Shown: in pieces, positions 1 to 64,000 of the stretch | How the letters are laid out: every line of letters starts with the position of its first letter | Numbering within the stretch: the first letter of the stretch is position 1 | From: a virus | IMG/VR virus record: IMGVR_UViG_3300008266_000038 | Location: 6,371-70,370 of that record | Direction: 5' to 3' (one strand) | Length of the DNA: 64,000 nucleotides | Translations under genes and position numbers: made by a program | Notes under the pieces: model-generated | Told to the model about the DNA's origin: nothing | Databases searched by the model: none | Seen by the model: only the letters and a program-made list of their open reading frames with translations

Positions 1-251
1 TAGGGTTTATTTTTAATTTTTTCATCTCTTTCTTTTTTTGTTAGTTTTACAATGTACTTGCCTGGTTCTTCATCTAGCCAATGACAAAGTTTGAAGAAGG
101 TGTCTAATGCGATTACATAACCTTTGCCAACTTTCCAAATAGTTCTTCGGCTTGTTTTTATTTTAGCAGCAAGATAGTCTTGTGATTTATCCACTTTGTT
201 AAGTTTTACCCTAATATCTTTGTAAAGCTTTTCGTTGTCTAGTTTATACAT
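1..251 (-). CDS. XRE-type HTH protein (runs to window edge; not in ORF track)
   Basis: ATG at 251 reads MYKLDNEKLYKDIRVKLNKVDKSQDYLAAKIKTSRRTIWKVGKGYVIALDTFFKLCHWL...; HTH pattern. Confidence 0.7.
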   Translation of the reverse strand, partial: MYKLDNEKLYKDIRVKLNKVDKSQDYLAAKIKTSRRTIWKVGKGYVIALDTFFKLCHWLDEEPGKYIVKLTKKERDEKIKNKP

Positions 252-277
252 ATTTCAAATTTGAGTTAAACTTTCAC

Positions 278-544
278 TTATAAAAATCCAAGACGTTTAG
301 AAATCCTAAAAATTTCATCACTTGTGTATGGTGCTTTGTTGTTTAGTAGGTTAGAAATTCTGTTTTGTGTCATGTAAAGACTTTTCGCAAATTCTGTTTG
401 TTCCAATCCTAAAAAATCTAATTCTTCTAAAATTCTAGTTGTAAAGTCTTTGTGATTAAACCCGATAACGCTTTGTATAGTGATGTACTTTGGTTCTTCT
501 AGTCGCTTTTTACTGAAGTTCATTTTGCTTTCGTATGTGTCCAT
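278..544 (-). CDS. XRE-family HTH regulator
   Basis: LEQTEFAKSLYMTQNRISNLLNNK HTH signature. Confidence 0.75.
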   Translation of the reverse strand: MDTYESKMNFSKKRLEEPKYITIQSVIGFNHKDFTTRILEELDFLGLEQTEFAKSLYMTQNRISNLLNNKAPYTSDEIFRISKRLGFL

Positions 545-548
545 AAAA

Positions 549-776
549 TCAAAGTTGTTGGGTTTTCATTTCTTCGGCAGAATTAACTATCTGATAAGGT
601 TGATTTGTTTCGTAAAATCCAAAACCTTTTTCTTTTTCATATCCCCATATTTTTAAAACTCCATTTTGAAGTATATGTGATGCTGTATCGCTTCTAAATG
701 ATAATTGTGATTGAAGTCTTTGCGTTCCATCTTCCATTGGTTGTCCTAGTGGGAATAATTTTATTTTTGCTTCCAT
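549..776 (-). CDS. hypothetical early protein
   Basis: ATG ORF tightly packed in leftward operon. Confidence 0.7.
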   Translation of the reverse strand: MEAKIKLFPLGQPMEDGTQRLQSQLSFRSDTASHILQNGVLKIWGYEKEKGFGFYETNQPYQIVNSAEEMKTQQL

Positions 777-788
777 AATGTAAAAGTT

Positions 789-998
789 TTAGTCGTTTTC
801 TTCTTCCTGTTCGTTTTCGTAATAATCGACAAGCATATACAATCTATTTCTTAATTGTTGCTTTGTTTCTTCGGCAAGGCTCCAAACACTTTCAAGAGTT
901 TCAAATTCTTCTCCGCTTAGTTCCTGGATTAGTTGAACCATTTTTATTCGTTTGTTGCTTTGTAACGCTTTTGCTATTTTTATAATTGGACTTTTCAT
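789..998 (-). CDS. hypothetical early protein
   Basis: ATG ORF in operon. Confidence 0.7.
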   Translation of the reverse strand: MKSPIIKIAKALQSNKRIKMVQLIQELSGEEFETLESVWSLAEETKQQLRNRLYMLVDYYENEQEEEND

Positions 999-1003
999 AA
1001 CTT

Positions 1004-1210
1004 TTATTTTTTTAGTTGTTCAAAAAGTTCTTCTTTGTTTCCTGAGAAAATTAAATTTCCGTTTTCGTAAATATCAATATTTACTACTTCACCGTTTTTA
1101 CATTCGATTCTGTCTTCTGAATGTCTTAAAAAAGTAACTACACTATTAAGATTTTCTTTGTATTGTGGTGTATTACCTTGTTTTCTTGTTTTTACATTTA
1201 ATGCTTTCAT
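1004..1210 (-). CDS. hypothetical early protein
   Basis: Track uses GTG at 1237 inside a conserved non-coding motif; ATG at 1210 (MKALNVK) is more likely. Confidence 0.65.
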   Translation of the reverse strand: MKALNVKTRKQGNTPQYKENLNSVVTFLRHSEDRIECKNGEVVNIDIYENGNLIFSGNKEELFEQLKK

Positions 1211-1226
1211 AATTTCAAATTTTGTT

Positions 1227-1297
1227 AAAAGTTTCACTTAAAAAATAGTTCCCTTTGTCGGTATCGCTCCGAATAACAAACCACGTTTGCAAAGGGA
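1227..1297 (-). ncRNA. tRNA-like acceptor/T-arm structured element, copy 1
   Basis: 8-bp closing stem (1250-1257/1290-1297), 5-bp hairpin, 4-bp hairpin with 7-nt loop AGCGATA; 22-nt flank shared with copy 2. Confidence 0.5.
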
Positions 1298-1315
1298 TTT
1301 TGTTTTTGCGTTTTT

Positions 1316-1609
1316 TTAGTTTGTTTTTCCAAAACCTATAACGCTGTTTTTATTAGTATAATCATAACCCAAACTATTTAGTTTGTCTGTAATAGCTAAA
1401 GCAATGCTTGTGCTTCCTCCGTTCAAATTTAATCCGGTTGGGTAGTGTTCTTTAATGAAGTTTACAAAAATTCTTCCATAAGCTCCGGAACGATAAGACG
1501 CGCTATATAATTTTTGAGCTTTTGAGTTGATAAATTCAACTAATTTTGATTCGTGGTTTTTTACTAAATAATCAGCAATTTGATTCGTTGTTACTTGTAT
1601 CGTTTTCAT
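1316..1609 (-). CDS. hypothetical early protein
   Basis: ATG ORF; ATGA overlap with upstream gene. Confidence 0.75.
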   Translation of the reverse strand: MKTIQVTTNQIADYLVKNHESKLVEFINSKAQKLYSASYRSGAYGRIFVNFIKEHYPTGLNLNGGSTSIALAITDKLNSLGYDYTNKNSVIGFGKTN

Positions 1610-1857
1610 GATAAATTAAATTTATGGTTAAACTTTTGTTTTGTTGCTTCTGGATTACTTTTGAAAGATGAAATTTTGTTGAAAGTTTCAGTACATGAAG
1701 AAATTAAATTCTCCGCGTTAAACTCCGTTAAATTTCCTCCTAACATTCGGAACCACTCAAAAAATTCATTAGCCTTAACAACTTCTTTTGGAGTGGCTTT
1801 TTGCTTTGTGTTTTGAAGCTCCGACACTAGCCCTGTTTTGTTAAATTCTATTTGCAT
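1606..1857 (-). CDS. hypothetical early protein
   Basis: Likely start MQIEFNK at 1857 (track starts at 1896). Confidence 0.65.
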   Translation of the reverse strand: MQIEFNKTGLVSELQNTKQKATPKEVVKANEFFEWFRMLGGNLTEFNAENLISSCTETFNKISSFKSNPEATKQKFNHKFNLS

Positions 1858-1952
1858 GATGATAAAAATAAAACGGTTAATACTATTAAAATACATATTA
1901 CGGTCGCTGTTATCATTCCAAGTAAGAATATTTGATAAGGTGTTAATTTCAT
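1848..1952 (-). CDS. 34-aa hydrophobic single-TM peptide (not in track)
   Basis: MKLTPYQIFLLGMITATVICILIVLTVLFLSSCK*; fills operon gap and overlaps next start. Confidence 0.55.
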   Translation of the reverse strand: MKLTPYQIFLLGMITATVICILIVLTVLFLSSCK

Positions 1953-1956
1953 AAGG

Positions 1957-2037
1957 CTATAATTTATAAGCAAGAATACTTTGTTTAACGTGTTTTTTTG
2001 GTGCTAATTTCTGTAAAAGTTTTAGTAGTTTTTTCAT
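1957..2037 (-). CDS. 26-aa basic peptide (not in track)
   Basis: MKKLLKLLQKLAPKKHVKQSILAYKL*; ATGA overlap with upstream ORF. Confidence 0.45.
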   Translation of the reverse strand: MKKLLKLLQKLAPKKHVKQSILAYKL

Positions 2038-2201
2038 GATGTTTTAGGTTTTAAAAAAAAGAAGTGAAAAAATAAAAAATGTAAATAAAAAACGTCTTTG
2101 TTATTTAATTTGAAGTACTCAAATTTTCCGTCAAAACCTATTTGATATTTATTAAATAAAATAAATCCCTTTTTGTTTCTGTAAATTTCAATCGTTTTCA
2201 T
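2034..2201 (-). CDS. 55-aa hypothetical protein (not in track)
   Basis: MKTIEIYRNKKGFILF...KPKTS*; ATCATG start context like neighbours. Confidence 0.5.
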   Translation of the reverse strand: MKTIEIYRNKKGFILFNKYQIGFDGKFEYFKLNNKDVFYLHFLFFHFFFLKPKTS

Positions 2202-2207
2202 GATGAA

Positions 2208-2393
2208 TTAATTTAGTATTGTTAAAAATCGTCTTTTGTTTATCTCTTGCGCTTCCGCTATGTTTTTGCGGTATTTTTGTATGGATTCAGTTGTAAAACT
2301 AAATTCTAGTTGTTCGCGCTGCTCTTTTAAAATTTCGCTCAAAATTTCCGCTTCTGAAATTTTAAAAATGTATTCCCAAAGTTCGTAAGGCAT
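2208..2393 (-). CDS. hypothetical early protein
   Basis: ATG ORF in operon. Confidence 0.65.
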   Translation of the reverse strand: MPYELWEYIFKISEAEILSEILKEQREQLEFSFTTESIQKYRKNIAEAQEINKRRFLTILN

Positions 2394-2405
2394 AATTTTA
2401 AGGTT

Positions 2406-2846
2406 TTAAAAGTTGTTTGTTTTTTTATTCAATAAAGCAAATTTTTCTTTGTCTTCTGATTTTAAAAACTTTCCATAACTTTTAGGTTCAAAAATTTCTT
2501 CCATTATCCCAAAATGAGGGCATCTAAAATCAATTTCTTTTTCAAAAATTCCTAAAACGTAAAATTTACCATACCCCTCTTTACTATCTGTACAATAAAA
2601 AAAAGTACCTTTCTTTAAAATTGTATTATTTAAAGTAATATCTTTTTTACTCTTAAAAACTTGTAAATAATAATGTTTTAATGTTTCTATTGTTATATGA
2701 GGTTTTTTGAAAATTCTATTGACTTTTTTTTGTACTTTTAATAGTTCTTTTTCAGAATTAGCTAAAAACCAATAACTCGTACCTTGTGGTATAATTCTAT
2801 AAACCTCATTGTATAAATAAATTGATTTGTAAGGATAATTTTCCAT
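2406..2846 (-). CDS. hypothetical early protein
   Basis: 146-aa ATG ORF. Confidence 0.75.
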   Translation of the reverse strand: MENYPYKSIYLYNEVYRIIPQGTSYWFLANSEKELLKVQKKVNRIFKKPHITIETLKHYYLQVFKSKKDITLNNTILKKGTFFYCTDSKEGYGKFYVLGIFEKEIDFRCPHFGIMEEIFEPKSYGKFLKSEDKEKFALLNKKTNNF

Positions 2847-2870
2847 GATATATAAATTTAAGATTTTAGT

Positions 2871-2937
2871 AAAAGTTTCACGTAAAAAATAGCGCCTAAC
2901 CTAGTAACGAACTAGCAACGGATCAAAATCGTTAGGC
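2871..2937 (-). ncRNA. tRNA-like acceptor/T-arm structured element, copy 2
   Basis: 7-bp closing stem (2894-2900/2931-2937), 4-bp hairpin with loop TTCGTTA; flank 21/22 identical to copy 1. Confidence 0.5.
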
Positions 2938-2947
2938 TGTAATAAAA

Positions 2948-3214
2948 TTATTTGAAAAAATAATGTGTTTTTAAAAACTCGCTTGCTTCTGTTTCCCAAG
3001 ATGCAAAATTTAAAATTGTTTCTTTGCTTACCTTTTTAAATTTCATATCTTTATGGTCTAGCTCTTGAATACTTTTAATTCCGTTTTTATCAAAAGTTTT
3101 AAGTATCTCAACCAATTGTAAAGGCTCTTGAAATATAAATTTTCCGTTAGTTGTTTGATATTGGAAAGTGACTAAAAAAGTTCTTTTGTCTAAGTTTAAA
3201 AATAAGTTTTTCAT
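2948..3214 (-). CDS. hypothetical early protein
   Basis: ATG ORF in operon. Confidence 0.75.
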   Translation of the reverse strand: MKNLFLNLDKRTFLVTFQYQTTNGKFIFQEPLQLVEILKTFDKNGIKSIQELDHKDMKFKKVSKETILNFASWETEASEFLKTHYFFK

Positions 3215-3231
3215 GATGTTGTATTTTAGTG

Positions 3232-3474
3232 TTATTTACCTGGATTTTCTTTTTTTGCTTGAGTAAGAAAGTTTTTTAAATTACTTTCGAATATATCTCG
3301 AGCTTCTTCTACATTCATTTTTAAAAGCGTTTCGAACTCCTTGCGCGCTTCTTGTTCGTTTATTGTTTTTACATTGGTATTCATTAATAAAAACAAGTTT
3401 TCAAAATTGATCGGTTCTAAAATATTGCGGCTTCTTTCGTAATCGCTCGTAAAATCTATATTATTAAAGTCCAT
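3232..3474 (-). CDS. hypothetical early protein
   Basis: ATG ORF in operon. Confidence 0.75.
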   Translation of the reverse strand: MDFNNIDFTSDYERSRNILEPINFENLFLLMNTNVKTINEQEARKEFETLLKMNVEEARDIFESNLKNFLTQAKKENPGK

Positions 3475-3492
3475 GATTAAAAGTTTTAAAAG

Positions 3493-3999
3493 TTAAAATT
3501 TATTGTTTATAATTCGGTCCGCGCAATACTTCAAAATTTGTATTTCGTTGTTACTTAAACAACTTTCTTTTATAGTTTTGTAACCAATACCATTAGTTAA
3601 ATAAATTTGATCACCAACTAAAATAAATTCGATACTATTGCGGCGCGAAATTCTGTAATAATTTCCGTTAACACTGTAACAAGATGAAAAGCGCTCGTTT
3701 TTTAAGTGGTCCTTAAAATCTACTTTTTTAATCGGATCTTTACCGTTTGGATTTTTAACAAAAAACGCTTTTTCGTCGGTTCTTACGTCGTTTTGAATTC
3801 TTTCAATCCAAGTATCAAAAATACGATGACCGCATTTTGTGTTGTATTGGTTGTCAAATAAATGTGTTGTATCAATTTCAACAAATTTACCTTTGTTTTC
3901 TTCAATCCACTTTTTAAAATCCAAGTGCTTTTGATAGTCTTTTTGAAATCCTCTAAAAGTTTCAATGTGAATGTAATTAGTCGTAAGTAGTGCCTTCAT
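3493..3999 (-). CDS. hypothetical early protein
   Basis: Likely ATG at 3999 (MKALL); track uses TTG at 4029. Confidence 0.75.
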   Translation of the reverse strand: MKALLTTNYIHIETFRGFQKDYQKHLDFKKWIEENKGKFVEIDTTHLFDNQYNTKCGHRIFDTWIERIQNDVRTDEKAFFVKNPNGKDPIKKVDFKDHLKNERFSSCYSVNGNYYRISRRNSIEFILVGDQIYLTNGIGYKTIKESCLSNNEIQILKYCADRIINNKF

Positions 4000-4053
4000 A
4001 ATATTAAGCGGTTTTAATAAGTTCCGCAAACTTGTTTAAATTAATTGATTAGT

Positions 4054-4521
4054 TTATTTTTTAAAAAGTTGTTGAGTAAATTCTCCTAAACCTATTTTTT
4101 GAAGGTAACCAGTAGGGAAATAATCTATAAAAGCGCCATAAATTCCAGTACCTTCAAAAACTTCTTTTGTTTTGTCTATTACTTTAACCTCAAAACCTTC
4201 AAATTCTAGTTTGTATTTTTCAGTTTGTGATGCGTAAAGTAAAAATTTATTAACTTGTGCCAAGTCTTTTTTATATTCTTTAACGTTGTATTTTGCAGTA
4301 AAGTCTTCAGATAGTAACATTTTATCGATTAATTTTTTATCGATTAAAGTTTTTTTACAATCTAAACCAATGTTAAAAACTTCTTTTGTGTTTACGTCTT
4401 TAACCGTTGCGATGTTTACGATAGGTCTTCCGCAATTATCACAAGCACACACAAAATCAGCATCAAAAATATTTTGACGTGTTATTCTAATTACTTCTAA
4501 ATTATTATTTAACAGTTTCAT
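4054..4521 (-). CDS. first early gene, putative Zn-binding protein
   Basis: CACDNCGR...IGLDC motif; directly downstream of leftward promoter. Confidence 0.75.
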   Translation of the reverse strand: MKLLNNNLEVIRITRQNIFDADFVCACDNCGRPIVNIATVKDVNTKEVFNIGLDCKKTLIDKKLIDKMLLSEDFTAKYNVKEYKKDLAQVNKFLLYASQTEKYKLEFEGFEVKVIDKTKEVFEGTGIYGAFIDYFPTGYLQKIGLGEFTQQLFKK

Positions 4522-4563
4522 GATAATAAGTATTAAATTAGTGATTCGTTTAATTTTCTTTTA

Positions 4564-4591
4564 CAAATGTAGTAAACAAATACTATACAAA
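4564..4591 (-). promoter_or_regulatory. Bacteroidota sigma-A promoter of leftward early operon
   Basis: -7 TACATTTG (4571-4564) with upstream TTTG (4591-4588); spacer is short (16 nt). Confidence 0.65.
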
Positions 4592-5778
4592 CCTATCGAG
4601 TAAAACAATAGTAGTAAATAATTACTATAAATAAAACTTATATATTCCTATTTACAAGGGATTACAAAGGAAATTAACACGAAAAAAAAGTAAAAATAAT
4701 TTAAAATTTAACAAATTTTAACATTTGGACCACTCAATAAAGTTATAAAATGCGTATTTATAGCAGTTTAGAAAGTTGCTGAAAGTTTCACGATAAGAGA
4801 AGCCACAAGGAAGAAACAAACCAACAACCAAACAAAAAAACAACATCGATAAAATTTATAATTCATTCCAGTACAAAACAAAAAATACCATAAATCAAGT
4901 ATTTAAACATTGACGCATTTTAAAACGTTTTAAGCAATTGGAATCGAATTAAAATATACTTACTTCAAATTTTACTTAAACTTTCACAAAGAGAGGAAAA
5001 ACAACCAATACACAAACAATAAACACCAAAACAAAATAACATCAATCAAAAAAAACTATGAACAATATAAAAAAAATAAATACTTAAACTTCAATACATT
5101 AACAATCCTTTATTATATATTACTTAACTTGTTGATTTATAACTACTTACAAATTCACTATTTTATGTAATCATTTTCTTATTTTACTAATGTATTACAT
5201 AACGTAAACAACTCAAAGGCTAATAAAATCAATACTTTATAAAGGTTTACAATTCCGGATCATGTTATAATTTCGGAGTAAAAATATAGTAATCCAATGC
5301 GAAAGCCTATAAACATTGAGAATGTAAACGCAAAATGTTAATCATAGTAAGATTAACTATTGTAAAATGGTTGATGATTCCAGATGTAAAATATTGAATT
5401 GCTTCACTCGTTAACCCTTGTAAACACTATATAAAAAGCTAAAACATTTGAAAAGTTAAAACCAAAACGAAGACCCACCCCAAGAAAAAAAAGCGTTTAG
5501 GTTTTAAGAGTAGCCACTGGAATACATACCTATTACCCAACCTCTCAACCTTTCTTCTTTAATCTCACAAAAATCAGAGTATTACGTTTTCTATTTTACA
5601 TAATATTATTATTAGTTATGAATATTTCAATAGTAAAAAACCACTACATATACCTTAATTTGTTATTTCTACCTATCTATTTTAAACGATAATACTATTT
5701 TGGTATATTTATACGTCTTGATATATTTTAAAGTCTTATTTAAGCTAAAATGGAGTTATGTAGAATATTTTAATAAAA

Positions 5779-5904
5779 AGTAAACGATTTATGTTAAAAA
5801 CATAGAAAGTGAACGATTCGGTTTAAAAGTGAACGATTTTATAAATATTAGTGAACGGTTAAAAATAATTTAGTAAACGCTTGTGTAAGTAAACGATGTT
5901 CACT
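5779..5904 (+). repeat. array of AGT(A/G)AACG repeats (operator-like)
   Basis: Copies start at 5779, 5808, 5828, 5850, 5872 and 5888; inverted GTTCACT at 5898. Confidence 0.8.
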
Positions 5905-5911
5905 ACATTTG
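5881..5911 (+). promoter_or_regulatory. sigma-A promoter of rightward middle operon
   Basis: TTG(5881)-N20-TACATTTG(5904-5911). Confidence 0.75.
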
Positions 5912-5941
5912 TACTTTAATAATTTAAAAACGTAATTAAGT

Positions 5942-6283
5942 ATGGAATCAAATGACAAAGATTTAAGGAATCAAAAAATTTTAGATATGCATAATTCTGA
6001 TATGAGTATTGGAGTTATTGCAAAAGAATTTGGTATGAGTAAGGCAGGTGTTCACAAGATTATTCAATCATTTATCAAAACAGGAAATGATAATATTCCT
6101 CCAAAAGAAGTTGTTCCTGTGAAATTGAAAGGAACTGAAGAGCGATTTACTAATTTTTCTGGATATGAGAGATTAGATGTAAATGTTTACTCGCACAAAG
6201 AAACAGGTGAAATTGTTCAGGTAGCGTTTGTGAAATCTAAAAGCAAAGATGAGTTTGGGTATTTTGTAAAAGTTAATAATTAG
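5942..6283 (+). CDS. HTH DNA-binding protein
   Basis: RNQKILDMHNSDMSIGVIAKEFGMSKAGVHKII HTH. Confidence 0.75.
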   Translation: MESNDKDLRNQKILDMHNSDMSIGVIAKEFGMSKAGVHKIIQSFIKTGNDNIPPKEVVPVKLKGTEERFTNFSGYERLDVNVYSHKETGEIVQVAFVKSKSKDEFGYFVKVNN

Positions 6284-6288
6284 TAGTT

Positions 6289-6663
6289 ATGGTAAAATTT
6301 AAGTGTATTGCTAATTACATAATGAAAGATAGCGGTGAATTAGCATTTGAAGAAGGTAAGGTTTATGAATTTAAAATAAATGGAGATTGGTTTGAAACAA
6401 CTTCAAATATTGGATGGCATAGATTAGAAGAAGAAGATATTGTTGAGTATTTTGATAATTTTCATGAAGAACAACCAAATGCTTTAGATGAATTTGTAGA
6501 AAGTCATTTTAAAGATAGTGACCGATTAAAATACATTGATGCATCATTGAGATTGGCTAATATTCAACTTAACCAAGAACTTTTAGTGAAAGTTGTAAAA
6601 ATAGTTGATTTGGTTAATGAGAAAGGTGGTAAAGTTAGTGTTGAGGATATTGTGAAATTATAG
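6289..6663 (+). CDS. hypothetical protein
   Basis: ATG ORF in operon. Confidence 0.75.
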   Translation: MVKFKCIANYIMKDSGELAFEEGKVYEFKINGDWFETTSNIGWHRLEEEDIVEYFDNFHEEQPNALDEFVESHFKDSDRLKYIDASLRLANIQLNQELLVKVVKIVDLVNEKGGKVSVEDIVKL

Positions 6664-6763
6664 CTAAACTTTCAGAGAAAAAATAACCGACCGCTAACGC
6701 GGTAATAGAAATGTAAACTACTGCGCGACAAGTCAAATTTGATAAACTTAAATAAAATAAACC

Positions 6764-6970
6764 ATGAGTACACTATTTTTAGAATGCGAGGTTACTGAGC
6801 ATTACACTACACCTCCAAAAGAAAACCAAAATGTAAATTTCTGTTTCCAGGAAAAAGCCATTGTGATCAATTTAATGGATGAAGATGCCAAACTAATGCT
6901 TCACACAGAAATTTCGAAAGAAGATGCGATTGAGTTGGCGAAAACAATTTTAATGAAATACGAAAAGTGA
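6764..6970 (+). CDS. hypothetical protein
   Basis: ATG ORF with A-rich leader. Confidence 0.7.
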   Translation: MSTLFLECEVTEHYTTPPKENQNVNFCFQEKAIVINLMDEDAKLMLHTEISKEDAIELAKTILMKYEK

Positions 6971-7218
6971 TGAGTGATAAAAAACAACAGACAGCGGTTG
7001 AATGGTTAATGGAACAAATTACTTATGATTCATCTGGAGAAAGATGGTCAAGTTTTAGAGAAACAGTAGATTTAAAAATTTACTTTGAACAAGCTAAAGA
7101 AATAGAAAAGCAACAGATAACAGATTCTTATATTGAAGGTTGTCGAAAAGGATTTAATGAGTTTGGCGAAAATGCAGAATTATATTTCATTAAAACTTTC
7201 ACAGATGAACTGCCTTAA
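6967..7218 (+). CDS. hypothetical phage protein (QTAVEWL...EQAKEIEKQQI type)
   Basis: Motif typical of small Bacteroidota phage proteins (recalled, not searched). Confidence 0.7.
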   Translation: MMSDKKQQTAVEWLMEQITYDSSGERWSSFRETVDLKIYFEQAKEIEKQQITDSYIEGCRKGFNEFGENAELYFIKTFTDELP

Positions 7219-7483
7219 ATATCTAATCGACAAAATGTACGATGGGAACCAAATGCGTATTTTATACAACGGTGATCACGTAATCGGAATAGGAGAAAAT
7301 GAAGTGTTTGACTATAAAGGACAGTTTAAGCAAGAATTGTTAACTGAAAAAACTCATTTGACATACTATTCCATTGAAAAAACACACGATGTTCGCATTA
7401 TCATCCGAATATTCGATTTAAACGAGCGTCAAGCTAAAATTTTAACTGATTACTACAACCAAAAATTTAATAAAAATGGCTAA
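7205..7483 (+). CDS. hypothetical protein
   Basis: Likely ATG at 7205 (MNCLKY). Confidence 0.65.
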   Translation: MNCLKYLIDKMYDGNQMRILYNGDHVIGIGENEVFDYKGQFKQELLTEKTHLTYYSIEKTHDVRIIIRIFDLNERQAKILTDYYNQKFNKNG

Positions 7484-8417
7484 ATATATTTGTAAATCAT
7501 CAATAGAGGTAGAAAATCAAGATTCAGGGAAATATTATCGTTTTTACAAAGGACAATATTATGATTTTTTTGAAGAAAAAGGAGATTTTGTTTTTATAGA
7601 TGACAAAAAACCTTATTTTAATTCTAATTTTATGGAAAACTATTTCGTGTTATCGTCAAGCCTTGAAAACAAAGGCGAAACAGAATATTCTCATAACATA
7701 ATTAAAGACACAATTGATTTAGGAAATGAAGCTTCAAATAATATTTTAAATGTTTTTAAAGAAGCAAATAGAAAAACATGGTTAGAAGAACAAGAAGAGG
7801 AGTATGATGAAAAAAATAAAGAACTAATGGATAAAATAAATAAAGGACATAAAAAATTTCCATTACACAATTTTTCAAATATACCACCTTCAGAAAAACT
7901 TCAACAAATTAAAGATGAGTATCAAACTACAAGTAAAAAAATATCTGATTTACCTAAAGAAATAAATTGGATAAAAGAACAAGAAGATGAATGTGATAAA
8001 AAGTTTATATTTGCTGAAATGCCACTAACCGAAAAACTTGAAGAAGCTTATGCTAATTTTGAAAAAAGGAATAGCAATCAAAACTTTCAGTTAGATTTGG
8101 AATTAGACTTTGATATGGAAGTACAATCTACTCTTCAAAAGATTCAGCAGCTACTTTTGGTTAAAGGAGTCGAATACAGAAGAAATTCAGATCCGTTTCA
8201 TAATTTCAATGTTGGTTCACAAATCAGTGGTGAAATTCCAGAGAAAGTTTTACAAGGATTTCTTTTAAAACATTTAGTAAGTTACCAAGATATGTTAAAC
8301 GACATTGAGCAAGGAAAATTACCTAAAATTGAATTGGTTGAAGAAAAACTTTTAGATATAATCGTGTATATGATTATTCAGAAAGCTCAGATTATTAATC
8401 GAATTAAAAAATCTTAA
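7476..8417 (+). CDS. protein with C-terminal nucleotide-modification-associated (Nmad1/DUF1599-like, all-alpha NTP-PPase-like) domain
   Basis: KGVEY...DPFHNF...KH...EKLLDIIVY pattern. Confidence 0.55.
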   Translation: MAKYICKSSIEVENQDSGKYYRFYKGQYYDFFEEKGDFVFIDDKKPYFNSNFMENYFVLSSSLENKGETEYSHNIIKDTIDLGNEASNNILNVFKEANRKTWLEEQEEEYDEKNKELMDKINKGHKKFPLHNFSNIPPSEKLQQIKDEYQTTSKKISDLPKEINWIKEQEDECDKKFIFAEMPLTEKLEEAYANFEKRNSNQNFQLDLELDFDMEVQSTLQKIQQLLLVKGVEYRRNSDPFHNFNVGSQISGEIPEKVLQGFLLKHLVSYQDMLNDIEQGKLPKIELVEEKLLDIIVYMIIQKAQIINRIKKS

Positions 8418-8419
8418 TT

Positions 8420-8554
8420 ATGCCACAGAAAAAACAAAAATTTAGAAACACAAAAGAGGTAAAAAAACGTTTAAAAGACGAAAAGAAAATGCCTAAAAAA
8501 TATTTCCCAACGGTAGAAGACTTGTATGGCGACTTATCTGATAAAAGGCAATAG
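8420..8554 (+). CDS. 44-aa basic peptide (not in track)
   Basis: MPQKKQKFRNTKEVKKRLKDEKKMPKKYFPTVEDLYGDLSDKRQ*; starts 2 nt after upstream stop. Confidence 0.5.
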   Translation: MPQKKQKFRNTKEVKKRLKDEKKMPKKYFPTVEDLYGDLSDKRQ

Positions 8555-8607
8555 ATTAAAGTATAGACAAAATCTATCAAAAGTTTCACATCTATAAAAA
8601 CAATCAA

Positions 8608-8639
8608 TTTGCACAATAAACTATAATTCAGTAGTTTTG
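8608..8639 (+). promoter_or_regulatory. promoter of methyltransferase operon
   Basis: TTTG(8608)-N20-TAGTTTTG(8632-8639). Confidence 0.55.
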
Positions 8640-8665
8640 ATAAAAATTAAATCAAATAAACTCTA

Positions 8666-10297
8666 ATGATAAAAACAGGTTCAGATTTTAGCGGTGTAGG
8701 AGCTTTTGACCAGGCTTTAGACAGACTTGGAATAAAACAAGATAAATTATTTGCTTGCGATATGGATAAATACGCAAGACAAACATATATCTTAAATTTT
8801 GGAGAACCTAAGTATTACCCAAAAGATGTTTATGAACGTGAAATACCTACTGAAAGTTTAGATATTTATATGACTTCTCCTCCTTGCCAAGCATTCAGTT
8901 TAGCAGGAAAACGTAAAGGTGAAGATGATAAACGTGGTATTTTATTCTACAACTCACACGAATTTATACAAAAAAACAAACCTCGCTTTTTTATATTTGA
9001 GAATGTAAAAGGACTTTTAAGCGATGATTCTGGAAAAACATTTCAAAGATGGATTGATTATTTAGGCGGTAAAACCGTAAATGGTAATCCTGTTATTTTT
9101 CCACACGAAGAAAGTGTTCCATATCATGTTTACTACCAAGTATTAAATGCTAAACATTACGGAATAGCACAAAACCGAGAACGCATTTTTATCATCGGCA
9201 TTCGTGATGATGAAGATAACAACTTCACATTTCCTAAACCATTTCCACTTGAAAAAAGATTGAAAGATGTTTTAGAAACTGAAGTTGATGAAAAGTATTT
9301 TTTGAGTGACAAGATGTTAGATGGTTTAATAAAATCAGGCGATAAATCATATATCAATCAAGATACTCAAGCGTCAAAAGTATTTTCAGAAGATGGAGAA
9401 AGCCCAAATATTTGTACAGGAACTCATGGTTATGCTAATGGTTATGTAGAAACTAAAATAGGTACTTGGAGAACTCACGAAGATGGAAAAGGATTTAGAG
9501 CCACAGAGGATAATAACTGCCCTACTATACCTGCAAGAGCAAGAGAAGATGGAAGTGGTCAGCCTGTGATTAAAATCGGAGCAATACGAGGTCGTAATCC
9601 AGACAATCCAAAAAGCAGAAAAAGTGGATTAGAAACGGAACAAATGCTTGAAATAAACGAAAACGGAACTTCAAATGCACTTACAACGGTTCAGAAAGAC
9701 AATGTAGTTGTTTATGATTTAACTAATGATTTTGGAGAAGAAAACCCAAGAGAATATACAGAATTTGCACCTTCTTTAAGAAGTTCAGGAAGTGGATTAG
9801 CTACTAATTCAAATCAAGTAATTATTCCTACCAACAACTCAAAAGGATTTGATTTAGCAGAAGAAGAAGAAGATTCTATTAATTTCAGCAATCCTAATTC
9901 AGAAACAAGACGAGGGCGAGTTGGTAAAAAAGTAAGTCAAACTTTAGATACGCAATGTAATCAAGGAATAGCGACAAAACAACTTTCAAAGCAACAACTT
10001 GAAAAATTAGAAAATTTACAAGTAGATGAGAATATTGCAGGTTGTATTACTCACGCAATAGGTAGAGCAGGTTCAAGTGATGAATATATTGCATCAGTAA
10101 AAAGAAATGCAATGATTACTCAAAGAATCCGTAGACTTACACCGCTTGAATGTTTCAAACTGATGGACTTCAATTTTGGTATTACAGGAGTTAAAGATTT
10201 TGTTTGGGATGTTTCAGATTCTCAGGCATACAAACAAGCAGGTAACAGTATTTGCGTTGGAGTTTTGGTAGAAATAATAAAAAAACTAAATTTGTAA
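8666..10297 (+). CDS. DNA (cytosine-5)-methyltransferase
   Basis: Motif I FSGVG, IV SPPCQAFS, VI ENVKG, VIII QNRERIF, IX RRLTPLEC, X YKQAGNS. Confidence 0.95.
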   Translation: MIKTGSDFSGVGAFDQALDRLGIKQDKLFACDMDKYARQTYILNFGEPKYYPKDVYEREIPTESLDIYMTSPPCQAFSLAGKRKGEDDKRGILFYNSHEFIQKNKPRFFIFENVKGLLSDDSGKTFQRWIDYLGGKTVNGNPVIFPHEESVPYHVYYQVLNAKHYGIAQNRERIFIIGIRDDEDNNFTFPKPFPLEKRLKDVLETEVDEKYFLSDKMLDGLIKSGDKSYINQDTQASKVFSEDGESPNICTGTHGYANGYVETKIGTWRTHEDGKGFRATEDNNCPTIPARAREDGSGQPVIKIGAIRGRNPDNPKSRKSGLETEQMLEINENGTSNALTTVQKDNVVVYDLTNDFGEENPREYTEFAPSLRSSGSGLATNSNQVIIPTNNSKGFDLAEEEEDSINFSNPNSETRRGRVGKKVSQTLDTQCNQGIATKQLSKQQLEKLENLQVDENIAGCITHAIGRAGSSDEYIASVKRNAMITQRIRRLTPLECFKLMDFNFGITGVKDFVWDVSDSQAYKQAGNSICVGVLVEIIKKLNL

Positions 10298-10298
10298 T

Positions 10299-10598
10299 AT
10301 GATCGAAAAACAAACTTTTATAGAAGCTATTGAAGCAATGCGTATTCAATACGAAAAGGATAAATTACATTCTGACAGCATTGGTAAAATTTTCAGTACA
10401 GAAGATTGCAATTTGTATGACAACGAAAACTTGTACAAAAAGATAATTGAGTTATTGAGAATTTGGTTTCCGGTTGATGAGAATGGATTTTGTGAGATTG
10501 AAACGTACTGCTTCCAAATGAACTTCGGAAAACCTACTCCAAATTCAGAATGGGAAACTCCGGAAATGCTTTATGAAAGATTAACTGCTAAAAACTAA
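10299..10598 (+). CDS. hypothetical protein
   Basis: ATG ORF in operon. Confidence 0.75.
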   Translation: MIEKQTFIEAIEAMRIQYEKDKLHSDSIGKIFSTEDCNLYDNENLYKKIIELLRIWFPVDENGFCEIETYCFQMNFGKPTPNSEWETPEMLYERLTAKN

Positions 10599-10602
10599 CT
10601 AT

Positions 10603-10857
10603 ATGATAAACGGACTTGAATTAAATATTTTTTGGTTAGAAAACGAAGACCAAATTAACCAAATGGAAATGGGACTTGAAATAAATGTAAGCGATTTAGA
10701 AACTAAACCAATTATGTTTTTCACCATTGACCATGTAAGACCAAGTAATGAGTTTTATTGTACAATAGTTAGTGGTGGTTTTGAGTACTTAGTTAATCAA
10801 CCATACGAGGTAGTTTTAGCGAAAATTCAAGAGCGTTTAACATTCAAATTGAATTAA
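10603..10857 (+). CDS. hypothetical protein
   Basis: ATG ORF in operon. Confidence 0.75.
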   Translation: MINGLELNIFWLENEDQINQMEMGLEINVSDLETKPIMFFTIDHVRPSNEFYCTIVSGGFEYLVNQPYEVVLAKIQERLTFKLN

Positions 10858-10859
10858 TT

Positions 10860-11699
10860 ATGGAAAGTAACGAAAATCAAGAAGAAGAAAAACCTAAAAA
10901 GAAAGTTCGCGGACCAGGCAAAAGACGAATGAAGTTGAAAAATGGTAAAAAGCACGAGGTATTAGTTCGAAAAAAACATTCTAACGTAGAAACCGGATTA
11001 AGTAAATACCAATTAGCTAAAAGAGAAGAGTTTTTAAAAGTACGAGAAGGAGAAACACATGAGCAGTATGTAATTAGAACTAAAAATTACAGAGTACTTA
11101 CTCCGGAAGACCAAGCGATAATTGATAATAGCTTTTCAGGAAAACTCCGAAAGAAAAAAGAGGAAGCAAGGAAGTTAAAACAAAGACATTACTTTTCATC
11201 ACAAGAACTTTCACAAATTAAGCAGCGAGAGTTTTACGAATTAAAGTACTTGCAAATAGTTCTTAGATATTGTGGTATTAAATTCGGAATGACATCTCAG
11301 GATTTAAAATTAGCGTTGTTTTTCTACGATAACCGACCTTTTACAAGAGAAGAGTTTAATTATGTAGCAAGTCTTCAATTAGAGAAGCAAATGGCTATTT
11401 TTAAGCATTTTTTAGAAAAAGGCTACATTCGAAAAGTGGTGAAAACTATTATTGGGAAAAGAGGAGGAGAAACAATAAAAGATACTGGAAAGTATATGCT
11501 ATCAAATCAAATGGTAGTAAGGATTACAAAATTCTATGAAACTTTCAATGAGATTCAAAAACTTGACAAGAATGAAATCACACAAGATTTAATGATTGCG
11601 GAAATCCAAACAATAGTAAACACAATAGAACGCGAAGCCAAGCAAATCAAATCAGGTAAAAAGAACGCGGACACTATTGTTCCAACAGATAATAATTAA
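10860..11699 (+). CDS. basic protein with possible winged-helix C-terminal domain (candidate regulator)
   Basis: Lys/Arg-rich N-terminus; FTREEF...FKHFLEKGYIRKV wHTH-like segment. Confidence 0.5.
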   Translation: MESNENQEEEKPKKKVRGPGKRRMKLKNGKKHEVLVRKKHSNVETGLSKYQLAKREEFLKVREGETHEQYVIRTKNYRVLTPEDQAIIDNSFSGKLRKKKEEARKLKQRHYFSSQELSQIKQREFYELKYLQIVLRYCGIKFGMTSQDLKLALFFYDNRPFTREEFNYVASLQLEKQMAIFKHFLEKGYIRKVVKTIIGKRGGETIKDTGKYMLSNQMVVRITKFYETFNEIQKLDKNEITQDLMIAEIQTIVNTIEREAKQIKSGKKNADTIVPTDNN

Positions 11700-11712
11700 A
11701 AACCAAGTAAAA

Positions 11713-11913
11713 ATGAACACAGAAGAATTAATCAACAAGAAAGTTAAGCACAAGTTTCACGAAAAAAACGTGCTTTTTGAAGTAGCGAGTTTAAACTCAA
11801 AATTTGAAGGAATGGTAATGCATAAAACTGATTACGTTGACATCGATGGAAAAGATTACATCAATCCAAGAAACGTAGATTTCTCAGTAGCCAAAGAAAA
11901 AAAGAAAAAGTAA
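11713..11913 (+). CDS. hypothetical protein
   Basis: Likely ATG at 11713 (MNTEEL). Confidence 0.65.
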   Translation: MNTEELINKKVKHKFHEKNVLFEVASLNSKFEGMVMHKTDYVDIDGKDYINPRNVDFSVAKEKKKK

Positions 11914-11933
11914 CCAAATAAATTTTAAATACA

Positions 11934-12200
11934 ATGACAAAAGCAGATTTAGTAAAAGAAGTATCAAGAGAAACAGGAATCACTTTAGCTGATGCAGCAA
12001 TCGCAGTTGATTCTACATTAAAGAACATTGCTAAATGTACTGAGAAAGATGGAGTCTTATCTATCAAAGGTTTTGGAACATTCAAAACTCAGATTTCTAA
12101 AGAAAGAATGGGTAGAGTTCCAAGTACAGGTGAAGTAGTAAAAATCCCTTCAAGAAAAGTAGCGAAATTTAAAGCTTCAAAAGAGTTCTTAGGAAAGTAA
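11934..12200 (+). CDS. hup: HU/IHF-family DNA-binding protein
   Basis: MTKADLV...IKGFGTF...RMGRVPSTGEVVKIP...KFKASK. Confidence 0.93.
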   Translation: MTKADLVKEVSRETGITLADAAIAVDSTLKNIAKCTEKDGVLSIKGFGTFKTQISKERMGRVPSTGEVVKIPSRKVAKFKASKEFLGK

Positions 12201-12220
12201 TCAAAATTGATCTAAAATTA

Positions 12221-12251
12221 AAAAAGCCTTGACGTAATATCAAGGCTTTTT
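12221..12251. terminator. bidirectional intrinsic terminator
   Basis: AAAAAGCCTTGA-CGTAATA-TCAAGGCTTTTT between convergent hup and groES. Confidence 0.85.
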
Positions 12252-12273
12252 GTTTTAAAAAATATTCAGAAAA

Positions 12274-12549
12274 CTAGATTAAGGCGACTAAATCAGCGTA
12301 GTAAAAAGTTTTGTAATGCTCACCATCAATAATCAAATCCGATGCCTTATAATTATCAAACAAAACTTCTTGACCAATTTCTATTGTATGCTTGTCATCA
12401 ACTTTAGGACAAAGTTCACCAAAACTCACAATAGTACCTTTTCGGTATTTTTCATTTTTATCTGATTCTGATGTAATATCAATTCCAGAAGCAGTAATAT
12501 TTTCGATATGTGATTCTTTTACAATCACTACATAGTTAAGTGCTTTCAT
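12274..12549 (-). CDS. groES: co-chaperonin GroES
   Basis: KALNYVVIVK...TASGI...KGTIVSFG...IGQEVLF; adjacent to groEL. Confidence 0.88.
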   Translation of the reverse strand: MKALNYVVIVKESHIENITASGIDITSESDKNEKYRKGTIVSFGELCPKVDDKHTIEIGQEVLFDNYKASDLIIDGEHYKTFYYADLVALI

Positions 12550-12552
12550 TTT

Positions 12553-14094
12553 TTACTTGTTTTTATAAGTTAAAACATTTGCTGAACGCAGTAAAGTGTT
12601 ACTTGCTGAAATAGAATTAATCAAAGCGTTTTTAACCACTTTTTTAGCATCAATAATACCTGCATCAAACATATTTACCTCCTTGAAGTTTTTAACATCA
12701 TATCCGTTTGGATATTGAGGTAAAGTTTCAGGTTTATATGAAGCATTTTCCAAAATCTTTCTATAAGGAGCTGAAATAGATTTTTTAGTAACTTCATCTA
12801 AATCTAGTTTCTCAATAGCTGACAACAAAGCCATTCCGCCACCTGCAACAATACCTTCTTCTTTAGCTGAACGAACTGCTCCAACCGCATCATCAACACG
12901 AGCAATTTTTTCTTCTACTTCTGCAGGAGTAATACCGCCTACCTTAATCATAGAAATTCCACCTGAAAGCTTTGCTATTCTACTTTCGATATTCTTTCTA
13001 AGAACGTAATTCTTGTCAGCTAATTTTGCTTGTTCTTTCAATTCAGATACTTTACCATCAATAGGTTCAGTAGGAGTATCATCGTGTCTTACAATAACAG
13101 TATTTTCTTTGGTTACAACAACTGATTTTGCAACACCTAAATACATCGCTTCTCTTCCTGTAAAATCTGCTCCAGAAAGCGAAGAAATCATTTCTGTATT
13201 ACAAACCAATGCCAAATCCATAAGTAACTCTTCACGTTTCTTACCAATTGCAGGCGGTTTTACAATACAAAATCTATGATTGTATTTCACTTTGTTAACC
13301 AAAATTGCTTCCTCAACGTTGTAATCAAGTTCAGAAATGATTAAAAGTTCTCGATTATTCTGAACAGCAAACTCCAAGAAAGGAACAATTTGTTTAATCG
13401 TCGTGAAGTTAATATTAGAAATCAAAACCAACGGATTGTCTTCTAAAACTACTGATTGTGTAGAATGTACGTTAACAAATCTCTCGTTAGCATAACCTCT
13501 TTCTACTAAAGTACCTTCAGTATGCTCAATAAAAGTATTGTCGTTATTTGAGTTTACAAATCCAACAGAACCATTTTCACCTGCTTGTTTATAAGCATCA
13601 GTAATAAGTTGTGCAATTTCTTCATCACCATTTGCAGAAGTTTTAGCAACGTGATAAATCATTTCATCGGTAATTGGAATTGCAAGTTCATCAAGATACG
13701 CTACAATCTTATCTCTTGACTTTTCGATTTCTTGTTTAATTTCAATTGCAGATTTTTCACCTTTTTCTAATTCGTCAAATGAATTGTTTAAAAAACTTTG
13801 GGTAAGAACACAAGTTGCTGTGGTTCCATCTGCTGCTTCGTCAACTGTTTTTGTACTTGCTTCTTTTACTGTTTCCCATGCTAAACTTTCAACAGGGTCT
13901 TCTAAAAATATAGCTTCCGCTACAGATATTCCATCTTTTGTCGAATGAGGAAGTCCTCCTTTAGATATTAAAACCAAATTTCCCTGAAACCCCATTGTAC
14001 TACCAACAGCATTTGCTCCTTTATTTACACCATTTCTGATTTTTTCTTTGGCAGACTCGCCACTCGTAATTGTAGTGTGAAATTCTTGACTCAT
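12553..14094 (-). CDS. groEL: phage chaperonin GroEL
   Basis: TKDGISVA, ADGTTAT, TSANGD, RIAKLSGG, GIVAGGG, GIID motifs. Confidence 0.95.
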   Translation of the reverse strand: MSQEFHTTITSGESAKEKIRNGVNKGANAVGSTMGFQGNLVLISKGGLPHSTKDGISVAEAIFLEDPVESLAWETVKEASTKTVDEAADGTTATCVLTQSFLNNSFDELEKGEKSAIEIKQEIEKSRDKIVAYLDELAIPITDEMIYHVAKTSANGDEEIAQLITDAYKQAGENGSVGFVNSNNDNTFIEHTEGTLVERGYANERFVNVHSTQSVVLEDNPLVLISNINFTTIKQIVPFLEFAVQNNRELLIISELDYNVEEAILVNKVKYNHRFCIVKPPAIGKKREELLMDLALVCNTEMISSLSGADFTGREAMYLGVAKSVVVTKENTVIVRHDDTPTEPIDGKVSELKEQAKLADKNYVLRKNIESRIAKLSGGISMIKVGGITPAEVEEKIARVDDAVGAVRSAKEEGIVAGGGMALLSAIEKLDLDEVTKKSISAPYRKILENASYKPETLPQYPNGYDVKNFKEVNMFDAGIIDAKKVVKNALINSISASNTLLRSANVLTYKNK

Positions 14095-14120
14095 ATAATT
14101 AAATTTAGATTAAATGTAAG

Positions 14121-14152
14121 CAAATGTAGTAATAATCAAAAACATAAGCAAA
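14121..14152 (-). promoter_or_regulatory. groEL-groES promoter
   Basis: TTTG-N20-TACATTTG on minus strand. Confidence 0.7.
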
Positions 14153-14164
14153 TTTTAAAATGTT

Positions 14165-14210
14165 ATAGATTTTTTTTATACTTTTGTTGAGTATAATAGA
14201 AAAACTTTAT
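14165..14210 (+). promoter_or_regulatory. late promoter with two ATAGA-N5-TTTAT boxes
   Basis: -7 TACTTTTG at 14179-14186; boxes at 14165 and 14196. Confidence 0.6.
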
Positions 14211-14227
14211 AATTAAAAATATAAGCT

Positions 14228-15910
14228 ATGGCAAAATATAATTTCGACGTATCAGGAAGTCAATTAATCGTTTCACTCGTTCCTGTTTTAGACGATGTTC
14301 AACCAACATCAATGAGTTATTTGGCTCCAAGTTTCAAAATTGGAGTAGGAAAAATTAACGCTTACGAGCATGGTCAACCAAAACAATCTTTTTTATTCAC
14401 AGAAATAGGAGAAATTGATGGAGTAGAACCTACAGATTTGCAAGATGCGTTTGACAAATTAACCGCATTAGCTGGAAATTTTAATGGGGGCGGTGCAGCC
14501 CCTTATAAAGAATATACTTTTAATACTACTGTTTCTCAATCTTTTGGTGATTCAATTACAGTAGGACAAAATTCAACAGGCGATAATAGTTATATTAAAT
14601 TGCTTTGTGATTTATACGGAACAACAAATACTAATAGAGCGGTTTCAGCGCGTGGAATTTGGGAAGCGTGCCGACTACATAACGCAAATGTAAACCCAAC
14701 TACTAACGCGTTTTCTGTTGTAATGGCGGGTTTTAATGATGTTAGACGTGGTGGAAATGCAGTTAAAACCTTTTCTAAAATTGAAAATGGTTATAAAGGA
14801 ATTATTGTAAATCAATTTATGCGTACTTCTTTAGCAGGTAATACTGTTAGTGCTTTTATAACACGCTCAGGAACTTGGAGTGCTTATGCAGCGGATAGTG
14901 TTGGGGGTAAATATAGTACTGGTTCTTGGTCGCAAATAAGCGGTAATTATATTGAATATGCTTTTTCTGATAATAATGTAATACTTGGAATGATTGGTGG
15001 TGATGGTGTGACTCAAATTTATGGGGATTTTGATGTGCATATAGATGGAATTCTACAAGGGAGTTATTCCGTAAATAACAAAACTGACGGGATAAGCGAT
15101 GGTGTAAATACAAATAATCGTTCACCTTACATTTTATTCTTTACAGGTTTAGCAGATGGAAATCACACAATCAGAGTTACTTTAACTAATAATTTACCGG
15201 TGCCAGTTGATTATTTCGGACATTTAAAAGATCCTAATTTGTGTACTCCAATTTTGTTAATGGAAGCACCAAAAATGAATACTACTGGATATGCAATAGC
15301 TCCTGCTAACGCAAACGATACTATTATTACGGAATTAAACAATTTGATTAATTCAGTTGCTGGTTTGTTTTCAAGTCAATATCCAATAATCATAGGTAAA
15401 ACTAATGATTACTATGATATTACAACAGGTTTAGATACTGATAATATACACCCAAATAATTTAGGGCATAGACAAATATATCAGGCTGGTTATGAAGCGT
15501 TAAGAGAGGTTATTTTAGTTCAAATCCCAGTAAGTACCAACTTACTGTTAAGTAATAATAGTTGGACAGGAACAAACGATTTTACACAAAGAGTTAAAAC
15601 TTCAAGTGGTATGCAAATGCAAGGAGCTTTAACGACTCCAACTGGCGTAGGAGTTGAGATTGAATATAATTTATCAGAAGGATATGTAACATCTTATAAT
15701 AGAAGTTCATCAAGTTGGGTTAATCTAAATATAAGAGGGGCTATTTTAAAATTCTTTTCGGGGGGAACTCAAAGAATAGAAGTTAATACCAATGGTTTAA
15801 AGTTAAATACTTTACCAACTTATGCAGATGACACAACCGCTGGAGCTGGTGGTTTAGCATCTGGACAGCTTTATAAAACAGCAACAGGAGAAGTAAGAGT
15901 AAAATTATAA
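14228..15910 (+). CDS. tail-associated SGNH/GDSL hydrolase
   Basis: FGDSIT, GFND, DNIHPN blocks; fibre-like C-terminus. Confidence 0.75.
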   Translation: MAKYNFDVSGSQLIVSLVPVLDDVQPTSMSYLAPSFKIGVGKINAYEHGQPKQSFLFTEIGEIDGVEPTDLQDAFDKLTALAGNFNGGGAAPYKEYTFNTTVSQSFGDSITVGQNSTGDNSYIKLLCDLYGTTNTNRAVSARGIWEACRLHNANVNPTTNAFSVVMAGFNDVRRGGNAVKTFSKIENGYKGIIVNQFMRTSLAGNTVSAFITRSGTWSAYAADSVGGKYSTGSWSQISGNYIEYAFSDNNVILGMIGGDGVTQIYGDFDVHIDGILQGSYSVNNKTDGISDGVNTNNRSPYILFFTGLADGNHTIRVTLTNNLPVPVDYFGHLKDPNLCTPILLMEAPKMNTTGYAIAPANANDTIITELNNLINSVAGLFSSQYPIIIGKTNDYYDITTGLDTDNIHPNNLGHRQIYQAGYEALREVILVQIPVSTNLLLSNNSWTGTNDFTQRVKTSSGMQMQGALTTPTGVGVEIEYNLSEGYVTSYNRSSSSWVNLNIRGAILKFFSGGTQRIEVNTNGLKLNTLPTYADDTTAGAGGLASGQLYKTATGEVRVKL

Positions 15911-15917
15911 AAATTAC

Positions 15918-17204
15918 ATGACAAAGATTAGCAATCAAAGAGCGTATATTCCTGATGAGGAAATAAATGGGTTAGACTATTTACCTGGAACTGATTTTGA
16001 CCAAGCATTAAAAACGGTTAATTTCAGAGTTCAGGATTTAGGCACACATTACAACCAAGTAAACGGAGTAAGGAACTTTGATTATAATTTTTATCAACAC
16101 GTTGGACCGACCGCAAAACCTGTTGATGGGTACTTTTACTCAAATTCCAACGAGCAAGACCCAAACAATATAACTCATTTCATATTTTCAAAGAAAACCG
16201 CAAGACTAAAAGATACTACTAATTTTTTTGAAAGTATTGCTACTGAAAATCCATTTGATTTAATTATTGCTCAGAAAGTAGATATTAATACTATTTTCTT
16301 TTTTAGAATAGATTCTATTGAAACTTTCAGTAGTTATTACAAACTAAATGTTTCAGAAGTATTTTTCCCAAATGGTAAAGAATTATCATACACTTTAAGT
16401 AATGCAGTATTTAATCTAAAATCAGAAGGAATTTCTATTCATAACCAATTAAATGGTTTAAACGATGGGGATTATATTCATTTGACACAAGCTGAAAAAG
16501 ATAGATTAGACAATTTACCTGAAAGTGTACCAACTAAAACTTCTGAGTTAATTAACGATGGATCTGACGAAACTTCTACTTATGTAGAAGCCGATGAGTT
16601 AAGTCTTGTTGCTTTTTCAAACAACTACAATGATTTAGACAACGTACCACTTATACCAGTTGTATCAACATTAATCAAGGAAGAATTTATTTTCTCAGGA
16701 AGCCAAACTTTTACATTAGCTAATAACTATGCTCAAGTATATTCAGTTGAAGTACAAGGACAAGGAGCTTTATCTACAAGTCAATATACTTTAGTTCCTC
16801 TAAATCAAGTCACAATTAATGATACTTTAGACACAGGAGATTATGTAGTGATTATGTATTCAGATGCTTCAGCAGGGGTAGTACCATATTATACACAGGC
16901 TCAAGTTGATGTGTTTTTAGCTTTAAAAGAAAATAAGTTAAAACCACCTACTAAAATTAATTCAAATTATACCATATTAAGTACAGATGAAATTATTATA
17001 TGTGAAACGAATAGTTTTAATGTAACACTACCTACTGCTGTAACAAATAATGGTAGAAAAATAACAGTTACAAGTCTATCAACAGGAATTATTACATTAG
17101 TTCCTTTTGGGGCAGAAACAATACAAGGAGAAACAACACAATTAATTTATGAAAACGAAACCTTTGATTTATTTTCAGATGGTATAAATTGGATAGTAAT
17201 ATGA
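15918..17204 (+). CDS. tail fibre/structural protein
   Basis: N-terminus similar to 22324 ORF; C-terminal VTLPTA...SDGINW fibre-type module. Confidence 0.6.
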   Translation: MTKISNQRAYIPDEEINGLDYLPGTDFDQALKTVNFRVQDLGTHYNQVNGVRNFDYNFYQHVGPTAKPVDGYFYSNSNEQDPNNITHFIFSKKTARLKDTTNFFESIATENPFDLIIAQKVDINTIFFFRIDSIETFSSYYKLNVSEVFFPNGKELSYTLSNAVFNLKSEGISIHNQLNGLNDGDYIHLTQAEKDRLDNLPESVPTKTSELINDGSDETSTYVEADELSLVAFSNNYNDLDNVPLIPVVSTLIKEEFIFSGSQTFTLANNYAQVYSVEVQGQGALSTSQYTLVPLNQVTINDTLDTGDYVVIMYSDASAGVVPYYTQAQVDVFLALKENKLKPPTKINSNYTILSTDEIIICETNSFNVTLPTAVTNNGRKITVTSLSTGIITLVPFGAETIQGETTQLIYENETFDLFSDGINWIVI

Positions 17205-18385
17205 GTAATTTAAGAACAGTAGATGTGTCAAGAAATGAATTAGGCTACGATGCGTGGGGGCGTAATAAAGTTGTGCTTGACAAGTCTTTATTTCATGGAA
17301 TGTTTACTTTTAATGTACCTGTAAGTAAATGGGAAGAAAAAATTAACGGAGTAATTCAAACCACTTTTGTAAATGCTACTTCTGAAAACGGAGAATTGCA
17401 TTTAGTGTCAGGTGCAACATTCAATGATTTTACAACATTAAGAAGTTTTAGAAACCCACGCTACCAACCAAACAGAGGTCATTTATATTCATCTTCTATA
17501 TTTTTACCAAATGTTAATCATTTAGGTAGTAGAAGATTTGGAGACTTTACAAGTGAGAGTGGGGCTTTTTTTGAATTAGAAAGCGGTACTTTATACGCTG
17601 TTATAAGAACTACTATAAATGCAGTCACAAGTGATGACAGATATTTAATTAATACAACAGGAATAGACTTATCAAAAGGAAATATTTTTGATATTCAAAG
17701 ACAATGGCGTGGAGTTGGAAATTATAAGTTTTTCATTAATGAAAAAGAGGTTAAAAAGATTTCTTATTTAGGAACGAAAACAAATCTAACAATGTTTAAT
17801 CCTGCAAATCCCGTAGCATTTGAGTGTGAGAATTTAGGGAACAACGTTAAGATTATTTGCGGTTGTGTAGATGTAACAAGCGAGGGAGGAGATTCAAATG
17901 GTAAAACTTACGGAAGCATAGGTGTCGAAAACACAACTGGAGAGGTTTCTTTGACAGGGTATAATGTTCCTGCAATAGCCGTAAGAAGTAAATTAACAGT
18001 AGGTGGGTTAATTAACACAAGAGATACTATAGCATTATTAGCGAGTGCTTATAGTGACCAAAAAAGTATTTTAAGGGTTTGGGCAACAAGAGATTTTACA
18101 GCAATCACACCTAATTCACAGAGTTGGACTGATTTTGGTGATGGACATTTAGAATATATTATAAATAGTGGTATTGCTGGACAAATGACTTTTAATACCG
18201 CAAAAGCTAATTTAATTTTTACTTGTCGTGTTAATATTGATGAAACATACTCAACAAGTGCTTTATTTGAAGGTAGAACTGAAATTATAAAAAGTCCTGG
18301 CGATATGTTTATTTTTACATTACATAGAGAAAATGGTGGACTACATTCAGGAGGGGTTACTTATGAATTTGCAGAAGAAATTTAA
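17201..18385 (+). CDS. virion structural protein, beta-rich (possible lectin-like fold)
   Basis: DAWGR...RYQP...QWRGVG motifs; located in tail module. Confidence 0.5.
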   Translation: MSNLRTVDVSRNELGYDAWGRNKVVLDKSLFHGMFTFNVPVSKWEEKINGVIQTTFVNATSENGELHLVSGATFNDFTTLRSFRNPRYQPNRGHLYSSSIFLPNVNHLGSRRFGDFTSESGAFFELESGTLYAVIRTTINAVTSDDRYLINTTGIDLSKGNIFDIQRQWRGVGNYKFFINEKEVKKISYLGTKTNLTMFNPANPVAFECENLGNNVKIICGCVDVTSEGGDSNGKTYGSIGVENTTGEVSLTGYNVPAIAVRSKLTVGGLINTRDTIALLASAYSDQKSILRVWATRDFTAITPNSQSWTDFGDGHLEYIINSGIAGQMTFNTAKANLIFTCRVNIDETYSTSALFEGRTEIIKSPGDMFIFTLHRENGGLHSGGVTYEFAEEI

Positions 18386-18396
18386 AATATAAAATT

Positions 18397-18681
18397 ATGA
18401 TAATTACAGCGAACACGAAAGGAATAACAATAGATGTTACAGGAAATGCAGAATTAACAGCATTGTATCAATCAAGAAAGGTATCTGTATTTACACATAA
18501 TATTGATGTCTTTGTAATTAAAAACGATTCAGTAATTGGAGAATGTTTATTTATTTCTGATTTTGACCATCATGAATATTGTATAAATCAAACAAATGTA
18601 ACGTCTATAAATGGTGTTAGTGTTTTTGCAAACGTAGATACAGTATTTAACGCTATTAATAACGCTTTATTAGGAGTATAA
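18397..18681 (+). CDS. hypothetical tail-module protein
   Basis: ATG ORF coupled to next gene. Confidence 0.7.
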   Translation: MIITANTKGITIDVTGNAELTALYQSRKVSVFTHNIDVFVIKNDSVIGECLFISDFDHHEYCINQTNVTSINGVSVFANVDTVFNAINNALLGV

Positions 18682-19952
18682 TGGAAAGTACTAAAAAAAT
18701 AAAGAAAGGTCAAATAGAAGATTTTATATCTGATTCTACACAAACTGCTTTAGACAACAAACTCGACATCGATACAACACCTTTATCAGTATATGCAACT
18801 GATTCTTTAGGAAATCAGGAAATGAAATTGTTAAGTGATTTTGCAACAATTTTGCCAAATGCAATAGGAGATATTTATAATAAAAATAGTTGGGCTAATA
18901 CTTCTGATTTTACAACTTTTGGAGATGCAACTGTTTCTTTAAGTGGTTCTTATATTAATATTGGAAGTGCAACAAATGGAAGTTTTAATAATTATATAAA
19001 ATTTTCAAGAGTTACAAACTTGAATAAATACAGAATAACTATTGAGTTTAAGATTATAAACGCTCCAAGTTCTACGAGTTTTGGACTTGGTTTAGGTTTA
19101 CGTTCTGCAAATTCTATTCCAGCTAATGTATATCAATATGTTGCAAGAATAGGTCTACCAAGTACGGCAAATGGTAAAAGAATTTATATAGATGCAGGCT
19201 CTACAACGTACACAAATAGATTTTCAAGTGCAACAGATTTTTCATTTGCTTTGAATGATATTATACGTTTAACAGTTGAACAAGATTTAAATGTAGTTAC
19301 TTGTACATACTTAAATTTAACAACAGGTAACGCACAAGTAGGTAGTTATAGTTTTCCTATTTCAACAGCACCAATTTTGCCAAACACAGGAAATTTTGTT
19401 ATTCATATGTTAGGCGGAACTTATGAAATGAGAAAGCTAAAAATAGAAAGTAAAGATTATGAAAATGCCAAACTAATTTGCGTTGGAGATTCTAAAACAG
19501 TTGGTTATTTCGCTGATTCTTTTGCTGGTGCTTTTAGTCATCAGTTAATTAACTATTCAAGGGGCGTAAGTGTAAACGCTGGTGGGAACGATAAAACTGC
19601 TGAAGTTCTTTTAAAAATACCTGAATTAATTGCTTTAAAACCTAAAAGAATACTCTTAAATATTGGTTCAAACGATAAAAGAAACAGCGTTACTTTTGCA
19701 ACGTGGCAAGCTAATTACGATAGTATAGTTTCTCAATTAGAAACCGCAGGCATCGAAGTATATCATTTATTACAATTAAACGAAAGCGTTTTAACATTTA
19801 CAGATTACAATTCACATATTACAAGTACATACGATTCAAGTAAAATTATAGATGCTGGTGTTATTTCTTTAAATGCTGACGGAATACATCCAAATCAACA
19901 AGCAATGAATCATATTTTTTATACTATATTATCAAAAATAAAATTAGATTAA
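18681..19952 (+). CDS. tail-associated protein with C-terminal SGNH/GDSL hydrolase
   Basis: VGDSKT, GSND, DGIHPN blocks. Confidence 0.75.
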   Translation: MESTKKIKKGQIEDFISDSTQTALDNKLDIDTTPLSVYATDSLGNQEMKLLSDFATILPNAIGDIYNKNSWANTSDFTTFGDATVSLSGSYINIGSATNGSFNNYIKFSRVTNLNKYRITIEFKIINAPSSTSFGLGLGLRSANSIPANVYQYVARIGLPSTANGKRIYIDAGSTTYTNRFSSATDFSFALNDIIRLTVEQDLNVVTCTYLNLTTGNAQVGSYSFPISTAPILPNTGNFVIHMLGGTYEMRKLKIESKDYENAKLICVGDSKTVGYFADSFAGAFSHQLINYSRGVSVNAGGNDKTAEVLLKIPELIALKPKRILLNIGSNDKRNSVTFATWQANYDSIVSQLETAGIEVYHLLQLNESVLTFTDYNSHITSTYDSSKIIDAGVISLNADGIHPNQQAMNHIFYTILSKIKLD

Positions 19953-20001
19953 TATAATGATTTCAACATTTTGCAAAACAGCCTTAATAACATTTTAAAT
20001 T

Positions 20002-20259
20002 ATGATTAAAATATTAGAAGACACATTAAAATCTCCAAATGGTAAGTGGAGTAGAAAAAGTTTAACAATGTTTAGTGCATGGATAGCAGCATTACTATCT
20101 GGACTTTTCATTCATGTTTCAGATTACTTTTTACCAAAAGAGATAAATCCATACGCTATTCAAGTATTCTATGGATTTTTAATGTTAGCAGGAGGAACAA
20201 CAGCGATGACTGTTTACGAAAAGTTAAAAACAAATATTAACCAAAAAATAGAAGAGTAA
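20002..20259 (+). CDS. holin-like 2-TM membrane protein
   Basis: GKWSRK followed by two hydrophobic helices; first gene of lysis cassette. Confidence 0.55.
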   Translation: MIKILEDTLKSPNGKWSRKSLTMFSAWIAALLSGLFIHVSDYFLPKEINPYAIQVFYGFLMLAGGTTAMTVYEKLKTNINQKIEE

Positions 20260-20390
20260 TGAGCAATAAAATGATTCAGGTTGAAAAAGAACCTACAGAA
20301 GAGCAATTAAAAGTAATAGAGCAAGTAATTGTTATGTTAGATGAAGCTGAATTAGAATTAATCGGTACAAGACCTAAAGATAGAAAGTGA
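20259..20390 (+). CDS. 43-aa acidic peptide ending IGTRPKDRK (not in track)
   Basis: MSNKMIQVEKEPTEEQLKVIEQVIVMLDEAELELIGTRPKDRK*; overlaps stop of upstream and start of downstream gene. Confidence 0.65.
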   Translation: MSNKMIQVEKEPTEEQLKVIEQVIVMLDEAELELIGTRPKDRK

Positions 20391-20704
20391 TAAAAATATT
20401 ATACATAGCAGTAGTAGTAAGTATTATTACTTATAGTTTTTGGGAAATTATTCCAATAGATTATTTTTTCTATTACGGAAATTCTCTATTTATTTTTTTG
20501 CTATGTTCTTATATTTTCTTTACGGATAAAAAAAGTGTGATAAAATTCGTATTATTTTCTTTATCTTTGAATAATTTATTTGATGAAATAACAAACAAGG
20601 CTGACAAGCTTTATTTTAGCGAAATATTAACAGGCGTTGCAATACTTTTATTCGCCTTTTATAAGAATTATTACAATGATAGAAAAAGAACCGAACTTAA
20701 TTGA
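20387..20704 (+). CDS. multi-pass membrane protein
   Basis: About 4 hydrophobic segments. Confidence 0.65.
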   Translation: MIKILYIAVVVSIITYSFWEIIPIDYFFYYGNSLFIFLLCSYIFFTDKKSVIKFVLFSLSLNNLFDEITNKADKLYFSEILTGVAILLFAFYKNYYNDRKRTELN

Positions 20705-21041
20705 AGAACTTTATAGTTTTTTCTTCAAAATTTTTATTCCGGCTTTCATAGCTATATCGATTAAGATAGCAACACAAGTAAAAAAGGAAAAGATGACGTT
20801 TACAAGAGTAGTTTTAAGTTTTGTTGTAGGAATTGGATGTGCGTATTTCGTATATCCGTTTGTGGAGAATCAAACAGAGAGTAGATATATTCCTTTGTTA
20901 GTTGGAATGGTTTCTATTTCAGGAGAAAAAATAGCTGAGTACATTATTTACAAATGGAATATAGATAATTTTGTTGGAGTTATTTTTGATTCTATGTTGA
21001 ATGCAATCGTTCAGATATTCAAACCGAATAGTAAAAATTAA
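20676..21041 (+). CDS. putative holin (3 TM)
   Basis: Hydrophobic helices; directly upstream of endolysin; likely ATG at 20676. Confidence 0.6.
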   Translation: MIEKEPNLIEELYSFFFKIFIPAFIAISIKIATQVKKEKMTFTRVVLSFVVGIGCAYFVYPFVENQTESRYIPLLVGMVSISGEKIAEYIIYKWNIDNFVGVIFDSMLNAIVQIFKPNSKN

Positions 21042-21046
21042 ATGAT

Positions 21047-21580
21047 ATGATACACCAAAAACAATATCAATGGTTAGCAAACGAAAACTCACCAAAAGTT
21101 ATAGCCGAAGCGGTAAAGCTTTATGGAACAAAAGAAATTGTTGGGAAACAACATTCAAAAGAGATATTATCTTGGGCTAAAGAACTTGGTTTAGAAAAAA
21201 CTTATACCAATGATGAAATTCCTTGGTGTGGTTTATTTACAGCTATCGTAGTAAAAAGAGCAGAATTTGACGTTGTTAAAAGTCCTTTATGGGCTAGAGA
21301 TTGGTTAAATTTTGGAACACAGCAAAAAAACGCAATGCTTGGTGATGTATTAGTTTTCACAAGACCTGGCGGTGGTGGTCATGTTGGTTTTTATGTTGGT
21401 GAAGATGACTCATGTTATCATGTACTTGGTGGAAATCAATCAAATATGGTTAATACTACAAGAATTTTAAAATCACGCTGTATTGGAATTAGAAGATGTG
21501 ATTGGAAAGTATCACAACCTAAAAACGTAAGAGTAATTAAATTAGCATCAACCGGAAGCGTTTCCACAAACGAAGCATAA
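21047..21580 (+). CDS. endolysin, NlpC/P60-CHAP-like peptidase (TIGR02594-like)
   Basis: DEIPWCGLF, GGHVGFY, LGGNQSN. Confidence 0.85.
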   Translation: MIHQKQYQWLANENSPKVIAEAVKLYGTKEIVGKQHSKEILSWAKELGLEKTYTNDEIPWCGLFTAIVVKRAEFDVVKSPLWARDWLNFGTQQKNAMLGDVLVFTRPGGGGHVGFYVGEDDSCYHVLGGNQSNMVNTTRILKSRCIGIRRCDWKVSQPKNVRVIKLASTGSVSTNEA

Positions 21581-22321
21581 ATGGAATTTCAAATCGACAC
21601 ATATCAAACTAAAAAATGGCTACAAAAGTATTTACCTTATGTAGTCATAGTTGTTTTAATACTATTACTTTTAGTGAAATGTAATGGTACAGAAAAACTT
21701 GAAGCAGAAAAAGCAGTTTTAGAATATAAAATCAAAGAATCTGAATCTAAAATTTCTGAAAAACTAAAACAAAACGATTCTATTCAGAAAAGCATTTCTA
21801 AATACAAAGATACTATTGCATTTTTAGATATTCAAAATCAGAAAAAACAAACTGAAATTGAAAAATTAGAAAAACAAAGACGTGAAAGTTCATCAAAAGT
21901 TTCACAATACACTGATGACCAATTAGTAAAATTCTACATAGACAGATACAAAGCAAACAATCAAGTATTTAAAACTACAAATGGTATTGAATTGTACAAG
22001 CCTGTCACAAAACAAATTGCTTTAGATTTAACTGACTACGATTATGTTGATAAACTACTTATAGAAACAACCGATATGCTTGCTACTGAAAAAACATCAG
22101 GCATTTTTAAAGACTCGGTAATAAATAGTTTAGAAGTTAAAGAAAAAAATCTTAATTTTGTTGTGAAAGAAAATGGTAAAATCATTGACAATCAAGATGA
22201 AATAATCAAAAATCAAGAAAAGTCCTTGACCAAAGAAAAAAGAAAAAACAAACTATACAAATTTGCTCTTCCAATTAGTATTTTAGCAGGAATGGCGACA
22301 GGAGTATTAATAACGAAATAG
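21581..22321 (+). CDS. spanin-like coiled-coil membrane protein
   Basis: N-terminal TM ending LLVKC, long coiled coil, C-terminal TM; follows endolysin. Confidence 0.55.
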   Translation: MEFQIDTYQTKKWLQKYLPYVVIVVLILLLLVKCNGTEKLEAEKAVLEYKIKESESKISEKLKQNDSIQKSISKYKDTIAFLDIQNQKKQTEIEKLEKQRRESSSKVSQYTDDQLVKFYIDRYKANNQVFKTTNGIELYKPVTKQIALDLTDYDYVDKLLIETTDMLATEKTSGIFKDSVINSLEVKEKNLNFVVKENGKIIDNQDEIIKNQEKSLTKEKRKNKLYKFALPISILAGMATGVLITK

Positions 22322-22323
22322 CT

Positions 22324-24321
22324 ATGACTAAGATTAAAAACACCAATGCTTATCCTTTTGACGTAACAATATCTGATTTAGATTATGTTATTGGTTCTGA
22401 TGGCGATAATTTAGGTAAAATTACTCGTAATTACAATATTGGTGATTTACGAAGATATATTAATTCTGGACTTTCACCCGAAGTTGGTGGGACACTAAAA
22501 GTTTCAGAGGTTACATATAATGGTGTTTTAACATCTCCAAGCGAAGTAGCTAATGCTTTAGATCCAAATTACGAAGTGCTACAATATCACGTAGTTATTT
22601 TTTCTGTAAACGGAAACAAATACATCTTAAAAGAACAAGATATTATTTTAGGAGTTTCAGGTACAGAAGTTACTGATGAAGATTTTATTTTAATAATCGG
22701 ATTCACTAAATTGGGTGATGGAACAAATGTGTTAAAAGGATATAACACAAGTACCGGATTACAAGAATTGTATTCTATCAAAAGTACTGGTAATAATATT
22801 TCTATTGTATCAGAAAATATTGTAATTGACCCAAAAGAAGGTATTAATTTAGGAGAAGGTCAAGCTATTTACAAAGGTTTAAATTCAGGCACAAAAGTAC
22901 ACGAGTTTTATAACTTAAAGTCTAGCACATTAAACATTTCTTTAAATGGAAGTGATGTGTTATTAGATACTCCAGAAACATCAACTATTCCCGCATTATA
23001 TGTAAACAACAATTACGTTCCAACTGAAGAAGAATTTTTAGCAGGTAACACAAAAGGAGAAGGTACTTTAGCTAAACCATTTACAGACACAGTTACGGCT
23101 TATACAGATGGTGTCCCAACAATAACAGCAAATACAGCTATACAAAATGCTTTGGATGCTTATGTGGGTTCTGGAACAAAACTAAGTCCTGAAAGAGTAG
23201 GAGAACAAATTGTAATACAAAGAAATAATAATGGTTATACTTTTGTTGGGGATTTTAATTACTCAAGATTAAATATAAAACTTGAGGAAAATGTATTATC
23301 CACCACTAGCGGTTATATTATTGACATGGAAACTATATTATCATTCAATCAAACAACGGATAGTGTTTCTGTAACTATTGACGAAAATAAAGTACTACAG
23401 ATACAAGGTAACGGATTTAAAAACAATGGGAATATAGATGCAACAAATAATTTGGTAACAGGTAAAGTTATAAATACATTTGGATTAGGTTATATCTTTA
23501 GTACGAATACAGACATTACAAAATATATTTTAAACGCAGACGTATCAGAAACAGGAAATAATAATGATGGAAGTTTATTTTTTGATATTAAATGTAATAT
23601 AAGAGCTGTATATCAAGGCATCTATAAAGTAGGAGGTAACGCTAGAATCGATGTTTATGGTGTATTACAATCAGGTGATTTAGGAACAGCTGTAAACACA
23701 TCTATTAAGGCTTTTCATCAAATAGGTGGTCAAGTAAGAATATTTAATAGTGCAACAATAAGTGTAGGTGGAGTTACTAGAACAAATGCTTTTACTTTTG
23801 AACCAAATACATTATATAGCACTATTTTTTCAATAAACGGAGCGTCTTTAGGATGTTCTGCAACTACATTGTTTAATAAGCTAAATAATGAGAATGTAGG
23901 TTTTACAGCAATTAATATAAATGCAGGAACTAGCTTAACTGTAACAAATATTTTCGATAGCACAAATTTATGGTCTATAAATTTTAGAAACAATGTGTTT
24001 TCTTCAGGGGTAATAGATTTTACAAAAGTAGATTTAACACAAGGAAATAATATTTCTTCAATAAATACTATTGGTAATAATATTATTCAAAGTTTAGTAG
24101 TTTACACAAGTAAGTCAGCAGCAAAAACAGCAGGGCTTCCTGTAAATTCTATTTTCTTAAAAAGAGTAACTGTTAATGCTGTAGATTTAGTAGCAGGAGT
24201 TGAGTATAAAATAGCCACATCTGGTTCTCCAAGTTTAGGTACTGTAGGCGATTTCATAACAGCTACAGGTTCAGAAACAGGAACAGGAACAGCATATTTA
24301 GAAACAATTGAAATTTTATAA
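22324..24321 (+). CDS. tail fibre/spike protein
   Basis: N/T/G-rich beta-helix-like body, GTLAKPF motif, N-terminal adaptor shared with 15918 ORF. Confidence 0.6.
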   Translation: MTKIKNTNAYPFDVTISDLDYVIGSDGDNLGKITRNYNIGDLRRYINSGLSPEVGGTLKVSEVTYNGVLTSPSEVANALDPNYEVLQYHVVIFSVNGNKYILKEQDIILGVSGTEVTDEDFILIIGFTKLGDGTNVLKGYNTSTGLQELYSIKSTGNNISIVSENIVIDPKEGINLGEGQAIYKGLNSGTKVHEFYNLKSSTLNISLNGSDVLLDTPETSTIPALYVNNNYVPTEEEFLAGNTKGEGTLAKPFTDTVTAYTDGVPTITANTAIQNALDAYVGSGTKLSPERVGEQIVIQRNNNGYTFVGDFNYSRLNIKLEENVLSTTSGYIIDMETILSFNQTTDSVSVTIDENKVLQIQGNGFKNNGNIDATNNLVTGKVINTFGLGYIFSTNTDITKYILNADVSETGNNNDGSLFFDIKCNIRAVYQGIYKVGGNARIDVYGVLQSGDLGTAVNTSIKAFHQIGGQVRIFNSATISVGGVTRTNAFTFEPNTLYSTIFSINGASLGCSATTLFNKLNNENVGFTAININAGTSLTVTNIFDSTNLWSINFRNNVFSSGVIDFTKVDLTQGNNISSINTIGNNIIQSLVVYTSKSAAKTAGLPVNSIFLKRVTVNAVDLVAGVEYKIATSGSPSLGTVGDFITATGSETGTGTAYLETIEIL

Positions 24322-24322
24322 A

Positions 24323-24595
24323 ATGTCAAGCGAAAACGAAATTAGAAAAGTATCAGTTGCAAGAGCTATACTTATAGAAAACGAAGATGGCACAACAACT
24401 GAAAAGTCGTTAAATCTCATCGTAGGAGTAGAACATACAATCTACATAGATAACCAAAGAATAAAAAGAAGAATCTGTAATATTGAGGAAACTGAAAACC
24501 ATGTACTAATTTATTTAGAAGATGGTTCCGCAAGTCAATTATGGAAAAAACTTCCGAAAAACGATCAAACATCAATTGAATACAAAATAGATTAA
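24323..24595 (+). CDS. hypothetical protein
   Basis: IRKVSV...LWKK...SIEY; likely ATG at 24323. Confidence 0.7.
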   Translation: MSSENEIRKVSVARAILIENEDGTTTEKSLNLIVGVEHTIYIDNQRIKRRICNIEETENHVLIYLEDGSASQLWKKLPKNDQTSIEYKID

Positions 24596-24600
24596 ATCTT

Positions 24601-25167
24601 ATGCAATTAACTTCACCATTTAAAATAGGAATTATACCAAAAGAAGGACAACAATATGTCAATGAATTAAAAGTAGGTAATACTGAATTGGTAGTAAATA
24701 CTTCTATTGAAGATGCAGTTGACGTACAAAGAATAGGAACTGTAATTTCTTTGCCATTTCATTATCAAGGCGAACTAAAAGTAGGTGACGATGTAGTTAT
24801 TCATCACAACGTATTTCGAATTACTTATAACGACAAAGGTATTCCAATGCAGTCCGACTTTCATTTTAAAGATGAAATATTCTTTATTCCAGAAGATTTG
24901 ATTTATATGTATATCCGAGATGGTAGAATCAACGCATATAATGATAATGTTTTTGTAGAGCCGATTAATTATGAAGATTATTGGGAAGGACCAAAACTTT
25001 TAGAAAGACAAGGAGTTGTAAAATTCACTAATGAAAAGTTGTCAAATATTGGAGTTCTTGAAAACACTAAGATACATTTCAGAAAATTCTGCGAGTATTC
25101 ATTTCATATTTTTGGAATGCATTTGTATAAAATGAAAAATGATAGAATTTTAGCAATACTTGAATAG
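24601..25167 (+). CDS. GroES-like protein, probably tandem domains
   Basis: QRIGTVISLP...LKVGDDVVIHH and second repeat VFVEP...QGVVKF...YKMKNDRILA. Confidence 0.55.
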   Translation: MQLTSPFKIGIIPKEGQQYVNELKVGNTELVVNTSIEDAVDVQRIGTVISLPFHYQGELKVGDDVVIHHNVFRITYNDKGIPMQSDFHFKDEIFFIPEDLIYMYIRDGRINAYNDNVFVEPINYEDYWEGPKLLERQGVVKFTNEKLSNIGVLENTKIHFRKFCEYSFHIFGMHLYKMKNDRILAILE

Positions 25168-25174
25168 TTTTTAT

Positions 25175-25182
25175 TATATTTG
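25175..25182 (+). promoter_or_regulatory. -7 promoter element
   Basis: TATATTTG upstream of monocistronic 25217 ORF. Confidence 0.55.
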
Positions 25183-25216
25183 TACTTTAAATTATTAACA
25201 ACTAATACAGAAGGTT

Positions 25217-25537
25217 ATGTCAGTAAGAAGAATTAAAGAAGTAACACAGATTACTTCAAAGACCACATCTGTTACAGCTAATGGCTATGATGGAATTATC
25301 ACTACTGTTGCTCTAACTGATGCAGCAGATACATCGTTTAACTTTACAGTTAATAACGACAAAGTTCAAGAAACTTCAACTATTATGTTAACTCCGGTTT
25401 ATGCAGGAACAACAGGTGATGTGAAAGCAGTACTTGTTTCTCAAACAAAAGGTAGTTTTGTAGTAAAAGTTTCAAATGTTGGAGTAGCAGTTTTAAATGC
25501 AGTTGCTAAAATCCAATTCAAAGTTACACATAACTAA
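25217..25537 (+). CDS. small beta-rich virion protein (possible capsid decoration)
   Basis: T/V-rich; has own promoter and terminator. Confidence 0.45.
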   Translation: MSVRRIKEVTQITSKTTSVTANGYDGIITTVALTDAADTSFNFTVNNDKVQETSTIMLTPVYAGTTGDVKAVLVSQTKGSFVVKVSNVGVAVLNAVAKIQFKVTHN

Positions 25538-25582
25538 GCAACACAACTAGGAAGTTTTTGTAATTTTTTCATTCATGTTTAG

Positions 25583-25617
25583 AACCGCTTTGATGCCATT
25601 TTCAAAGCGGTTTTTTT
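25583..25617 (+). terminator. intrinsic terminator
   Basis: AACCGCTTTGA...TCAAAGCGGTT plus T-tract. Confidence 0.85.
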
Positions 25618-25631
25618 ATTTGTTATTTTTG

Positions 25632-25639
25632 TATCTTTG
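25632..25639 (+). promoter_or_regulatory. terminase promoter -7 element
   Basis: TATCTTTG. Confidence 0.6.
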
Positions 25640-25659
25640 ACAATATAAATTAAATTCAA

Positions 25660-28308
25660 ATGAAAAACTTAAGTTCCGATATAGAAATCGCTATAAATAA
25701 TTCTCTTACAGGACTTACAAAAGAAATAGATATTCTTTCGGTAGATGACGAAAAACTTGAAAGGCTTGTAAAATCAAGACAAGATTCATTTTCATCTATA
25801 AAAGAAATGTTGGGTATTTGGCAAAACTCACCAAATGCTCCAAGAGAAGATAAATTAGTAAAGTACACTCAGAAACTAATACAAGCAGGAAACACAAGTG
25901 CTAATATCCTGCGTTCTGCTTTAATTAAGGAAATTGATTTTGATGATTTAGATCCAGAAAAGTATGGTGCCGCAATTAAGTCAAAGCCTGTAATTTACCG
26001 AGCAATAAACGAGATAGATTCGGGTATTAAAATTTTAGAGCGACAAATAGAAAGTAAAACTCTTAATTTTAAAGAACAAGAATTTAAACCTGGTTATCCT
26101 GAAAGATTTGCTAATCAAGAATTTTACCCTACAAAAGACTATTACAAAGAATGGTATGATTCTGAAAACGATGCAATCATAATTGATCCAAAAGGTACAA
26201 AAGGTGAAATGATTACCCTTGATGGATTAAAAATTTGGCTTCCACAACCACCTAAAAATAAAAAAGAAATTCTATTTAGTAAACTTCCTGAAGAAGAGCA
26301 ACATTGGAGAAGACAAGAAATGCCAAAAGGTTTAACTCCCGATAATGAAGAGGAATATGCTGATTACATTTTAGAAGAGTTCAGAAGAAGAAGAGAAGGT
26401 GTTTGGTTTATGAATAACGGAAAACCTATTTGGGTTACTCCTGCTCATTATATGGGATTACAATGGGACCAAATGTTAGAAACAGGTGGTTATAAGGACT
26501 TCCGTTGGGCGCAATGTCAAATGTATTATCATGCATTAGCTTGTATCGTAGATAGGCGTAGTGTTGGTGAAATATTTGTAAAAGGTCGTCGTACCGGATT
26601 TACAGAAATGGCTTTAGACCATATTGTTCAAGACTCTACTTCTATTAAAAATAAAGCTTTTGGTATTACATCAAAAACAGAAGCCGATGCTGTAAAGGCG
26701 TTTACAAAATATTCTTATGCGGTCCGAAATTTACCTTTCTTTTTCCAACCGGTAGTAAAAGGTAAAATAGACGATGTTAAAAAAATGGAGTTTGGAAAAC
26801 CTTCCGATAATACAAAAACAGCAAAACAAAAAAGAGATACTTCTACTAATGACTATTTGAATGTTATTGTAGATTATAGGGCAACCGCCACGCTTGCTTA
26901 TGACTCTATTGCTATGAAAATGTATTTAGGAGATGAAGCAGGAAAATGGGAAAGACCAAACAACTATATTGACCATTGGACCAATATCAAGCCAACTATG
27001 GTGCAGGGTGGATCTATTGTTGGTAAAGCATTAATCGGTTCTACATTAAATCCATTAGATAAAGGGGGTAGTGAATTTCAAACATTATACTATGGTTCAA
27101 ACGTTAAAAATCGTGATGAAAATGGTGAAACCGCAACAGGTCTTTATAGTTTTTTCTTGCCGGCACACAAAAATTACGAAAGATTTACTGATAAATATGG
27201 ATATTGTAGAGAAGTTTTAAATCCAGGAGAAAGTTTCGAAAATGCTCAAGGTGAAATTCAGACACAAGGCGCTTTACAATATTTAGAAACAAAGTTTAAG
27301 GCTGCGCGTTCAATGGGAGCTAAAGCATACAACAACACGCGAAGACTTGACCCTATTACAATTGAAGATGCATTTAGAGATGAACTACAAAGCCAATTAT
27401 TTGACGTAGAAAAAATCAACGACCAAATCGCATACAACCGAAGTAACAATATTGAACAAACATTAGTTTCAGGTAATTTCCATTGGAAAGATGGAGTGAA
27501 ATTTGGTGAAGTAATTTGGAAACCTTGTGATAATGGTAGATTTTTATTGTCATGGATTCCGGAACCAGAACACAGAAATAAGTGGGTTGAAAAAAGTGTA
27601 TTTGGGTATAAGACGAAATGTCCTGTAAATACTATTCAAGGTTCATTAGCGAGTGACCCTTATGATAAAGATGCGGTAGTAGATTCTAAATTAGTAAGTA
27701 CAGAACAAGGAGTTCAGCAAAGTTTAGGTTCGCGTGGAGCAATTCATGGAATGTTAGGGTTTAATATTTCCAATGCGCCAAGTAATTATTTTTTTTTAGA
27801 ATACATTTGCAGACCAAAAGATGCTGAAACTTTCTATGAAGATGCGTTAATGGCTTGTATATTTTATTCTATGCCGATATTAATTGAGAATAATAAACAA
27901 ATGATGTTGGATTATTTCTTCAGAAACGGATATAGAGGATACTCTACTACAAGATTTGACAAGGATATTAACCGACTTTCTGCTGATGAGAAAAAGTATG
28001 GTGGTATGCCTAACTCTTCGCAAAATATGATTAATGCGCATTGGACTGCATTAGAATCATACATCAATAAATACGTTGGAAAATATGAAGCAACTGATGG
28101 TGAAACACCGATTAGAGAAGTTGGAGAAATTGGAAGTATGCCATTTAATAAAACATTGTACGATTGGTTAAGATTTGACCCTAAAAAGCGTACTGATTAT
28201 GATGCTTCTATTAGTTCTGGGCTTGCAATTATGGCTGTAAATCAGTTTTTATACAAGCCTAAAGAAGAGAAACGAACACAAGTTTTAAGATTTAAGCAAT
28301 ATAGATAA
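25660..28308 (+). CDS. terL: terminase large subunit with N-terminal helical (TerS-like) extension
   Basis: Walker A KGRRTGFT, Walker B YLGDEAGK, GST coupling motif, nuclease ASDPYD / IENN / YDASIS; precedes portal. Confidence 0.88.
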   Translation: MKNLSSDIEIAINNSLTGLTKEIDILSVDDEKLERLVKSRQDSFSSIKEMLGIWQNSPNAPREDKLVKYTQKLIQAGNTSANILRSALIKEIDFDDLDPEKYGAAIKSKPVIYRAINEIDSGIKILERQIESKTLNFKEQEFKPGYPERFANQEFYPTKDYYKEWYDSENDAIIIDPKGTKGEMITLDGLKIWLPQPPKNKKEILFSKLPEEEQHWRRQEMPKGLTPDNEEEYADYILEEFRRRREGVWFMNNGKPIWVTPAHYMGLQWDQMLETGGYKDFRWAQCQMYYHALACIVDRRSVGEIFVKGRRTGFTEMALDHIVQDSTSIKNKAFGITSKTEADAVKAFTKYSYAVRNLPFFFQPVVKGKIDDVKKMEFGKPSDNTKTAKQKRDTSTNDYLNVIVDYRATATLAYDSIAMKMYLGDEAGKWERPNNYIDHWTNIKPTMVQGGSIVGKALIGSTLNPLDKGGSEFQTLYYGSNVKNRDENGETATGLYSFFLPAHKNYERFTDKYGYCREVLNPGESFENAQGEIQTQGALQYLETKFKAARSMGAKAYNNTRRLDPITIEDAFRDELQSQLFDVEKINDQIAYNRSNNIEQTLVSGNFHWKDGVKFGEVIWKPCDNGRFLLSWIPEPEHRNKWVEKSVFGYKTKCPVNTIQGSLASDPYDKDAVVDSKLVSTEQGVQQSLGSRGAIHGMLGFNISNAPSNYFFLEYICRPKDAETFYEDALMACIFYSMPILIENNKQMMLDYFFRNGYRGYSTTRFDKDINRLSADEKKYGGMPNSSQNMINAHWTALESYINKYVGKYEATDGETPIREVGEIGSMPFNKTLYDWLRFDPKKRTDYDASISSGLAIMAVNQFLYKPKEEKRTQVLRFKQYR

Positions 28309-28309
28309 A

Positions 28310-28338
28310 AAAAAGCCTATCGTAATGATAGGCTTTTT
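28310..28338. terminator. bidirectional intrinsic terminator
   Basis: AAAAAGCCTATC-GTAAT-GATAGGCTTTTT. Confidence 0.85.
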
Positions 28339-28415
28339 ACCTTATTGACAGTAAGGATTTTTTTTGATTAATCATTTCTCGAAAAACAACTAACCTATGT
28401 GCTACATTATTGAAC
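28310..28415 (-). ncRNA. candidate small RNA
   Basis: Minus-strand TATATTTG at 28427-28420 points into the terminator about 100 nt away; no substantial ORF. Confidence 0.35.
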
Positions 28416-28485
28416 TATACAAATATACACCAAATATTTAATTTTCAAATATGTATAGAAAAATAATATGAAATTAACAAGTACT

Positions 28486-28505
28486 ATAAATTTTTTCTAT
28501 CTTTG
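28486..28505 (+). promoter_or_regulatory. portal promoter with ATAAA-N5-TCTAT box
   Basis: TATCTTTG at 28498-28505. Confidence 0.65.
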
Positions 28506-28525
28506 TTTTAAAATTCACGTTTACT

Positions 28526-30961
28526 ATGACTAATAACGATAATAGCTTTAAAATAAAAGGGGATGTTGGTTTTCCGAATCCTATGGAAAGTTTTGAGATA
28601 AAGAAAACACATGATTGGGGATTAACTCTTGCAAGAGCTATTCAATCAGAACAATTCTATAATCATTTTGGTTCAAGTTGTAGATACTTTACGCAACGTG
28701 ATAAATTTCTTGAAAGAAGAATGTACGCTCGTGGTTTACAATCAATGACTAAATACCATGAATCTCTTGGGACAAATGGTGATTTATCATTCTTGAATTT
28801 GAGTAAAAAGCCTATTACTATTATTCCAAAATTAGTTGACATCGTAGTAAACGGAATGGTAAATAGAGGTTATCAAATCAAAGCAACTGCAATTGACCAA
28901 ATCTCTCAAGAAGCAAAAGAACAATACAGAAAGCAAATTGAAGACGATAGATTCGGAAGAGATATTGCTATTAAAATAAAAGAAGAACTTGGTGCTGAAG
29001 TAACTAATATGCCACTTGACCAAATTCCTGAAACAGACCAAGAAATGCAATTGCATTTACAATTAGAATACAAACCTTCTTATGAGATTTCGCAAGAACT
29101 TGCAATAACTGATGTTTTACAAGATAATGATTACGAAGCTATTGTAAACAGACAAGTAATTAGAGATTTAGTAGAACTTGGAGTAGCTTGTGTGAAAACA
29201 AGATTTGAACCAGGAAGAGGGATTCTTACGGAGTATGTGAATATGGAAAATAAACTTAATTCATATACAGAAGACCCTTACTTTAGAGATTGTTTTTATC
29301 ATGGTGAGATTAAACGCGTTTTAATTAGTGAAATTTTAACTGACTTTCCATTTCTTAACGACCCTGAAAACGAACATTTAAAAGAGCAATTAATTCATTC
29401 TGGAACTGCTTGGGACACGTATTACAATATTCCACAAAACGAAAGAATTAAAGGTACAGCAACTTTGATGTACTTTACATACAGAACTACTCGTGAGCGT
29501 TTCAAAAAAATCAAAGAAAGAGCCACAGGTGAAAGATTAGTTTCTGATGCCGACCCATATTTCGATGCTACCAAAGTAAAGAAAAACGACTACAAAAGAG
29601 TATCAAAAGTAGAAGAGATTTTATTTGAAGGAGTTTTTGTTCCTGGAACTGATTTACTTTTACGTTGGGAAGTTGCTGAAAATATGGCAAGACCAAAATC
29701 AAATAAACAAAAAGTTTGTGATCAATACATTATGATTGCTCCAAACAAAGATAAAATGTTTATTGATTCATTGGTTGCAAGAATGATGTCTATTGATGAC
29801 TTAATTCAAATTACGGAATTAAAAGCACAGCAAATGATTCAAAGAATGATGCCTGATGGTTATTTCATTGATGAAGATGCTTTAGCTGAAGTTGATTTAG
29901 GAGAAGGAAACGTATTGAAACCACAAGGACTTTTAGATATGTTCTTTCAAACAGGTTCGATTGTTGGTAGAAGTTTAGGAGCAGGTGGTGAATACAATTA
30001 CGCTAAAATTCCAATTACTGAATTAAAGACTGCCGGAAACTTGCAAAAACTCCAAGCATTAAGAGCAGAAAGAGATTCTTATCGTAATGACCAATTAGAA
30101 GTTATTGGATTTAATAAAGCGAGTGCAGCATCTACACCTGACAAAGATTCATTAGTAGGATTGCAAAAATTAGCTTCATTAAACTCTAATATCGCTACAA
30201 GACACATTTTAGATAGTTCTTTACTTATTTGCAAAAGAGTTTCTGAAAACATCACATATCATTTAGGAGATATTTTCATGTATCATCCAAATCTTAAAAA
30301 AGATTTAGAACGTAGAATTGGTAAAACTGCTGTTGAGAATTTAACTTCAATGAAAGATTCTCATTTACGAGATTTTGCTATTTACTTAGACTTAGAGCTT
30401 GATGAAGAAGAAAGAGCTAAATTAGAAGCGGATATGTCTATGGCTATTGAAAAAGGATATTTAGCACTTCAAGACAAATACAAAATTTTAAATGTTCGAA
30501 ACTTTAAACAAGCAGTTGCATATATGAGTGTTTTAATGGAGAAACATTCTAAGAAAATGCAAGAACAAGAAGCTCAGAAATTTAAGATTCAGGCTGATGA
30601 GAATATTAGAGCAAGTCAAACTGCTGAACAATTCAAGCAACAAACTATTCAAATGGAAGCTCAGGCTGATGCTCAAAAACAACAAATGATTTCTCAAACT
30701 GAAATTGCTAAAGAGCAAATTAGAGGTGAAGAAACAAGAAAATCCCTTGAAGTTGAATACGCTTACAAAAAGGATTTACAATATGTAATTAATGAAGGTC
30801 AAGTTCAAAAACAACAAGATGCTGAGGATAGAAAAGATGCTAGAGAAGATATGAGATATACAAATCAAAGCAAAGAGAATTATCGAAAAGAAGTTGGTGG
30901 CGAACCAATAGATTTTGAGCAAGATGAATTAGAATTAGAAGATTTTAACCTTAATAACTAA
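28526..30961 (+). CDS. portal protein
   Basis: 811 aa after terminase; IIPKLVDIVVNG, FFQTGS; C-terminal Q/E coiled coil. Confidence 0.8.
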   Translation: MTNNDNSFKIKGDVGFPNPMESFEIKKTHDWGLTLARAIQSEQFYNHFGSSCRYFTQRDKFLERRMYARGLQSMTKYHESLGTNGDLSFLNLSKKPITIIPKLVDIVVNGMVNRGYQIKATAIDQISQEAKEQYRKQIEDDRFGRDIAIKIKEELGAEVTNMPLDQIPETDQEMQLHLQLEYKPSYEISQELAITDVLQDNDYEAIVNRQVIRDLVELGVACVKTRFEPGRGILTEYVNMENKLNSYTEDPYFRDCFYHGEIKRVLISEILTDFPFLNDPENEHLKEQLIHSGTAWDTYYNIPQNERIKGTATLMYFTYRTTRERFKKIKERATGERLVSDADPYFDATKVKKNDYKRVSKVEEILFEGVFVPGTDLLLRWEVAENMARPKSNKQKVCDQYIMIAPNKDKMFIDSLVARMMSIDDLIQITELKAQQMIQRMMPDGYFIDEDALAEVDLGEGNVLKPQGLLDMFFQTGSIVGRSLGAGGEYNYAKIPITELKTAGNLQKLQALRAERDSYRNDQLEVIGFNKASAASTPDKDSLVGLQKLASLNSNIATRHILDSSLLICKRVSENITYHLGDIFMYHPNLKKDLERRIGKTAVENLTSMKDSHLRDFAIYLDLELDEEERAKLEADMSMAIEKGYLALQDKYKILNVRNFKQAVAYMSVLMEKHSKKMQEQEAQKFKIQADENIRASQTAEQFKQQTIQMEAQADAQKQQMISQTEIAKEQIRGEETRKSLEVEYAYKKDLQYVINEGQVQKQQDAEDRKDAREDMRYTNQSKENYRKEVGGEPIDFEQDELELEDFNLNN

Positions 30962-30967
30962 GAAATA

Positions 30968-31519
30968 ATGGAACAACCTAAAAAAGAAAAAAAGAAAGTT
31001 ACTGTTAAAAAAGTAGGAACAGGAAGCCTTAATGGTGATTATGTGCCTGATTTAACAGATAGAGAAATGACTGCTAAAAATAATATTAGAAAAAACAGTC
31101 AAAGTAAAACCGGTAATAAAGCTATTGAAGAAATTCATGGGATTAAGAAGAATGAAGATGAAACTTATTCTCAAAAAGAATATGAAAATAAATATATTCC
31201 AGGAAACAGATCAAAAGGAGAAGCTCCAAAAGTGGTAAATAAAAACACAGGAAAAGTAGTTGCTACTCCAAAAAATAGAGATGATGTTGCTTTTAGAAAG
31301 CAATTTGTTTCAGATAGCACAAGAACAACCCAAGTTAGAGTAAATAATGCTGATTTCTACAATAATAGAATACATGGCACTGATAATGCAGCTAAAAAGA
31401 GAAGAGATGCTCAAGCTACAGCAAGTGAGAATCAAAAATTCGAAGAAGCTGATAAAAAAGTAATCAAAGAAGCTAATTTAACAACACAAGCTAATAGAAA
31501 AAAAACAAGACCTCAATAG
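30968..31519 (+). CDS. hypothetical basic protein
   Basis: K/N-rich ORF after portal. Confidence 0.7.
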   Translation: MEQPKKEKKKVTVKKVGTGSLNGDYVPDLTDREMTAKNNIRKNSQSKTGNKAIEEIHGIKKNEDETYSQKEYENKYIPGNRSKGEAPKVVNKNTGKVVATPKNRDDVAFRKQFVSDSTRTTQVRVNNADFYNNRIHGTDNAAKKRRDAQATASENQKFEEADKKVIKEANLTTQANRKKTRPQ

Positions 31520-31534
31520 ATGTTTTGTAAACAT

Positions 31535-31562
31535 AAAAAAGGAGGTTAATACCTCCTTTTTT
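31535..31562. terminator. bidirectional intrinsic terminator
   Basis: AAAAAAGGAGGT-TAAT-ACCTCCTTTTTT. Confidence 0.85.
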
Positions 31563-31563
31563 A

Positions 31564-31932
31564 TTAAAACGCATTTGTGTATGAAATCCTTTCTTTTTTA
31601 TTTGATTCTAAATAAAGAAACATCCATTGATTCGCAGAACTTGATGATATGTCGCAAACAAATACATATTTTTTGTCATCTTTTAATAATTTAAAAACAA
31701 CCAAATCTTCGATTTCTTTTTTTTCTATAATTTTATACTTTCTAACATCTGTAATAATATCAATAACCAATAAATCAGCATCTACATATATTTTAGACCC
31801 TTTTAATGTAACGAATGATGAAAACTCATTTGTTTCTTTGTTGACATAGCACTCAGACATAGGTTTGTCGAATAATACTTGAGAAGAGCAGAATAACGGA
31901 AGTAACAATAAGATTAAAATTAGCTTTTTCAT
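31564..31932 (-). CDS. secreted moron protein
   Basis: Signal peptide MKKLILILLLLPLFCSS|Q; antisense orientation inside head module. Confidence 0.7.
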   Translation of the reverse strand: MKKLILILLLLPLFCSSQVLFDKPMSECYVNKETNEFSSFVTLKGSKIYVDADLLVIDIITDVRKYKIIEKKEIEDLVVFKLLKDDKKYVFVCDISSSSANQWMFLYLESNKKERISYTNAF

Positions 31933-32028
31933 AATGTTTAGTTTTAGATTGTTAATGTTTTGTAAAACTAAAAATAATTTTTGTATTTACAACAAGTATA
32001 AAAAAATAGTATCAAAATACACATTGTA

Positions 32029-32048
32029 ATAGATTTTTTCTATCTTTG
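32029..32048 (+). promoter_or_regulatory. scaffold/capsid promoter with ATAGA-N5-TCTAT palindrome
   Basis: TATCTTTG at 32041-32048. Confidence 0.7.
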
Positions 32049-32077
32049 CTATATAAAATCAATTAAATTCAAAAATA

Positions 32078-33193
32078 ATGGTAATAGAAGATTCAAATTT
32101 AGAGGAAAATCTAAATAACGAAGAGCAAGAAGTTCAAGATTTTAACATTGAATTTCCAAACGAAGAAGAGTCGAATGGAAACTTTGAGAATTTTTGGAAT
32201 CCTGTTATAGAAACCAAAGAAGAAGTTGAAGAAACAGAAACGGAGGAAGAAGAACAAGAAACTCAACAAGAAGAAGAGTCTGAGGATGAAGAAGATGAAA
32301 TTCAAGACCTTGACGAGAATTTAGCCTTTGAGTTTATTAAAAAAACAAGAGGTTTAGATGTTGAAAGTATTGATGATTTATTAAAACCTAAAGAATCAAA
32401 AAAACTTTCACCTGAAGTAGAGAAGTTCTTAGAATTTACTGAAAAAACAGGAAACACTAATTACAATGATTTCTTAGCTACTCAAAAAGATTGGAGTACT
32501 GAAGGAAAAGATGTTGTAATTAAAGAATTTTTAAAAATCGAAAATCCAACGCTTTCAGATAAGCAAATAGATTTTCTTTATAATAAAAACTACGCTTTTG
32601 ATGAAGATATTGATGACGAAGATGTTGTCATGGAAAAATCAATAAACGTAGAACGTGATTTTCAAAAAGGAGTCAAAGTTTTAGATGCTCGTAAAGAGGA
32701 ATTTATGGTTCGCAAGGGTCTTGATGAAACAATCCCTGAAGAGTATCGAAATGCTAAGACAGAATTTGAGAAGATTCAACAACGAGAACAAGAAGTTGAC
32801 AAGTTGATTGCAGAAAACAGAAATGATTTCATAGCTAAAACAGAATCGGTATTTAATGAAAAGTTTGAAGGTTTCAAATTTAAAATTGGGGAAGATGAAT
32901 TGGTTATTAAGCCAGAAAACATTAAAGAAGCTGTTAAATCGCAATCTGATTTGAATAACTTCAACAATAAGTACTTTGACGAAACTACAGGAAAGTTAAA
33001 AGATCCTGAAGGCTTTCACAAAGCTTTATACTTCGGTATGAACGCTGAAAAAGTTGCTGAACATTTCTATAATTTAGGAAAAGCAAAATTAGCCGAAGAG
33101 GAAGATAAACTTTCAAAAAATATTACTCCAGACTCAGGTAAAAAAATACCTACTATGGGAGGTGGTAAAATCACAGTACGAGTTGTTAAATAA
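32078..33193 (+). CDS. putative capsid scaffolding protein
   Basis: Very acidic and helical; between portal and capsid. Confidence 0.6.
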   Translation: MVIEDSNLEENLNNEEQEVQDFNIEFPNEEESNGNFENFWNPVIETKEEVEETETEEEEQETQQEEESEDEEDEIQDLDENLAFEFIKKTRGLDVESIDDLLKPKESKKLSPEVEKFLEFTEKTGNTNYNDFLATQKDWSTEGKDVVIKEFLKIENPTLSDKQIDFLYNKNYAFDEDIDDEDVVMEKSINVERDFQKGVKVLDARKEEFMVRKGLDETIPEEYRNAKTEFEKIQQREQEVDKLIAENRNDFIAKTESVFNEKFEGFKFKIGEDELVIKPENIKEAVKSQSDLNNFNNKYFDETTGKLKDPEGFHKALYFGMNAEKVAEHFYNLGKAKLAEEEDKLSKNITPDSGKKIPTMGGGKITVRVVK

Positions 33194-33250
33194 GTTCTTG
33201 TTGTAAATTAGGGTATAAAAACTAAAACACAACAACAAAAAAGAAAAACA

Positions 33251-34585
33251 ATGAGTTTATTAAACAGTCCAGGGATTATTTTAACTCCCTCAGCAAGCAA
33301 AGTCCCAACAGGGCAAAACTACTTAGGTAGTGATGATTTCGATTTCGCAAATCAGTATTTACCAGAAACAGAGAAAAAAATCTACAATAGATTTGGATCT
33401 CAAGATGTTACTGGAATGTTAAAATTGTTAGGAAAAGAGAAATCTTTCGCATCTGACAAATTATTTTGGAAAGAAGAAGCTCGTTTACGTCAATTAAGCG
33501 AAGGTGTTACTCGTTCTTCTAACGTATTCACAACTACTGACAACCATAATTATCGTGTTAACGAAACTATTGTAGTTCGTAACTTAGATGGTTCTGCTGT
33601 TAGACAAGGTAAAATTACTGCTGTAACTGATACAACTTTTACTGCTTTATGTGGTCATGCATCAGGTTGGACTGCAATTGGTACTGCTGACATCGTAGTA
33701 TTTGTTGATTCTAATGAATTTGGAAAAGATACTAATGGATTCACAGAATCTTTAGATTCTAAATTTGAATCATTTGAGCAATCTCCTGTAATCATTAAAG
33801 AAATGGTTAAAGAATCAGGTTCAAATTTAGCTCAAATTACTTGGTTAGAAGTTAGTAACGAAGCAGGTCAAACAGGATATGTATGGTACTTCAGAAATTT
33901 TGCTGATACTGAAAAACGTTTCTTAAACGCTATGGAATCTAAATTAATTAGAGGTCGTAGATGGGCGGGTGATTTATTAGCTGCAGGAAATGAAGGTACT
34001 GAAGGTTTGTTTGAAATCGCTGAACAAGGAAACGTATTTGCAGGTCAAATTTCTGACTTAAATGATGTTGACGAATTATGTGAAAGAATGGATGCTCAAG
34101 GCGGTATTTCTAATAACTATTTATACGGAACTACTTCTTTCAATGCAGCAATCGATGATTTCTTACAAGCAGAAAACGTAACAGGTTTATCTTGGGGTGC
34201 TTTTGACAACAACGAGAAAATGGCTTTAAACTTAGAATTTAAAGGATTCCAACGTTCAGGTTATGAGTTTTCTAAATCAAGATGGAGATATTTAACTGAG
34301 CCAACAAGTGAAGGTTCTATGGTAGGGGCTTCTAAAATTCACGCTGTTATGATTCCTTCTGGATCTAAAACTTTACGTGACCAAGTTAACGGAGGCACTA
34401 CAACTGAACCAATGTTACAAGTTCGCTACAGAGCTTATGGAAAAGAAAATCGTAAGATGAAAATGGCAGTAAGAAGTTTTGAGCAAGGAACTACTGGAGG
34501 TCAAGATAGAGTTGTAACAGACTGGTTAACAGAAAGAATGTTACAAGGCTGCGCTCGTAATCAGTTTGCAATTTTCAAAGGATAG
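33251..34585 (+). CDS. major capsid protein
   Basis: 444 aa with biased codon use; QYLPE...RFG, GTEGLF, F.RSGY.F motifs; followed by terminator. Confidence 0.8.
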   Translation: MSLLNSPGIILTPSASKVPTGQNYLGSDDFDFANQYLPETEKKIYNRFGSQDVTGMLKLLGKEKSFASDKLFWKEEARLRQLSEGVTRSSNVFTTTDNHNYRVNETIVVRNLDGSAVRQGKITAVTDTTFTALCGHASGWTAIGTADIVVFVDSNEFGKDTNGFTESLDSKFESFEQSPVIIKEMVKESGSNLAQITWLEVSNEAGQTGYVWYFRNFADTEKRFLNAMESKLIRGRRWAGDLLAAGNEGTEGLFEIAEQGNVFAGQISDLNDVDELCERMDAQGGISNNYLYGTTSFNAAIDDFLQAENVTGLSWGAFDNNEKMALNLEFKGFQRSGYEFSKSRWRYLTEPTSEGSMVGASKIHAVMIPSGSKTLRDQVNGGTTTEPMLQVRYRAYGKENRKMKMAVRSFEQGTTGGQDRVVTDWLTERMLQGCARNQFAIFKG

Positions 34586-34604
34586 GCAATTTATTACAAA
34601 AATT

Positions 34605-34632
34605 AAAACCACTCTTTATGGGTGGTTTTTTT
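34605..34632 (+). terminator. intrinsic terminator after capsid gene
   Basis: AAAACCAC...GTGGTTTT plus T-tract. Confidence 0.8.
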
Positions 34633-34649
34633 ATGCTTTAAAACAAACA

Positions 34650-34671
34650 ATAGATTTTTTTTATATCTTTG
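34650..34671 (+). promoter_or_regulatory. late promoter with ATAGA-N5-TTTAT box
   Basis: TATCTTTG at 34664-34671. Confidence 0.65.
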
Positions 34672-34697
34672 TTCTTTAATCAATTAAATTTACAAAC

Positions 34698-35702
34698 ATG
34701 GCTTTAATTAAGAAAGACACACCTGCAAAAGAAGAGGTGAAGACAGAAGATGTTGCATCCGAAAATGCAATACAAGAAAAAGTAGAAACTCAAAAAACTA
34801 CTATTACATTAACTCCTGAAGAATTGGATGCTTATTTAGAAAAAAAGCTTCAAGATAAAATGCAAAATCTTCAAGTTACACAATCACCAAAAGTTGAAGA
34901 ATCAAAAAAAGAAAAAGAACCGATCAAAAAAATCGTAAACACAGACAATATTCCAGAGTTAGACAACTTTGAGTACAAGTCAAGAAGATACGAGATTATT
35001 TCAGGTACAAAAGCCCATTCTTACGGAATTAGAAACAGAAGTAATTCAACTTCACGTTTGCAGTACATTCACCCTGAAACGAAGCAACCATTTTCTTTGA
35101 GATTAACGTCTAATCAACCATCGTTTTTTGAGGAAAATCAACCAAAAGAAAAAGGAAGTTGCAGAATTAGATACATTAACTTCAAAGATGGAAAACTATT
35201 TGTTCCTGCAAGTGATGTGATGTTGCAGCAGTTCTTACATATTCACCCTGACAATGGAATTGTTTTCAGAGAAATTGATGAGCAAAAAGAAGCAGCAAAA
35301 GAAATTGAAATCATGGATTTACGTTTCAAAGCACAATCATTGGTTAGAAATTTAGATATTGCAAAACAAGTTGCTGTAGCTAGAATTTTATGTGATGATT
35401 ATCTTGATACTTGGACTCCAGGAGTAATGAGAATGAATTTGTATGCTAAAGTTGAAGCATCGGCAAAACCATTAGATATTATTAATCTTTGTGAGAATGA
35501 GGATTTATTAATTGAAAGTTTAGCTAAAACTGCAAAAGCTAGAGGTTTCTTGAATTACGCTAATTATCGTTTCACAGATGAACGAGGTCAGTTAATTCTT
35601 GAAGTAGGAAGAAATGACAACGAGTGGAAAGCAATTACTAGATATTTGTTATCAAATGAAGGTAATGATTTGAGAAACCACTTGGAAGACAAAATGTTTT
35701 AA
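34698..35702 (+). CDS. hypothetical protein (post-capsid)
   Basis: NQPSFFEENQ...FKDGKLFVP...FLHIHPDNG; own promoter and terminator. Confidence 0.75.
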   Translation: MALIKKDTPAKEEVKTEDVASENAIQEKVETQKTTITLTPEELDAYLEKKLQDKMQNLQVTQSPKVEESKKEKEPIKKIVNTDNIPELDNFEYKSRRYEIISGTKAHSYGIRNRSNSTSRLQYIHPETKQPFSLRLTSNQPSFFEENQPKEKGSCRIRYINFKDGKLFVPASDVMLQQFLHIHPDNGIVFREIDEQKEAAKEIEIMDLRFKAQSLVRNLDIAKQVAVARILCDDYLDTWTPGVMRMNLYAKVEASAKPLDIINLCENEDLLIESLAKTAKARGFLNYANYRFTDERGQLILEVGRNDNEWKAITRYLLSNEGNDLRNHLEDKMF

Positions 35703-35720
35703 TAGTTTTTAAATCAATAT

Positions 35721-35749
35721 AAAGCATCTCATAACGAGGTGCTTTTTTT
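35721..35749 (+). terminator. intrinsic terminator
   Basis: AAAGCATCTC-ATAAC-GAGGTGCTTTTTTT. Confidence 0.75.
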
Positions 35750-35798
35750 ATTATATTGTATTTTAAAAATTCATATCTTTGTTTTAAAATAATTGTAC

Positions 35799-36521
35799 AT
35801 GATACCTATCAACAATGTAAGAAACGTGGTTATGTTCTTATTGAACAAGAATAACTACGGATATATCTCTCCTGAAGAGTTTAATACCTACTGCAATTTA
35901 GCACAATTAGATATGTTTGAGAATTTGTTTTTTCAATATAATCAATGGCTTGCTAAACAAAATAGACGTATGACAGAAACGGAATACGCAAATATTCCTA
36001 AAAACATTCGTGAGCAAATTGATATGTTTGCTACTTATACTACAGAATCAAATTTCACATACGATGAAGATGATAATTTATGGTCTTATACAGGAAGTGA
36101 TTTGTATAGAGTAGAAAACATTTCATTGGTAAATGCTCAAGGTAAAAAAATCGATATTGAAGAGGTAAACAAATCTGAATTGAATAGGCTTAAAAATAGT
36201 AATTTGATTAGTTTGACTTATCCGGCTTATGAGAAAATCGGTGAAAGTTTTCGTGTTCACCCTACATTAGATGAAGATTATTACCCTGAACTATTCTTTT
36301 TAAGAACACCAAAAGCTCCAAAATGGACTTATGTAAATGTAAGTGGTAATCCGGTTTATAATGCTTCGGCTACCGACAAACAAGATATTGAATTACATAT
36401 TAGTCAATATGCGCCATTTGTAATGAAAGTTTTATCATATACTGGATTAGCAGTTCGCGAAGAACAGGTAGAAGCAGCAACAAACAACGAAGAAGTAAAA
36501 ATCGCTCAAAAACAGAGCTAA
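35799..36521 (+). CDS. head-tail adaptor/ring structural protein
   Basis: NKNNYGYISPEEFN...AQL; promoter TATCTTTG at 35774-35781; likely ATG at 35799. Confidence 0.55.
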   Translation: MIPINNVRNVVMFLLNKNNYGYISPEEFNTYCNLAQLDMFENLFFQYNQWLAKQNRRMTETEYANIPKNIREQIDMFATYTTESNFTYDEDDNLWSYTGSDLYRVENISLVNAQGKKIDIEEVNKSELNRLKNSNLISLTYPAYEKIGESFRVHPTLDEDYYPELFFLRTPKAPKWTYVNVSGNPVYNASATDKQDIELHISQYAPFVMKVLSYTGLAVREEQVEAATNNEEVKIAQKQS

Positions 36522-36531
36522 AATATAAGAT

Positions 36532-37419
36532 ATGAGCAGTCAAAATCCTCAGATTTACTATGAAAATGAAGAGAATCATGGTAATTACGTTTATATCTCT
36601 TTAGAAGATATTGTAAATAACTTTTGGCAAAACCAAACAGGTGATGGAACTGTTTTAGGACCTACTAAAAGACATCAAATTTTGTATTGGGCTAAAAAAG
36701 GTTTGCAACAATTTAACTTTGATGTTTTAAAAGAAGTCAAAGCAGTTGAATTAGAACTTAATGAAACTCTCGATATTATTCTACCACCTGATTATGTTTC
36801 TTACGTTAGAATTTCTTGGGTAAATCCAGAAACAGGAGATTTGATGCCAATGAGCAAAAACACAAAATTACCTTTAGCTACCGCTTATTTACAAGATAAC
36901 GATGCTAATATTCTTTTTGATAATGAAGGTAATATTTTAGAAGGAAGTACGTTTTTTGCAGAAAAGCAAGATAACAAACCAAATTCTATCAATGTTTTAC
37001 CTTGTGCTACTTCTTGTAATGGATGCGGACACTATGAAGGAGGAGTTTGTGGATTAGGTATGTATTCTTTAGACACTACTCGAAACAATAACGGATATTT
37101 TAATATAGATACACGAAAAGGGAAAATTCATTTCAGTTCAGAAAATTTAACAAGGGTAATTATGTTAGAATATATTTCTGATGGATTAGAATATTCGGAA
37201 GAAAACGACATCAAAGTAAATAAAATGGCTGAGATGGCTTTATATGCTTGGATTAATTGGAATATTACAAGTAATAAACTAAACGTTCAGGAATACATTG
37301 TTAGAAGAGCTAAAAAAGACTATGATACCGCATTAAGAAATGCTAAAATCAAACTTATGGATTTAAGATTACATGAGTTGGCTTTCAATATCAATGGTGT
37401 TAAAAAATGGTTTAAATAA
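36532..37419 (+). CDS. tail ring/structural protein
   Basis: LPPDYVSYVRIS...LEYISDG; position in tail module. Confidence 0.55.
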   Translation: MSSQNPQIYYENEENHGNYVYISLEDIVNNFWQNQTGDGTVLGPTKRHQILYWAKKGLQQFNFDVLKEVKAVELELNETLDIILPPDYVSYVRISWVNPETGDLMPMSKNTKLPLATAYLQDNDANILFDNEGNILEGSTFFAEKQDNKPNSINVLPCATSCNGCGHYEGGVCGLGMYSLDTTRNNNGYFNIDTRKGKIHFSSENLTRVIMLEYISDGLEYSEENDIKVNKMAEMALYAWINWNITSNKLNVQEYIVRRAKKDYDTALRNAKIKLMDLRLHELAFNINGVKKWFK

Positions 37420-37425
37420 TTAGAT

Positions 37426-40400
37426 ATGACTAAAATTAAAAATACATTCGGCAGAGGTGTTGTTGATAAAGATTCTGATGAAAGACTTGTTCCTTCTGAT
37501 GTTTTTATAGATGCTGAAAACTTCATGGTGGTTACCGAAGATGGATCTAATTTAGGTGTTGGTAAAAATGTTTTAGGAAATATAAAAAAAACAAATTTTA
37601 ATATTCCAAATTCAGAAACAATAGGTGTTTTATCTGATGATTCTAAAGATAGATGTTTTTATTTTGTAACTTCTAGTACATTTGATTACATTATTCAATA
37701 TAATTTATCTGATAATACATCTGAAATAGTTTTACAATCTTCTGTAGGTGGCGCTCTTAATTTTTCAAAAGATTTTAGAATATCTCACATCGATATTTTT
37801 ATTAGTGATACTCAAGACGAATTATTGGCTTGGACAGATGGTTATAATCCGCCAAGAATTATTAATATAAATAGATCAAAAACATTGCTTGTAGATGATT
37901 TTACATCAGATGAAATTTCAGTTATAAAATCTCCACCATCAATAGATCTTATTATATTACCAAAACAGATAAATTCAACTACAAAGAGTAATTATTTGCT
38001 TAAAAATTTCATTTCTTTTGCTTATAGATATAAGTACAAAGATGGTTTTTTTTCAGCTATATCTTCATGGTCTCAACCTGTTTTTTTGTCAAGAAATTTT
38101 GATTTAGACAGAAATTTAGGAATAAACAGAGGAATGATAAACTTTGCAAACGCTGCAGATATTACTTTCAATACTGGTCCAAGAGAAGTTATAGGTATAG
38201 ATTTATTATTTAGAGAATCAAATTCTACAACACCATATATTATTCAACAATTCTCAAAAGAAGAAGAAGGTTGGGCTAATGATGTAAGTCAAACATTTGA
38301 ATTTAATAATAGTAAAGTTTATTTACCATTAACCGAAGAGCAATATTTTAGAAATTTCGATAATGTTCCATTAAAAGCGTTGGCTCAATCTAAATTAGGT
38401 AACAGAATAGGTTATGGAAATTTCATAGAGGGTAGAGATATTCCAGAAAAAATTGATTTTGAAGTTGAACTCGTTTCTTCTTCTATATCCGATTCTTTTG
38501 TGTCTGAGGTAAAAAACTACACTTTTGAAGATAAAGAATTTAGCAACCTTATTGATTGGGAATCGGTTAGTGTTTTGGATGGGGTTATAAATTCAAACAT
38601 GAATATAGCTACAAATGTCATGACAATGACAATGGCTCCAAATTCTAAATTAGAATTTGATTTTAACATTACATTATACAATAACTCTTTATCTGATGTA
38701 GCTAGACTTGTAATAACAAATAATGATGTTGTTGTGTTTACAAGTTTAGATTTTAGCGGTTCTTTAATAGAATCTTTTATTTATGAAAATGAAGATGATC
38801 TTTTAACAGAAGATGTTGTTTTTAAATTTTATCTTTTAAAAGTATCTGGAGATGTTGTGTATGATTGTAGAATGGATGTTACATACGTAATAGGTGTAAC
38901 ACTTGATTATAAATTAAGATACAATGCTATTTATCAAGATTCCTACTTGCAATTTGGATCACCAATACCTTTATTTTATGGAAACATAATGAATAAAGGT
39001 AAGGTAGATATTGATTTTACAGGAGTTTCTTTCAATAGAGATACATTTTTATTCATAGAATTTGAAGCCGAATCTAATTTATATAAAGATGCTCCAAACG
39101 TTTTTGGTACTATTTTCTATAACATAGAAAATGATTATGCTAATATTTCAGATTTTTTTACAAATTCAGGGTTTAAAAACTATATTGAAAACGAAACCAC
39201 AGGATATTCTTTTCTTTTTAAAGAACAATTTTTAGGAGTAGATTCAGTAAACATACAAGAATACATAGGGCTAAAAGTTACATTAAGCGGAAATATTTTA
39301 TCAATATCATTTCCTTATGCTAGATATGAAGTTACTGATGAATTTGGAACATACAATAAAGAGGAATTGTTTAGAGTTTTGTCTGCTGAATCTTATATTT
39401 CAGGGTCTAATAGTTTTGCTAGTTTACATAGCAATAGAGATTATGAAGTAGCCATGATATATATGGATAAACAAGGTAGAAAATCAACAGGACTAACATG
39501 CAAAAACAATATTTTATACATACCACCAATAAATAGCGTAACAACAAATAAATTAAACGTTATTGTTAATCATAATCCACCATCTTGGGCAGATAGATAT
39601 AAGTTTTCCATAAAGCAAACAAAAACAAATTATGAAACAATTTATGGTTCATTGTTTTTTATCGATGGAAGTTATGTTTGGATAAAAATTGTTGGGAAAA
39701 ATAAAAATAAAATAAAAGAAGGCGACACTTTAATTATAAAAAAAGACACAACAACTTTCGAATTTCAATCTATAGTCGAAACAAGAGTGCTTCAGGTAAC
39801 TGATAAAGCAAAAGATTTTTTAGATGGAAACAAAGATGAAAAAGGATTAGATATTATAGAAGAAGAAGGAACTTATTTTAAAATACTTCCAGATAATTTT
39901 ATTATAAATTATGACCCTGATACATTTTTAAGCGTAAGGGATAATAGTAGCGCTTCTAACGATAGACCTTTTTCGTATTTAGGTGTTTATTCATGGGAAT
40001 TCGATATGTCTGTAATACCAGGTGTTCCTGATAAGCTTTTTCCTGGTAGTCCTGCAGAATCTACTAGAGGCAGAGTGTTAGATGGATTGTCTTTTTATGA
40101 TACTGCAACATCAACTATTAAAGATAGACCAATACCATCCGGAAGTGGAATTACATTATACTTAATTTCAAAAAGACATAATAGAAAAGATGCAAAATAT
40201 GAAAAAACATTTTTTGCATCTATTGATTATGATAACTTTCAAGATTTCTTTAATGCCGAAATATCAAGTCAAATACCTTTACAAGCTGAAAACGGAAGTG
40301 AATATGATAATGTTAGAGTAACAAGAGGTTATCCTTATTTCAGAAACTTCAGAGACAAATTTACAGATTCTACTTTTATTGATGGTTTTTTTGAAGACCC

Positions 40401-41985
40401 TAGTGGATATTTATTTATGATTGTAGAAGGTGTTTATGCAGGAAACGGAAGTATATCTACAGGTAAAAAAGGATATCTTAACGCTAAAATATCTTTAAGA
40501 TTATCAGATGATTTATTGATTTTTGAGACAGAACCATTAGAATTAATAGACGCACCTTTCTATGAGACACCAGAAACTTATAAAATAATAAATGGGCAAC
40601 ATGAAAAAACTAGTCATTTATTAAACAATGCTTTTAATTGTTTTTCTTTTGGCAATGGTGCCGAATCATACCAAATAGAAGATGAGTTTAATCAGAAATA
40701 TTTATCTTTAAATGCTATTCCTGTAGGTGTTTCTCAGGAAAAATATAAACAGATAAATAGATATGCAGATATTACATATAGCGGAGTTTATCAACCTACA
40801 TCTAATGTAAATAGATTAAATGAATTTAACTTATTTTTAGCTAACTATAAAGATGATATTGAAAAAAGATATGGTCCTATAATTAAATTATATCCAAATG
40901 AAACGGATTTATTAGTTATACAAGAAGATAAATCAAGTAAAGTTTTTTACGGAAAAGACATTTTATACAATTCTGATGGAACAGGAAATTTATCAAGCAT
41001 AGAAGATGTTTTAGGTCAACAAAAAACAGATGGAGGTGAGTTTGGAATATCTGACAATCCGGAAAGTTTTACGGAATATGGTTTTAATGCTTTTTTTACA
41101 GACAGGAAAAGAGGTTCTATTTTAAAAAGAAATGAAAATAATGGATTATTTGAAATTTCATCTCAAAAAATGAGAAGTTATTTTAAAAGTTTATTTAGAG
41201 ATAATCAAATAAATAATATTATTTCTTGTTATGATTCTTTTTACAATACGTTTATTTTGAATATAAAATACAATGAAAATCAATACGTTACTTGGTTTTA
41301 TTCAGATAGATATGATGGATTCTTGGGAAGAATGACGTTTAACCCAGATGCTATGATTAGAATAAACAATGAATTACTTTCTTTTAAAGGAGCAGATGTT
41401 TATTTACACAATAGAGGGGATTACAACACGTTTTATGGTGAAGAATCTCCTAGTAGTTTTTCGTTTAATTTTTCTCAAGAACCAAGTACAAGGAAAAATT
41501 TCAAAAATATTGAAATTGAAGGAAGTACTTCTGTAGATGTAGAATTAGTTACAGATATTAATCAAGGCTATATTAATAAAAATGATTTTGAAAAAAAAGA
41601 AGGCGTTTTTTACGCTTATATTCGAAATTCAAATAACGATGTTGATTCTTCTCTTTTAAGTTGTCAAGGAATTGGAAATTGCACTATTTCTGGACTTACA
41701 TTAAATTTTGATTTTGAACTAGATAGTATTATTTCTGTTGGCGACCAAGTAAGAAATTCTAATTTAGAATTAATCGGAACCATTGTTTCAAAAACCATAA
41801 ATAGTTTAACACTAAATGCAGTAGAAAATATTGTTTCAGGAGATTTCGTTCTTTGTTCAAAACCGCAAAGTATAGAAAACAATGATTTGTTAGGGTACTA
41901 TATGAAAGTAACTTGCAGATTCTCAAGTAATACATACCAAGAGATTTTTGCAATTAATAGCGAAGTATCTAAAAGTTTTTCTTAA
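37426..41985 (+). CDS. tail nozzle/stabilisation protein
   Basis: KDSDERLV, WTDGYNPPRIIN, GEFGISDNPES, FFTDRKRG, KKEG.FYAYI; podovirus nozzle-type architecture. Confidence 0.65.
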   Translation: MTKIKNTFGRGVVDKDSDERLVPSDVFIDAENFMVVTEDGSNLGVGKNVLGNIKKTNFNIPNSETIGVLSDDSKDRCFYFVTSSTFDYIIQYNLSDNTSEIVLQSSVGGALNFSKDFRISHIDIFISDTQDELLAWTDGYNPPRIININRSKTLLVDDFTSDEISVIKSPPSIDLIILPKQINSTTKSNYLLKNFISFAYRYKYKDGFFSAISSWSQPVFLSRNFDLDRNLGINRGMINFANAADITFNTGPREVIGIDLLFRESNSTTPYIIQQFSKEEEGWANDVSQTFEFNNSKVYLPLTEEQYFRNFDNVPLKALAQSKLGNRIGYGNFIEGRDIPEKIDFEVELVSSSISDSFVSEVKNYTFEDKEFSNLIDWESVSVLDGVINSNMNIATNVMTMTMAPNSKLEFDFNITLYNNSLSDVARLVITNNDVVVFTSLDFSGSLIESFIYENEDDLLTEDVVFKFYLLKVSGDVVYDCRMDVTYVIGVTLDYKLRYNAIYQDSYLQFGSPIPLFYGNIMNKGKVDIDFTGVSFNRDTFLFIEFEAESNLYKDAPNVFGTIFYNIENDYANISDFFTNSGFKNYIENETTGYSFLFKEQFLGVDSVNIQEYIGLKVTLSGNILSISFPYARYEVTDEFGTYNKEELFRVLSAESYISGSNSFASLHSNRDYEVAMIYMDKQGRKSTGLTCKNNILYIPPINSVTTNKLNVIVNHNPPSWADRYKFSIKQTKTNYETIYGSLFFIDGSYVWIKIVGKNKNKIKEGDTLIIKKDTTTFEFQSIVETRVLQVTDKAKDFLDGNKDEKGLDIIEEEGTYFKILPDNFIINYDPDTFLSVRDNSSASNDRPFSYLGVYSWEFDMSVIPGVPDKLFPGSPAESTRGRVLDGLSFYDTATSTIKDRPIPSGSGITLYLISKRHNRKDAKYEKTFFASIDYDNFQDFFNAEISSQIPLQAENGSEYDNVRVTRGYPYFRNFRDKFTDSTFIDGFFEDPSGYLFMIVEGVYAGNGSISTGKKGYLNAKISLRLSDDLLIFETEPLELIDAPFYETPETYKIINGQHEKTSHLLNNAFNCFSFGNGAESYQIEDEFNQKYLSLNAIPVGVSQEKYKQINRYADITYSGVYQPTSNVNRLNEFNLFLANYKDDIEKRYGPIIKLYPNETDLLVIQEDKSSKVFYGKDILYNSDGTGNLSSIEDVLGQQKTDGGEFGISDNPESFTEYGFNAFFTDRKRGSILKRNENNGLFEISSQKMRSYFKSLFRDNQINNIISCYDSFYNTFILNIKYNENQYVTWFYSDRYDGFLGRMTFNPDAMIRINNELLSFKGADVYLHNRGDYNTFYGEESPSSFSFNFSQEPSTRKNFKNIEIEGSTSVDVELVTDINQGYINKNDFEKKEGVFYAYIRNSNNDVDSSLLSCQGIGNCTISGLTLNFDFELDSIISVGDQVRNSNLELIGTIVSKTINSLTLNAVENIVSGDFVLCSKPQSIENNDLLGYYMKVTCRFSSNTYQEIFAINSEVSKSFS

Positions 41986-42006
41986 ATTTGTTTCAAATAT
42001 GAATAT

Positions 42007-42411
42007 ATGAATTTTATAGTTAAAAAACATAGTAAATTAGATTTTTTCGAAACATATCAAAAATGGTGCGAACAACATAAGTTCCCGTTAATAACAATTG
42101 ATTGGTTTCCTGAAAATGTATTTGTTTCATATAACGAAAATGATGAGCCTTGTTATTGTTGTTGGTTTTGGCATACTGATTCAAAATTAGCATGGATAGG
42201 TTTTCCTTGTTCAAACAAAAATGTATTGTACAGAGATAGAGATGGAGGTCTTGAAGCTCTTTATGAATATATTAGCAAATATGCTAAAAAGAAAAAATAT
42301 GTTACAATAATAACAACATCTGGTAGAGAAGAAACTGATTCTATTTGTAAAAAAACAGGATATGTTTTAGGTGATACGAATGTTAATCATTATTTAAAAA
42401 AATTAAAATAA
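42007..42411 (+). CDS. GNAT-like protein preceding internal virion proteins
   Basis: 134 aa; YISKYAKKKKY...CKKTGY pattern; position analogous to T7 gp13. Confidence 0.45.
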   Translation: MNFIVKKHSKLDFFETYQKWCEQHKFPLITIDWFPENVFVSYNENDEPCYCCWFWHTDSKLAWIGFPCSNKNVLYRDRDGGLEALYEYISKYAKKKKYVTIITTSGREETDSICKKTGYVLGDTNVNHYLKKLK

Positions 42412-42417
42412 CATACC

Positions 42418-43167
42418 ATGATAGGAACTGCGGTTGTAGGTGCTGGATTAGGAGTTTATCAAACACTTGAAGGAGCAAAACAAAAAGAACAAGCTAGAAA
42501 AGCTTTAGATGAATATAAAAGACAACAATTAAAAAATGTTGGAGAAGATTTAAGAGTGTCTACTCTTGGGACAGATACTCTTAGAGAAGAACAGTCAAAA
42601 CTAACAGCGCAACAAATAGAATCTTTATCAGGAGGCGGCAACAGGGCTTTGGTTGGTGGATTAGGAAGAATTGAAGCAGGAAATCAAGCTGTTAATGATA
42701 GAATTGCAGCAAGTCTTGATGAAAAACAAAAAGAAATTGATATGATTATTGCTGAAGATGATGCTCGTATTAGAAGTATGCAAGAAAATCGTGAGATTGG
42801 TGATATTAATGCTTTAAGTTCTCAATATAATGCAGGAAATGAAGCTATGCAAATGGGAATTGGTCAAGCAATTGGTGGTGTTGGAGCAGTAGCAAATTCA
42901 GTAGGAAACGCTGGTAAATCTGCTACCACAGAAGGTGCTTCAGAAGTGTCTAAATCTTCAAATGCAGGTAGCTCTACTCCAAACAATGAATTAAGCACAG
43001 GTGTAATGACTAAAACAGGAGGAAGTGGTTTAGGCGCTACTAATCAACCTATTGACGATTTTGGGAATAAAATAAATACTAACACGAGTAATACTCCGTT
43101 ACCAAAAAGAAGAAAATTTGGATTGGGTTATACAGAGAATTACGATGGAACTTTAAATATTGATTAA
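42418..43167 (+). CDS. putative ejection (internal virion) protein
   Basis: Gly/Ala-rich N-terminal helix and coiled coil. Confidence 0.55.
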   Translation: MIGTAVVGAGLGVYQTLEGAKQKEQARKALDEYKRQQLKNVGEDLRVSTLGTDTLREEQSKLTAQQIESLSGGGNRALVGGLGRIEAGNQAVNDRIAASLDEKQKEIDMIIAEDDARIRSMQENREIGDINALSSQYNAGNEAMQMGIGQAIGGVGAVANSVGNAGKSATTEGASEVSKSSNAGSSTPNNELSTGVMTKTGGSGLGATNQPIDDFGNKINTNTSNTPLPKRRKFGLGYTENYDGTLNID

Positions 43168-43925
43168 AGCTTAATGTTGTTTTTAATTTTAAATTGTATA
43201 ACACAAGCATAAGCTTCCTCAGGGGTATCAAATAGAGGTAAATTAATTCTTTTTTTATTAAGAACTATTCTACCTCTATATTTTTTACCATCTTTATAAA
43301 CATTTTTATAATAAAGATTAGTGTTCTTTTTAATATAATCTTCTATAGATTCATTTATTGATATTTTGTGTAAAACAATATTTAATGTTTCTTTAGCTAA
43401 TTCTATAGTGTCAAAATAACCAAGACATATTTTTTTACCTTTAAAAGTAATTCTTACTCTTATTTTATCTTTTTCTAAATAAATACAATTATTTCCAGAT
43501 TTTTGTTTTTTATCTTTAGACGCATTTTCTCTTTGAGAAATTAATTGTAAATTAGTTAAACAATTATTTAATGGATTATTATCTATGTGGTCAACAACTA
43601 TTTTATAACCACAAGGAATATGGTTTAAAAATGCCATTGCCACTAATTGATGAACTTTTGCTTTTTTAGGTATTGCATTATTGTAAATTGTAATAAAAAA
43701 ATAACCTGTTGTTGTTAGCTTTTGAATTAAAATTTTATCTTTTATTTTATAAAATCCTTTACCTCCAAAAACTTCTCTAGATAAAGATTTAACCCTCCCT
43801 AAATCTGAAACTTTATACATTCCTTCGTAACCAGCAACATCTCTAAATTCCTCTTGACAAACTAAACCCTCTTCATTAATATAAAACAAAGGTTCTAAAC
43901 TAAAATTTTTGTGATACTCTATCAT
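43164..43925 (-). CDS. NUMOD4-HNH homing endonuclease with C-terminal AP2-like domains
   Basis: FRDVAGYEGMYKVSDLGRVKS, VHQLVAMAF, VDHIDNNPLNNCLTNL, LGYFDT; likely ATG at 43925. Confidence 0.9.
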   Translation of the reverse strand: MIEYHKNFSLEPLFYINEEGLVCQEEFRDVAGYEGMYKVSDLGRVKSLSREVFGGKGFYKIKDKILIQKLTTTGYFFITIYNNAIPKKAKVHQLVAMAFLNHIPCGYKIVVDHIDNNPLNNCLTNLQLISQRENASKDKKQKSGNNCIYLEKDKIRVRITFKGKKICLGYFDTIELAKETLNIVLHKISINESIEDYIKKNTNLYYKNVYKDGKKYRGRIVLNKKRINLPLFDTPEEAYACVIQFKIKNNIKL

Positions 43926-43930
43926 AAATA

Positions 43931-44021
43931 AAAAACCGCATTTCATCAGGTCGTCGTCTGAATCCATGCGGATTTTCAATAATATTTTTAATTGTAGCGA
44001 CGACTCTACTATGCAAATATA
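43931..44021 (-). promoter_or_regulatory. HNH promoter and structured leader (two hairpins with complementary loops)
   Basis: -7 TATATTTG at 44021-44014; loops GTCGTCG and CGACGAC. Confidence 0.6.
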
Positions 44022-44055
44022 GTAATATTATTTAAAATACAATATATTTTTTATT

Positions 44056-44063
44056 TATCTTTG
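44056..44063 (+). promoter_or_regulatory. -7 element for internal virion protein genes
   Basis: TATCTTTG. Confidence 0.6.
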
Positions 44064-44091
44064 TTGTGATAATTCTTTAAAACATAAAATT

Positions 44092-45636
44092 ATGCCAATT
44101 GGAAAAATCGGCTCATTCGCTACAACAGAAGCACCACAAGATTACATATCAGGAGCTTTACAAAATGTCGAGAACCAATCTTTTCGTTATCGTGCTGAAC
44201 GTAGATTAGCGGAAGAAAAAAAAGAAGCAGCAAAAATTGAAGAAGAAAAACAATTAGCAGAACATTTAAAAAACTTTAATATTGATTTAACAGGAAGTCA
44301 GTCTATTGATGATTTAAGTCAATCTTTTGCTCAAGAATCTTTTGGTAAGTATGCTGAATTGGCAAGACAGCTACAAACAACTACAGACCCAAACGAAAGG
44401 CTAAAATTAAGAACTGAACAAGCTAGAATTAATCAAAATATTAGCGCGTTAAAACAAATCCCTGGAATTTTAAAAGAAAAAGTAGAGTTTATTTCTAAAA
44501 ATGTTGACAAACTTAACCCTGATGATGTTGATATTATTCAAGAAAAACTTGGTATGCTTGAAAAAGGTAACGCTAAAGTTTATCTTGATGAAAACAAAGT
44601 ACCAAGAATAAATATTTATAAAGTTGATGAAAATGGTCAGGTTACAGGTATTCTTGAAAAAGAACAAACTGTTGCTGAGTTTGTAAATAGTATTAACCCA
44701 CACATGAAGAGTAATTATTCTGATATGCTTGAAAAAGCAGTTAAAAATACAGCGGTTGCTGATGTTACTACTCAAACAGGAGTTAATATTTTTCAAGAGA
44801 AAAAAGTTAAGGATGAAATTGCTAATGAAAAAGCTGAAAGTTTTGCTGAAATGATTGTAAATAATCCTGATGAAGCTTATGCTTTTGCTAAAGCTAAAGG
44901 CATTGACTTAAATAACAAAGAAGCGTTAAAAGAAGCAGTTAAAAAAGATTTCAAAAATTCATTAGATGTTACCACTAAACAAGATGTTGATTCTGCTTTA
45001 ATCTCAGCAAACAAACCAACTAAAGATTCAGGAAAAGAAGATAAAAAACCTATTGTTTTTGGTGACGACCCAATTTATGTTACAAAGACAGGAACAAAAG
45101 CCAATACTAAACTAGGAAGAGGTTATATTGGTTATAGTTTAGGAAATCCAAGTATTGATTACGGAGGAGGAAAAAGAAAGGTTATTAGAGGTATTTACGC
45201 AAGTCCTTATGACAACAAAGTGAAACTTTGGGTAGAAGAAGTTGGATTTGAATCTTCAAGTAAAGATGATTTTAAATTAAACGCTACCGGATTAGCTAAA
45301 GAGAAACAAGCTAAAGAAAAAGCTAAAAAAGAGGGGAAAACTTTGGATTACAATGATTTTTATGCAACTTTAAGTCCTAATGATTATGAGTATAGAAAAG
45401 TTTCAACAAAAGACACAAATGAAAGACTTTTAGACTTCAAAGGTGATGCAGGTGAAATTTTAGAGTATGCAAATGAACTTGGTTTTGACGTTGGAGAATT
45501 AGAAACAATGTATAAAGCAAAAGCACAAAGAGATAAAAAATCACCAACTCCTAAAAGTGGAAGTAAACCAAAAACAACTACAAAAAAAAGAACATACAAA
45601 GGCTTAGATTCAAACGGAAACCCAATTTTTGAATAA
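44092..45636 (+). CDS. putative internal virion/ejection protein
   Basis: Helical and charged; position in ejection module. Confidence 0.55.
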   Translation: MPIGKIGSFATTEAPQDYISGALQNVENQSFRYRAERRLAEEKKEAAKIEEEKQLAEHLKNFNIDLTGSQSIDDLSQSFAQESFGKYAELARQLQTTTDPNERLKLRTEQARINQNISALKQIPGILKEKVEFISKNVDKLNPDDVDIIQEKLGMLEKGNAKVYLDENKVPRINIYKVDENGQVTGILEKEQTVAEFVNSINPHMKSNYSDMLEKAVKNTAVADVTTQTGVNIFQEKKVKDEIANEKAESFAEMIVNNPDEAYAFAKAKGIDLNNKEALKEAVKKDFKNSLDVTTKQDVDSALISANKPTKDSGKEDKKPIVFGDDPIYVTKTGTKANTKLGRGYIGYSLGNPSIDYGGGKRKVIRGIYASPYDNKVKLWVEEVGFESSSKDDFKLNATGLAKEKQAKEKAKKEGKTLDYNDFYATLSPNDYEYRKVSTKDTNERLLDFKGDAGEILEYANELGFDVGELETMYKAKAQRDKKSPTPKSGSKPKTTTKKRTYKGLDSNGNPIFE

Positions 45637-45637
45637 T

Positions 45638-48600
45638 ATGACACAAATAGATCCAAATAAAAAAAAGCAATTAGACCAAAACATTAAAAACATGTTGGCT
45701 AACGGAGCTTCTGAAGAAGATGTTATTAAATATTCTAAAGATTTTCATGAAAAGTTTTCAGTAAAAAAAAAAGAATCTTCACAATCACCATCAGTTCAGC
45801 CAAAATCGGTTTCGGTACCGAAAAATGGTTCTTCGGGTACTCAAGAGTTTGAGTATAAACCTGTTTTCGATGAAAGAGGAAGACAAGTAAAGACTAAAAA
45901 TGCTAAAGGCGAACTTGTTCCTTATATGGAAAAAGTACCAAAAGGATTTGCTAGTTCTACTGAAGAAAGAGAAATTGTACGTCAAGAGCAAAAACAAAAA
46001 GCTCAAAAACCGGTAAAACCTACCGTAAAATATCAACAATACAAAACTACTACTGCTCCAAAAAAAGAAGAGGTAGATTTAATTGCTCAAGAAGTTGATG
46101 CTGAATTAAATCAACAAGGTTTTTGGAATGGTATGGTTGCAGGTGCTAAAAAAGGGGCAAACTTTTTATCAGATGTTGTAATGACAGTTGGTACTTTAGG
46201 AACCGAAACAGATGGTCCTGAATTATTCAATGAACAGCCATTCTATAAAGAAGCAGAAGAAGCTAAGAAACAACTTATTTCTGAAAACAAAGGAGATGCA
46301 TCAAAATTAACCCCTGAGCTAATCAAACAACGCACGAAGGATATTGTAGTTCAAAAAAGAACAGAAGGTCTTAAAATAGACAAGAACAATCAGTTTTTGT
46401 CATCACTTCCAGAAGAAGAAAAGAAAGCATTAAATTTAGAAGCGGTAACTCAATACAAAACTTTAAATGATAAAGATAAGTATTTAGCTACCGAGAAAGC
46501 TGTATTGGAAAATGAATTTGAGTCTTTACAAAAAGATTATGCTGTTGTAAAAGCTATTGTAGATAAATCTCAAAAAGAAGGCAAGCCACTTTCCCCTCAA
46601 TTTACCGAAAAAGCATTAGAGCTTGAAGAAAAGTTGAAATCAAAATATGCTGAATTTTCTAATTTAGAAAAAGAGTATGTTAATAATGATAATCAAATCG
46701 GATCAATTGAAGAAGAAGTTGATTTTTTAAAACGTAATTATTCTACTGCAGAAAAATTAAAAACAGATACTAATTTAGGATTAGCTGATATTTATGTTGG
46801 TTTAACTAAAAAAGTACCTGCTTTATTGTATGAAGCAAATGAATTAATTTTAGGAGATACTATTTTTAGTGTTGCTGATGAAGAGTCTGAACAAAAAAGA
46901 AGAGAACTTATTAACGAAATAATTGATTGGGAAGCAGCGAAAACAGAAACAAAATCTAAGTTTAAAAAAAATGTTGAGTTTTCAAACTTAAATACTGAAA
47001 ATTTTGGTAGTTTTTTAGCACAAGAAATTGGAACTCAAATTCCTGTTTTTGCACAAATGATGATGCCCAGTGGAATTGTTTCTTTAGGAGCTACGTCAGC
47101 AGGTGGAAAATATGGTGAAATGGAAATGGAATCAAATCGAATTTCATTCAATCACAACGGAAAAGAATTACAAGGTTTTGAAAAAGAAGATGGAAGTATA
47201 GTTGATGAAACAGGTTTTAAATACAATCCTGATGAAGTAGAAATTACTTCTTTAAGAACTCCTGATTACTCAAAAGGACAAATGGTTACTGCTGCTTTTG
47301 GTTTTGGTACTGCAGAAGCATTACTTGGTGCATTACCTACTAAAAGTGCTTTAGGAAGAGTTGCTAAATCTTTTGAGCAAAATGGTAAAAGAGAATTAAT
47401 AAGAGATGGAATTAAGACTTTATTTATAAAACCATTAAATGAAGCAAAACAAGAAGCTTGGACTGAAGGTGCTACAAGTGTTGTTCAGAACTTTATTGAT
47501 ATGAAAGTTTTAGGTAAAAACGATGTTGGACTTTTCGATAATGTGGACCACGCGATGTTTACCGGTGGAATGTTAGGAGGATTAATGGGGTCTGTTCCGG
47601 CAATTGCAGGCGTAGCGATGCGACCATTCTCAAGTAAAACAGAAACTAAACAAGTTAGAAAAAACCTTGAAATGGTTTTAGGTTTACGCGAACAATTAAA
47701 CAATCAAGAGCTAACTCCTGCTACAAGAAAGGCTATTTCAGACAAAATTACTGCATTAGAAACAGAAAATACACAAATCCTTACTTCGGTTGCAGAAAAA
47801 TCAAAAGGTCTTTCTAAAGAGCAATATGAAGCTATTGTGGATATTGATAAAAAACAAGAATTACTTAGACTTCAAGCAACTGAAATAAAAGCAGATAATA
47901 GTATTTCAAATGAATTAAAAAAACAACTTTTAAATGACTTAAAAGTTGAATTTAGTTCTTTAGAAGACAAACGAAATATTTTAGTTAGCGACAAGGCTAC
48001 AATTTTAGATACATTACCTGATTCTGAAAAAACAAAATTCAGAAATGAAGCTACTCAAATTTTAAAAACTGAGTATAAAGGAGAAGGTGAACCTAAAATT
48101 GAAGATGAAGCAGTTACTAAAAAAGCAATTGAATTATACAATCAATCTAAATCAAATGAAGCAAAAGTCACCAAAAGTACTGTTGAAGAAAAACCTATTG
48201 AGCAACTTGAAACACAACCACAAGCCGAAACACAAACGGAAGTCGGTGAAGTAGAAAATGTTTCCCTTACTAATGAGGTAAACATTCCCGAAAGTGAAGC
48301 TATAACTACTGAAACTTTAACTGAAAATGAAAAACCAACTATAATAAGCACAGATAAAGGAAATTCTCTTAAATTAAATACTAAAAGAACAGAAACATCA
48401 AATAATAAAGATGTGTTTGATTATGAGATATTAGACAACGAAGGAAATAATATTGGGAATATAGAGCTTATAGACTTAACTTCTTACGATTATTATAAAG
48501 AACAAGGTATAGATGGCTTTATAGTAACCAATGTAAAAACTAAAAATAGAGGATATGGAATTGGTAGAGATGCTTATAAATCTTTAATATTAAATTTTAA

Positions 48601-51600
48601 AAAAAGAATATTCTCAGATACATCAAGAACTGAAGATGCTAATAAAATGTGGGATTCTTTAGTTAAAGATGGTTTTGCAGAATATAATGAAAAATTAGAC
48701 AGATATGTATCTATAAAACCTAAAAATGAAACAACACCGAGAGAAAATATTACTCCTGATGGAAACATTCGACCTACAGTTGGAGAAATGGCAGAAATGG
48801 GAAGAATCGAAGAACAAGCCACCGAAAATGCTCCAACAGAAAGTATTTCACCAACCGCTAACATTGGAACAAGTGAAACAGAAAATGAAGTAGAGTATGT
48901 TAAAAAAGAAATCGACAGAGGTATTTTGAATTGGTCTGGTGACATTGGTTCGCCAAGAATTGATTTAGGTATTTCTTGGGCTGATATTCGTAAAGGTGAA
49001 TCAGATATTAGAAAAGGAAATGTAAACACTATTCCTGCAAAAAGATTAATTGAAGCTATCAACAAAGCTAAAAACGAAGGCGGTTACAGATATAAACAAG
49101 GTACAGGAGGTGCAAATATGAAAGGTCAGGAATTTGTAACTTTTGAGGATATTCAAAGAGCTACAAATGAAGACTCACTTACTGATGCTGAGATTGATGA
49201 AATTATGGCTAATCAAAATGAATTAGCTACGGAATATGACGAATACTTTAACTCATTAGATGAGCAAACACAAAACGAAATATTAGAAAATTATGAAAAC
49301 CAACCAAGAGAGATTAGCGAAGATACCCAAAGAGGAGAAAGCGAAATTAATGTTTCTAATGAACAAGAAACAACAGCAGAACCAAAGCAAGAAAAAATAA
49401 GAGAAGGTCTTAAAGATATTTCTACTTTTCAAAAAAACATTTCAGTAAAAACAAAAAATGGTAGAATTGTAGATACTACTTCTTTTAGAATTATTGATGG
49501 TAAAATAATATCAGTTTCTGGTAGAGATGCTAAAAGTAATATTTTAGGAAAAGAAAGTTTTAGTGTTGAAAATTTTGACGAATCAGAATTAAAAAAACTT
49601 TACGATTATGTTTCCCTCATTGATGAGGGTAACATACCTAAAACTACCGAAAACAAAGACATTATTTTAGAAAATGTAAAAAATATATTTGATTTTTTAA
49701 TTCAAAACGGATGGGTATTTACAGAAGATAAATCAAAAAACAATACAATTAAAAATTTTCAAGGTTCAGTTTTTGAAAAAAATGGTAATTATATATCTAT
49801 CAAAAGAGATTATTTATTACAAAATGAAGATGGAGATGTTGTCATGAAAGAAGTTCCTTCAGGAGGAGTTTTTGTTATAACAGAAATATTAATTAATAAA
49901 GATAATCAAGGTCAAGGAACTAAAATTATAAAAGATATTATTAAATATGCAGAATACTCTAATCAAATAATTTATGTTGAACCAAGTCCAATCAAAGGTG
50001 TTAAACAAAATTTAAATCAAAACCAATTAGAAAATTTTTATTCTAAAAACGGGTTTGTCAAAAAAGATGATGGTATTTTTGTTTATAACCCAAAAGAAAA
50101 AACAGTATTAGACAGAATCTTAAACCAAGATGAGTTAAAAGATACGTTAGACTTTTTAGATTCGTTTAAAATTGATCCAAACGATTTAAAAGCTACTCTT
50201 CCTTTTTTACCTGAAGTATGGAATGCGTTTATTGAAGCTGTGAAACTTTCAGTAAAAGCAGGAAATACAATGCGAAATGCTATAAACGAAGCAAAGAAAA
50301 TTCTTGAAACTCAAGGTTTTGATAAGAATGAAATTAGTAAAGTTGTAAGTGCTTTTGAAAAAAAAGTAAATCAACCAAATCAAACATTCGAAAGAAAACC
50401 TGGTAAAAAGGCTTTGTTGAGTAGAATGTCTGAAGGTAAAGATGCTGAAATTAAAAAAGCAATAAAAGACTATTCGTTAGATTACGAAGTAGAAAACCAA
50501 GAAATTGCACAAAGAAATGCTGAACTTTTTGTAGAAAAAGTAGGTGTAAGAGCAGCACTAAAAGCGGTAAGAAGTGGTGAAATTTTAGGTGCTGAAAAAG
50601 CTTTTGTTTATGCTAAAATTATTGATGTAATTTCTAATGAAATAGCGAGCGTTCCAGAGTCAGAAGTTCAAGAATTAGAAGATATGAACGTTCAAATTTT
50701 GGAAGAAATTGCTGTTGAATTTGATAAAGAATCAAGAAATGCAGGTCGTTTTATTTCTGCTTTACAAAAAGTATATTCAAGTTCTAAAGGTAGATATAAT
50801 TTAACAAAGCAAGTTCAATCTTATAGAGCAAGACACGATGGTAATATTCCTGATGAAATCTTGCAAAAATTCATTGAAGCCGATGCTAAAATTAAAGAGT
50901 ACGAAAAACGTATAGAAGAATTAGAAGCTGAAAAGAAAAAACAAGAAGAGGAAAGAGCATTTGAAAATATTGTTGAAGCTATTGCTAGAAAAAACAAAAT
51001 TGACAAATCAAAAGGAATAACTAATAAAGCTAAGGCTAAGGCTTTTGCTGATAAGTTACGTTCTTATAAGTCAACAAATAAAGGCACGCTTAGTGCTGCT
51101 ACTCCAATGAGTTTAGCGGTAGATTTAGCTATTGAAACCGCAGCAACTACAATTGAAGTTTCTGGAAGTATTGCTGATGCAATTCAAAAAGGTATTGAAA
51201 CTATTCGTAAAAGTAAATTAAGTACTGATGAACAAGCAGAAGCGGTACAACAATTCTTAAACGTATTCGATGTTGAAGAAGGTGCTACTCAAAATATAAA
51301 AATTGATGGTGAAGGAAAATTAAAAATTCCACATTCATTGATTAGAGAAAAAGTAGAGCAAGGAATTGACAATATCGAAGATTTAGTTGATGCTATTTAC
51401 GATGAAGTTTCAGAAATGTACCCTGATGAAGAATTGACTAAACGTGATGTTCGTGATGCAATTACTCAATACGGAAAAATAGTAAACCAAACTAAAGACG
51501 AGATTGAAATTCAAATTAGTCAAATGAAAAGTCTTGGTAAACTTCTTTCTGGAATTGAAGATGCATTAAGTGGTAAAAGACCTTTGAGAAGTGGTTTACA

Positions 51601-53782
51601 AAGAAGACCTTTTACTTTAGAAGAAAGAGAGCAAAAGCGTAAATTAAGGGAATTGCTTAGAGATTTACCAATGGATGATGCTGACTTATCAAAAGCTTGG
51701 AAAACTGCATTAGATACAATAAAATCTCGCTTACAAAATGAAATAGCTGATTTAGATGAACAAATAGCCAAAGGTGAAAAGCGTAAATCTGAGAAAAAGC
51801 AAATCGAATATGATGAAGAAGCAAAAGGTTTAAAAGAATTACGTGATAAAAAACGTGAAATTTTAGATGATTTAGTAGGTAAACCTGAATTAACAGAAGA
51901 GCAAAAAATTGAAAAAGCAATGATTTTGGTTCAGAAAAAAATTGACGAACTACAAAAAAACATTGTTGATGGAAATATCGCTTATAAAACAAGACCTACT
52001 CCTGTAACTTCAGCCAAACTTGAAGCGTTAAAAAAACAAAGAGAAGAGTTATACTCAGAGATTGAAAAAATGCGTAAAGAAGCAGGTTTAGCAGAAAAGA
52101 AACGTTTAGATTTAGCTAAAAGAAGTCGTATTAGAAGAATTGAAGAGTTAAAAAAGAAAATTGAAAATAGAGATTTTTCTAAAAGAGAGCAAAAACCATT
52201 ACCAATAGATGCTGAGTTATTGGATATTGAATCAAAACTTCAAGAGCAAAAAGCGATTTACGAAAAAGAGAAGTATATTGACGAGCTAAAAAACAGAAGT
52301 AGATTTAGAAAATATGTTTCTACAATTGTTGATTTTATTGGAATTACTCGTGTTTTAAAAGCAGGTGGAGAGTTTTCGCAAGTTTTGGTACAACAAGGAT
52401 TTTTAACACCTCAAATACTTGTAACAAATCCTAAAGCATTTTTTACAGCAATGGCAAGATTAGGAAAAGCGTTTGCTTCACCTGATACTGCTAAAAGATA
52501 TGAGGATGAAATGAAAGCAAGTCCTTTATATCCTTTGATGCAAAAAACTAAATTATCATTAACAGGAACAGACCATAAATTAGATGCTCAAGAAGAAAAT
52601 TACCAATTAGATATGGTAACTGATATTTGGAATATGATTGGCGATAAATTAGATAGAATTACAGGTGAAACTGAAATTCTTACTTTAACCGGATTATTTA
52701 AAAAAGCGTTCGGTAAAGAATTAACAGAATCGGACAAAAAAACACTTGGAACTCAATTTAAAGAAGCGAGTTTTTGGAAAATGTTTGAAAGAGCAGCTGT
52801 TACTTATTCCAACTATATAAAAATGGTTAAGTTTGAGCAAGGAGTGAAAGAATTGCAAAAAGATTTGAAAGACCCAATTAATGATATTGAAGATTATAAA
52901 AAAGTTGCAAATTACATTAATGTTTTTTCAGGAAGAGCAAGTTTAGGTAAAGCAGAATTTTTAAGTAAAGATGCGGCACTAATATTTTTCTCTTTACGAA
53001 ATGCGGTTTCTCAAATTCAACAATTAAATCCATTTTACTACTTAGTTACTTTAGGTGATGCAAAACAATTCCAGGAAATTAAATCCGGAAAAGATTTGAA
53101 AAACATAAAACCTACTGTTGCTCAAAAAATGGCTGTAAAATCATTTATGACATCTATTATTGCAATTACAGGATTTAAAATGGCTTTTTTAGCCGTTGCT
53201 AATGCAGGAGCAGACGATGAAGAAGACAAATGGAAATTAGAGTCGGACCCAAGAAGTTCTGATTTTGGAAAATTAAGAAAAGGTAAAACTACATTTGATA
53301 TGTGGCATGGTCTTAACGGATTATTCGTCATGTATTCAAGAATATTTACACAACAAACTAAATCTACAAAATCAGGCGAAATTAAAGATTTAGGTAAAGG
53401 TTTTGGGACTCCAACAACATCAGAACTTTTAACAAGATATGTTACTAATAAATTTGCTCCGACTGCAGGTTATATGTGGAGATTAGGAAATACGCATCAA
53501 GAAATTGGTACAGATGGTAAAAAATATAGAGTGGACCAATATGGAAATGTTTATGGTGAAAAAGAAATGTTAGATTTGTTTATTCCTATTTACTATGGTT
53601 CAGTTTATGAGATAGCTAAAGAAGATCCAGACACTTATCAAGCGTTCTTAACTTCATTAGGTATTTTGGGTATGTCTGTTGGAACTGACCCTGATGGTGA
53701 AAAGTTTAGAAAGGCTTCTTCGGAAGGATTTCAATTACCAAAACCGCCATCTCCGCCCCAACCGCCAACACCAAATTACTAA
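45638..53782 (+). CDS. giant internal virion (polyvalent) protein with two GNAT-like domains
   Basis: About 2714 aa, coiled coils; NRGYGIG...ANKMW and NQGQGTKII...LENFYSKNGF; C-terminal DPRSSDFGK region; likely ATG at 45638. Confidence 0.7.
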   Translation: MTQIDPNKKKQLDQNIKNMLANGASEEDVIKYSKDFHEKFSVKKKESSQSPSVQPKSVSVPKNGSSGTQEFEYKPVFDERGRQVKTKNAKGELVPYMEKVPKGFASSTEEREIVRQEQKQKAQKPVKPTVKYQQYKTTTAPKKEEVDLIAQEVDAELNQQGFWNGMVAGAKKGANFLSDVVMTVGTLGTETDGPELFNEQPFYKEAEEAKKQLISENKGDASKLTPELIKQRTKDIVVQKRTEGLKIDKNNQFLSSLPEEEKKALNLEAVTQYKTLNDKDKYLATEKAVLENEFESLQKDYAVVKAIVDKSQKEGKPLSPQFTEKALELEEKLKSKYAEFSNLEKEYVNNDNQIGSIEEEVDFLKRNYSTAEKLKTDTNLGLADIYVGLTKKVPALLYEANELILGDTIFSVADEESEQKRRELINEIIDWEAAKTETKSKFKKNVEFSNLNTENFGSFLAQEIGTQIPVFAQMMMPSGIVSLGATSAGGKYGEMEMESNRISFNHNGKELQGFEKEDGSIVDETGFKYNPDEVEITSLRTPDYSKGQMVTAAFGFGTAEALLGALPTKSALGRVAKSFEQNGKRELIRDGIKTLFIKPLNEAKQEAWTEGATSVVQNFIDMKVLGKNDVGLFDNVDHAMFTGGMLGGLMGSVPAIAGVAMRPFSSKTETKQVRKNLEMVLGLREQLNNQELTPATRKAISDKITALETENTQILTSVAEKSKGLSKEQYEAIVDIDKKQELLRLQATEIKADNSISNELKKQLLNDLKVEFSSLEDKRNILVSDKATILDTLPDSEKTKFRNEATQILKTEYKGEGEPKIEDEAVTKKAIELYNQSKSNEAKVTKSTVEEKPIEQLETQPQAETQTEVGEVENVSLTNEVNIPESEAITTETLTENEKPTIISTDKGNSLKLNTKRTETSNNKDVFDYEILDNEGNNIGNIELIDLTSYDYYKEQGIDGFIVTNVKTKNRGYGIGRDAYKSLILNFKKRIFSDTSRTEDANKMWDSLVKDGFAEYNEKLDRYVSIKPKNETTPRENITPDGNIRPTVGEMAEMGRIEEQATENAPTESISPTANIGTSETENEVEYVKKEIDRGILNWSGDIGSPRIDLGISWADIRKGESDIRKGNVNTIPAKRLIEAINKAKNEGGYRYKQGTGGANMKGQEFVTFEDIQRATNEDSLTDAEIDEIMANQNELATEYDEYFNSLDEQTQNEILENYENQPREISEDTQRGESEINVSNEQETTAEPKQEKIREGLKDISTFQKNISVKTKNGRIVDTTSFRIIDGKIISVSGRDAKSNILGKESFSVENFDESELKKLYDYVSLIDEGNIPKTTENKDIILENVKNIFDFLIQNGWVFTEDKSKNNTIKNFQGSVFEKNGNYISIKRDYLLQNEDGDVVMKEVPSGGVFVITEILINKDNQGQGTKIIKDIIKYAEYSNQIIYVEPSPIKGVKQNLNQNQLENFYSKNGFVKKDDGIFVYNPKEKTVLDRILNQDELKDTLDFLDSFKIDPNDLKATLPFLPEVWNAFIEAVKLSVKAGNTMRNAINEAKKILETQGFDKNEISKVVSAFEKKVNQPNQTFERKPGKKALLSRMSEGKDAEIKKAIKDYSLDYEVENQEIAQRNAELFVEKVGVRAALKAVRSGEILGAEKAFVYAKIIDVISNEIASVPESEVQELEDMNVQILEEIAVEFDKESRNAGRFISALQKVYSSSKGRYNLTKQVQSYRARHDGNIPDEILQKFIEADAKIKEYEKRIEELEAEKKKQEEERAFENIVEAIARKNKIDKSKGITNKAKAKAFADKLRSYKSTNKGTLSAATPMSLAVDLAIETAATTIEVSGSIADAIQKGIETIRKSKLSTDEQAEAVQQFLNVFDVEEGATQNIKIDGEGKLKIPHSLIREKVEQGIDNIEDLVDAIYDEVSEMYPDEELTKRDVRDAITQYGKIVNQTKDEIEIQISQMKSLGKLLSGIEDALSGKRPLRSGLQRRPFTLEEREQKRKLRELLRDLPMDDADLSKAWKTALDTIKSRLQNEIADLDEQIAKGEKRKSEKKQIEYDEEAKGLKELRDKKREILDDLVGKPELTEEQKIEKAMILVQKKIDELQKNIVDGNIAYKTRPTPVTSAKLEALKKQREELYSEIEKMRKEAGLAEKKRLDLAKRSRIRRIEELKKKIENRDFSKREQKPLPIDAELLDIESKLQEQKAIYEKEKYIDELKNRSRFRKYVSTIVDFIGITRVLKAGGEFSQVLVQQGFLTPQILVTNPKAFFTAMARLGKAFASPDTAKRYEDEMKASPLYPLMQKTKLSLTGTDHKLDAQEENYQLDMVTDIWNMIGDKLDRITGETEILTLTGLFKKAFGKELTESDKKTLGTQFKEASFWKMFERAAVTYSNYIKMVKFEQGVKELQKDLKDPINDIEDYKKVANYINVFSGRASLGKAEFLSKDAALIFFSLRNAVSQIQQLNPFYYLVTLGDAKQFQEIKSGKDLKNIKPTVAQKMAVKSFMTSIIAITGFKMAFLAVANAGADDEEDKWKLESDPRSSDFGKLRKGKTTFDMWHGLNGLFVMYSRIFTQQTKSTKSGEIKDLGKGFGTPTTSELLTRYVTNKFAPTAGYMWRLGNTHQEIGTDGKKYRVDQYGNVYGEKEMLDLFIPIYYGSVYEIAKEDPDTYQAFLTSLGILGMSVGTDPDGEKFRKASSEGFQLPKPPSPPQPPTPNY

Positions 53783-53786
53783 AAAA

Positions 53787-53816
53787 AGAAAGCCCTATTA
53801 ATTTAGGGCTTTTTCT
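53787..53816. terminator. bidirectional terminator between late genes and leftward arm
   Basis: AAAGCCCTA-TTAATT-TAGGGCTTT with A/T tracts. Confidence 0.8.
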
Positions 53817-53879
53817 TCTCCGTTAGTTAAGACTAATACAGGGTCTTTTACTTCAATTTCGTTTACATTCATAGTTTAT

Positions 53880-54230
53880 TTAATTTTGGATTAATTCTAA
53901 GTCTTTTATTAAGTGTTGTACTTCTATATCGTTTAATGAAGAGCAGTCCTTAATCATTTGTAAAAGTTTTAGTAAGTTTTCTTCTGTAAAGGCAAACCTA
54001 TCTAATCTGTACGACACATAAGGAAAACAATTTGAAATATCGTGTTCAACTATCTCACATCCTTGAATACCTTGCTGTGGGTGATAAAAAATATGCTGAA
54101 TGTGATATTTGTTATCTTTTACTAACCATTTTTCTTGAGGTATTTCATTGGGTTTACCTTTGTCATCTATGCAATAACATTCTACTTTGTTGCTACTCAT
54201 AAATATATCCGTTTGGTAGCCACTTACCAT
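53880..54230 (-). CDS. hypothetical protein
   Basis: CIDDKGKPNEIP...W...Y...YRLDRF ORF. Confidence 0.7.
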   Translation of the reverse strand: MVSGYQTDIFMSSNKVECYCIDDKGKPNEIPQEKWLVKDNKYHIQHIFYHPQQGIQGCEIVEHDISNCFPYVSYRLDRFAFTEENLLKLLQMIKDCSSLNDIEVQHLIKDLELIQN

Positions 54231-54257
54231 AGTGGAATTTGTAAATTTGAATCTTTT

Positions 54258-54608
54258 TCATAGTGAAAGTTTTAGCGAGTTATCAATTGATTCTAATGTG
54301 AAAATTATTTTTTCGTTTCCCTTTTTTACAACAAATTTCTTTACGTTTAATTCGTAAATATCTCTATCGTTTATTGAGTATTTCTTTTGAATAATATCCG
54401 AAATTAGTTTAATTGGATTATCAATATCGGCTGTAGAATTACTAAAATAAAATTCTAAATTTAGTATATATGGTGCATTTGGAATTGTTAATTTTGGCAA
54501 CATCATTAAAACAACTTTCTCGTAATTTTTATACTTTGGAGTTTTAAATCTTTTACCTTGCCAAGCATCATTTACAGACATTGGTTTTATATTTAGTTCT
54601 ACTTTCAT
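54258..54608 (-). CDS. rusA: RusA-like Holliday junction resolvase
   Basis: PMSVN...DIDNPIKLISD...INDRDI acidic catalytic pattern. Confidence 0.82.
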   Translation of the reverse strand: MKVELNIKPMSVNDAWQGKRFKTPKYKNYEKVVLMMLPKLTIPNAPYILNLEFYFSNSTADIDNPIKLISDIIQKKYSINDRDIYELNVKKFVVKKGNEKIIFTLESIDNSLKLSL

Positions 54609-55027
54609 TATTGTTTTGGTTTTCCTGTTATTTTACTAAACTGATATTTTTTCGAAAGTTCTGGATTATTTTCAAGTTCTAAGTTATGCTCTAAACAACA
54701 TGGCGCCCAAGTAGAAGTATCTAGATAATTACTTCCCCACCTTCCTGCTCTATGCTCAATAGTTGTCGCTTGTTTGTTACAACCTTCAATAAAACAAATT
54801 CTATTCTCAGGTAAAGATAAAAATTTAATTCGTTCTGAGCGATAAATTATATCTTCCATCTTTCTTTTGTCTGAAACTTTTTTTATTGGCTTAGGCGACT
54901 TCAACTTCAAATCGACTTTTCTGTTTTTGTTCAAACATTTCGCAGAACAATACTTTTGAAGAGAATTGAAAACTTGAAATTCATTTTCACATTCTTTGTC
55001 GGCACATTTTTTTAGCTTTGGTTCCAT
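54608..55027 (-). CDS. Zn-finger HNH-like nuclease (NinG-like)
   Basis: KKC...C...F...QKYCSAKC and C..C...EHRAGR...CC.EHN. Confidence 0.55.
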   Translation of the reverse strand: MEPKLKKCADKECENEFQVFNSLQKYCSAKCLNKNRKVDLKLKSPKPIKKVSDKRKMEDIIYRSERIKFLSLPENRICFIEGCNKQATTIEHRAGRWGSNYLDTSTWAPCCLEHNLELENNPELSKKYQFSKITGKPKQ

Positions 55028-55037
55028 AGAATTTTAC

Positions 55038-55238
55038 TTAAAGTTTCACAATATTATCCCAATTAAACATAAAAGCAAGAGCAGAAGAGTACAAACACTT
55101 TAATCCTTCTTTTGTTTTAATTGTGGTTTCTTTTGAAAAAGGATTGTTGTAAACCCTTAATACATATTCTTTTCCTGTTTCAAATCCAAGACTTAGATTT
55201 TTTCCGGTATATGTTGCTCTGATTTCCATTGCTTCCAT
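55038..55238 (-). CDS. hypothetical protein
   Basis: ORF in leftward arm. Confidence 0.65.
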   Translation of the reverse strand: MEAMEIRATYTGKNLSLGFETGKEYVLRVYNNPFSKETTIKTKEGLKCLYSSALAFMFNWDNIVKL

Positions 55239-55426
55239 GATATTTTTTGTTTAAACTTTTCGTCATTTTCCGATACGATTTCCATTTCGTAAGTAAATCT
55301 TCTTAGTTCTTTAGCTTTCTCAAAAGCTTTCTCGATAGATGTTGCGAAAACTTTCACATCAACCCAATCTTTCTCACCATCTCTATACAAATAGTAAATG
55401 ATTACTTCGTATGTTTTATTTGGCAT
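55193..55426 (-). CDS. hypothetical protein
   Basis: Likely ATG at 55426 (MPNK). Confidence 0.6.
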   Translation of the reverse strand: MPNKTYEVIIYYLYRDGEKDWVDVKVFATSIEKAFEKAKELRRFTYEMEIVSENDEKFKQKISWKQWKSEQHIPEKI

Positions 55427-55943
55427 AATTAACTTTTTTAGCAATTCCTAAAATACTTTTTTGATCTTTTTTCATAGCTTTCAAAACCTCATTGTACTCT
55501 TCCATATTTCCTTTTAAAGCTTCTGAAACATTTGTTATTAACTCTTCAAATTGACCTGAAACTTCAAATAAAGTATCTTCATCACCTTGAGTAATAAACT
55601 CGTTTGTTTGCTCGTGGAAAAACGACATTTTGCTAATTGCATTTCTAACTGCTTGTCTTACATTTTTATTTAGACGAGGTAATACAGGAATAGTATCATT
55701 ATACACAAGACATTTTCTGTAAAATAATTCTCCAATAATAATTAATTCCGATACAGTCATTGAATACAAAGTCTTGAAGTCTTCCATATCAATTTCCTCA
55801 ACTTCTAATCCACTAGCTACATTTGGAAATTTATCACTTGGAGTAGCCGACATAATGTGAGTTACAAAATTTGGTTCTTTTACATTTCTGTAATCTAAAT
55901 ACTTCCCATCAGAAGTTCTTTTAATGAAATATAATTTAGTCAT
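55416..55943 (-). CDS. hypothetical protein
   Basis: 175-aa ORF. Confidence 0.75.
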   Translation of the reverse strand: MTKLYFIKRTSDGKYLDYRNVKEPNFVTHIMSATPSDKFPNVASGLEVEEIDMEDFKTLYSMTVSELIIIGELFYRKCLVYNDTIPVLPRLNKNVRQAVRNAISKMSFFHEQTNEFITQGDEDTLFEVSGQFEELITNVSEALKGNMEEYNEVLKAMKKDQKSILGIAKKVNYAK

Positions 55944-55944
55944 T

Positions 55945-56154
55945 TTATTTATTTGGTGTAAAAATTAATAATTGATTTAAGCCTTTTTTAGCTATTATTT
56001 TTTTGTTTTGGTGTAATGTATTCAGAATTGGTTTTAATTCTTTGTATGGTATTCCAAATTCATTCTGTATGGTTGTTACAGGAGTTCCTGATTTATTTGC
56101 ATTTCTTTTCTGTTCACTTTCAATGAAAAGTTGGATTTCAAATTCTAAGTCCAT
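55945..56154 (-). CDS. small winged-helix-like protein
   Basis: VTTIQNEFGIPYKELKPILNTLHQNKKI. Confidence 0.5.
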   Translation of the reverse strand: MDLEFEIQLFIESEQKRNANKSGTPVTTIQNEFGIPYKELKPILNTLHQNKKIIAKKGLNQLLIFTPNK

Positions 56155-56360
56155 TATTTAAACAAATCTCTTGTGGTTATATTTGAAACCAAAGTTAATC
56201 TTTGTTTTAAAGCAATCATTCTATGTTTTAATTCACCAATGACTCTTGAATGACTCGGAATCCACTTGTTATTTTCCTCGTCCTTTTTGTATTTTTTAAT
56301 TCTATCAATGTTTTCTTGTAACATTTTCAATTCTTGTTCTAATAATTCTAATTGTTCCAT
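56154..56360 (-). CDS. hypothetical coiled-coil protein
   Basis: Translationally coupled ORF. Confidence 0.65.
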   Translation of the reverse strand: MEQLELLEQELKMLQENIDRIKKYKKDEENNKWIPSHSRVIGELKHRMIALKQRLTLVSNITTRDLFK

Positions 56361-56363
56361 AAT

Positions 56364-56564
56364 CTACTTATTTATTTTTTTTAAAATCTGTAATTTACTT
56401 TCGTCTAATCCTAAAGCAAGAATTTTTCTATCACGAAGTATTGCTGCTCCTCTTTCTGTTGGACTATACCCACAATCTACTTTTGTTCCGTTAAAACTTA
56501 AAGAAGCTTTGTATTGTTGTATATCACCTCTCCAATGAACACCGATGTATTTACTTGTAGCCAT
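56364..56564 (-). CDS. AP2-domain DNA-binding protein
   Basis: SKYIGVHW...YKASL...GYSPTERGAAILRD. Confidence 0.75.
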   Translation of the reverse strand: MATSKYIGVHWRGDIQQYKASLSFNGTKVDCGYSPTERGAAILRDRKILALGLDESKLQILKKINK

Positions 56565-56565
56565 T

Positions 56566-56766
56566 TTACTCTAATTTTATTGTTAATTTTTTACCCATGT
56601 TCTTTGAAAGTTTCTGCAAAAATCGAAATCCACAAACATTTTCTTTGTTTAAAATATGATTCAAAGTAGAATAATTCAAGTTGTATTTTTTAGAAAACTC
56701 TAGCTGAGTCATTTCACTTTCTAAGAAAACTTCAATAACCACTTCGTTTAGTTGGTATTCACTCAT
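56566..56766 (-). CDS. XRE-family HTH protein
   Basis: MTQLEFSKKYNLNYSTLNHILN; likely ATG at 56766. Confidence 0.7.
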   Translation of the reverse strand: MSEYQLNEVVIEVFLESEMTQLEFSKKYNLNYSTLNHILNKENVCGFRFLQKLSKNMGKKLTIKLE

Positions 56767-57464
56767 TGTGTAATATTTCTTCTTTTTACTTTTAAAATTT
56801 GAACATAAGGTTTTTTTTGCTCGTCTGACTCCCATTCCTGGATTAAAACTTCAAGTTGTTCTCGGTTAATTCCTTCTGTTATTTCATCAGCGTATTTTTT
56901 TACTCTTTGAATAAATGGAACTTCTTTAAACTTTTCGTAAGTTTTCTTCACATCTTCAATTGAAACTAAATCGGCATTCATTTTTGATTTTTCTTTGATA
57001 TACTGTTGCTCTCTTAAATCAGCTTTTTGCTCCATGTACATCGGAAACCATTCACCAAAAATTAAATTTGAATCAACTCCTCGCTTTGTACTTCCAAATT
57101 TTCCACTTCTTGCAAGTTTAAAAAACAAAATAATATCTTGAAGACTTTCGTATTTGAAATTTTCAATTGTGTCAATGGTTAAAATCTCAATCTGACTTTC
57201 TGAAAGTTTTGTCGAAAAACCAAATGATTCAATGAAACGATTCACTAAAACTTTCACTACTGAAAATCCAATTGTAGCATTATCACCACTAAAAACTTTT
57301 CTAACAGTTGGTTGATCTAAAGTTTCACTCAAAGTTAAATTCATTTCCAAAGGAGCCAACTGAGCAGTTCCAGAAACAATCGCTTTACTTAAAGTAATCG
57401 TGTTGAGCAATCTCTGATTGGACTGCATCTCTAAAGATTTGTTCGTTTGATTTTGAAGTTCCAT
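56763..57464 (-). CDS. replication accessory protein (possible helicase-loader role)
   Basis: Directly after initiator; SLQDIILFFKLARSGKFG. Confidence 0.4.
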   Translation of the reverse strand: MELQNQTNKSLEMQSNQRLLNTITLSKAIVSGTAQLAPLEMNLTLSETLDQPTVRKVFSGDNATIGFSVVKVLVNRFIESFGFSTKLSESQIEILTIDTIENFKYESLQDIILFFKLARSGKFGSTKRGVDSNLIFGEWFPMYMEQKADLREQQYIKEKSKMNADLVSIEDVKKTYEKFKEVPFIQRVKKYADEITEGINREQLEVLIQEWESDEQKKPYVQILKVKRRNITQ

Positions 57465-58245
57465 TTGCTGTATTATTTTTATAATTGTCTTCTAAAATTT
57501 TAACAAAGTTAGTCGGATTCATAATCCAATCAAAATTAGATACCCATCCATTTTTATTTTCCCCATTCAAAAAATTACTCTCTGAAACTTTTTGAAAAAC
57601 ATTACCTAGAGTTTCTAATGAAGTTTCTTTAATTCTTGCTGAAATCATTTTTTTTCTTTGTTCTGTAATTTTTTCAACTTTTGGTAATCTATTACAAACT
57701 GAATTAAAAACTGAAATTATTTCTTGAAAATTAATTTTTTCGATTTTGTCTTTTTTTACAATTTCATTTTTAATTTCAGCTTCATATTCAACTTCATTTT
57801 CATATTCAGAGTTTGCTTGAGTGTTTGCTTTTGTTTTTGCTGTAGCAAAATCTTTCAGTTTTTTAGCTGTTTTTTTACCGCCATTTGAACCTGCTGAAGC
57901 CCTTTTATCGCTAATAATTCCATCTTTATACATCCTCTTTTGAATCATTAAATCACCATCAATTTGAATCACATTTTCAGACAAAAGTTCTTCAATTCCA
58001 GAAACTATTGTAGGCAAATCATACGGCAAAAATTTAGCAACTTTGTAAGCAAAATTTAAAATTTGCTTATCATTTTGCTTGTCTTTTTGCTTCAGCAAAA
58101 TAGTCCCATAAGTTTCGGACTTATGCATTACACACATTAATCTTATGTAAATTCCTGTAGCAGAAGCAGAACATTCCATTAACTTTTCATCAGTTAAAAA
58201 ATCCTGAACATACAAAGGAATATAAGGTTGATTTCTTAAAGCCAT
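57385..58245 (-). CDS. replication initiator/replisome organiser
   Basis: PYIPLYVQDFL N-terminus, RASAGSNGG linker, C-terminal FLNGEN..GW..NFDWIM...KILEDNY; internal iterons. Confidence 0.75.
   Translation of the reverse strand: MALRNQPYIPLYVQDFLTDEKLMECSASATGIYIRLMCVMHKSETYGTILLKQKDKQNDKQILNFAYKVAKFLPYDLPTIVSGIEELLSENVIQIDGDLMIQKRMYKDGIISDKRASAGSNGGKKTAKKLKDFATAKTKANTQANSEYENEVEYEAEIKNEIVKKDKIEKINFQEIISVFNSVCNRLPKVEKITEQRKKMISARIKETSLETLGNVFQKVSESNFLNGENKNGWVSNFDWIMNPTNFVKILEDNYKNNTANGTSKSNEQIFRDAVQSEIAQHDYFK
57812..58100. repeat. iteron clusters (putative origin) inside initiator gene
   Basis: TTTGCT(T/G) at 57812/57824/57836 and 58062/58074/58086, 12-bp period, each followed by inverted AGCAAAA. 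Confidence 0.6.
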
Positions 58246-58248
58246 AAT

Positions 58249-58536
58249 TTAATTATTTAGCTTATTATAAAGCAAAACTGCTTTTTCTTTTTGTTCTTCT
58301 GGAAGCTTGTGGATTGCGTAAGAGTACGTATTTCCAAACTTATTACATCGTTTATCCATAACTCTATCTAAACTCAATCCATGAACTGTTTGAAGCTGTG
58401 AAACTCTAGTCCTGAATCCGCTTAAATATGGAAAATCAAATATAGATACGTGTCCTTGTAAAATTAAAGTAAGTAAAACTTCTTGCTCACTTGTTTTAGG
58501 AAAAGGAAATCCTTGAAATAAATTGTCGTTTTTCAT
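58249..58536 (-). CDS. winged-HTH-like protein
   Basis: EVLLTLILQGHVS...FRTRVSQL...YAIHKL. Confidence 0.55.
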   Translation of the reverse strand: MKNDNLFQGFPFPKTSEQEVLLTLILQGHVSIFDFPYLSGFRTRVSQLQTVHGLSLDRVMDKRCNKFGNTYSYAIHKLPEEQKEKAVLLYNKLNN

Positions 58537-58578
58537 GGTTTTTATTTTTAAATTTCTTACTAATTTTTAGAAAAAAAA

Positions 58579-58743
58579 TTACGTTAATTTTTCAATAAGA
58601 AAAATCTCAGAAGTTTTCCATTTGTGGTTTGCAATCCTGGAATACAAAGTAGGTTTTGAAATTCCTATTTTTTTTACCAATTCGTCATCGGTGTAATAGT
58701 TTCTTAATCTTTGTACTTTTGAAGTAGTTTCAAGTTTTGTCAT
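58579..58743 (-). CDS. Cro-like HTH protein
   Basis: TDDELVKKIGISKPTLYSRI; likely ATG at 58743. Confidence 0.7.
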   Translation of the reverse strand: MTKLETTSKVQRLRNYYTDDELVKKIGISKPTLYSRIANHKWKTSEIFLIEKLT

Positions 58744-58780
58744 ATTATATAAAATTAAATTCTTTACTAAAATTTTGAAT

Positions 58781-58810
58781 AAAAAACTGCCTGAATAAAC
58801 AAGCAGTTTT
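58781..58810 (-). terminator. intrinsic terminator/attenuator
   Basis: minus strand AAAACTGCTTG-TTTATT-CAGGCAGTTTTTT. Confidence 0.65.
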
Positions 58811-58909
58811 AAACTTTCCCAAATTTTCAATTAACCTTGTCGGTGTTTTGTTATACCAAAAGTAGTGAAAAGTTTTGAATAAAAAAATATTTACTAAATA
58901 AATTTTATA

Positions 58910-59317
58910 CTAAAATGGTAGTGGGTCATCCGATTCATCATCATTTCCACTACTACTCGGATGAAATGGTTGTTCGTTTACAGGTGGAATAGTAGGTGCT
59001 GTACTTGGTGAACGTTGACCTTGTGGTTGAGGTGCTGAATTGGTATTTGGTAGTTGAATTTTCCAACATACAATAGTGTTGAAGTATTTGGTTTCTCCTT
59101 GAGGATTAACCCATTCACGACCTCTAATGTTAATGTGACATTCTACCTCTTGTCCTTCGGTGAAACTTTCAATAATATCTACTCTGTCGCCATGCAGTTC
59201 TAATTGAATAGTCTGTGCATATTGTTCGTTTGTTTCTATAACAAATTCTCTTTTTGAGAAAGTTGCTGAAACTTGTTGTATAGGTTTGATAACCTTAATG
59301 ATTCCGTTTAATTGCAT
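58910..59317 (-). CDS. DUF3127-family OB-fold ssDNA-binding protein
   Basis: FSKREFVIET..QY.Q...INIRGREW...KYFNTI.CWKI; acidic DDPLPF tail. Confidence 0.85.
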   Translation of the reverse strand: MQLNGIIKVIKPIQQVSATFSKREFVIETNEQYAQTIQLELHGDRVDIIESFTEGQEVECHINIRGREWVNPQGETKYFNTIVCWKIQLPNTNSAPQPQGQRSPSTAPTIPPVNEQPFHPSSSGNDDESDDPLPF

Positions 59318-59319
59318 AA

Positions 59320-59712
59320 TTATTCTTCTTTAAAAAGTTGTTTTAAGTTTACAGGTTGAAAACCTTGTGGTTTTAGAATTTTACCATTTGGATCACGAAG
59401 TACTTTTCCATCTGGACCTACTTTTGTCATATTATTCAAATGAACTAATTCAAAAGCAGGCTCGATTAAATCTTGCAATCCATTCGAATTTATGGTTCCA
59501 GCTAAAATATAGAGCATATCTACGCAAGCATCTAAAATTTCTACTTTGTCTTTGTTAATACAAGCGGTAAAATACTCTTTGTTTTCTTCTGCCATTAACT
59601 CGTATCTCAGATTTGCTTCTTTTACAGAAATTAAAGAAGGATTTTGATTTACAGTTTGGTCTGTTGCATTTTGAAATTCTGCAACTTGTTCTAAAATTTG
59701 ATGAAAGTACAT
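59320..59712 (-). CDS. MazG-like NTP pyrophosphohydrolase
   Basis: LRYELMAEENKEY...EILDACVDMLY...VHLNNMTK...GKILKP. Confidence 0.85.
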   Translation of the reverse strand: MYFHQILEQVAEFQNATDQTVNQNPSLISVKEANLRYELMAEENKEYFTACINKDKVEILDACVDMLYILAGTINSNGLQDLIEPAFELVHLNNMTKVGPDGKVLRDPNGKILKPQGFQPVNLKQLFKEE

Positions 59713-59714
59713 AG

Positions 59715-60599
59715 TTATTGTTGGTTTAATTTGATTTGTGAATAATACTCGATTGCCGGACCTAACTTTTCCAACATTTTTTGTTCAATTTCTTTGTCAC
59801 GAGAGATTTTGTAAATTTTAACCATTTCCTCTTTTTTGTAAGCCGGATTAGTTGAGTATTTCATATTTCTCTCGATTTGTTCATAGATAGGAATTAACTT
59901 TTCCTCAAGTAATTGAACATCTTCGTTGCTCATAGATGACGAAAAGTACTTGTAAAAAGTCTTTTTCTTTTCATTGTCTATTAAGTCTTGTGGAGTATCT
60001 GTAAGGCAATAACATAACCAAGCTTCATCTACATCATACAAAAACATATAGCAACGTAATTGGTATTCGTAAATAGAACTCATTTTAGCGTTTAGGAAAG
60101 TTTTTGGATTCCAACTTGCTTTAATATCGATAACTACTTTTTTACCATCTACTTCGCAAAATCCATCGGCTTCGCCAGTTAACCCTACTTCAATATCTGT
60201 TCCTTCTAACTGACCAATGATTTCGTTTTTACGCTCATCGTTTTTAAGAATGAAGTCGTTTAGGTAATCTGAAACTAACTCTAAGCCATCCTGTTCGTTC
60301 ATTAAACCTTTTGTTAAAAACTTATTGTTTAAGTCATCGTAAAAGCCTTTTTCATTTAACAACCAAATCTTTTCAACTTCTGATTTTGCTGTATCTGAAA
60401 GCTGTGGAGGTGCATCGCGTTTAGCTTTTAAATCAAGGTAAAAATCTTTTTGTTTTTCAGTCAATGGTTTTCCACCATTTCTGATTCTATCTTCAAACTC
60501 GTTTAAAGTTTCAAGTTGTTTTTCGGTAATGGAAGCCCCGCGACTTTCGGTCATGAGGTTTCCAAACGAACTAGCTCTAAAATATACTACTTGGCTCAT
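59715..60599 (-). CDS. PD-(D/E)XK exonuclease (YqaJ/RecE-like partner of RecT)
   Basis: FRASS, KG.MNE, TGEAD...IDIKAS, YQLRCYM. Confidence 0.8.
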   Translation of the reverse strand: MSQVVYFRASSFGNLMTESRGASITEKQLETLNEFEDRIRNGGKPLTEKQKDFYLDLKAKRDAPPQLSDTAKSEVEKIWLLNEKGFYDDLNNKFLTKGLMNEQDGLELVSDYLNDFILKNDERKNEIIGQLEGTDIEVGLTGEADGFCEVDGKKVVIDIKASWNPKTFLNAKMSSIYEYQLRCYMFLYDVDEAWLCYCLTDTPQDLIDNEKKKTFYKYFSSSMSNEDVQLLEEKLIPIYEQIERNMKYSTNPAYKKEEMVKIYKISRDKEIEQKMLEKLGPAIEYYSQIKLNQQ

Positions 60600-60602
60600 A
60601 AA

Positions 60603-61592
60603 TTACTTTTTAGTTAGTTCTTTTTTCTTAGCTTGAAACAAATCGTAAAGTTCTATGTCATCATCTTCAATTCCTGGAAGGCATTTATCTAATTCTTCAA
60701 TTGATTTAGATTTATCGATATGTTTGATAACTCTTTCTCTTTCCTTTGTACCATTTACTGCAGAAACATCGATAGTTACCTCTTCATGATCCACGTATTG
60801 AGTTTCAACATCAACTGATTCTTCATTTTGATTAGAAAACTTATCATTTTTAATAACTGCTTGGTCTGAGATTAAAGCTTTTTGAACAGAAGATGATAAT
60901 GGAGCGTCTTTTGATAAATGAAGTTTAATAACTGTTTTAGATGCCATTTTCGAAAATTGATCCTTCCATAATCCGGTTCCAAACTTTTTATAGGTTTGAG
61001 AATAAGTTTTAGCATGAAGCTCTACCTCTTCTTTAGTCATATAAAAAGTACTTTCAAAGCCATTCACTAATTTAAAGTAAGAAACAAAACCAATCACAGG
61101 CTTAGTAAGTCTTTCTTTATCATTTTGAATCCAATTAAATTTAATTTCACCAGTCATTCTATCTACCGTTTCAATCTCACCTTCTCTTACATCTGAGTCA
61201 TTCATTTTTAAGAATTGACCTGAACGCATTGCTAATTGCTTTAAACCTTTGGCTGATAATTGGAATTGAACCATTGTTTTGTAGCTTCCATCAGATTGTT
61301 TTGTGTTAAACGGAACCAAGAATGCATGACCTATACTTGGATTAATTGGTAAATCTAATGTTGCAGCCATTAAAGCAGCGGTGTAAAGAGAATTTTGGTC
61401 AGCATTAGCTAATTGACCATTTGAATTAACTACAGACAAGATTGAGGTAACAAAAGCCACTCCTTTGTCTTTATCCCCAAGAACTTCGGCAAATTTATTC
61501 TTAATACTATCTGTGTTTAAGAAATTGGAAATAGATTTAATTCCGGTAGCTGCCAATTGCTGATTTTGATTTGTTGTTTGTACTTGTGACAT
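60603..61592 (-). CDS. recT: RecT-family ssDNA annealing recombinase
   Basis: AATLDLPINPSIGHAFLVPF...QFQLSAKGLKQLAMRSG...HAKTYS...W..F..MA.KTVIK. Confidence 0.92.
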   Translation of the reverse strand: MSQVQTTNQNQQLAATGIKSISNFLNTDSIKNKFAEVLGDKDKGVAFVTSILSVVNSNGQLANADQNSLYTAALMAATLDLPINPSIGHAFLVPFNTKQSDGSYKTMVQFQLSAKGLKQLAMRSGQFLKMNDSDVREGEIETVDRMTGEIKFNWIQNDKERLTKPVIGFVSYFKLVNGFESTFYMTKEEVELHAKTYSQTYKKFGTGLWKDQFSKMASKTVIKLHLSKDAPLSSSVQKALISDQAVIKNDKFSNQNEESVDVETQYVDHEEVTIDVSAVNGTKERERVIKHIDKSKSIEELDKCLPGIEDDDIELYDLFQAKKKELTKK

Positions 61593-61597
61593 TTTAC

Positions 61598-61819
61598 TTA
61601 ATTTTTAAAATTGATTAGTGATTCGTTTGTGATTTTAGGTGTTTTACCTGAGTTGTCAACTTTTAGAGTTCCTTTTTCTATTAGTCGATATACTTTGTTT
61701 CGGCTACACTTTAAACTTTTAGCGACTTCTGTAATAGTGAGTAAATCTTTCACTACTTCGGTATCGCTTTGAATGATTAAAGTTTCACCAGGTTTTAGTT
61801 TTACAATTCTTTGTGACAT
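61598..61819 (-). CDS. excisionase-like HTH protein
   Basis: LLTITEVAKSLKCSRNKVYRLIEKGTL. Confidence 0.75.
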   Translation of the reverse strand: MSQRIVKLKPGETLIIQSDTEVVKDLLTITEVAKSLKCSRNKVYRLIEKGTLKVDNSGKTPKITNESLINFKN

Positions 61820-61822
61820 ATA

Positions 61823-63286
61823 TTACTTTTTAGTTGGTACATTGTAGTTTTCTGAAAGCCAATTGCAAAATTCTTCGGCATCATTAATAAATCGACAATC
61901 TTCGCTATTTGAGAACTTTTCTAAAATATCAGCCCAAGTTTCTTCTAAAACAAAACAATCGTCTTTAATTTCAGCAATTCTTCTTGTAACTAATTTACCT
62001 GTTATTGTTTCAACAGTTGAACTATTGAAAATTTTAACTTCACCCTCTTTATAAGGAAGACCTGTAGCTGTATCTATAAGAACACCATTACCATCTTCAA
62101 TTAATCTACCTTGTTCTACGTAAGATTCCTCACTTGTAGAATACCCATCCGCTTTGATTGGTTCTTCTTTTTTATCACGAAGTTTAATTTGAGTTTTAAC
62201 CCACTCCAAATGTTGACTCCATATTTCATCACTAGAAGTTTCAGCAAGATTTTTGTTGTTAGCCCATTGCCCTTTACCTAATTCATCAAAAATAACATCT
62301 TCTTCAATCCCTAAATCAGTCAATTGCTTTATTCTTGACTCAGTTCTTAATTTTATTTGTTTAGCTTCAAACTCAGCCTTTTCTTTCAAGAAGTTTTCAC
62401 GCTCGATTCTTTGCTCTTCAGCTTCTTTTAACTGTAAAACTTTTGCTAATAAAAGTTCTTGAATCTGATTTCTTTTTTCAGCGTATTCTGATTGTAATTC
62501 TTGACAATCTAAAGCAGTTTGTGTTTCAAATTCATTCTGAGTAACAGAAATATTTCTGAACTCTAAATTATTGATTACATACAACCAATTTTTTTCCCAA
62601 GAGTCAATTTTAGTTTTGATTGCATTAACACGATTCTGTTCTGCTTGAATTTGAGCCAATCTTTTACGCTCTAAGCGAAGTTCTTCTTCAGCTGTAAGTA
62701 ATATTATTGTTGAATCTAATTTAGCCCTCAAATCGCTTACTTTATCAGTAAATAAAATCTCAAACTCCTCTAATTCTTTAACATCAACAACATCAACACT
62801 TTCTTTAAAAGTTTTTTTACACTCTTCAATATTTTCATACTTCATTAAAGAAAAAGCTTGCTCCCAAACATCTCCAAATTCTTTTATTTTAGCTTTAATA
62901 CCTTCAACACGTTTTTGTTCTAAAAGCAATTTCTCTTGACGTTCTTTCTCTTTAATTTCTTCCCAACGTGAAACCTCATCTTGTTGTTTGTTTTCAATAG
63001 GAAGTACGGTATCGATTAATTCATCGTAAGCGGTTTTTACCGGAACTAAAATATGATCCTTAATCTTTTTCTCAACCGCTTTCTGTTCTTTTTGTAAATC
63101 AGTACGCAATGTTCTTGCCCCTGTTCGACTTTTTTTAGCTTCTTCATAAGTAGAGTTGTCTTTTATTTCAACGTACTTGAATTGCTCTAATTTTGCAGAA
63201 ACTTCTTGTTTTTTATTTTGAAGCTCTGGAAGTTGTTGAATATTAAATTCATCCAATTTGATTAAATTTTGTTCTTGCTTTGCCAT
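61823..63286 (-). CDS. long coiled-coil protein (DUF1351-like N-terminus)
   Basis: YEEAKKSRT..RTLRTDL pattern; helical repeats; upstream of RecT. Confidence 0.5.
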   Translation of the reverse strand: MAKQEQNLIKLDEFNIQQLPELQNKKQEVSAKLEQFKYVEIKDNSTYEEAKKSRTGARTLRTDLQKEQKAVEKKIKDHILVPVKTAYDELIDTVLPIENKQQDEVSRWEEIKEKERQEKLLLEQKRVEGIKAKIKEFGDVWEQAFSLMKYENIEECKKTFKESVDVVDVKELEEFEILFTDKVSDLRAKLDSTIILLTAEEELRLERKRLAQIQAEQNRVNAIKTKIDSWEKNWLYVINNLEFRNISVTQNEFETQTALDCQELQSEYAEKRNQIQELLLAKVLQLKEAEEQRIERENFLKEKAEFEAKQIKLRTESRIKQLTDLGIEEDVIFDELGKGQWANNKNLAETSSDEIWSQHLEWVKTQIKLRDKKEEPIKADGYSTSEESYVEQGRLIEDGNGVLIDTATGLPYKEGEVKIFNSSTVETITGKLVTRRIAEIKDDCFVLEETWADILEKFSNSEDCRFINDAEEFCNWLSENYNVPTKK

Positions 63287-63310
63287 TTTATTTGATTTTA
63301 AATTTTATTT

Positions 63311-63532
63311 TTATATAAGTTCTATTTCTGTGTCAAAGTCATATCCGTTTTCTTTATCTATCCAACAGCAATGTGATTGATGTCCTTTTATATTCCCTTC
63401 CCATTTTACAATAAGACCGTCACCATGTGCATTAATTTTTACATACACATCTTTTATAGTATCGTTATCTTCCATAAAGTGAAATCTTGCACCTATTGGA
63501 GCGTCTTTGAATTTCATTATTACATTTTCCAT
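63311..63532 (-). CDS. hypothetical protein
   Basis: First ORF after leftward promoter. Confidence 0.65.
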   Translation of the reverse strand: MENVIMKFKDAPIGARFHFMEDNDTIKDVYVKINAHGDGLIVKWEGNIKGHQSHCCWIDKENGYDFDTEIELI

Positions 63533-63566
63533 AGCAATAAAATTAGATTAATAATTGATTATAGTA

Positions 63567-63598
63567 CAAATGTAACAAACGGAACAATACGAAACAAA
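63567..63598 (-). promoter_or_regulatory. promoter of leftward recombination/replication arm
   Basis: TTTG-N20-TACATTTG on minus strand. Confidence 0.7.
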
Positions 63599-63742
63599 TT
63601 TATTTGTAAAAATGTTCAAAAAAGTGTCGGAGTAAAAAATAAACAAAAATTTAACAAATACCGAAAAAATAGTATTTTAGCGGTTTCACGAGTTAATCTT
63701 GGTAGGATTAAGAAACGGAACAAAAAATAATTTAAAAAAATG

Positions 63743-63773
63743 TTGCGTTGTATTGTTTTTATTTTTAAGTTTG
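63743..63773 (+). promoter_or_regulatory. rightward promoter (Pc-like position)
   Basis: TTG(63743)-N20-TAAGTTTG(63766-63773). Confidence 0.65.
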
Positions 63774-63790
63774 TACTCGATGTTATATGA

Positions 63791-63921
63791 AAATAACGTT
63801 CTGTGGCTTTGTCTTGTTGCCAAAAAATAAGACCTAATATTTAATAAACACAATGAATACAAATACAAAACAAACTGAAAATTTAGCCGAATGTGGCGAT
63901 AAGTCAAAACCACTGTTAGAT
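63791..63921 (+). repeat. attC-like imperfect inverted repeat
   Basis: Left arm TAACGTTCTGTGGCTTTGTCTTGTTGCC vs reverse complement of right arm TAACAGTGGTTTTGACTTATCGCC; ends in GTTAGAT (GTTRRRY). Confidence 0.6.
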
Positions 63922-64000
63922 GAAGTTTCTTTCAGCGTTGGAACTTACTCAATTATAAATGATAATACGCCTAAATATTGCCATTGGAGTGAAGGATTAA
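63853..64000 (+). CDS. ORF starting inside the attC-like loop (partial, runs off window)
   Basis: MNTNTKQTENLAECGDKSKPLLDEVSFSVGTYSIINDNTPKYCHWSEGL..., open to the edge. Confidence 0.55.
   Translation, partial: MNTNTKQTENLAECGDKSKPLLDEVSFSVGTYSIINDNTPKYCHWSEGL

Follow-up and report, generated by a model that had tools for sequence, protein, structure and literature searches.

The window analysed here is a 64,000-nucleotide stretch of viral DNA that corresponds to positions 6371-70370 of a 70,370-bp virus record, G000:C1; coordinates so prefixed refer to that record, and unprefixed ones to the window. The record has a GC content of 0.30 and a 114-bp terminal direct repeat, because of which we treat the genome unit as a circle of 70,256 bp. 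A rightward early operon of small genes runs beyond the window end on this circular genome. Within it, ORF1 starts at 63853, codes for 82 aa and stops at G000:C1:215, thereby spanning the terminal repeat; its product matched no protein family. Downstream, on the same strand, lie ORFs of 52, 88, 86 and 86 aa, a C5 DNA methyltransferase gene (dcm, G000:C1:1762-2655; PF00145, E 1.5e-26), a further ORF of 86 aa and a gene for a 416-aa tyrosine recombinase (G000:C1:2941-4191; PF00589, E 5.7e-9), the integrase that closes the operon outside the window. The relatives of this integrase, at 28% identity, come from Tenacibaculum, Rikenellaceae and Psychroflexus, and by such sequence kinship they point to a phage of Bacteroidota. 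A blastn search of window positions 62800-64000 against a phage collection gave no match.

Ahead of ORF1 is a promoter-like site, with TTG at 63743-63745 and TAAGTTTG at 63766-63773, which would drive the rightward operon. An earlier reading made from the sequence alone had listed a consensus promoter here. Its letters are present and fit the pattern TTG-N18-21-TAnnTTTG, which we take to be the Bacteroidetes-type promoter consensus, but the site is not of the sigma-70 type, being absent from the matches of a sigma-70 scan. The pattern occurs 23 times in the window as against 10.9 +/- 3.2 times in 100 shuffles, none of which reach 23. A terminator scan found none.

Features at the right end of the window (window coordinates)
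Feature	Position	Strand	Basis or remark
Promoter-like site, Bacteroidetes-type: TTG, 20 nt, TAAGTTTG	63743..63773	+	pattern match
Left flank of hairpin 1; proposed junction of array and non-cassette DNA	63782..63793	+	unpaired with its own right flank
Hairpin copy 1, attC-like, TAAC...GTTA, 125 nt	63794..63918	+	model R1, 108.8 bits, E 2.4e-22
Core TAACG, 5' arm of terminal helix; proposed junction TAA|C	63794..63798	+	alignment A3; homology with L002 and L003 begins here
4-nt bulge TTCT, unpaired, 5' arm	63799..63802	+	alignment columns 6-9
Left arm of main stem, including conserved GCTT with the mismatched C	63803..63821	+	alignment columns 10-28
A-rich loop with leader and ORF1 ATG (63853)	63822..63894	+	
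ORF1, first 49 codons	63853..64000	+	open to window end
Right arm ending TGTTA, within codons 15-22 of ORF1	63895..63918	+	alignment columns 107-130
Right flank of hairpin 1	63919..63930	+	complementary to G000:C1:213-224, before the TAAC of hairpin 2

Hairpin 1 sits about 20 nt past the promoter-like site. Its arms form 23 pairs, interrupted by two 1x1 mismatches and, behind TAACG, by a 4-nt bulge, which agrees with the sequence-only reading of about 24 bp and an asymmetric bulge. The motifs named there are likewise all read in place (GTTATAT at 63782-63788, AAATAAC at 63791-63797, GTTAGAT at 63915-63921 and the ATG at 63853), and the ORF is indeed open through the right arm, to the window end and on to its stop codon in the record. 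The claimed fit to the attC boxes is partial: GTTAGAT matches GTTRRRY, but AAATAAC fails RYYYAAC and GTTATAT fails GTTRRRY. Folded as a single DNA of 141 nt, the stretch reaches -7.88 kcal/mol against -8.09 +/- 2.05 for its shuffles (z 0.10), 100 of the 200 shuffles folding as well. By itself hairpin 1 does not exceed chance, and it is the comparison among copies that establishes its reality.

There are six co-oriented hairpins on the plus strand, one per intergenic gap (window 63794; G000:C1 225, 521, 864, 1272 and 1696). The prediction of additional TAAC...GTTA hairpins to the right was thus borne out by five more copies between short ORFs. The operon gaps each open with TAACGTTy-N4-GCT, four copies beginning exactly 9 nt past the previous stop codon; outside these gaps TAACGTT has five more occurrences in the genome, both strands counted. 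Five IMG/VR loci code for relatives of the 82-aa protein, and the same motif precedes their own small genes. Throughout a set of 23 phage copies, the 34 nt at the motif find a pairing partner downstream that ends in TGTTA and typically starts 100-105 nt away (range 66-169). The duplex with the own partner has an energy of -29.9 +/- 6.1 kcal/mol (23 copies), compared to -18.6 +/- 4.1 for arms mismatched with those of other copies, -16.8 +/- 3.3 for shuffled downstream sequence and -12.7 +/- 3.5 for random 34-mers of the genome. The own partner ranks first in 17 of the 23 copies, second or third in five and 17th in one.

We aligned 17 full elements from five phages (alignment A3) and tested on them a structure comprising a 5-bp terminal helix, the 4-nt bulge, 4 bp, a 1x1 mismatch and 14 bp. 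Paired stem cells amount to 88.4% in the alignment, versus 66.4 +/- 1.6% in shuffles (0 of 500 reach the observed value) and 38-48% with slid partners, and 15 of the 23 pairs show compensatory changes on both sides across the 17 copies. An invariant G.U closes the terminal helix (17/17). The 3' end TGTTA is invariant in all 17 elements and was not a criterion in selecting them; TAACG, which was, has an invariant T, C and G, its two A's being kept in 16 of 17. The full 7-mers of the R boxes, RYYYAAC and GTTRRRY, fit only sometimes. The sense strand gives the more stable fold in 19 of the 23 phage copies, whose 512 pairs include 65 G.T wobbles and whose sole recurrent mismatch is a 1x1 C.A, seen in 13 copies. 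Elements of the family measure 91-196 nt with a mode of 125-129, the window copy being of 125 nt. The loop carries an A-rich leader, and the ATG of the downstream ORF lies in it in 16 of 23 copies, 27-50 nt past the hairpin in six and at the hairpin end in one. Other structures fared less well: a short local hairpin right after TAACGTT is weak (mean z -0.84), RNAalifold found no structure on the short alignment A2, and no Rfam family matched locus L001 (five copies) or ten further loci. An outer helix built from a copy's own flanks was rejected, with -3.90 kcal/mol for own against -4.06 for mismatched flanks.

A covariance model of the hairpin family, R1, finds a single copy in the window and four in L001, misses the one at G000:C1 225, which spans 194 nt, and also picks up non-seed copies in relatives. 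Building such a custom model from the hairpin had been recommended by the sequence-only reading, and R1 indeed finds the family in other phages and in Flavobacteriaceae. Five other virus records, of 33.5, 35.5, 130.6, 11.9 and 10.7 kb, hold 9, 4, 10, 7 and 3 copies, respectively, all on a single strand within each record. In Flavobacteriaceae, the family to which the Psychroflexus genome belongs, 72 of 151 sampled genomes have matches at E<=1e-5; across the class, 89 of 151 have them at E<=1e-6, or 88 of 150 without the unpublished genome G253. Copy numbers per genome are lower bounds, as at most 23 candidates were scored in each. In the Polaribacter phage P12002L, R1 has one weak match of 26 bits, and folding of its gaps revealed look-alike hairpins of 50-65 nt with the same ends in several gaps beside methyltransferase genes. 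Metagenome contigs accumulate on the hairpins, including a 72-kb contig that matches solely hairpin 3 (519-636) and has unlike sequence on both sides. The contig joints have short sides (20-49 nt) of 85% likeness and are not taken as evidence. No sequencing run covers more than one third of L001:1-2800.

On bacterial chromosomes the elements form dense, co-oriented arrays, with 12 copies in 9 kb in G099:C2, 9 in G037:C26 and 10 in G089:C6. In arrays of 7-12 copies the median spacing is 783 nt, with one ORF between elements, and in 40 of 41 cases this ORF is opposite to the folding strand. The same strand folds better in 17 of 18 bacterial copies. Their ends read yAACG...TGTTr, and the terminal helix opens with a pair that covaries between T-A and C-G; hence, the end TA belongs to the stem. 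In tblastn searches of the bacterial array loci, none of seven proteins encoded by phage cassettes had a match at E<=1e-3.

Comparison of the sequences flanking successive hairpins uncovers a signature common to phage and bacterial arrays. We scored the complementarity between the 12 nt after the GTTA of hairpin i and the 12 nt before the TAAC of hairpin i+1. In phage arrays the right flank pairs with the flank of the next hairpin at 8.70 of 12 positions (23 pairs, 19 at >=8), as against 4.18 for its own flank and 3.88 for other flanks, whose maximum is 7. In bacterial arrays the corresponding values are 7.86 of 12 for the next hairpin's flank (43 pairs, 33 at >=8), 4.06 for the own, 3.98 for the previous hairpin's and 3.87 for others. 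For the ORF1 cassette, the right flank of hairpin 1 and its complement ahead of hairpin 2 agree at 10 of 12 positions. This off-by-one pairing is what a circular cassette intermediate predicts, the circle itself being inferred, and it supplies in phages and bacteria alike the integron-type signature for the cassette array that the sequence-only reading had surmised. A search for a closing half-site of the sixth (dcm) cassette found none, the best candidate scoring 12 of 16 and lying inside the integrase gene.

The boundaries of the exchanged unit can be read from relatives of the phage. Locus L002 has in common with it a block at 70164..232 (88.8% identity over 329 nt) and locus L003 one at 70167..234, both in coordinates of the record; this block consists of hairpin 1 and ORF1 and is bounded by the TAAC cores of hairpins 1 and 2. 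The genes that flank the shared ORF1 block differ in the relatives, in keeping with the shuffled gene order that had been predicted, and the next hairpins diverge after TAACGKT. Two cut positions fit the flank pattern, and the relatives' block decides between them; therefore, the unit is a hairpin with its following ORF, and the left core is where the junction falls, at TAA|C. In integrons, too, bottom strands are cut on the TAA|C-equivalent side of the folded strand. The sequence-only reading had instead set the junction at the right-arm G|TT within the ORF, but protein and DNA similarity is continuous through ...KPLLDEV... and the block starts at the left TAAC. Nor does a separate leader become fused to the next variable cassette: as the shared block runs core to core, leader, start codon and ORF body belong to one cassette. 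The argument from end matches of 6/7 versus 5/7 had compared the wrong partners. Similar hairpins also recur with different neighbours on both sides, e.g. at L002 2625 and L003 6464; hairpins alone with differing neighbours require a second breakpoint or attC homogenisation. In sum, the integron-like reading is supported in its core, with its junction position, leader ownership and integrase type needing correction.

The last of these corrections concerns the recombinase. The first two bacterial arrays detected adjoin a tyrosine recombinase gene, whose product scores 226 bits with NF040815, 'tyrosine recombinase/integron integrase' (cut-off 220), and 205 bits with TIGR02249, below the cut-off of 265 and above the 185 bits for XerC/XerD. 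Among solved structures it scores 151 bits with XerA, 132 with IntI4 and 92 with XerD. It is devoid of the IntI insertion, positions 181-242 of TIGR02249 being spanned by about 20 residues; an insertion specific to IntI is called essential to integron function in passages of PMC8138268. Homologues of this integrase at E<=1e-40 are present in 104 of 151 genomes, namely in 63 of 72 element-positive and 41 of 79 element-negative ones by a hand count uncorrected for relatedness. Fourteen of the best 30 integrase loci carry 18 elements within 1.5 kb, and all 18 lie downstream of the integrase 3' end on the opposite strand; of the 16 loci left, 10 run into the end of their contig within less than 500 nt downstream. 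A look for a recombinase in the host, as had been advised, thus leads to integron-integrase-like genes adjoining the element family in bacteria.

In the phage, too, where the sequence-only reading had advised looking for one, a tyrosine recombinase lies 3 kb downstream, but it is not of the IntI type entertained there, judging from its profile matches. It hits generic families only (PF00589, 36 bits; XerC, E 8e-11; weak XerC/XerD matches in NCBIfam), has no match to the integron integrase model TIGR02249 at E<=0.01 and shows no kinship with the integrase linked to the bacterial arrays (BLASTP E 0.37). A PF00589 search was positive in none of the five other virus records, a result that is uninformative on absence as the same search misses this phage's own integrase.

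Taking these observations together, we hold it probable that the hairpins are integron-like recombination sites that resemble attC and split the early operon into cassettes, which suggests that the phages exchange accessory genes in this form. Under this proposal, at least six attC-like sites would divide the rightward early operon into gene cassettes, each starting with the C of a TAA|C core, ending with the TAA of the following core and consisting of a hairpin followed usually by one ORF. Each hairpin would have a variable loop on a stem of about 19 bp, which contains the conserved C.A mismatch and is set off by a 4-nt bulge from the terminal helix TAACG/TGTTA. Once a cassette is excised and closed into a circle, its left arm would be extended by the 12 nt that had preceded the next core, and these would pair with the 12 nt that follow the right arm, so that a single stem of about 40 bp results in which the junction falls at the bulge. 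Excision and insertion would be carried out, in integron fashion, by a tyrosine recombinase that works on the folded strand. The likely enzyme would be a host recombinase resembling XerA and the integron integrases, of the kind whose genes adjoin such arrays on Bacteroidia chromosomes; the integrase that the phage itself encodes at the array end is a less likely candidate. In phages the folding strand carries the ORFs. The loop of the hairpin may have been co-opted there as an A-rich translation start region, with the right arm often being read as codons. The analysis demonstrates the hairpin structure, the family and its arrays, the pairing of flanks, the limits of the modules and, in bacteria, the vicinity of the integrase; for this phage we infer the circular intermediate, the enzyme and any present-day activity. 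Neither an excised circle nor a recombination event was observed, which counts against the integron reading. Also against it speak the integrases without an IntI-specific insertion, a phage integrase foreign to the one linked to bacterial arrays, phage ORFs placed in reverse of the layout of integrons and bacterial arrays, the one-sided spacer, R boxes that fit in part, the unclosed dcm cassette, hairpins that recur alone beside different neighbours, and phage cassette proteins that have no match in the bacterial array loci.

A different explanation, which we regard as unlikely though worth weighing, is that the hairpins are cis-acting RNA elements of a polycistronic early mRNA, whose long stem insulates or presents the unstructured start region or serves as a target of a regulator or a double-strand ribonuclease. 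Every copy in the phages is on the sense strand, where wobbles compatible with G.U are frequent and one G.U is invariant in 17/17, and the position of the ATG, in the loop in most copies and shortly past the hairpin in six, would suit such a role, as would the placement of copy 1 just behind a promoter-like site. At 22-30 bp the stems would be of sufficient length for RNase III; yet cutting both arms would sever the start codon from the ORF body. In bacterial arrays, 40 of 41 ORFs between elements run against the folding strand and, hence, the element is not in the mRNA; moreover, it is tightly positioned downstream of a recombinase gene. An RNA element would be expected to pair its own flanks, whereas the pairing seen is between the flanks of hairpins i and i+1, across the ORF, and no Rfam family was matched. 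To account for shuffling, this explanation would have the conserved cores provide short homology for general recombination, e.g. by a phage RecT-like protein, as has been proposed for the promoter-stem-loop (PeSL) motifs of T4-type phages, on which there are papers (PMC2839356, PMC4122927).

We judge it still less probable that the hairpins are MITE- or ERIC-like mobile elements of Bacteroidia that have entered the gaps between genes of both phages and hosts and are mobilized by a transposase in trans, with the arrays being insertion hot spots. A length of about 126 nt, terminal inverted repeats, many copies per genome, frequent location at contig ends, the pile-up of metagenome contigs with one of 72 kb sharing hairpin 3 alone, and the recurrence of similar hairpins beside different neighbours (L002 2625, L003 6464) would all be in line with such elements, and MITEs common to Flavobacterium and its phages are reported in passages of PMC11602168. 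Nevertheless, the arms vary with compensatory changes rather than being conserved as transposase sites, the array copies are all co-oriented with one gene between them, and inspection by eye showed no direct target duplication at the ends, where the covariation of the first terminal-helix pair assigns the end TA to the stem. Neither the fixed position and strand relative to the recombinase gene nor the off-by-one flank pairing would be expected of MITEs. Finally, a functionless chance inverted repeat in AT-rich intergenic or N-terminal coding DNA, although allowed by the single-sequence z of 0.10 and by the nine places in the genome, both strands considered, at which RYYYAAC-N40-140-GTTRRRY begins, is refuted by the partner-arm, covariation and R1 family results, and we give it practically no credence.

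Integrons are the textbook device for gene capture and reshuffling and are known mainly from Proteobacteria. A broader proposal, which we advance tentatively and to which we lend slightly less than even credence, is that Bacteroidia harbour a widespread integron class with an integrase lacking the IntI insertion and attC-type sites of about 126 nt that are unreported by standard tools. Phages would carry the same sites with reversed gene orientation and the loop as translation start, and host and phage would share in a cassette exchange by which early accessory genes such as DNA methyltransferases pass as circles. If true, Flavobacteriaceae and other Bacteroidia, a large and ecologically dominant group, and their phages employ a cassette system akin to the integron yet distinct from it and overlooked by standard detectors, and the assembly of the variable early-gene regions of these phages is accounted for. 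Model R1 would then be a handle for finding cassettes and linking phages to hosts, and a recombination hairpin could double as a translation start module. Our literature search found no description of the Bacteroidia arrays as integrons, which is no proof of absence, and a search with the motif string returned primers only. Passages of the IntegronFinder 2 preprint mention, for Bacteroidetes, In0 elements found earlier and one complete integron in Salinibacter, and passages of a review (PMC8618304) place Bacteroidota among the integron-bearing phyla.

Among known systems, integron attC sites offer the closest likeness. Like them, the present elements are structured, sequence-variable imperfect hairpins with conserved AAC...GTT ends, although their full R boxes fit the attC consensus in some copies only; a single strand folds better, and they are co-oriented and about one ORF apart. 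Their length is similar as well (91-196 nt in the family and 125 in the window copy, against about 57-141 bp for attC). As in integrons, the in-array site would be a hybrid whose outer helix is complete only in the circular cassette, and in bacteria the arrays adjoin the gene of a tyrosine recombinase from the Xer/IntI branch. The differences are equally distinct: the integrases neighbouring the arrays lack the IntI-specific insertion, the outer (R-box) helix has about 16 bp rather than the 7 of integrons, the spacer is a one-sided 4-nt bulge, comparable to that of attC in its place though not in its form, and a C.A mismatch stands where attC has bulged bases. Moreover, unlike in integrons, the folding strand carries the phage ORFs, which start within the loop of the hairpin, and the integrase of the bacterial arrays is co-directional with the cassettes.

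Clusters of attC sites borne by phages were first reported as late as 2023. According to passages of that work, CALINs (attC clusters without an integrase) occur in phages (n=17), the CALIN of Polaribacter phage P12002L codes for two methyltransferases, and, when six attC sites of three virulent phages were tested with IntI1, five of them recombined (Qi et al. 2023, PMC9892861). DNA methyltransferase cassettes in phages are thus a point of likeness between those clusters and the arrays described here.

A further parallel is offered by the Vibrio superintegron and other sedentary chromosomal integrons, which have long arrays of single-gene cassettes and uniform site repeats that are alike within a lineage. 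The bacterial arrays of our family similarly combine single-gene cassettes with uniform sites of about 126 nt, alike within a lineage, and unrelated ORFs, and in both cases the arrays break draft assemblies; they differ in the phylum, here Bacteroidota, in the integrase subtype and in the site consensus. Intergenic inverted-repeat elements of the ERIC and Correia type share with ours the imperfect palindrome of about 126 nt, the intergenic location and the many copies, with occurrence in both host and phage as in the shared MITEs described in passages of PMC11602168, but they are set apart by our co-oriented arrays, covarying arms, lack of a visible target duplication and recombinase neighbourhood. 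The PeSL of T4-type phages (PMC2839356, PMC4122927), described as promoter-terminator motifs recombining by homology, resemble the phage arrays in that a repeated, regulatory-looking motif precedes small variable early genes and bounds the modules; a promoter-like site was found upstream of copy 1, the one copy scanned. Unlike the PeSL as described, the element found here is a 125-nt covarying hairpin whose flanks bear the mark of a circular form and which, in hosts, is linked to a recombinase gene.

The exact direct repeat of 114 bp found at both ends of the virus record (G000:C1 1-114 and 70257-70370, the latter equivalent to window 63887-64000) indicates from sequence that the record is circular, circularly permuted, or furnished with direct terminal repeats. 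It follows that the feature described in the sequence-only reading is divided between the contig ends. The second hairpin encloses nearly all of the 52-aa ORF2; metagenome contigs from three runs join G000:C1 282 to 389, skipping 106 nt, and hence copies related to this hairpin may have an ordinary short loop. The hairpin element is entirely absent from the divergent, tightly packed leftward operon, in which ORFs of 329 aa and 294 aa adjoin one of 135 aa whose tail is acidic, and which has its own matches to a TAnnTTTG-type promoter.

Coordinates of features in the virus record
Feature	Position	Strand	Remarks
Leftward operon	window 57385-63532	minus	replication/recombination-type genes
TAnnTTTG-type promoter matches	window 63567-63602		leftward operon
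ORF, 2717 aa	window 45629-53782	plus	very long; structural region
ORF, 1519 aa	window 37426-41985	plus	very long; structural region
Hairpin 2	G000:C1:225-418		span 194 nt
ORF5, 86 aa	G000:C1:1420-1685		

We observed likeness to ORF5 and to the leader of ORF1 in other contigs. ORF5 recurs in three virus contigs (L013, L014 and L015, with 93%, 75% and 55% amino-acid identity, respectively), where the homology is confined to the ORF and the flanking hairpin is absent; as judged from sequence, ORF5 may thus be a gene that occurs both within a cassette and free of one. At a further locus, L003:8235-8300 matches window 63853-63918 over 42 nt at 81% identity, and the N-terminal ~22 residues of the unrelated 149-aa protein encoded there are similar to the ORF1 leader. 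This likeness stops where each right arm starts following its own left arm.

The phage's own tyrosine recombinase scores 36 bits against PF00589 with hmmscan, yet was missed by the genome-wide search of its record (G000) for this family; hence, negatives of that search are unreliable for weak members. A copy of this integrase with 90% identity occurs in a genome bin labelled Neisseriaceae (L009, RXKI01000133.1; L023, G009:C53), along with a strong copy of the hairpin element (98.6 bits) amid phage-like genes, and both contigs probably derive from phages and were assigned to the wrong organism's bin.

On Bacteroidia chromosomes, single-gene units are strung in long arrays with the hairpin element, here of 126 nt, between them (L036, G099:C19:1-9000; L037, L038, L040, L042 and L045). 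These arrays sit downstream of a XerA/integron-integrase-like gene, which is present in 104 of the 151 Flavobacteriaceae genomes sampled, and together with it they look like a class of integron not yet reported.
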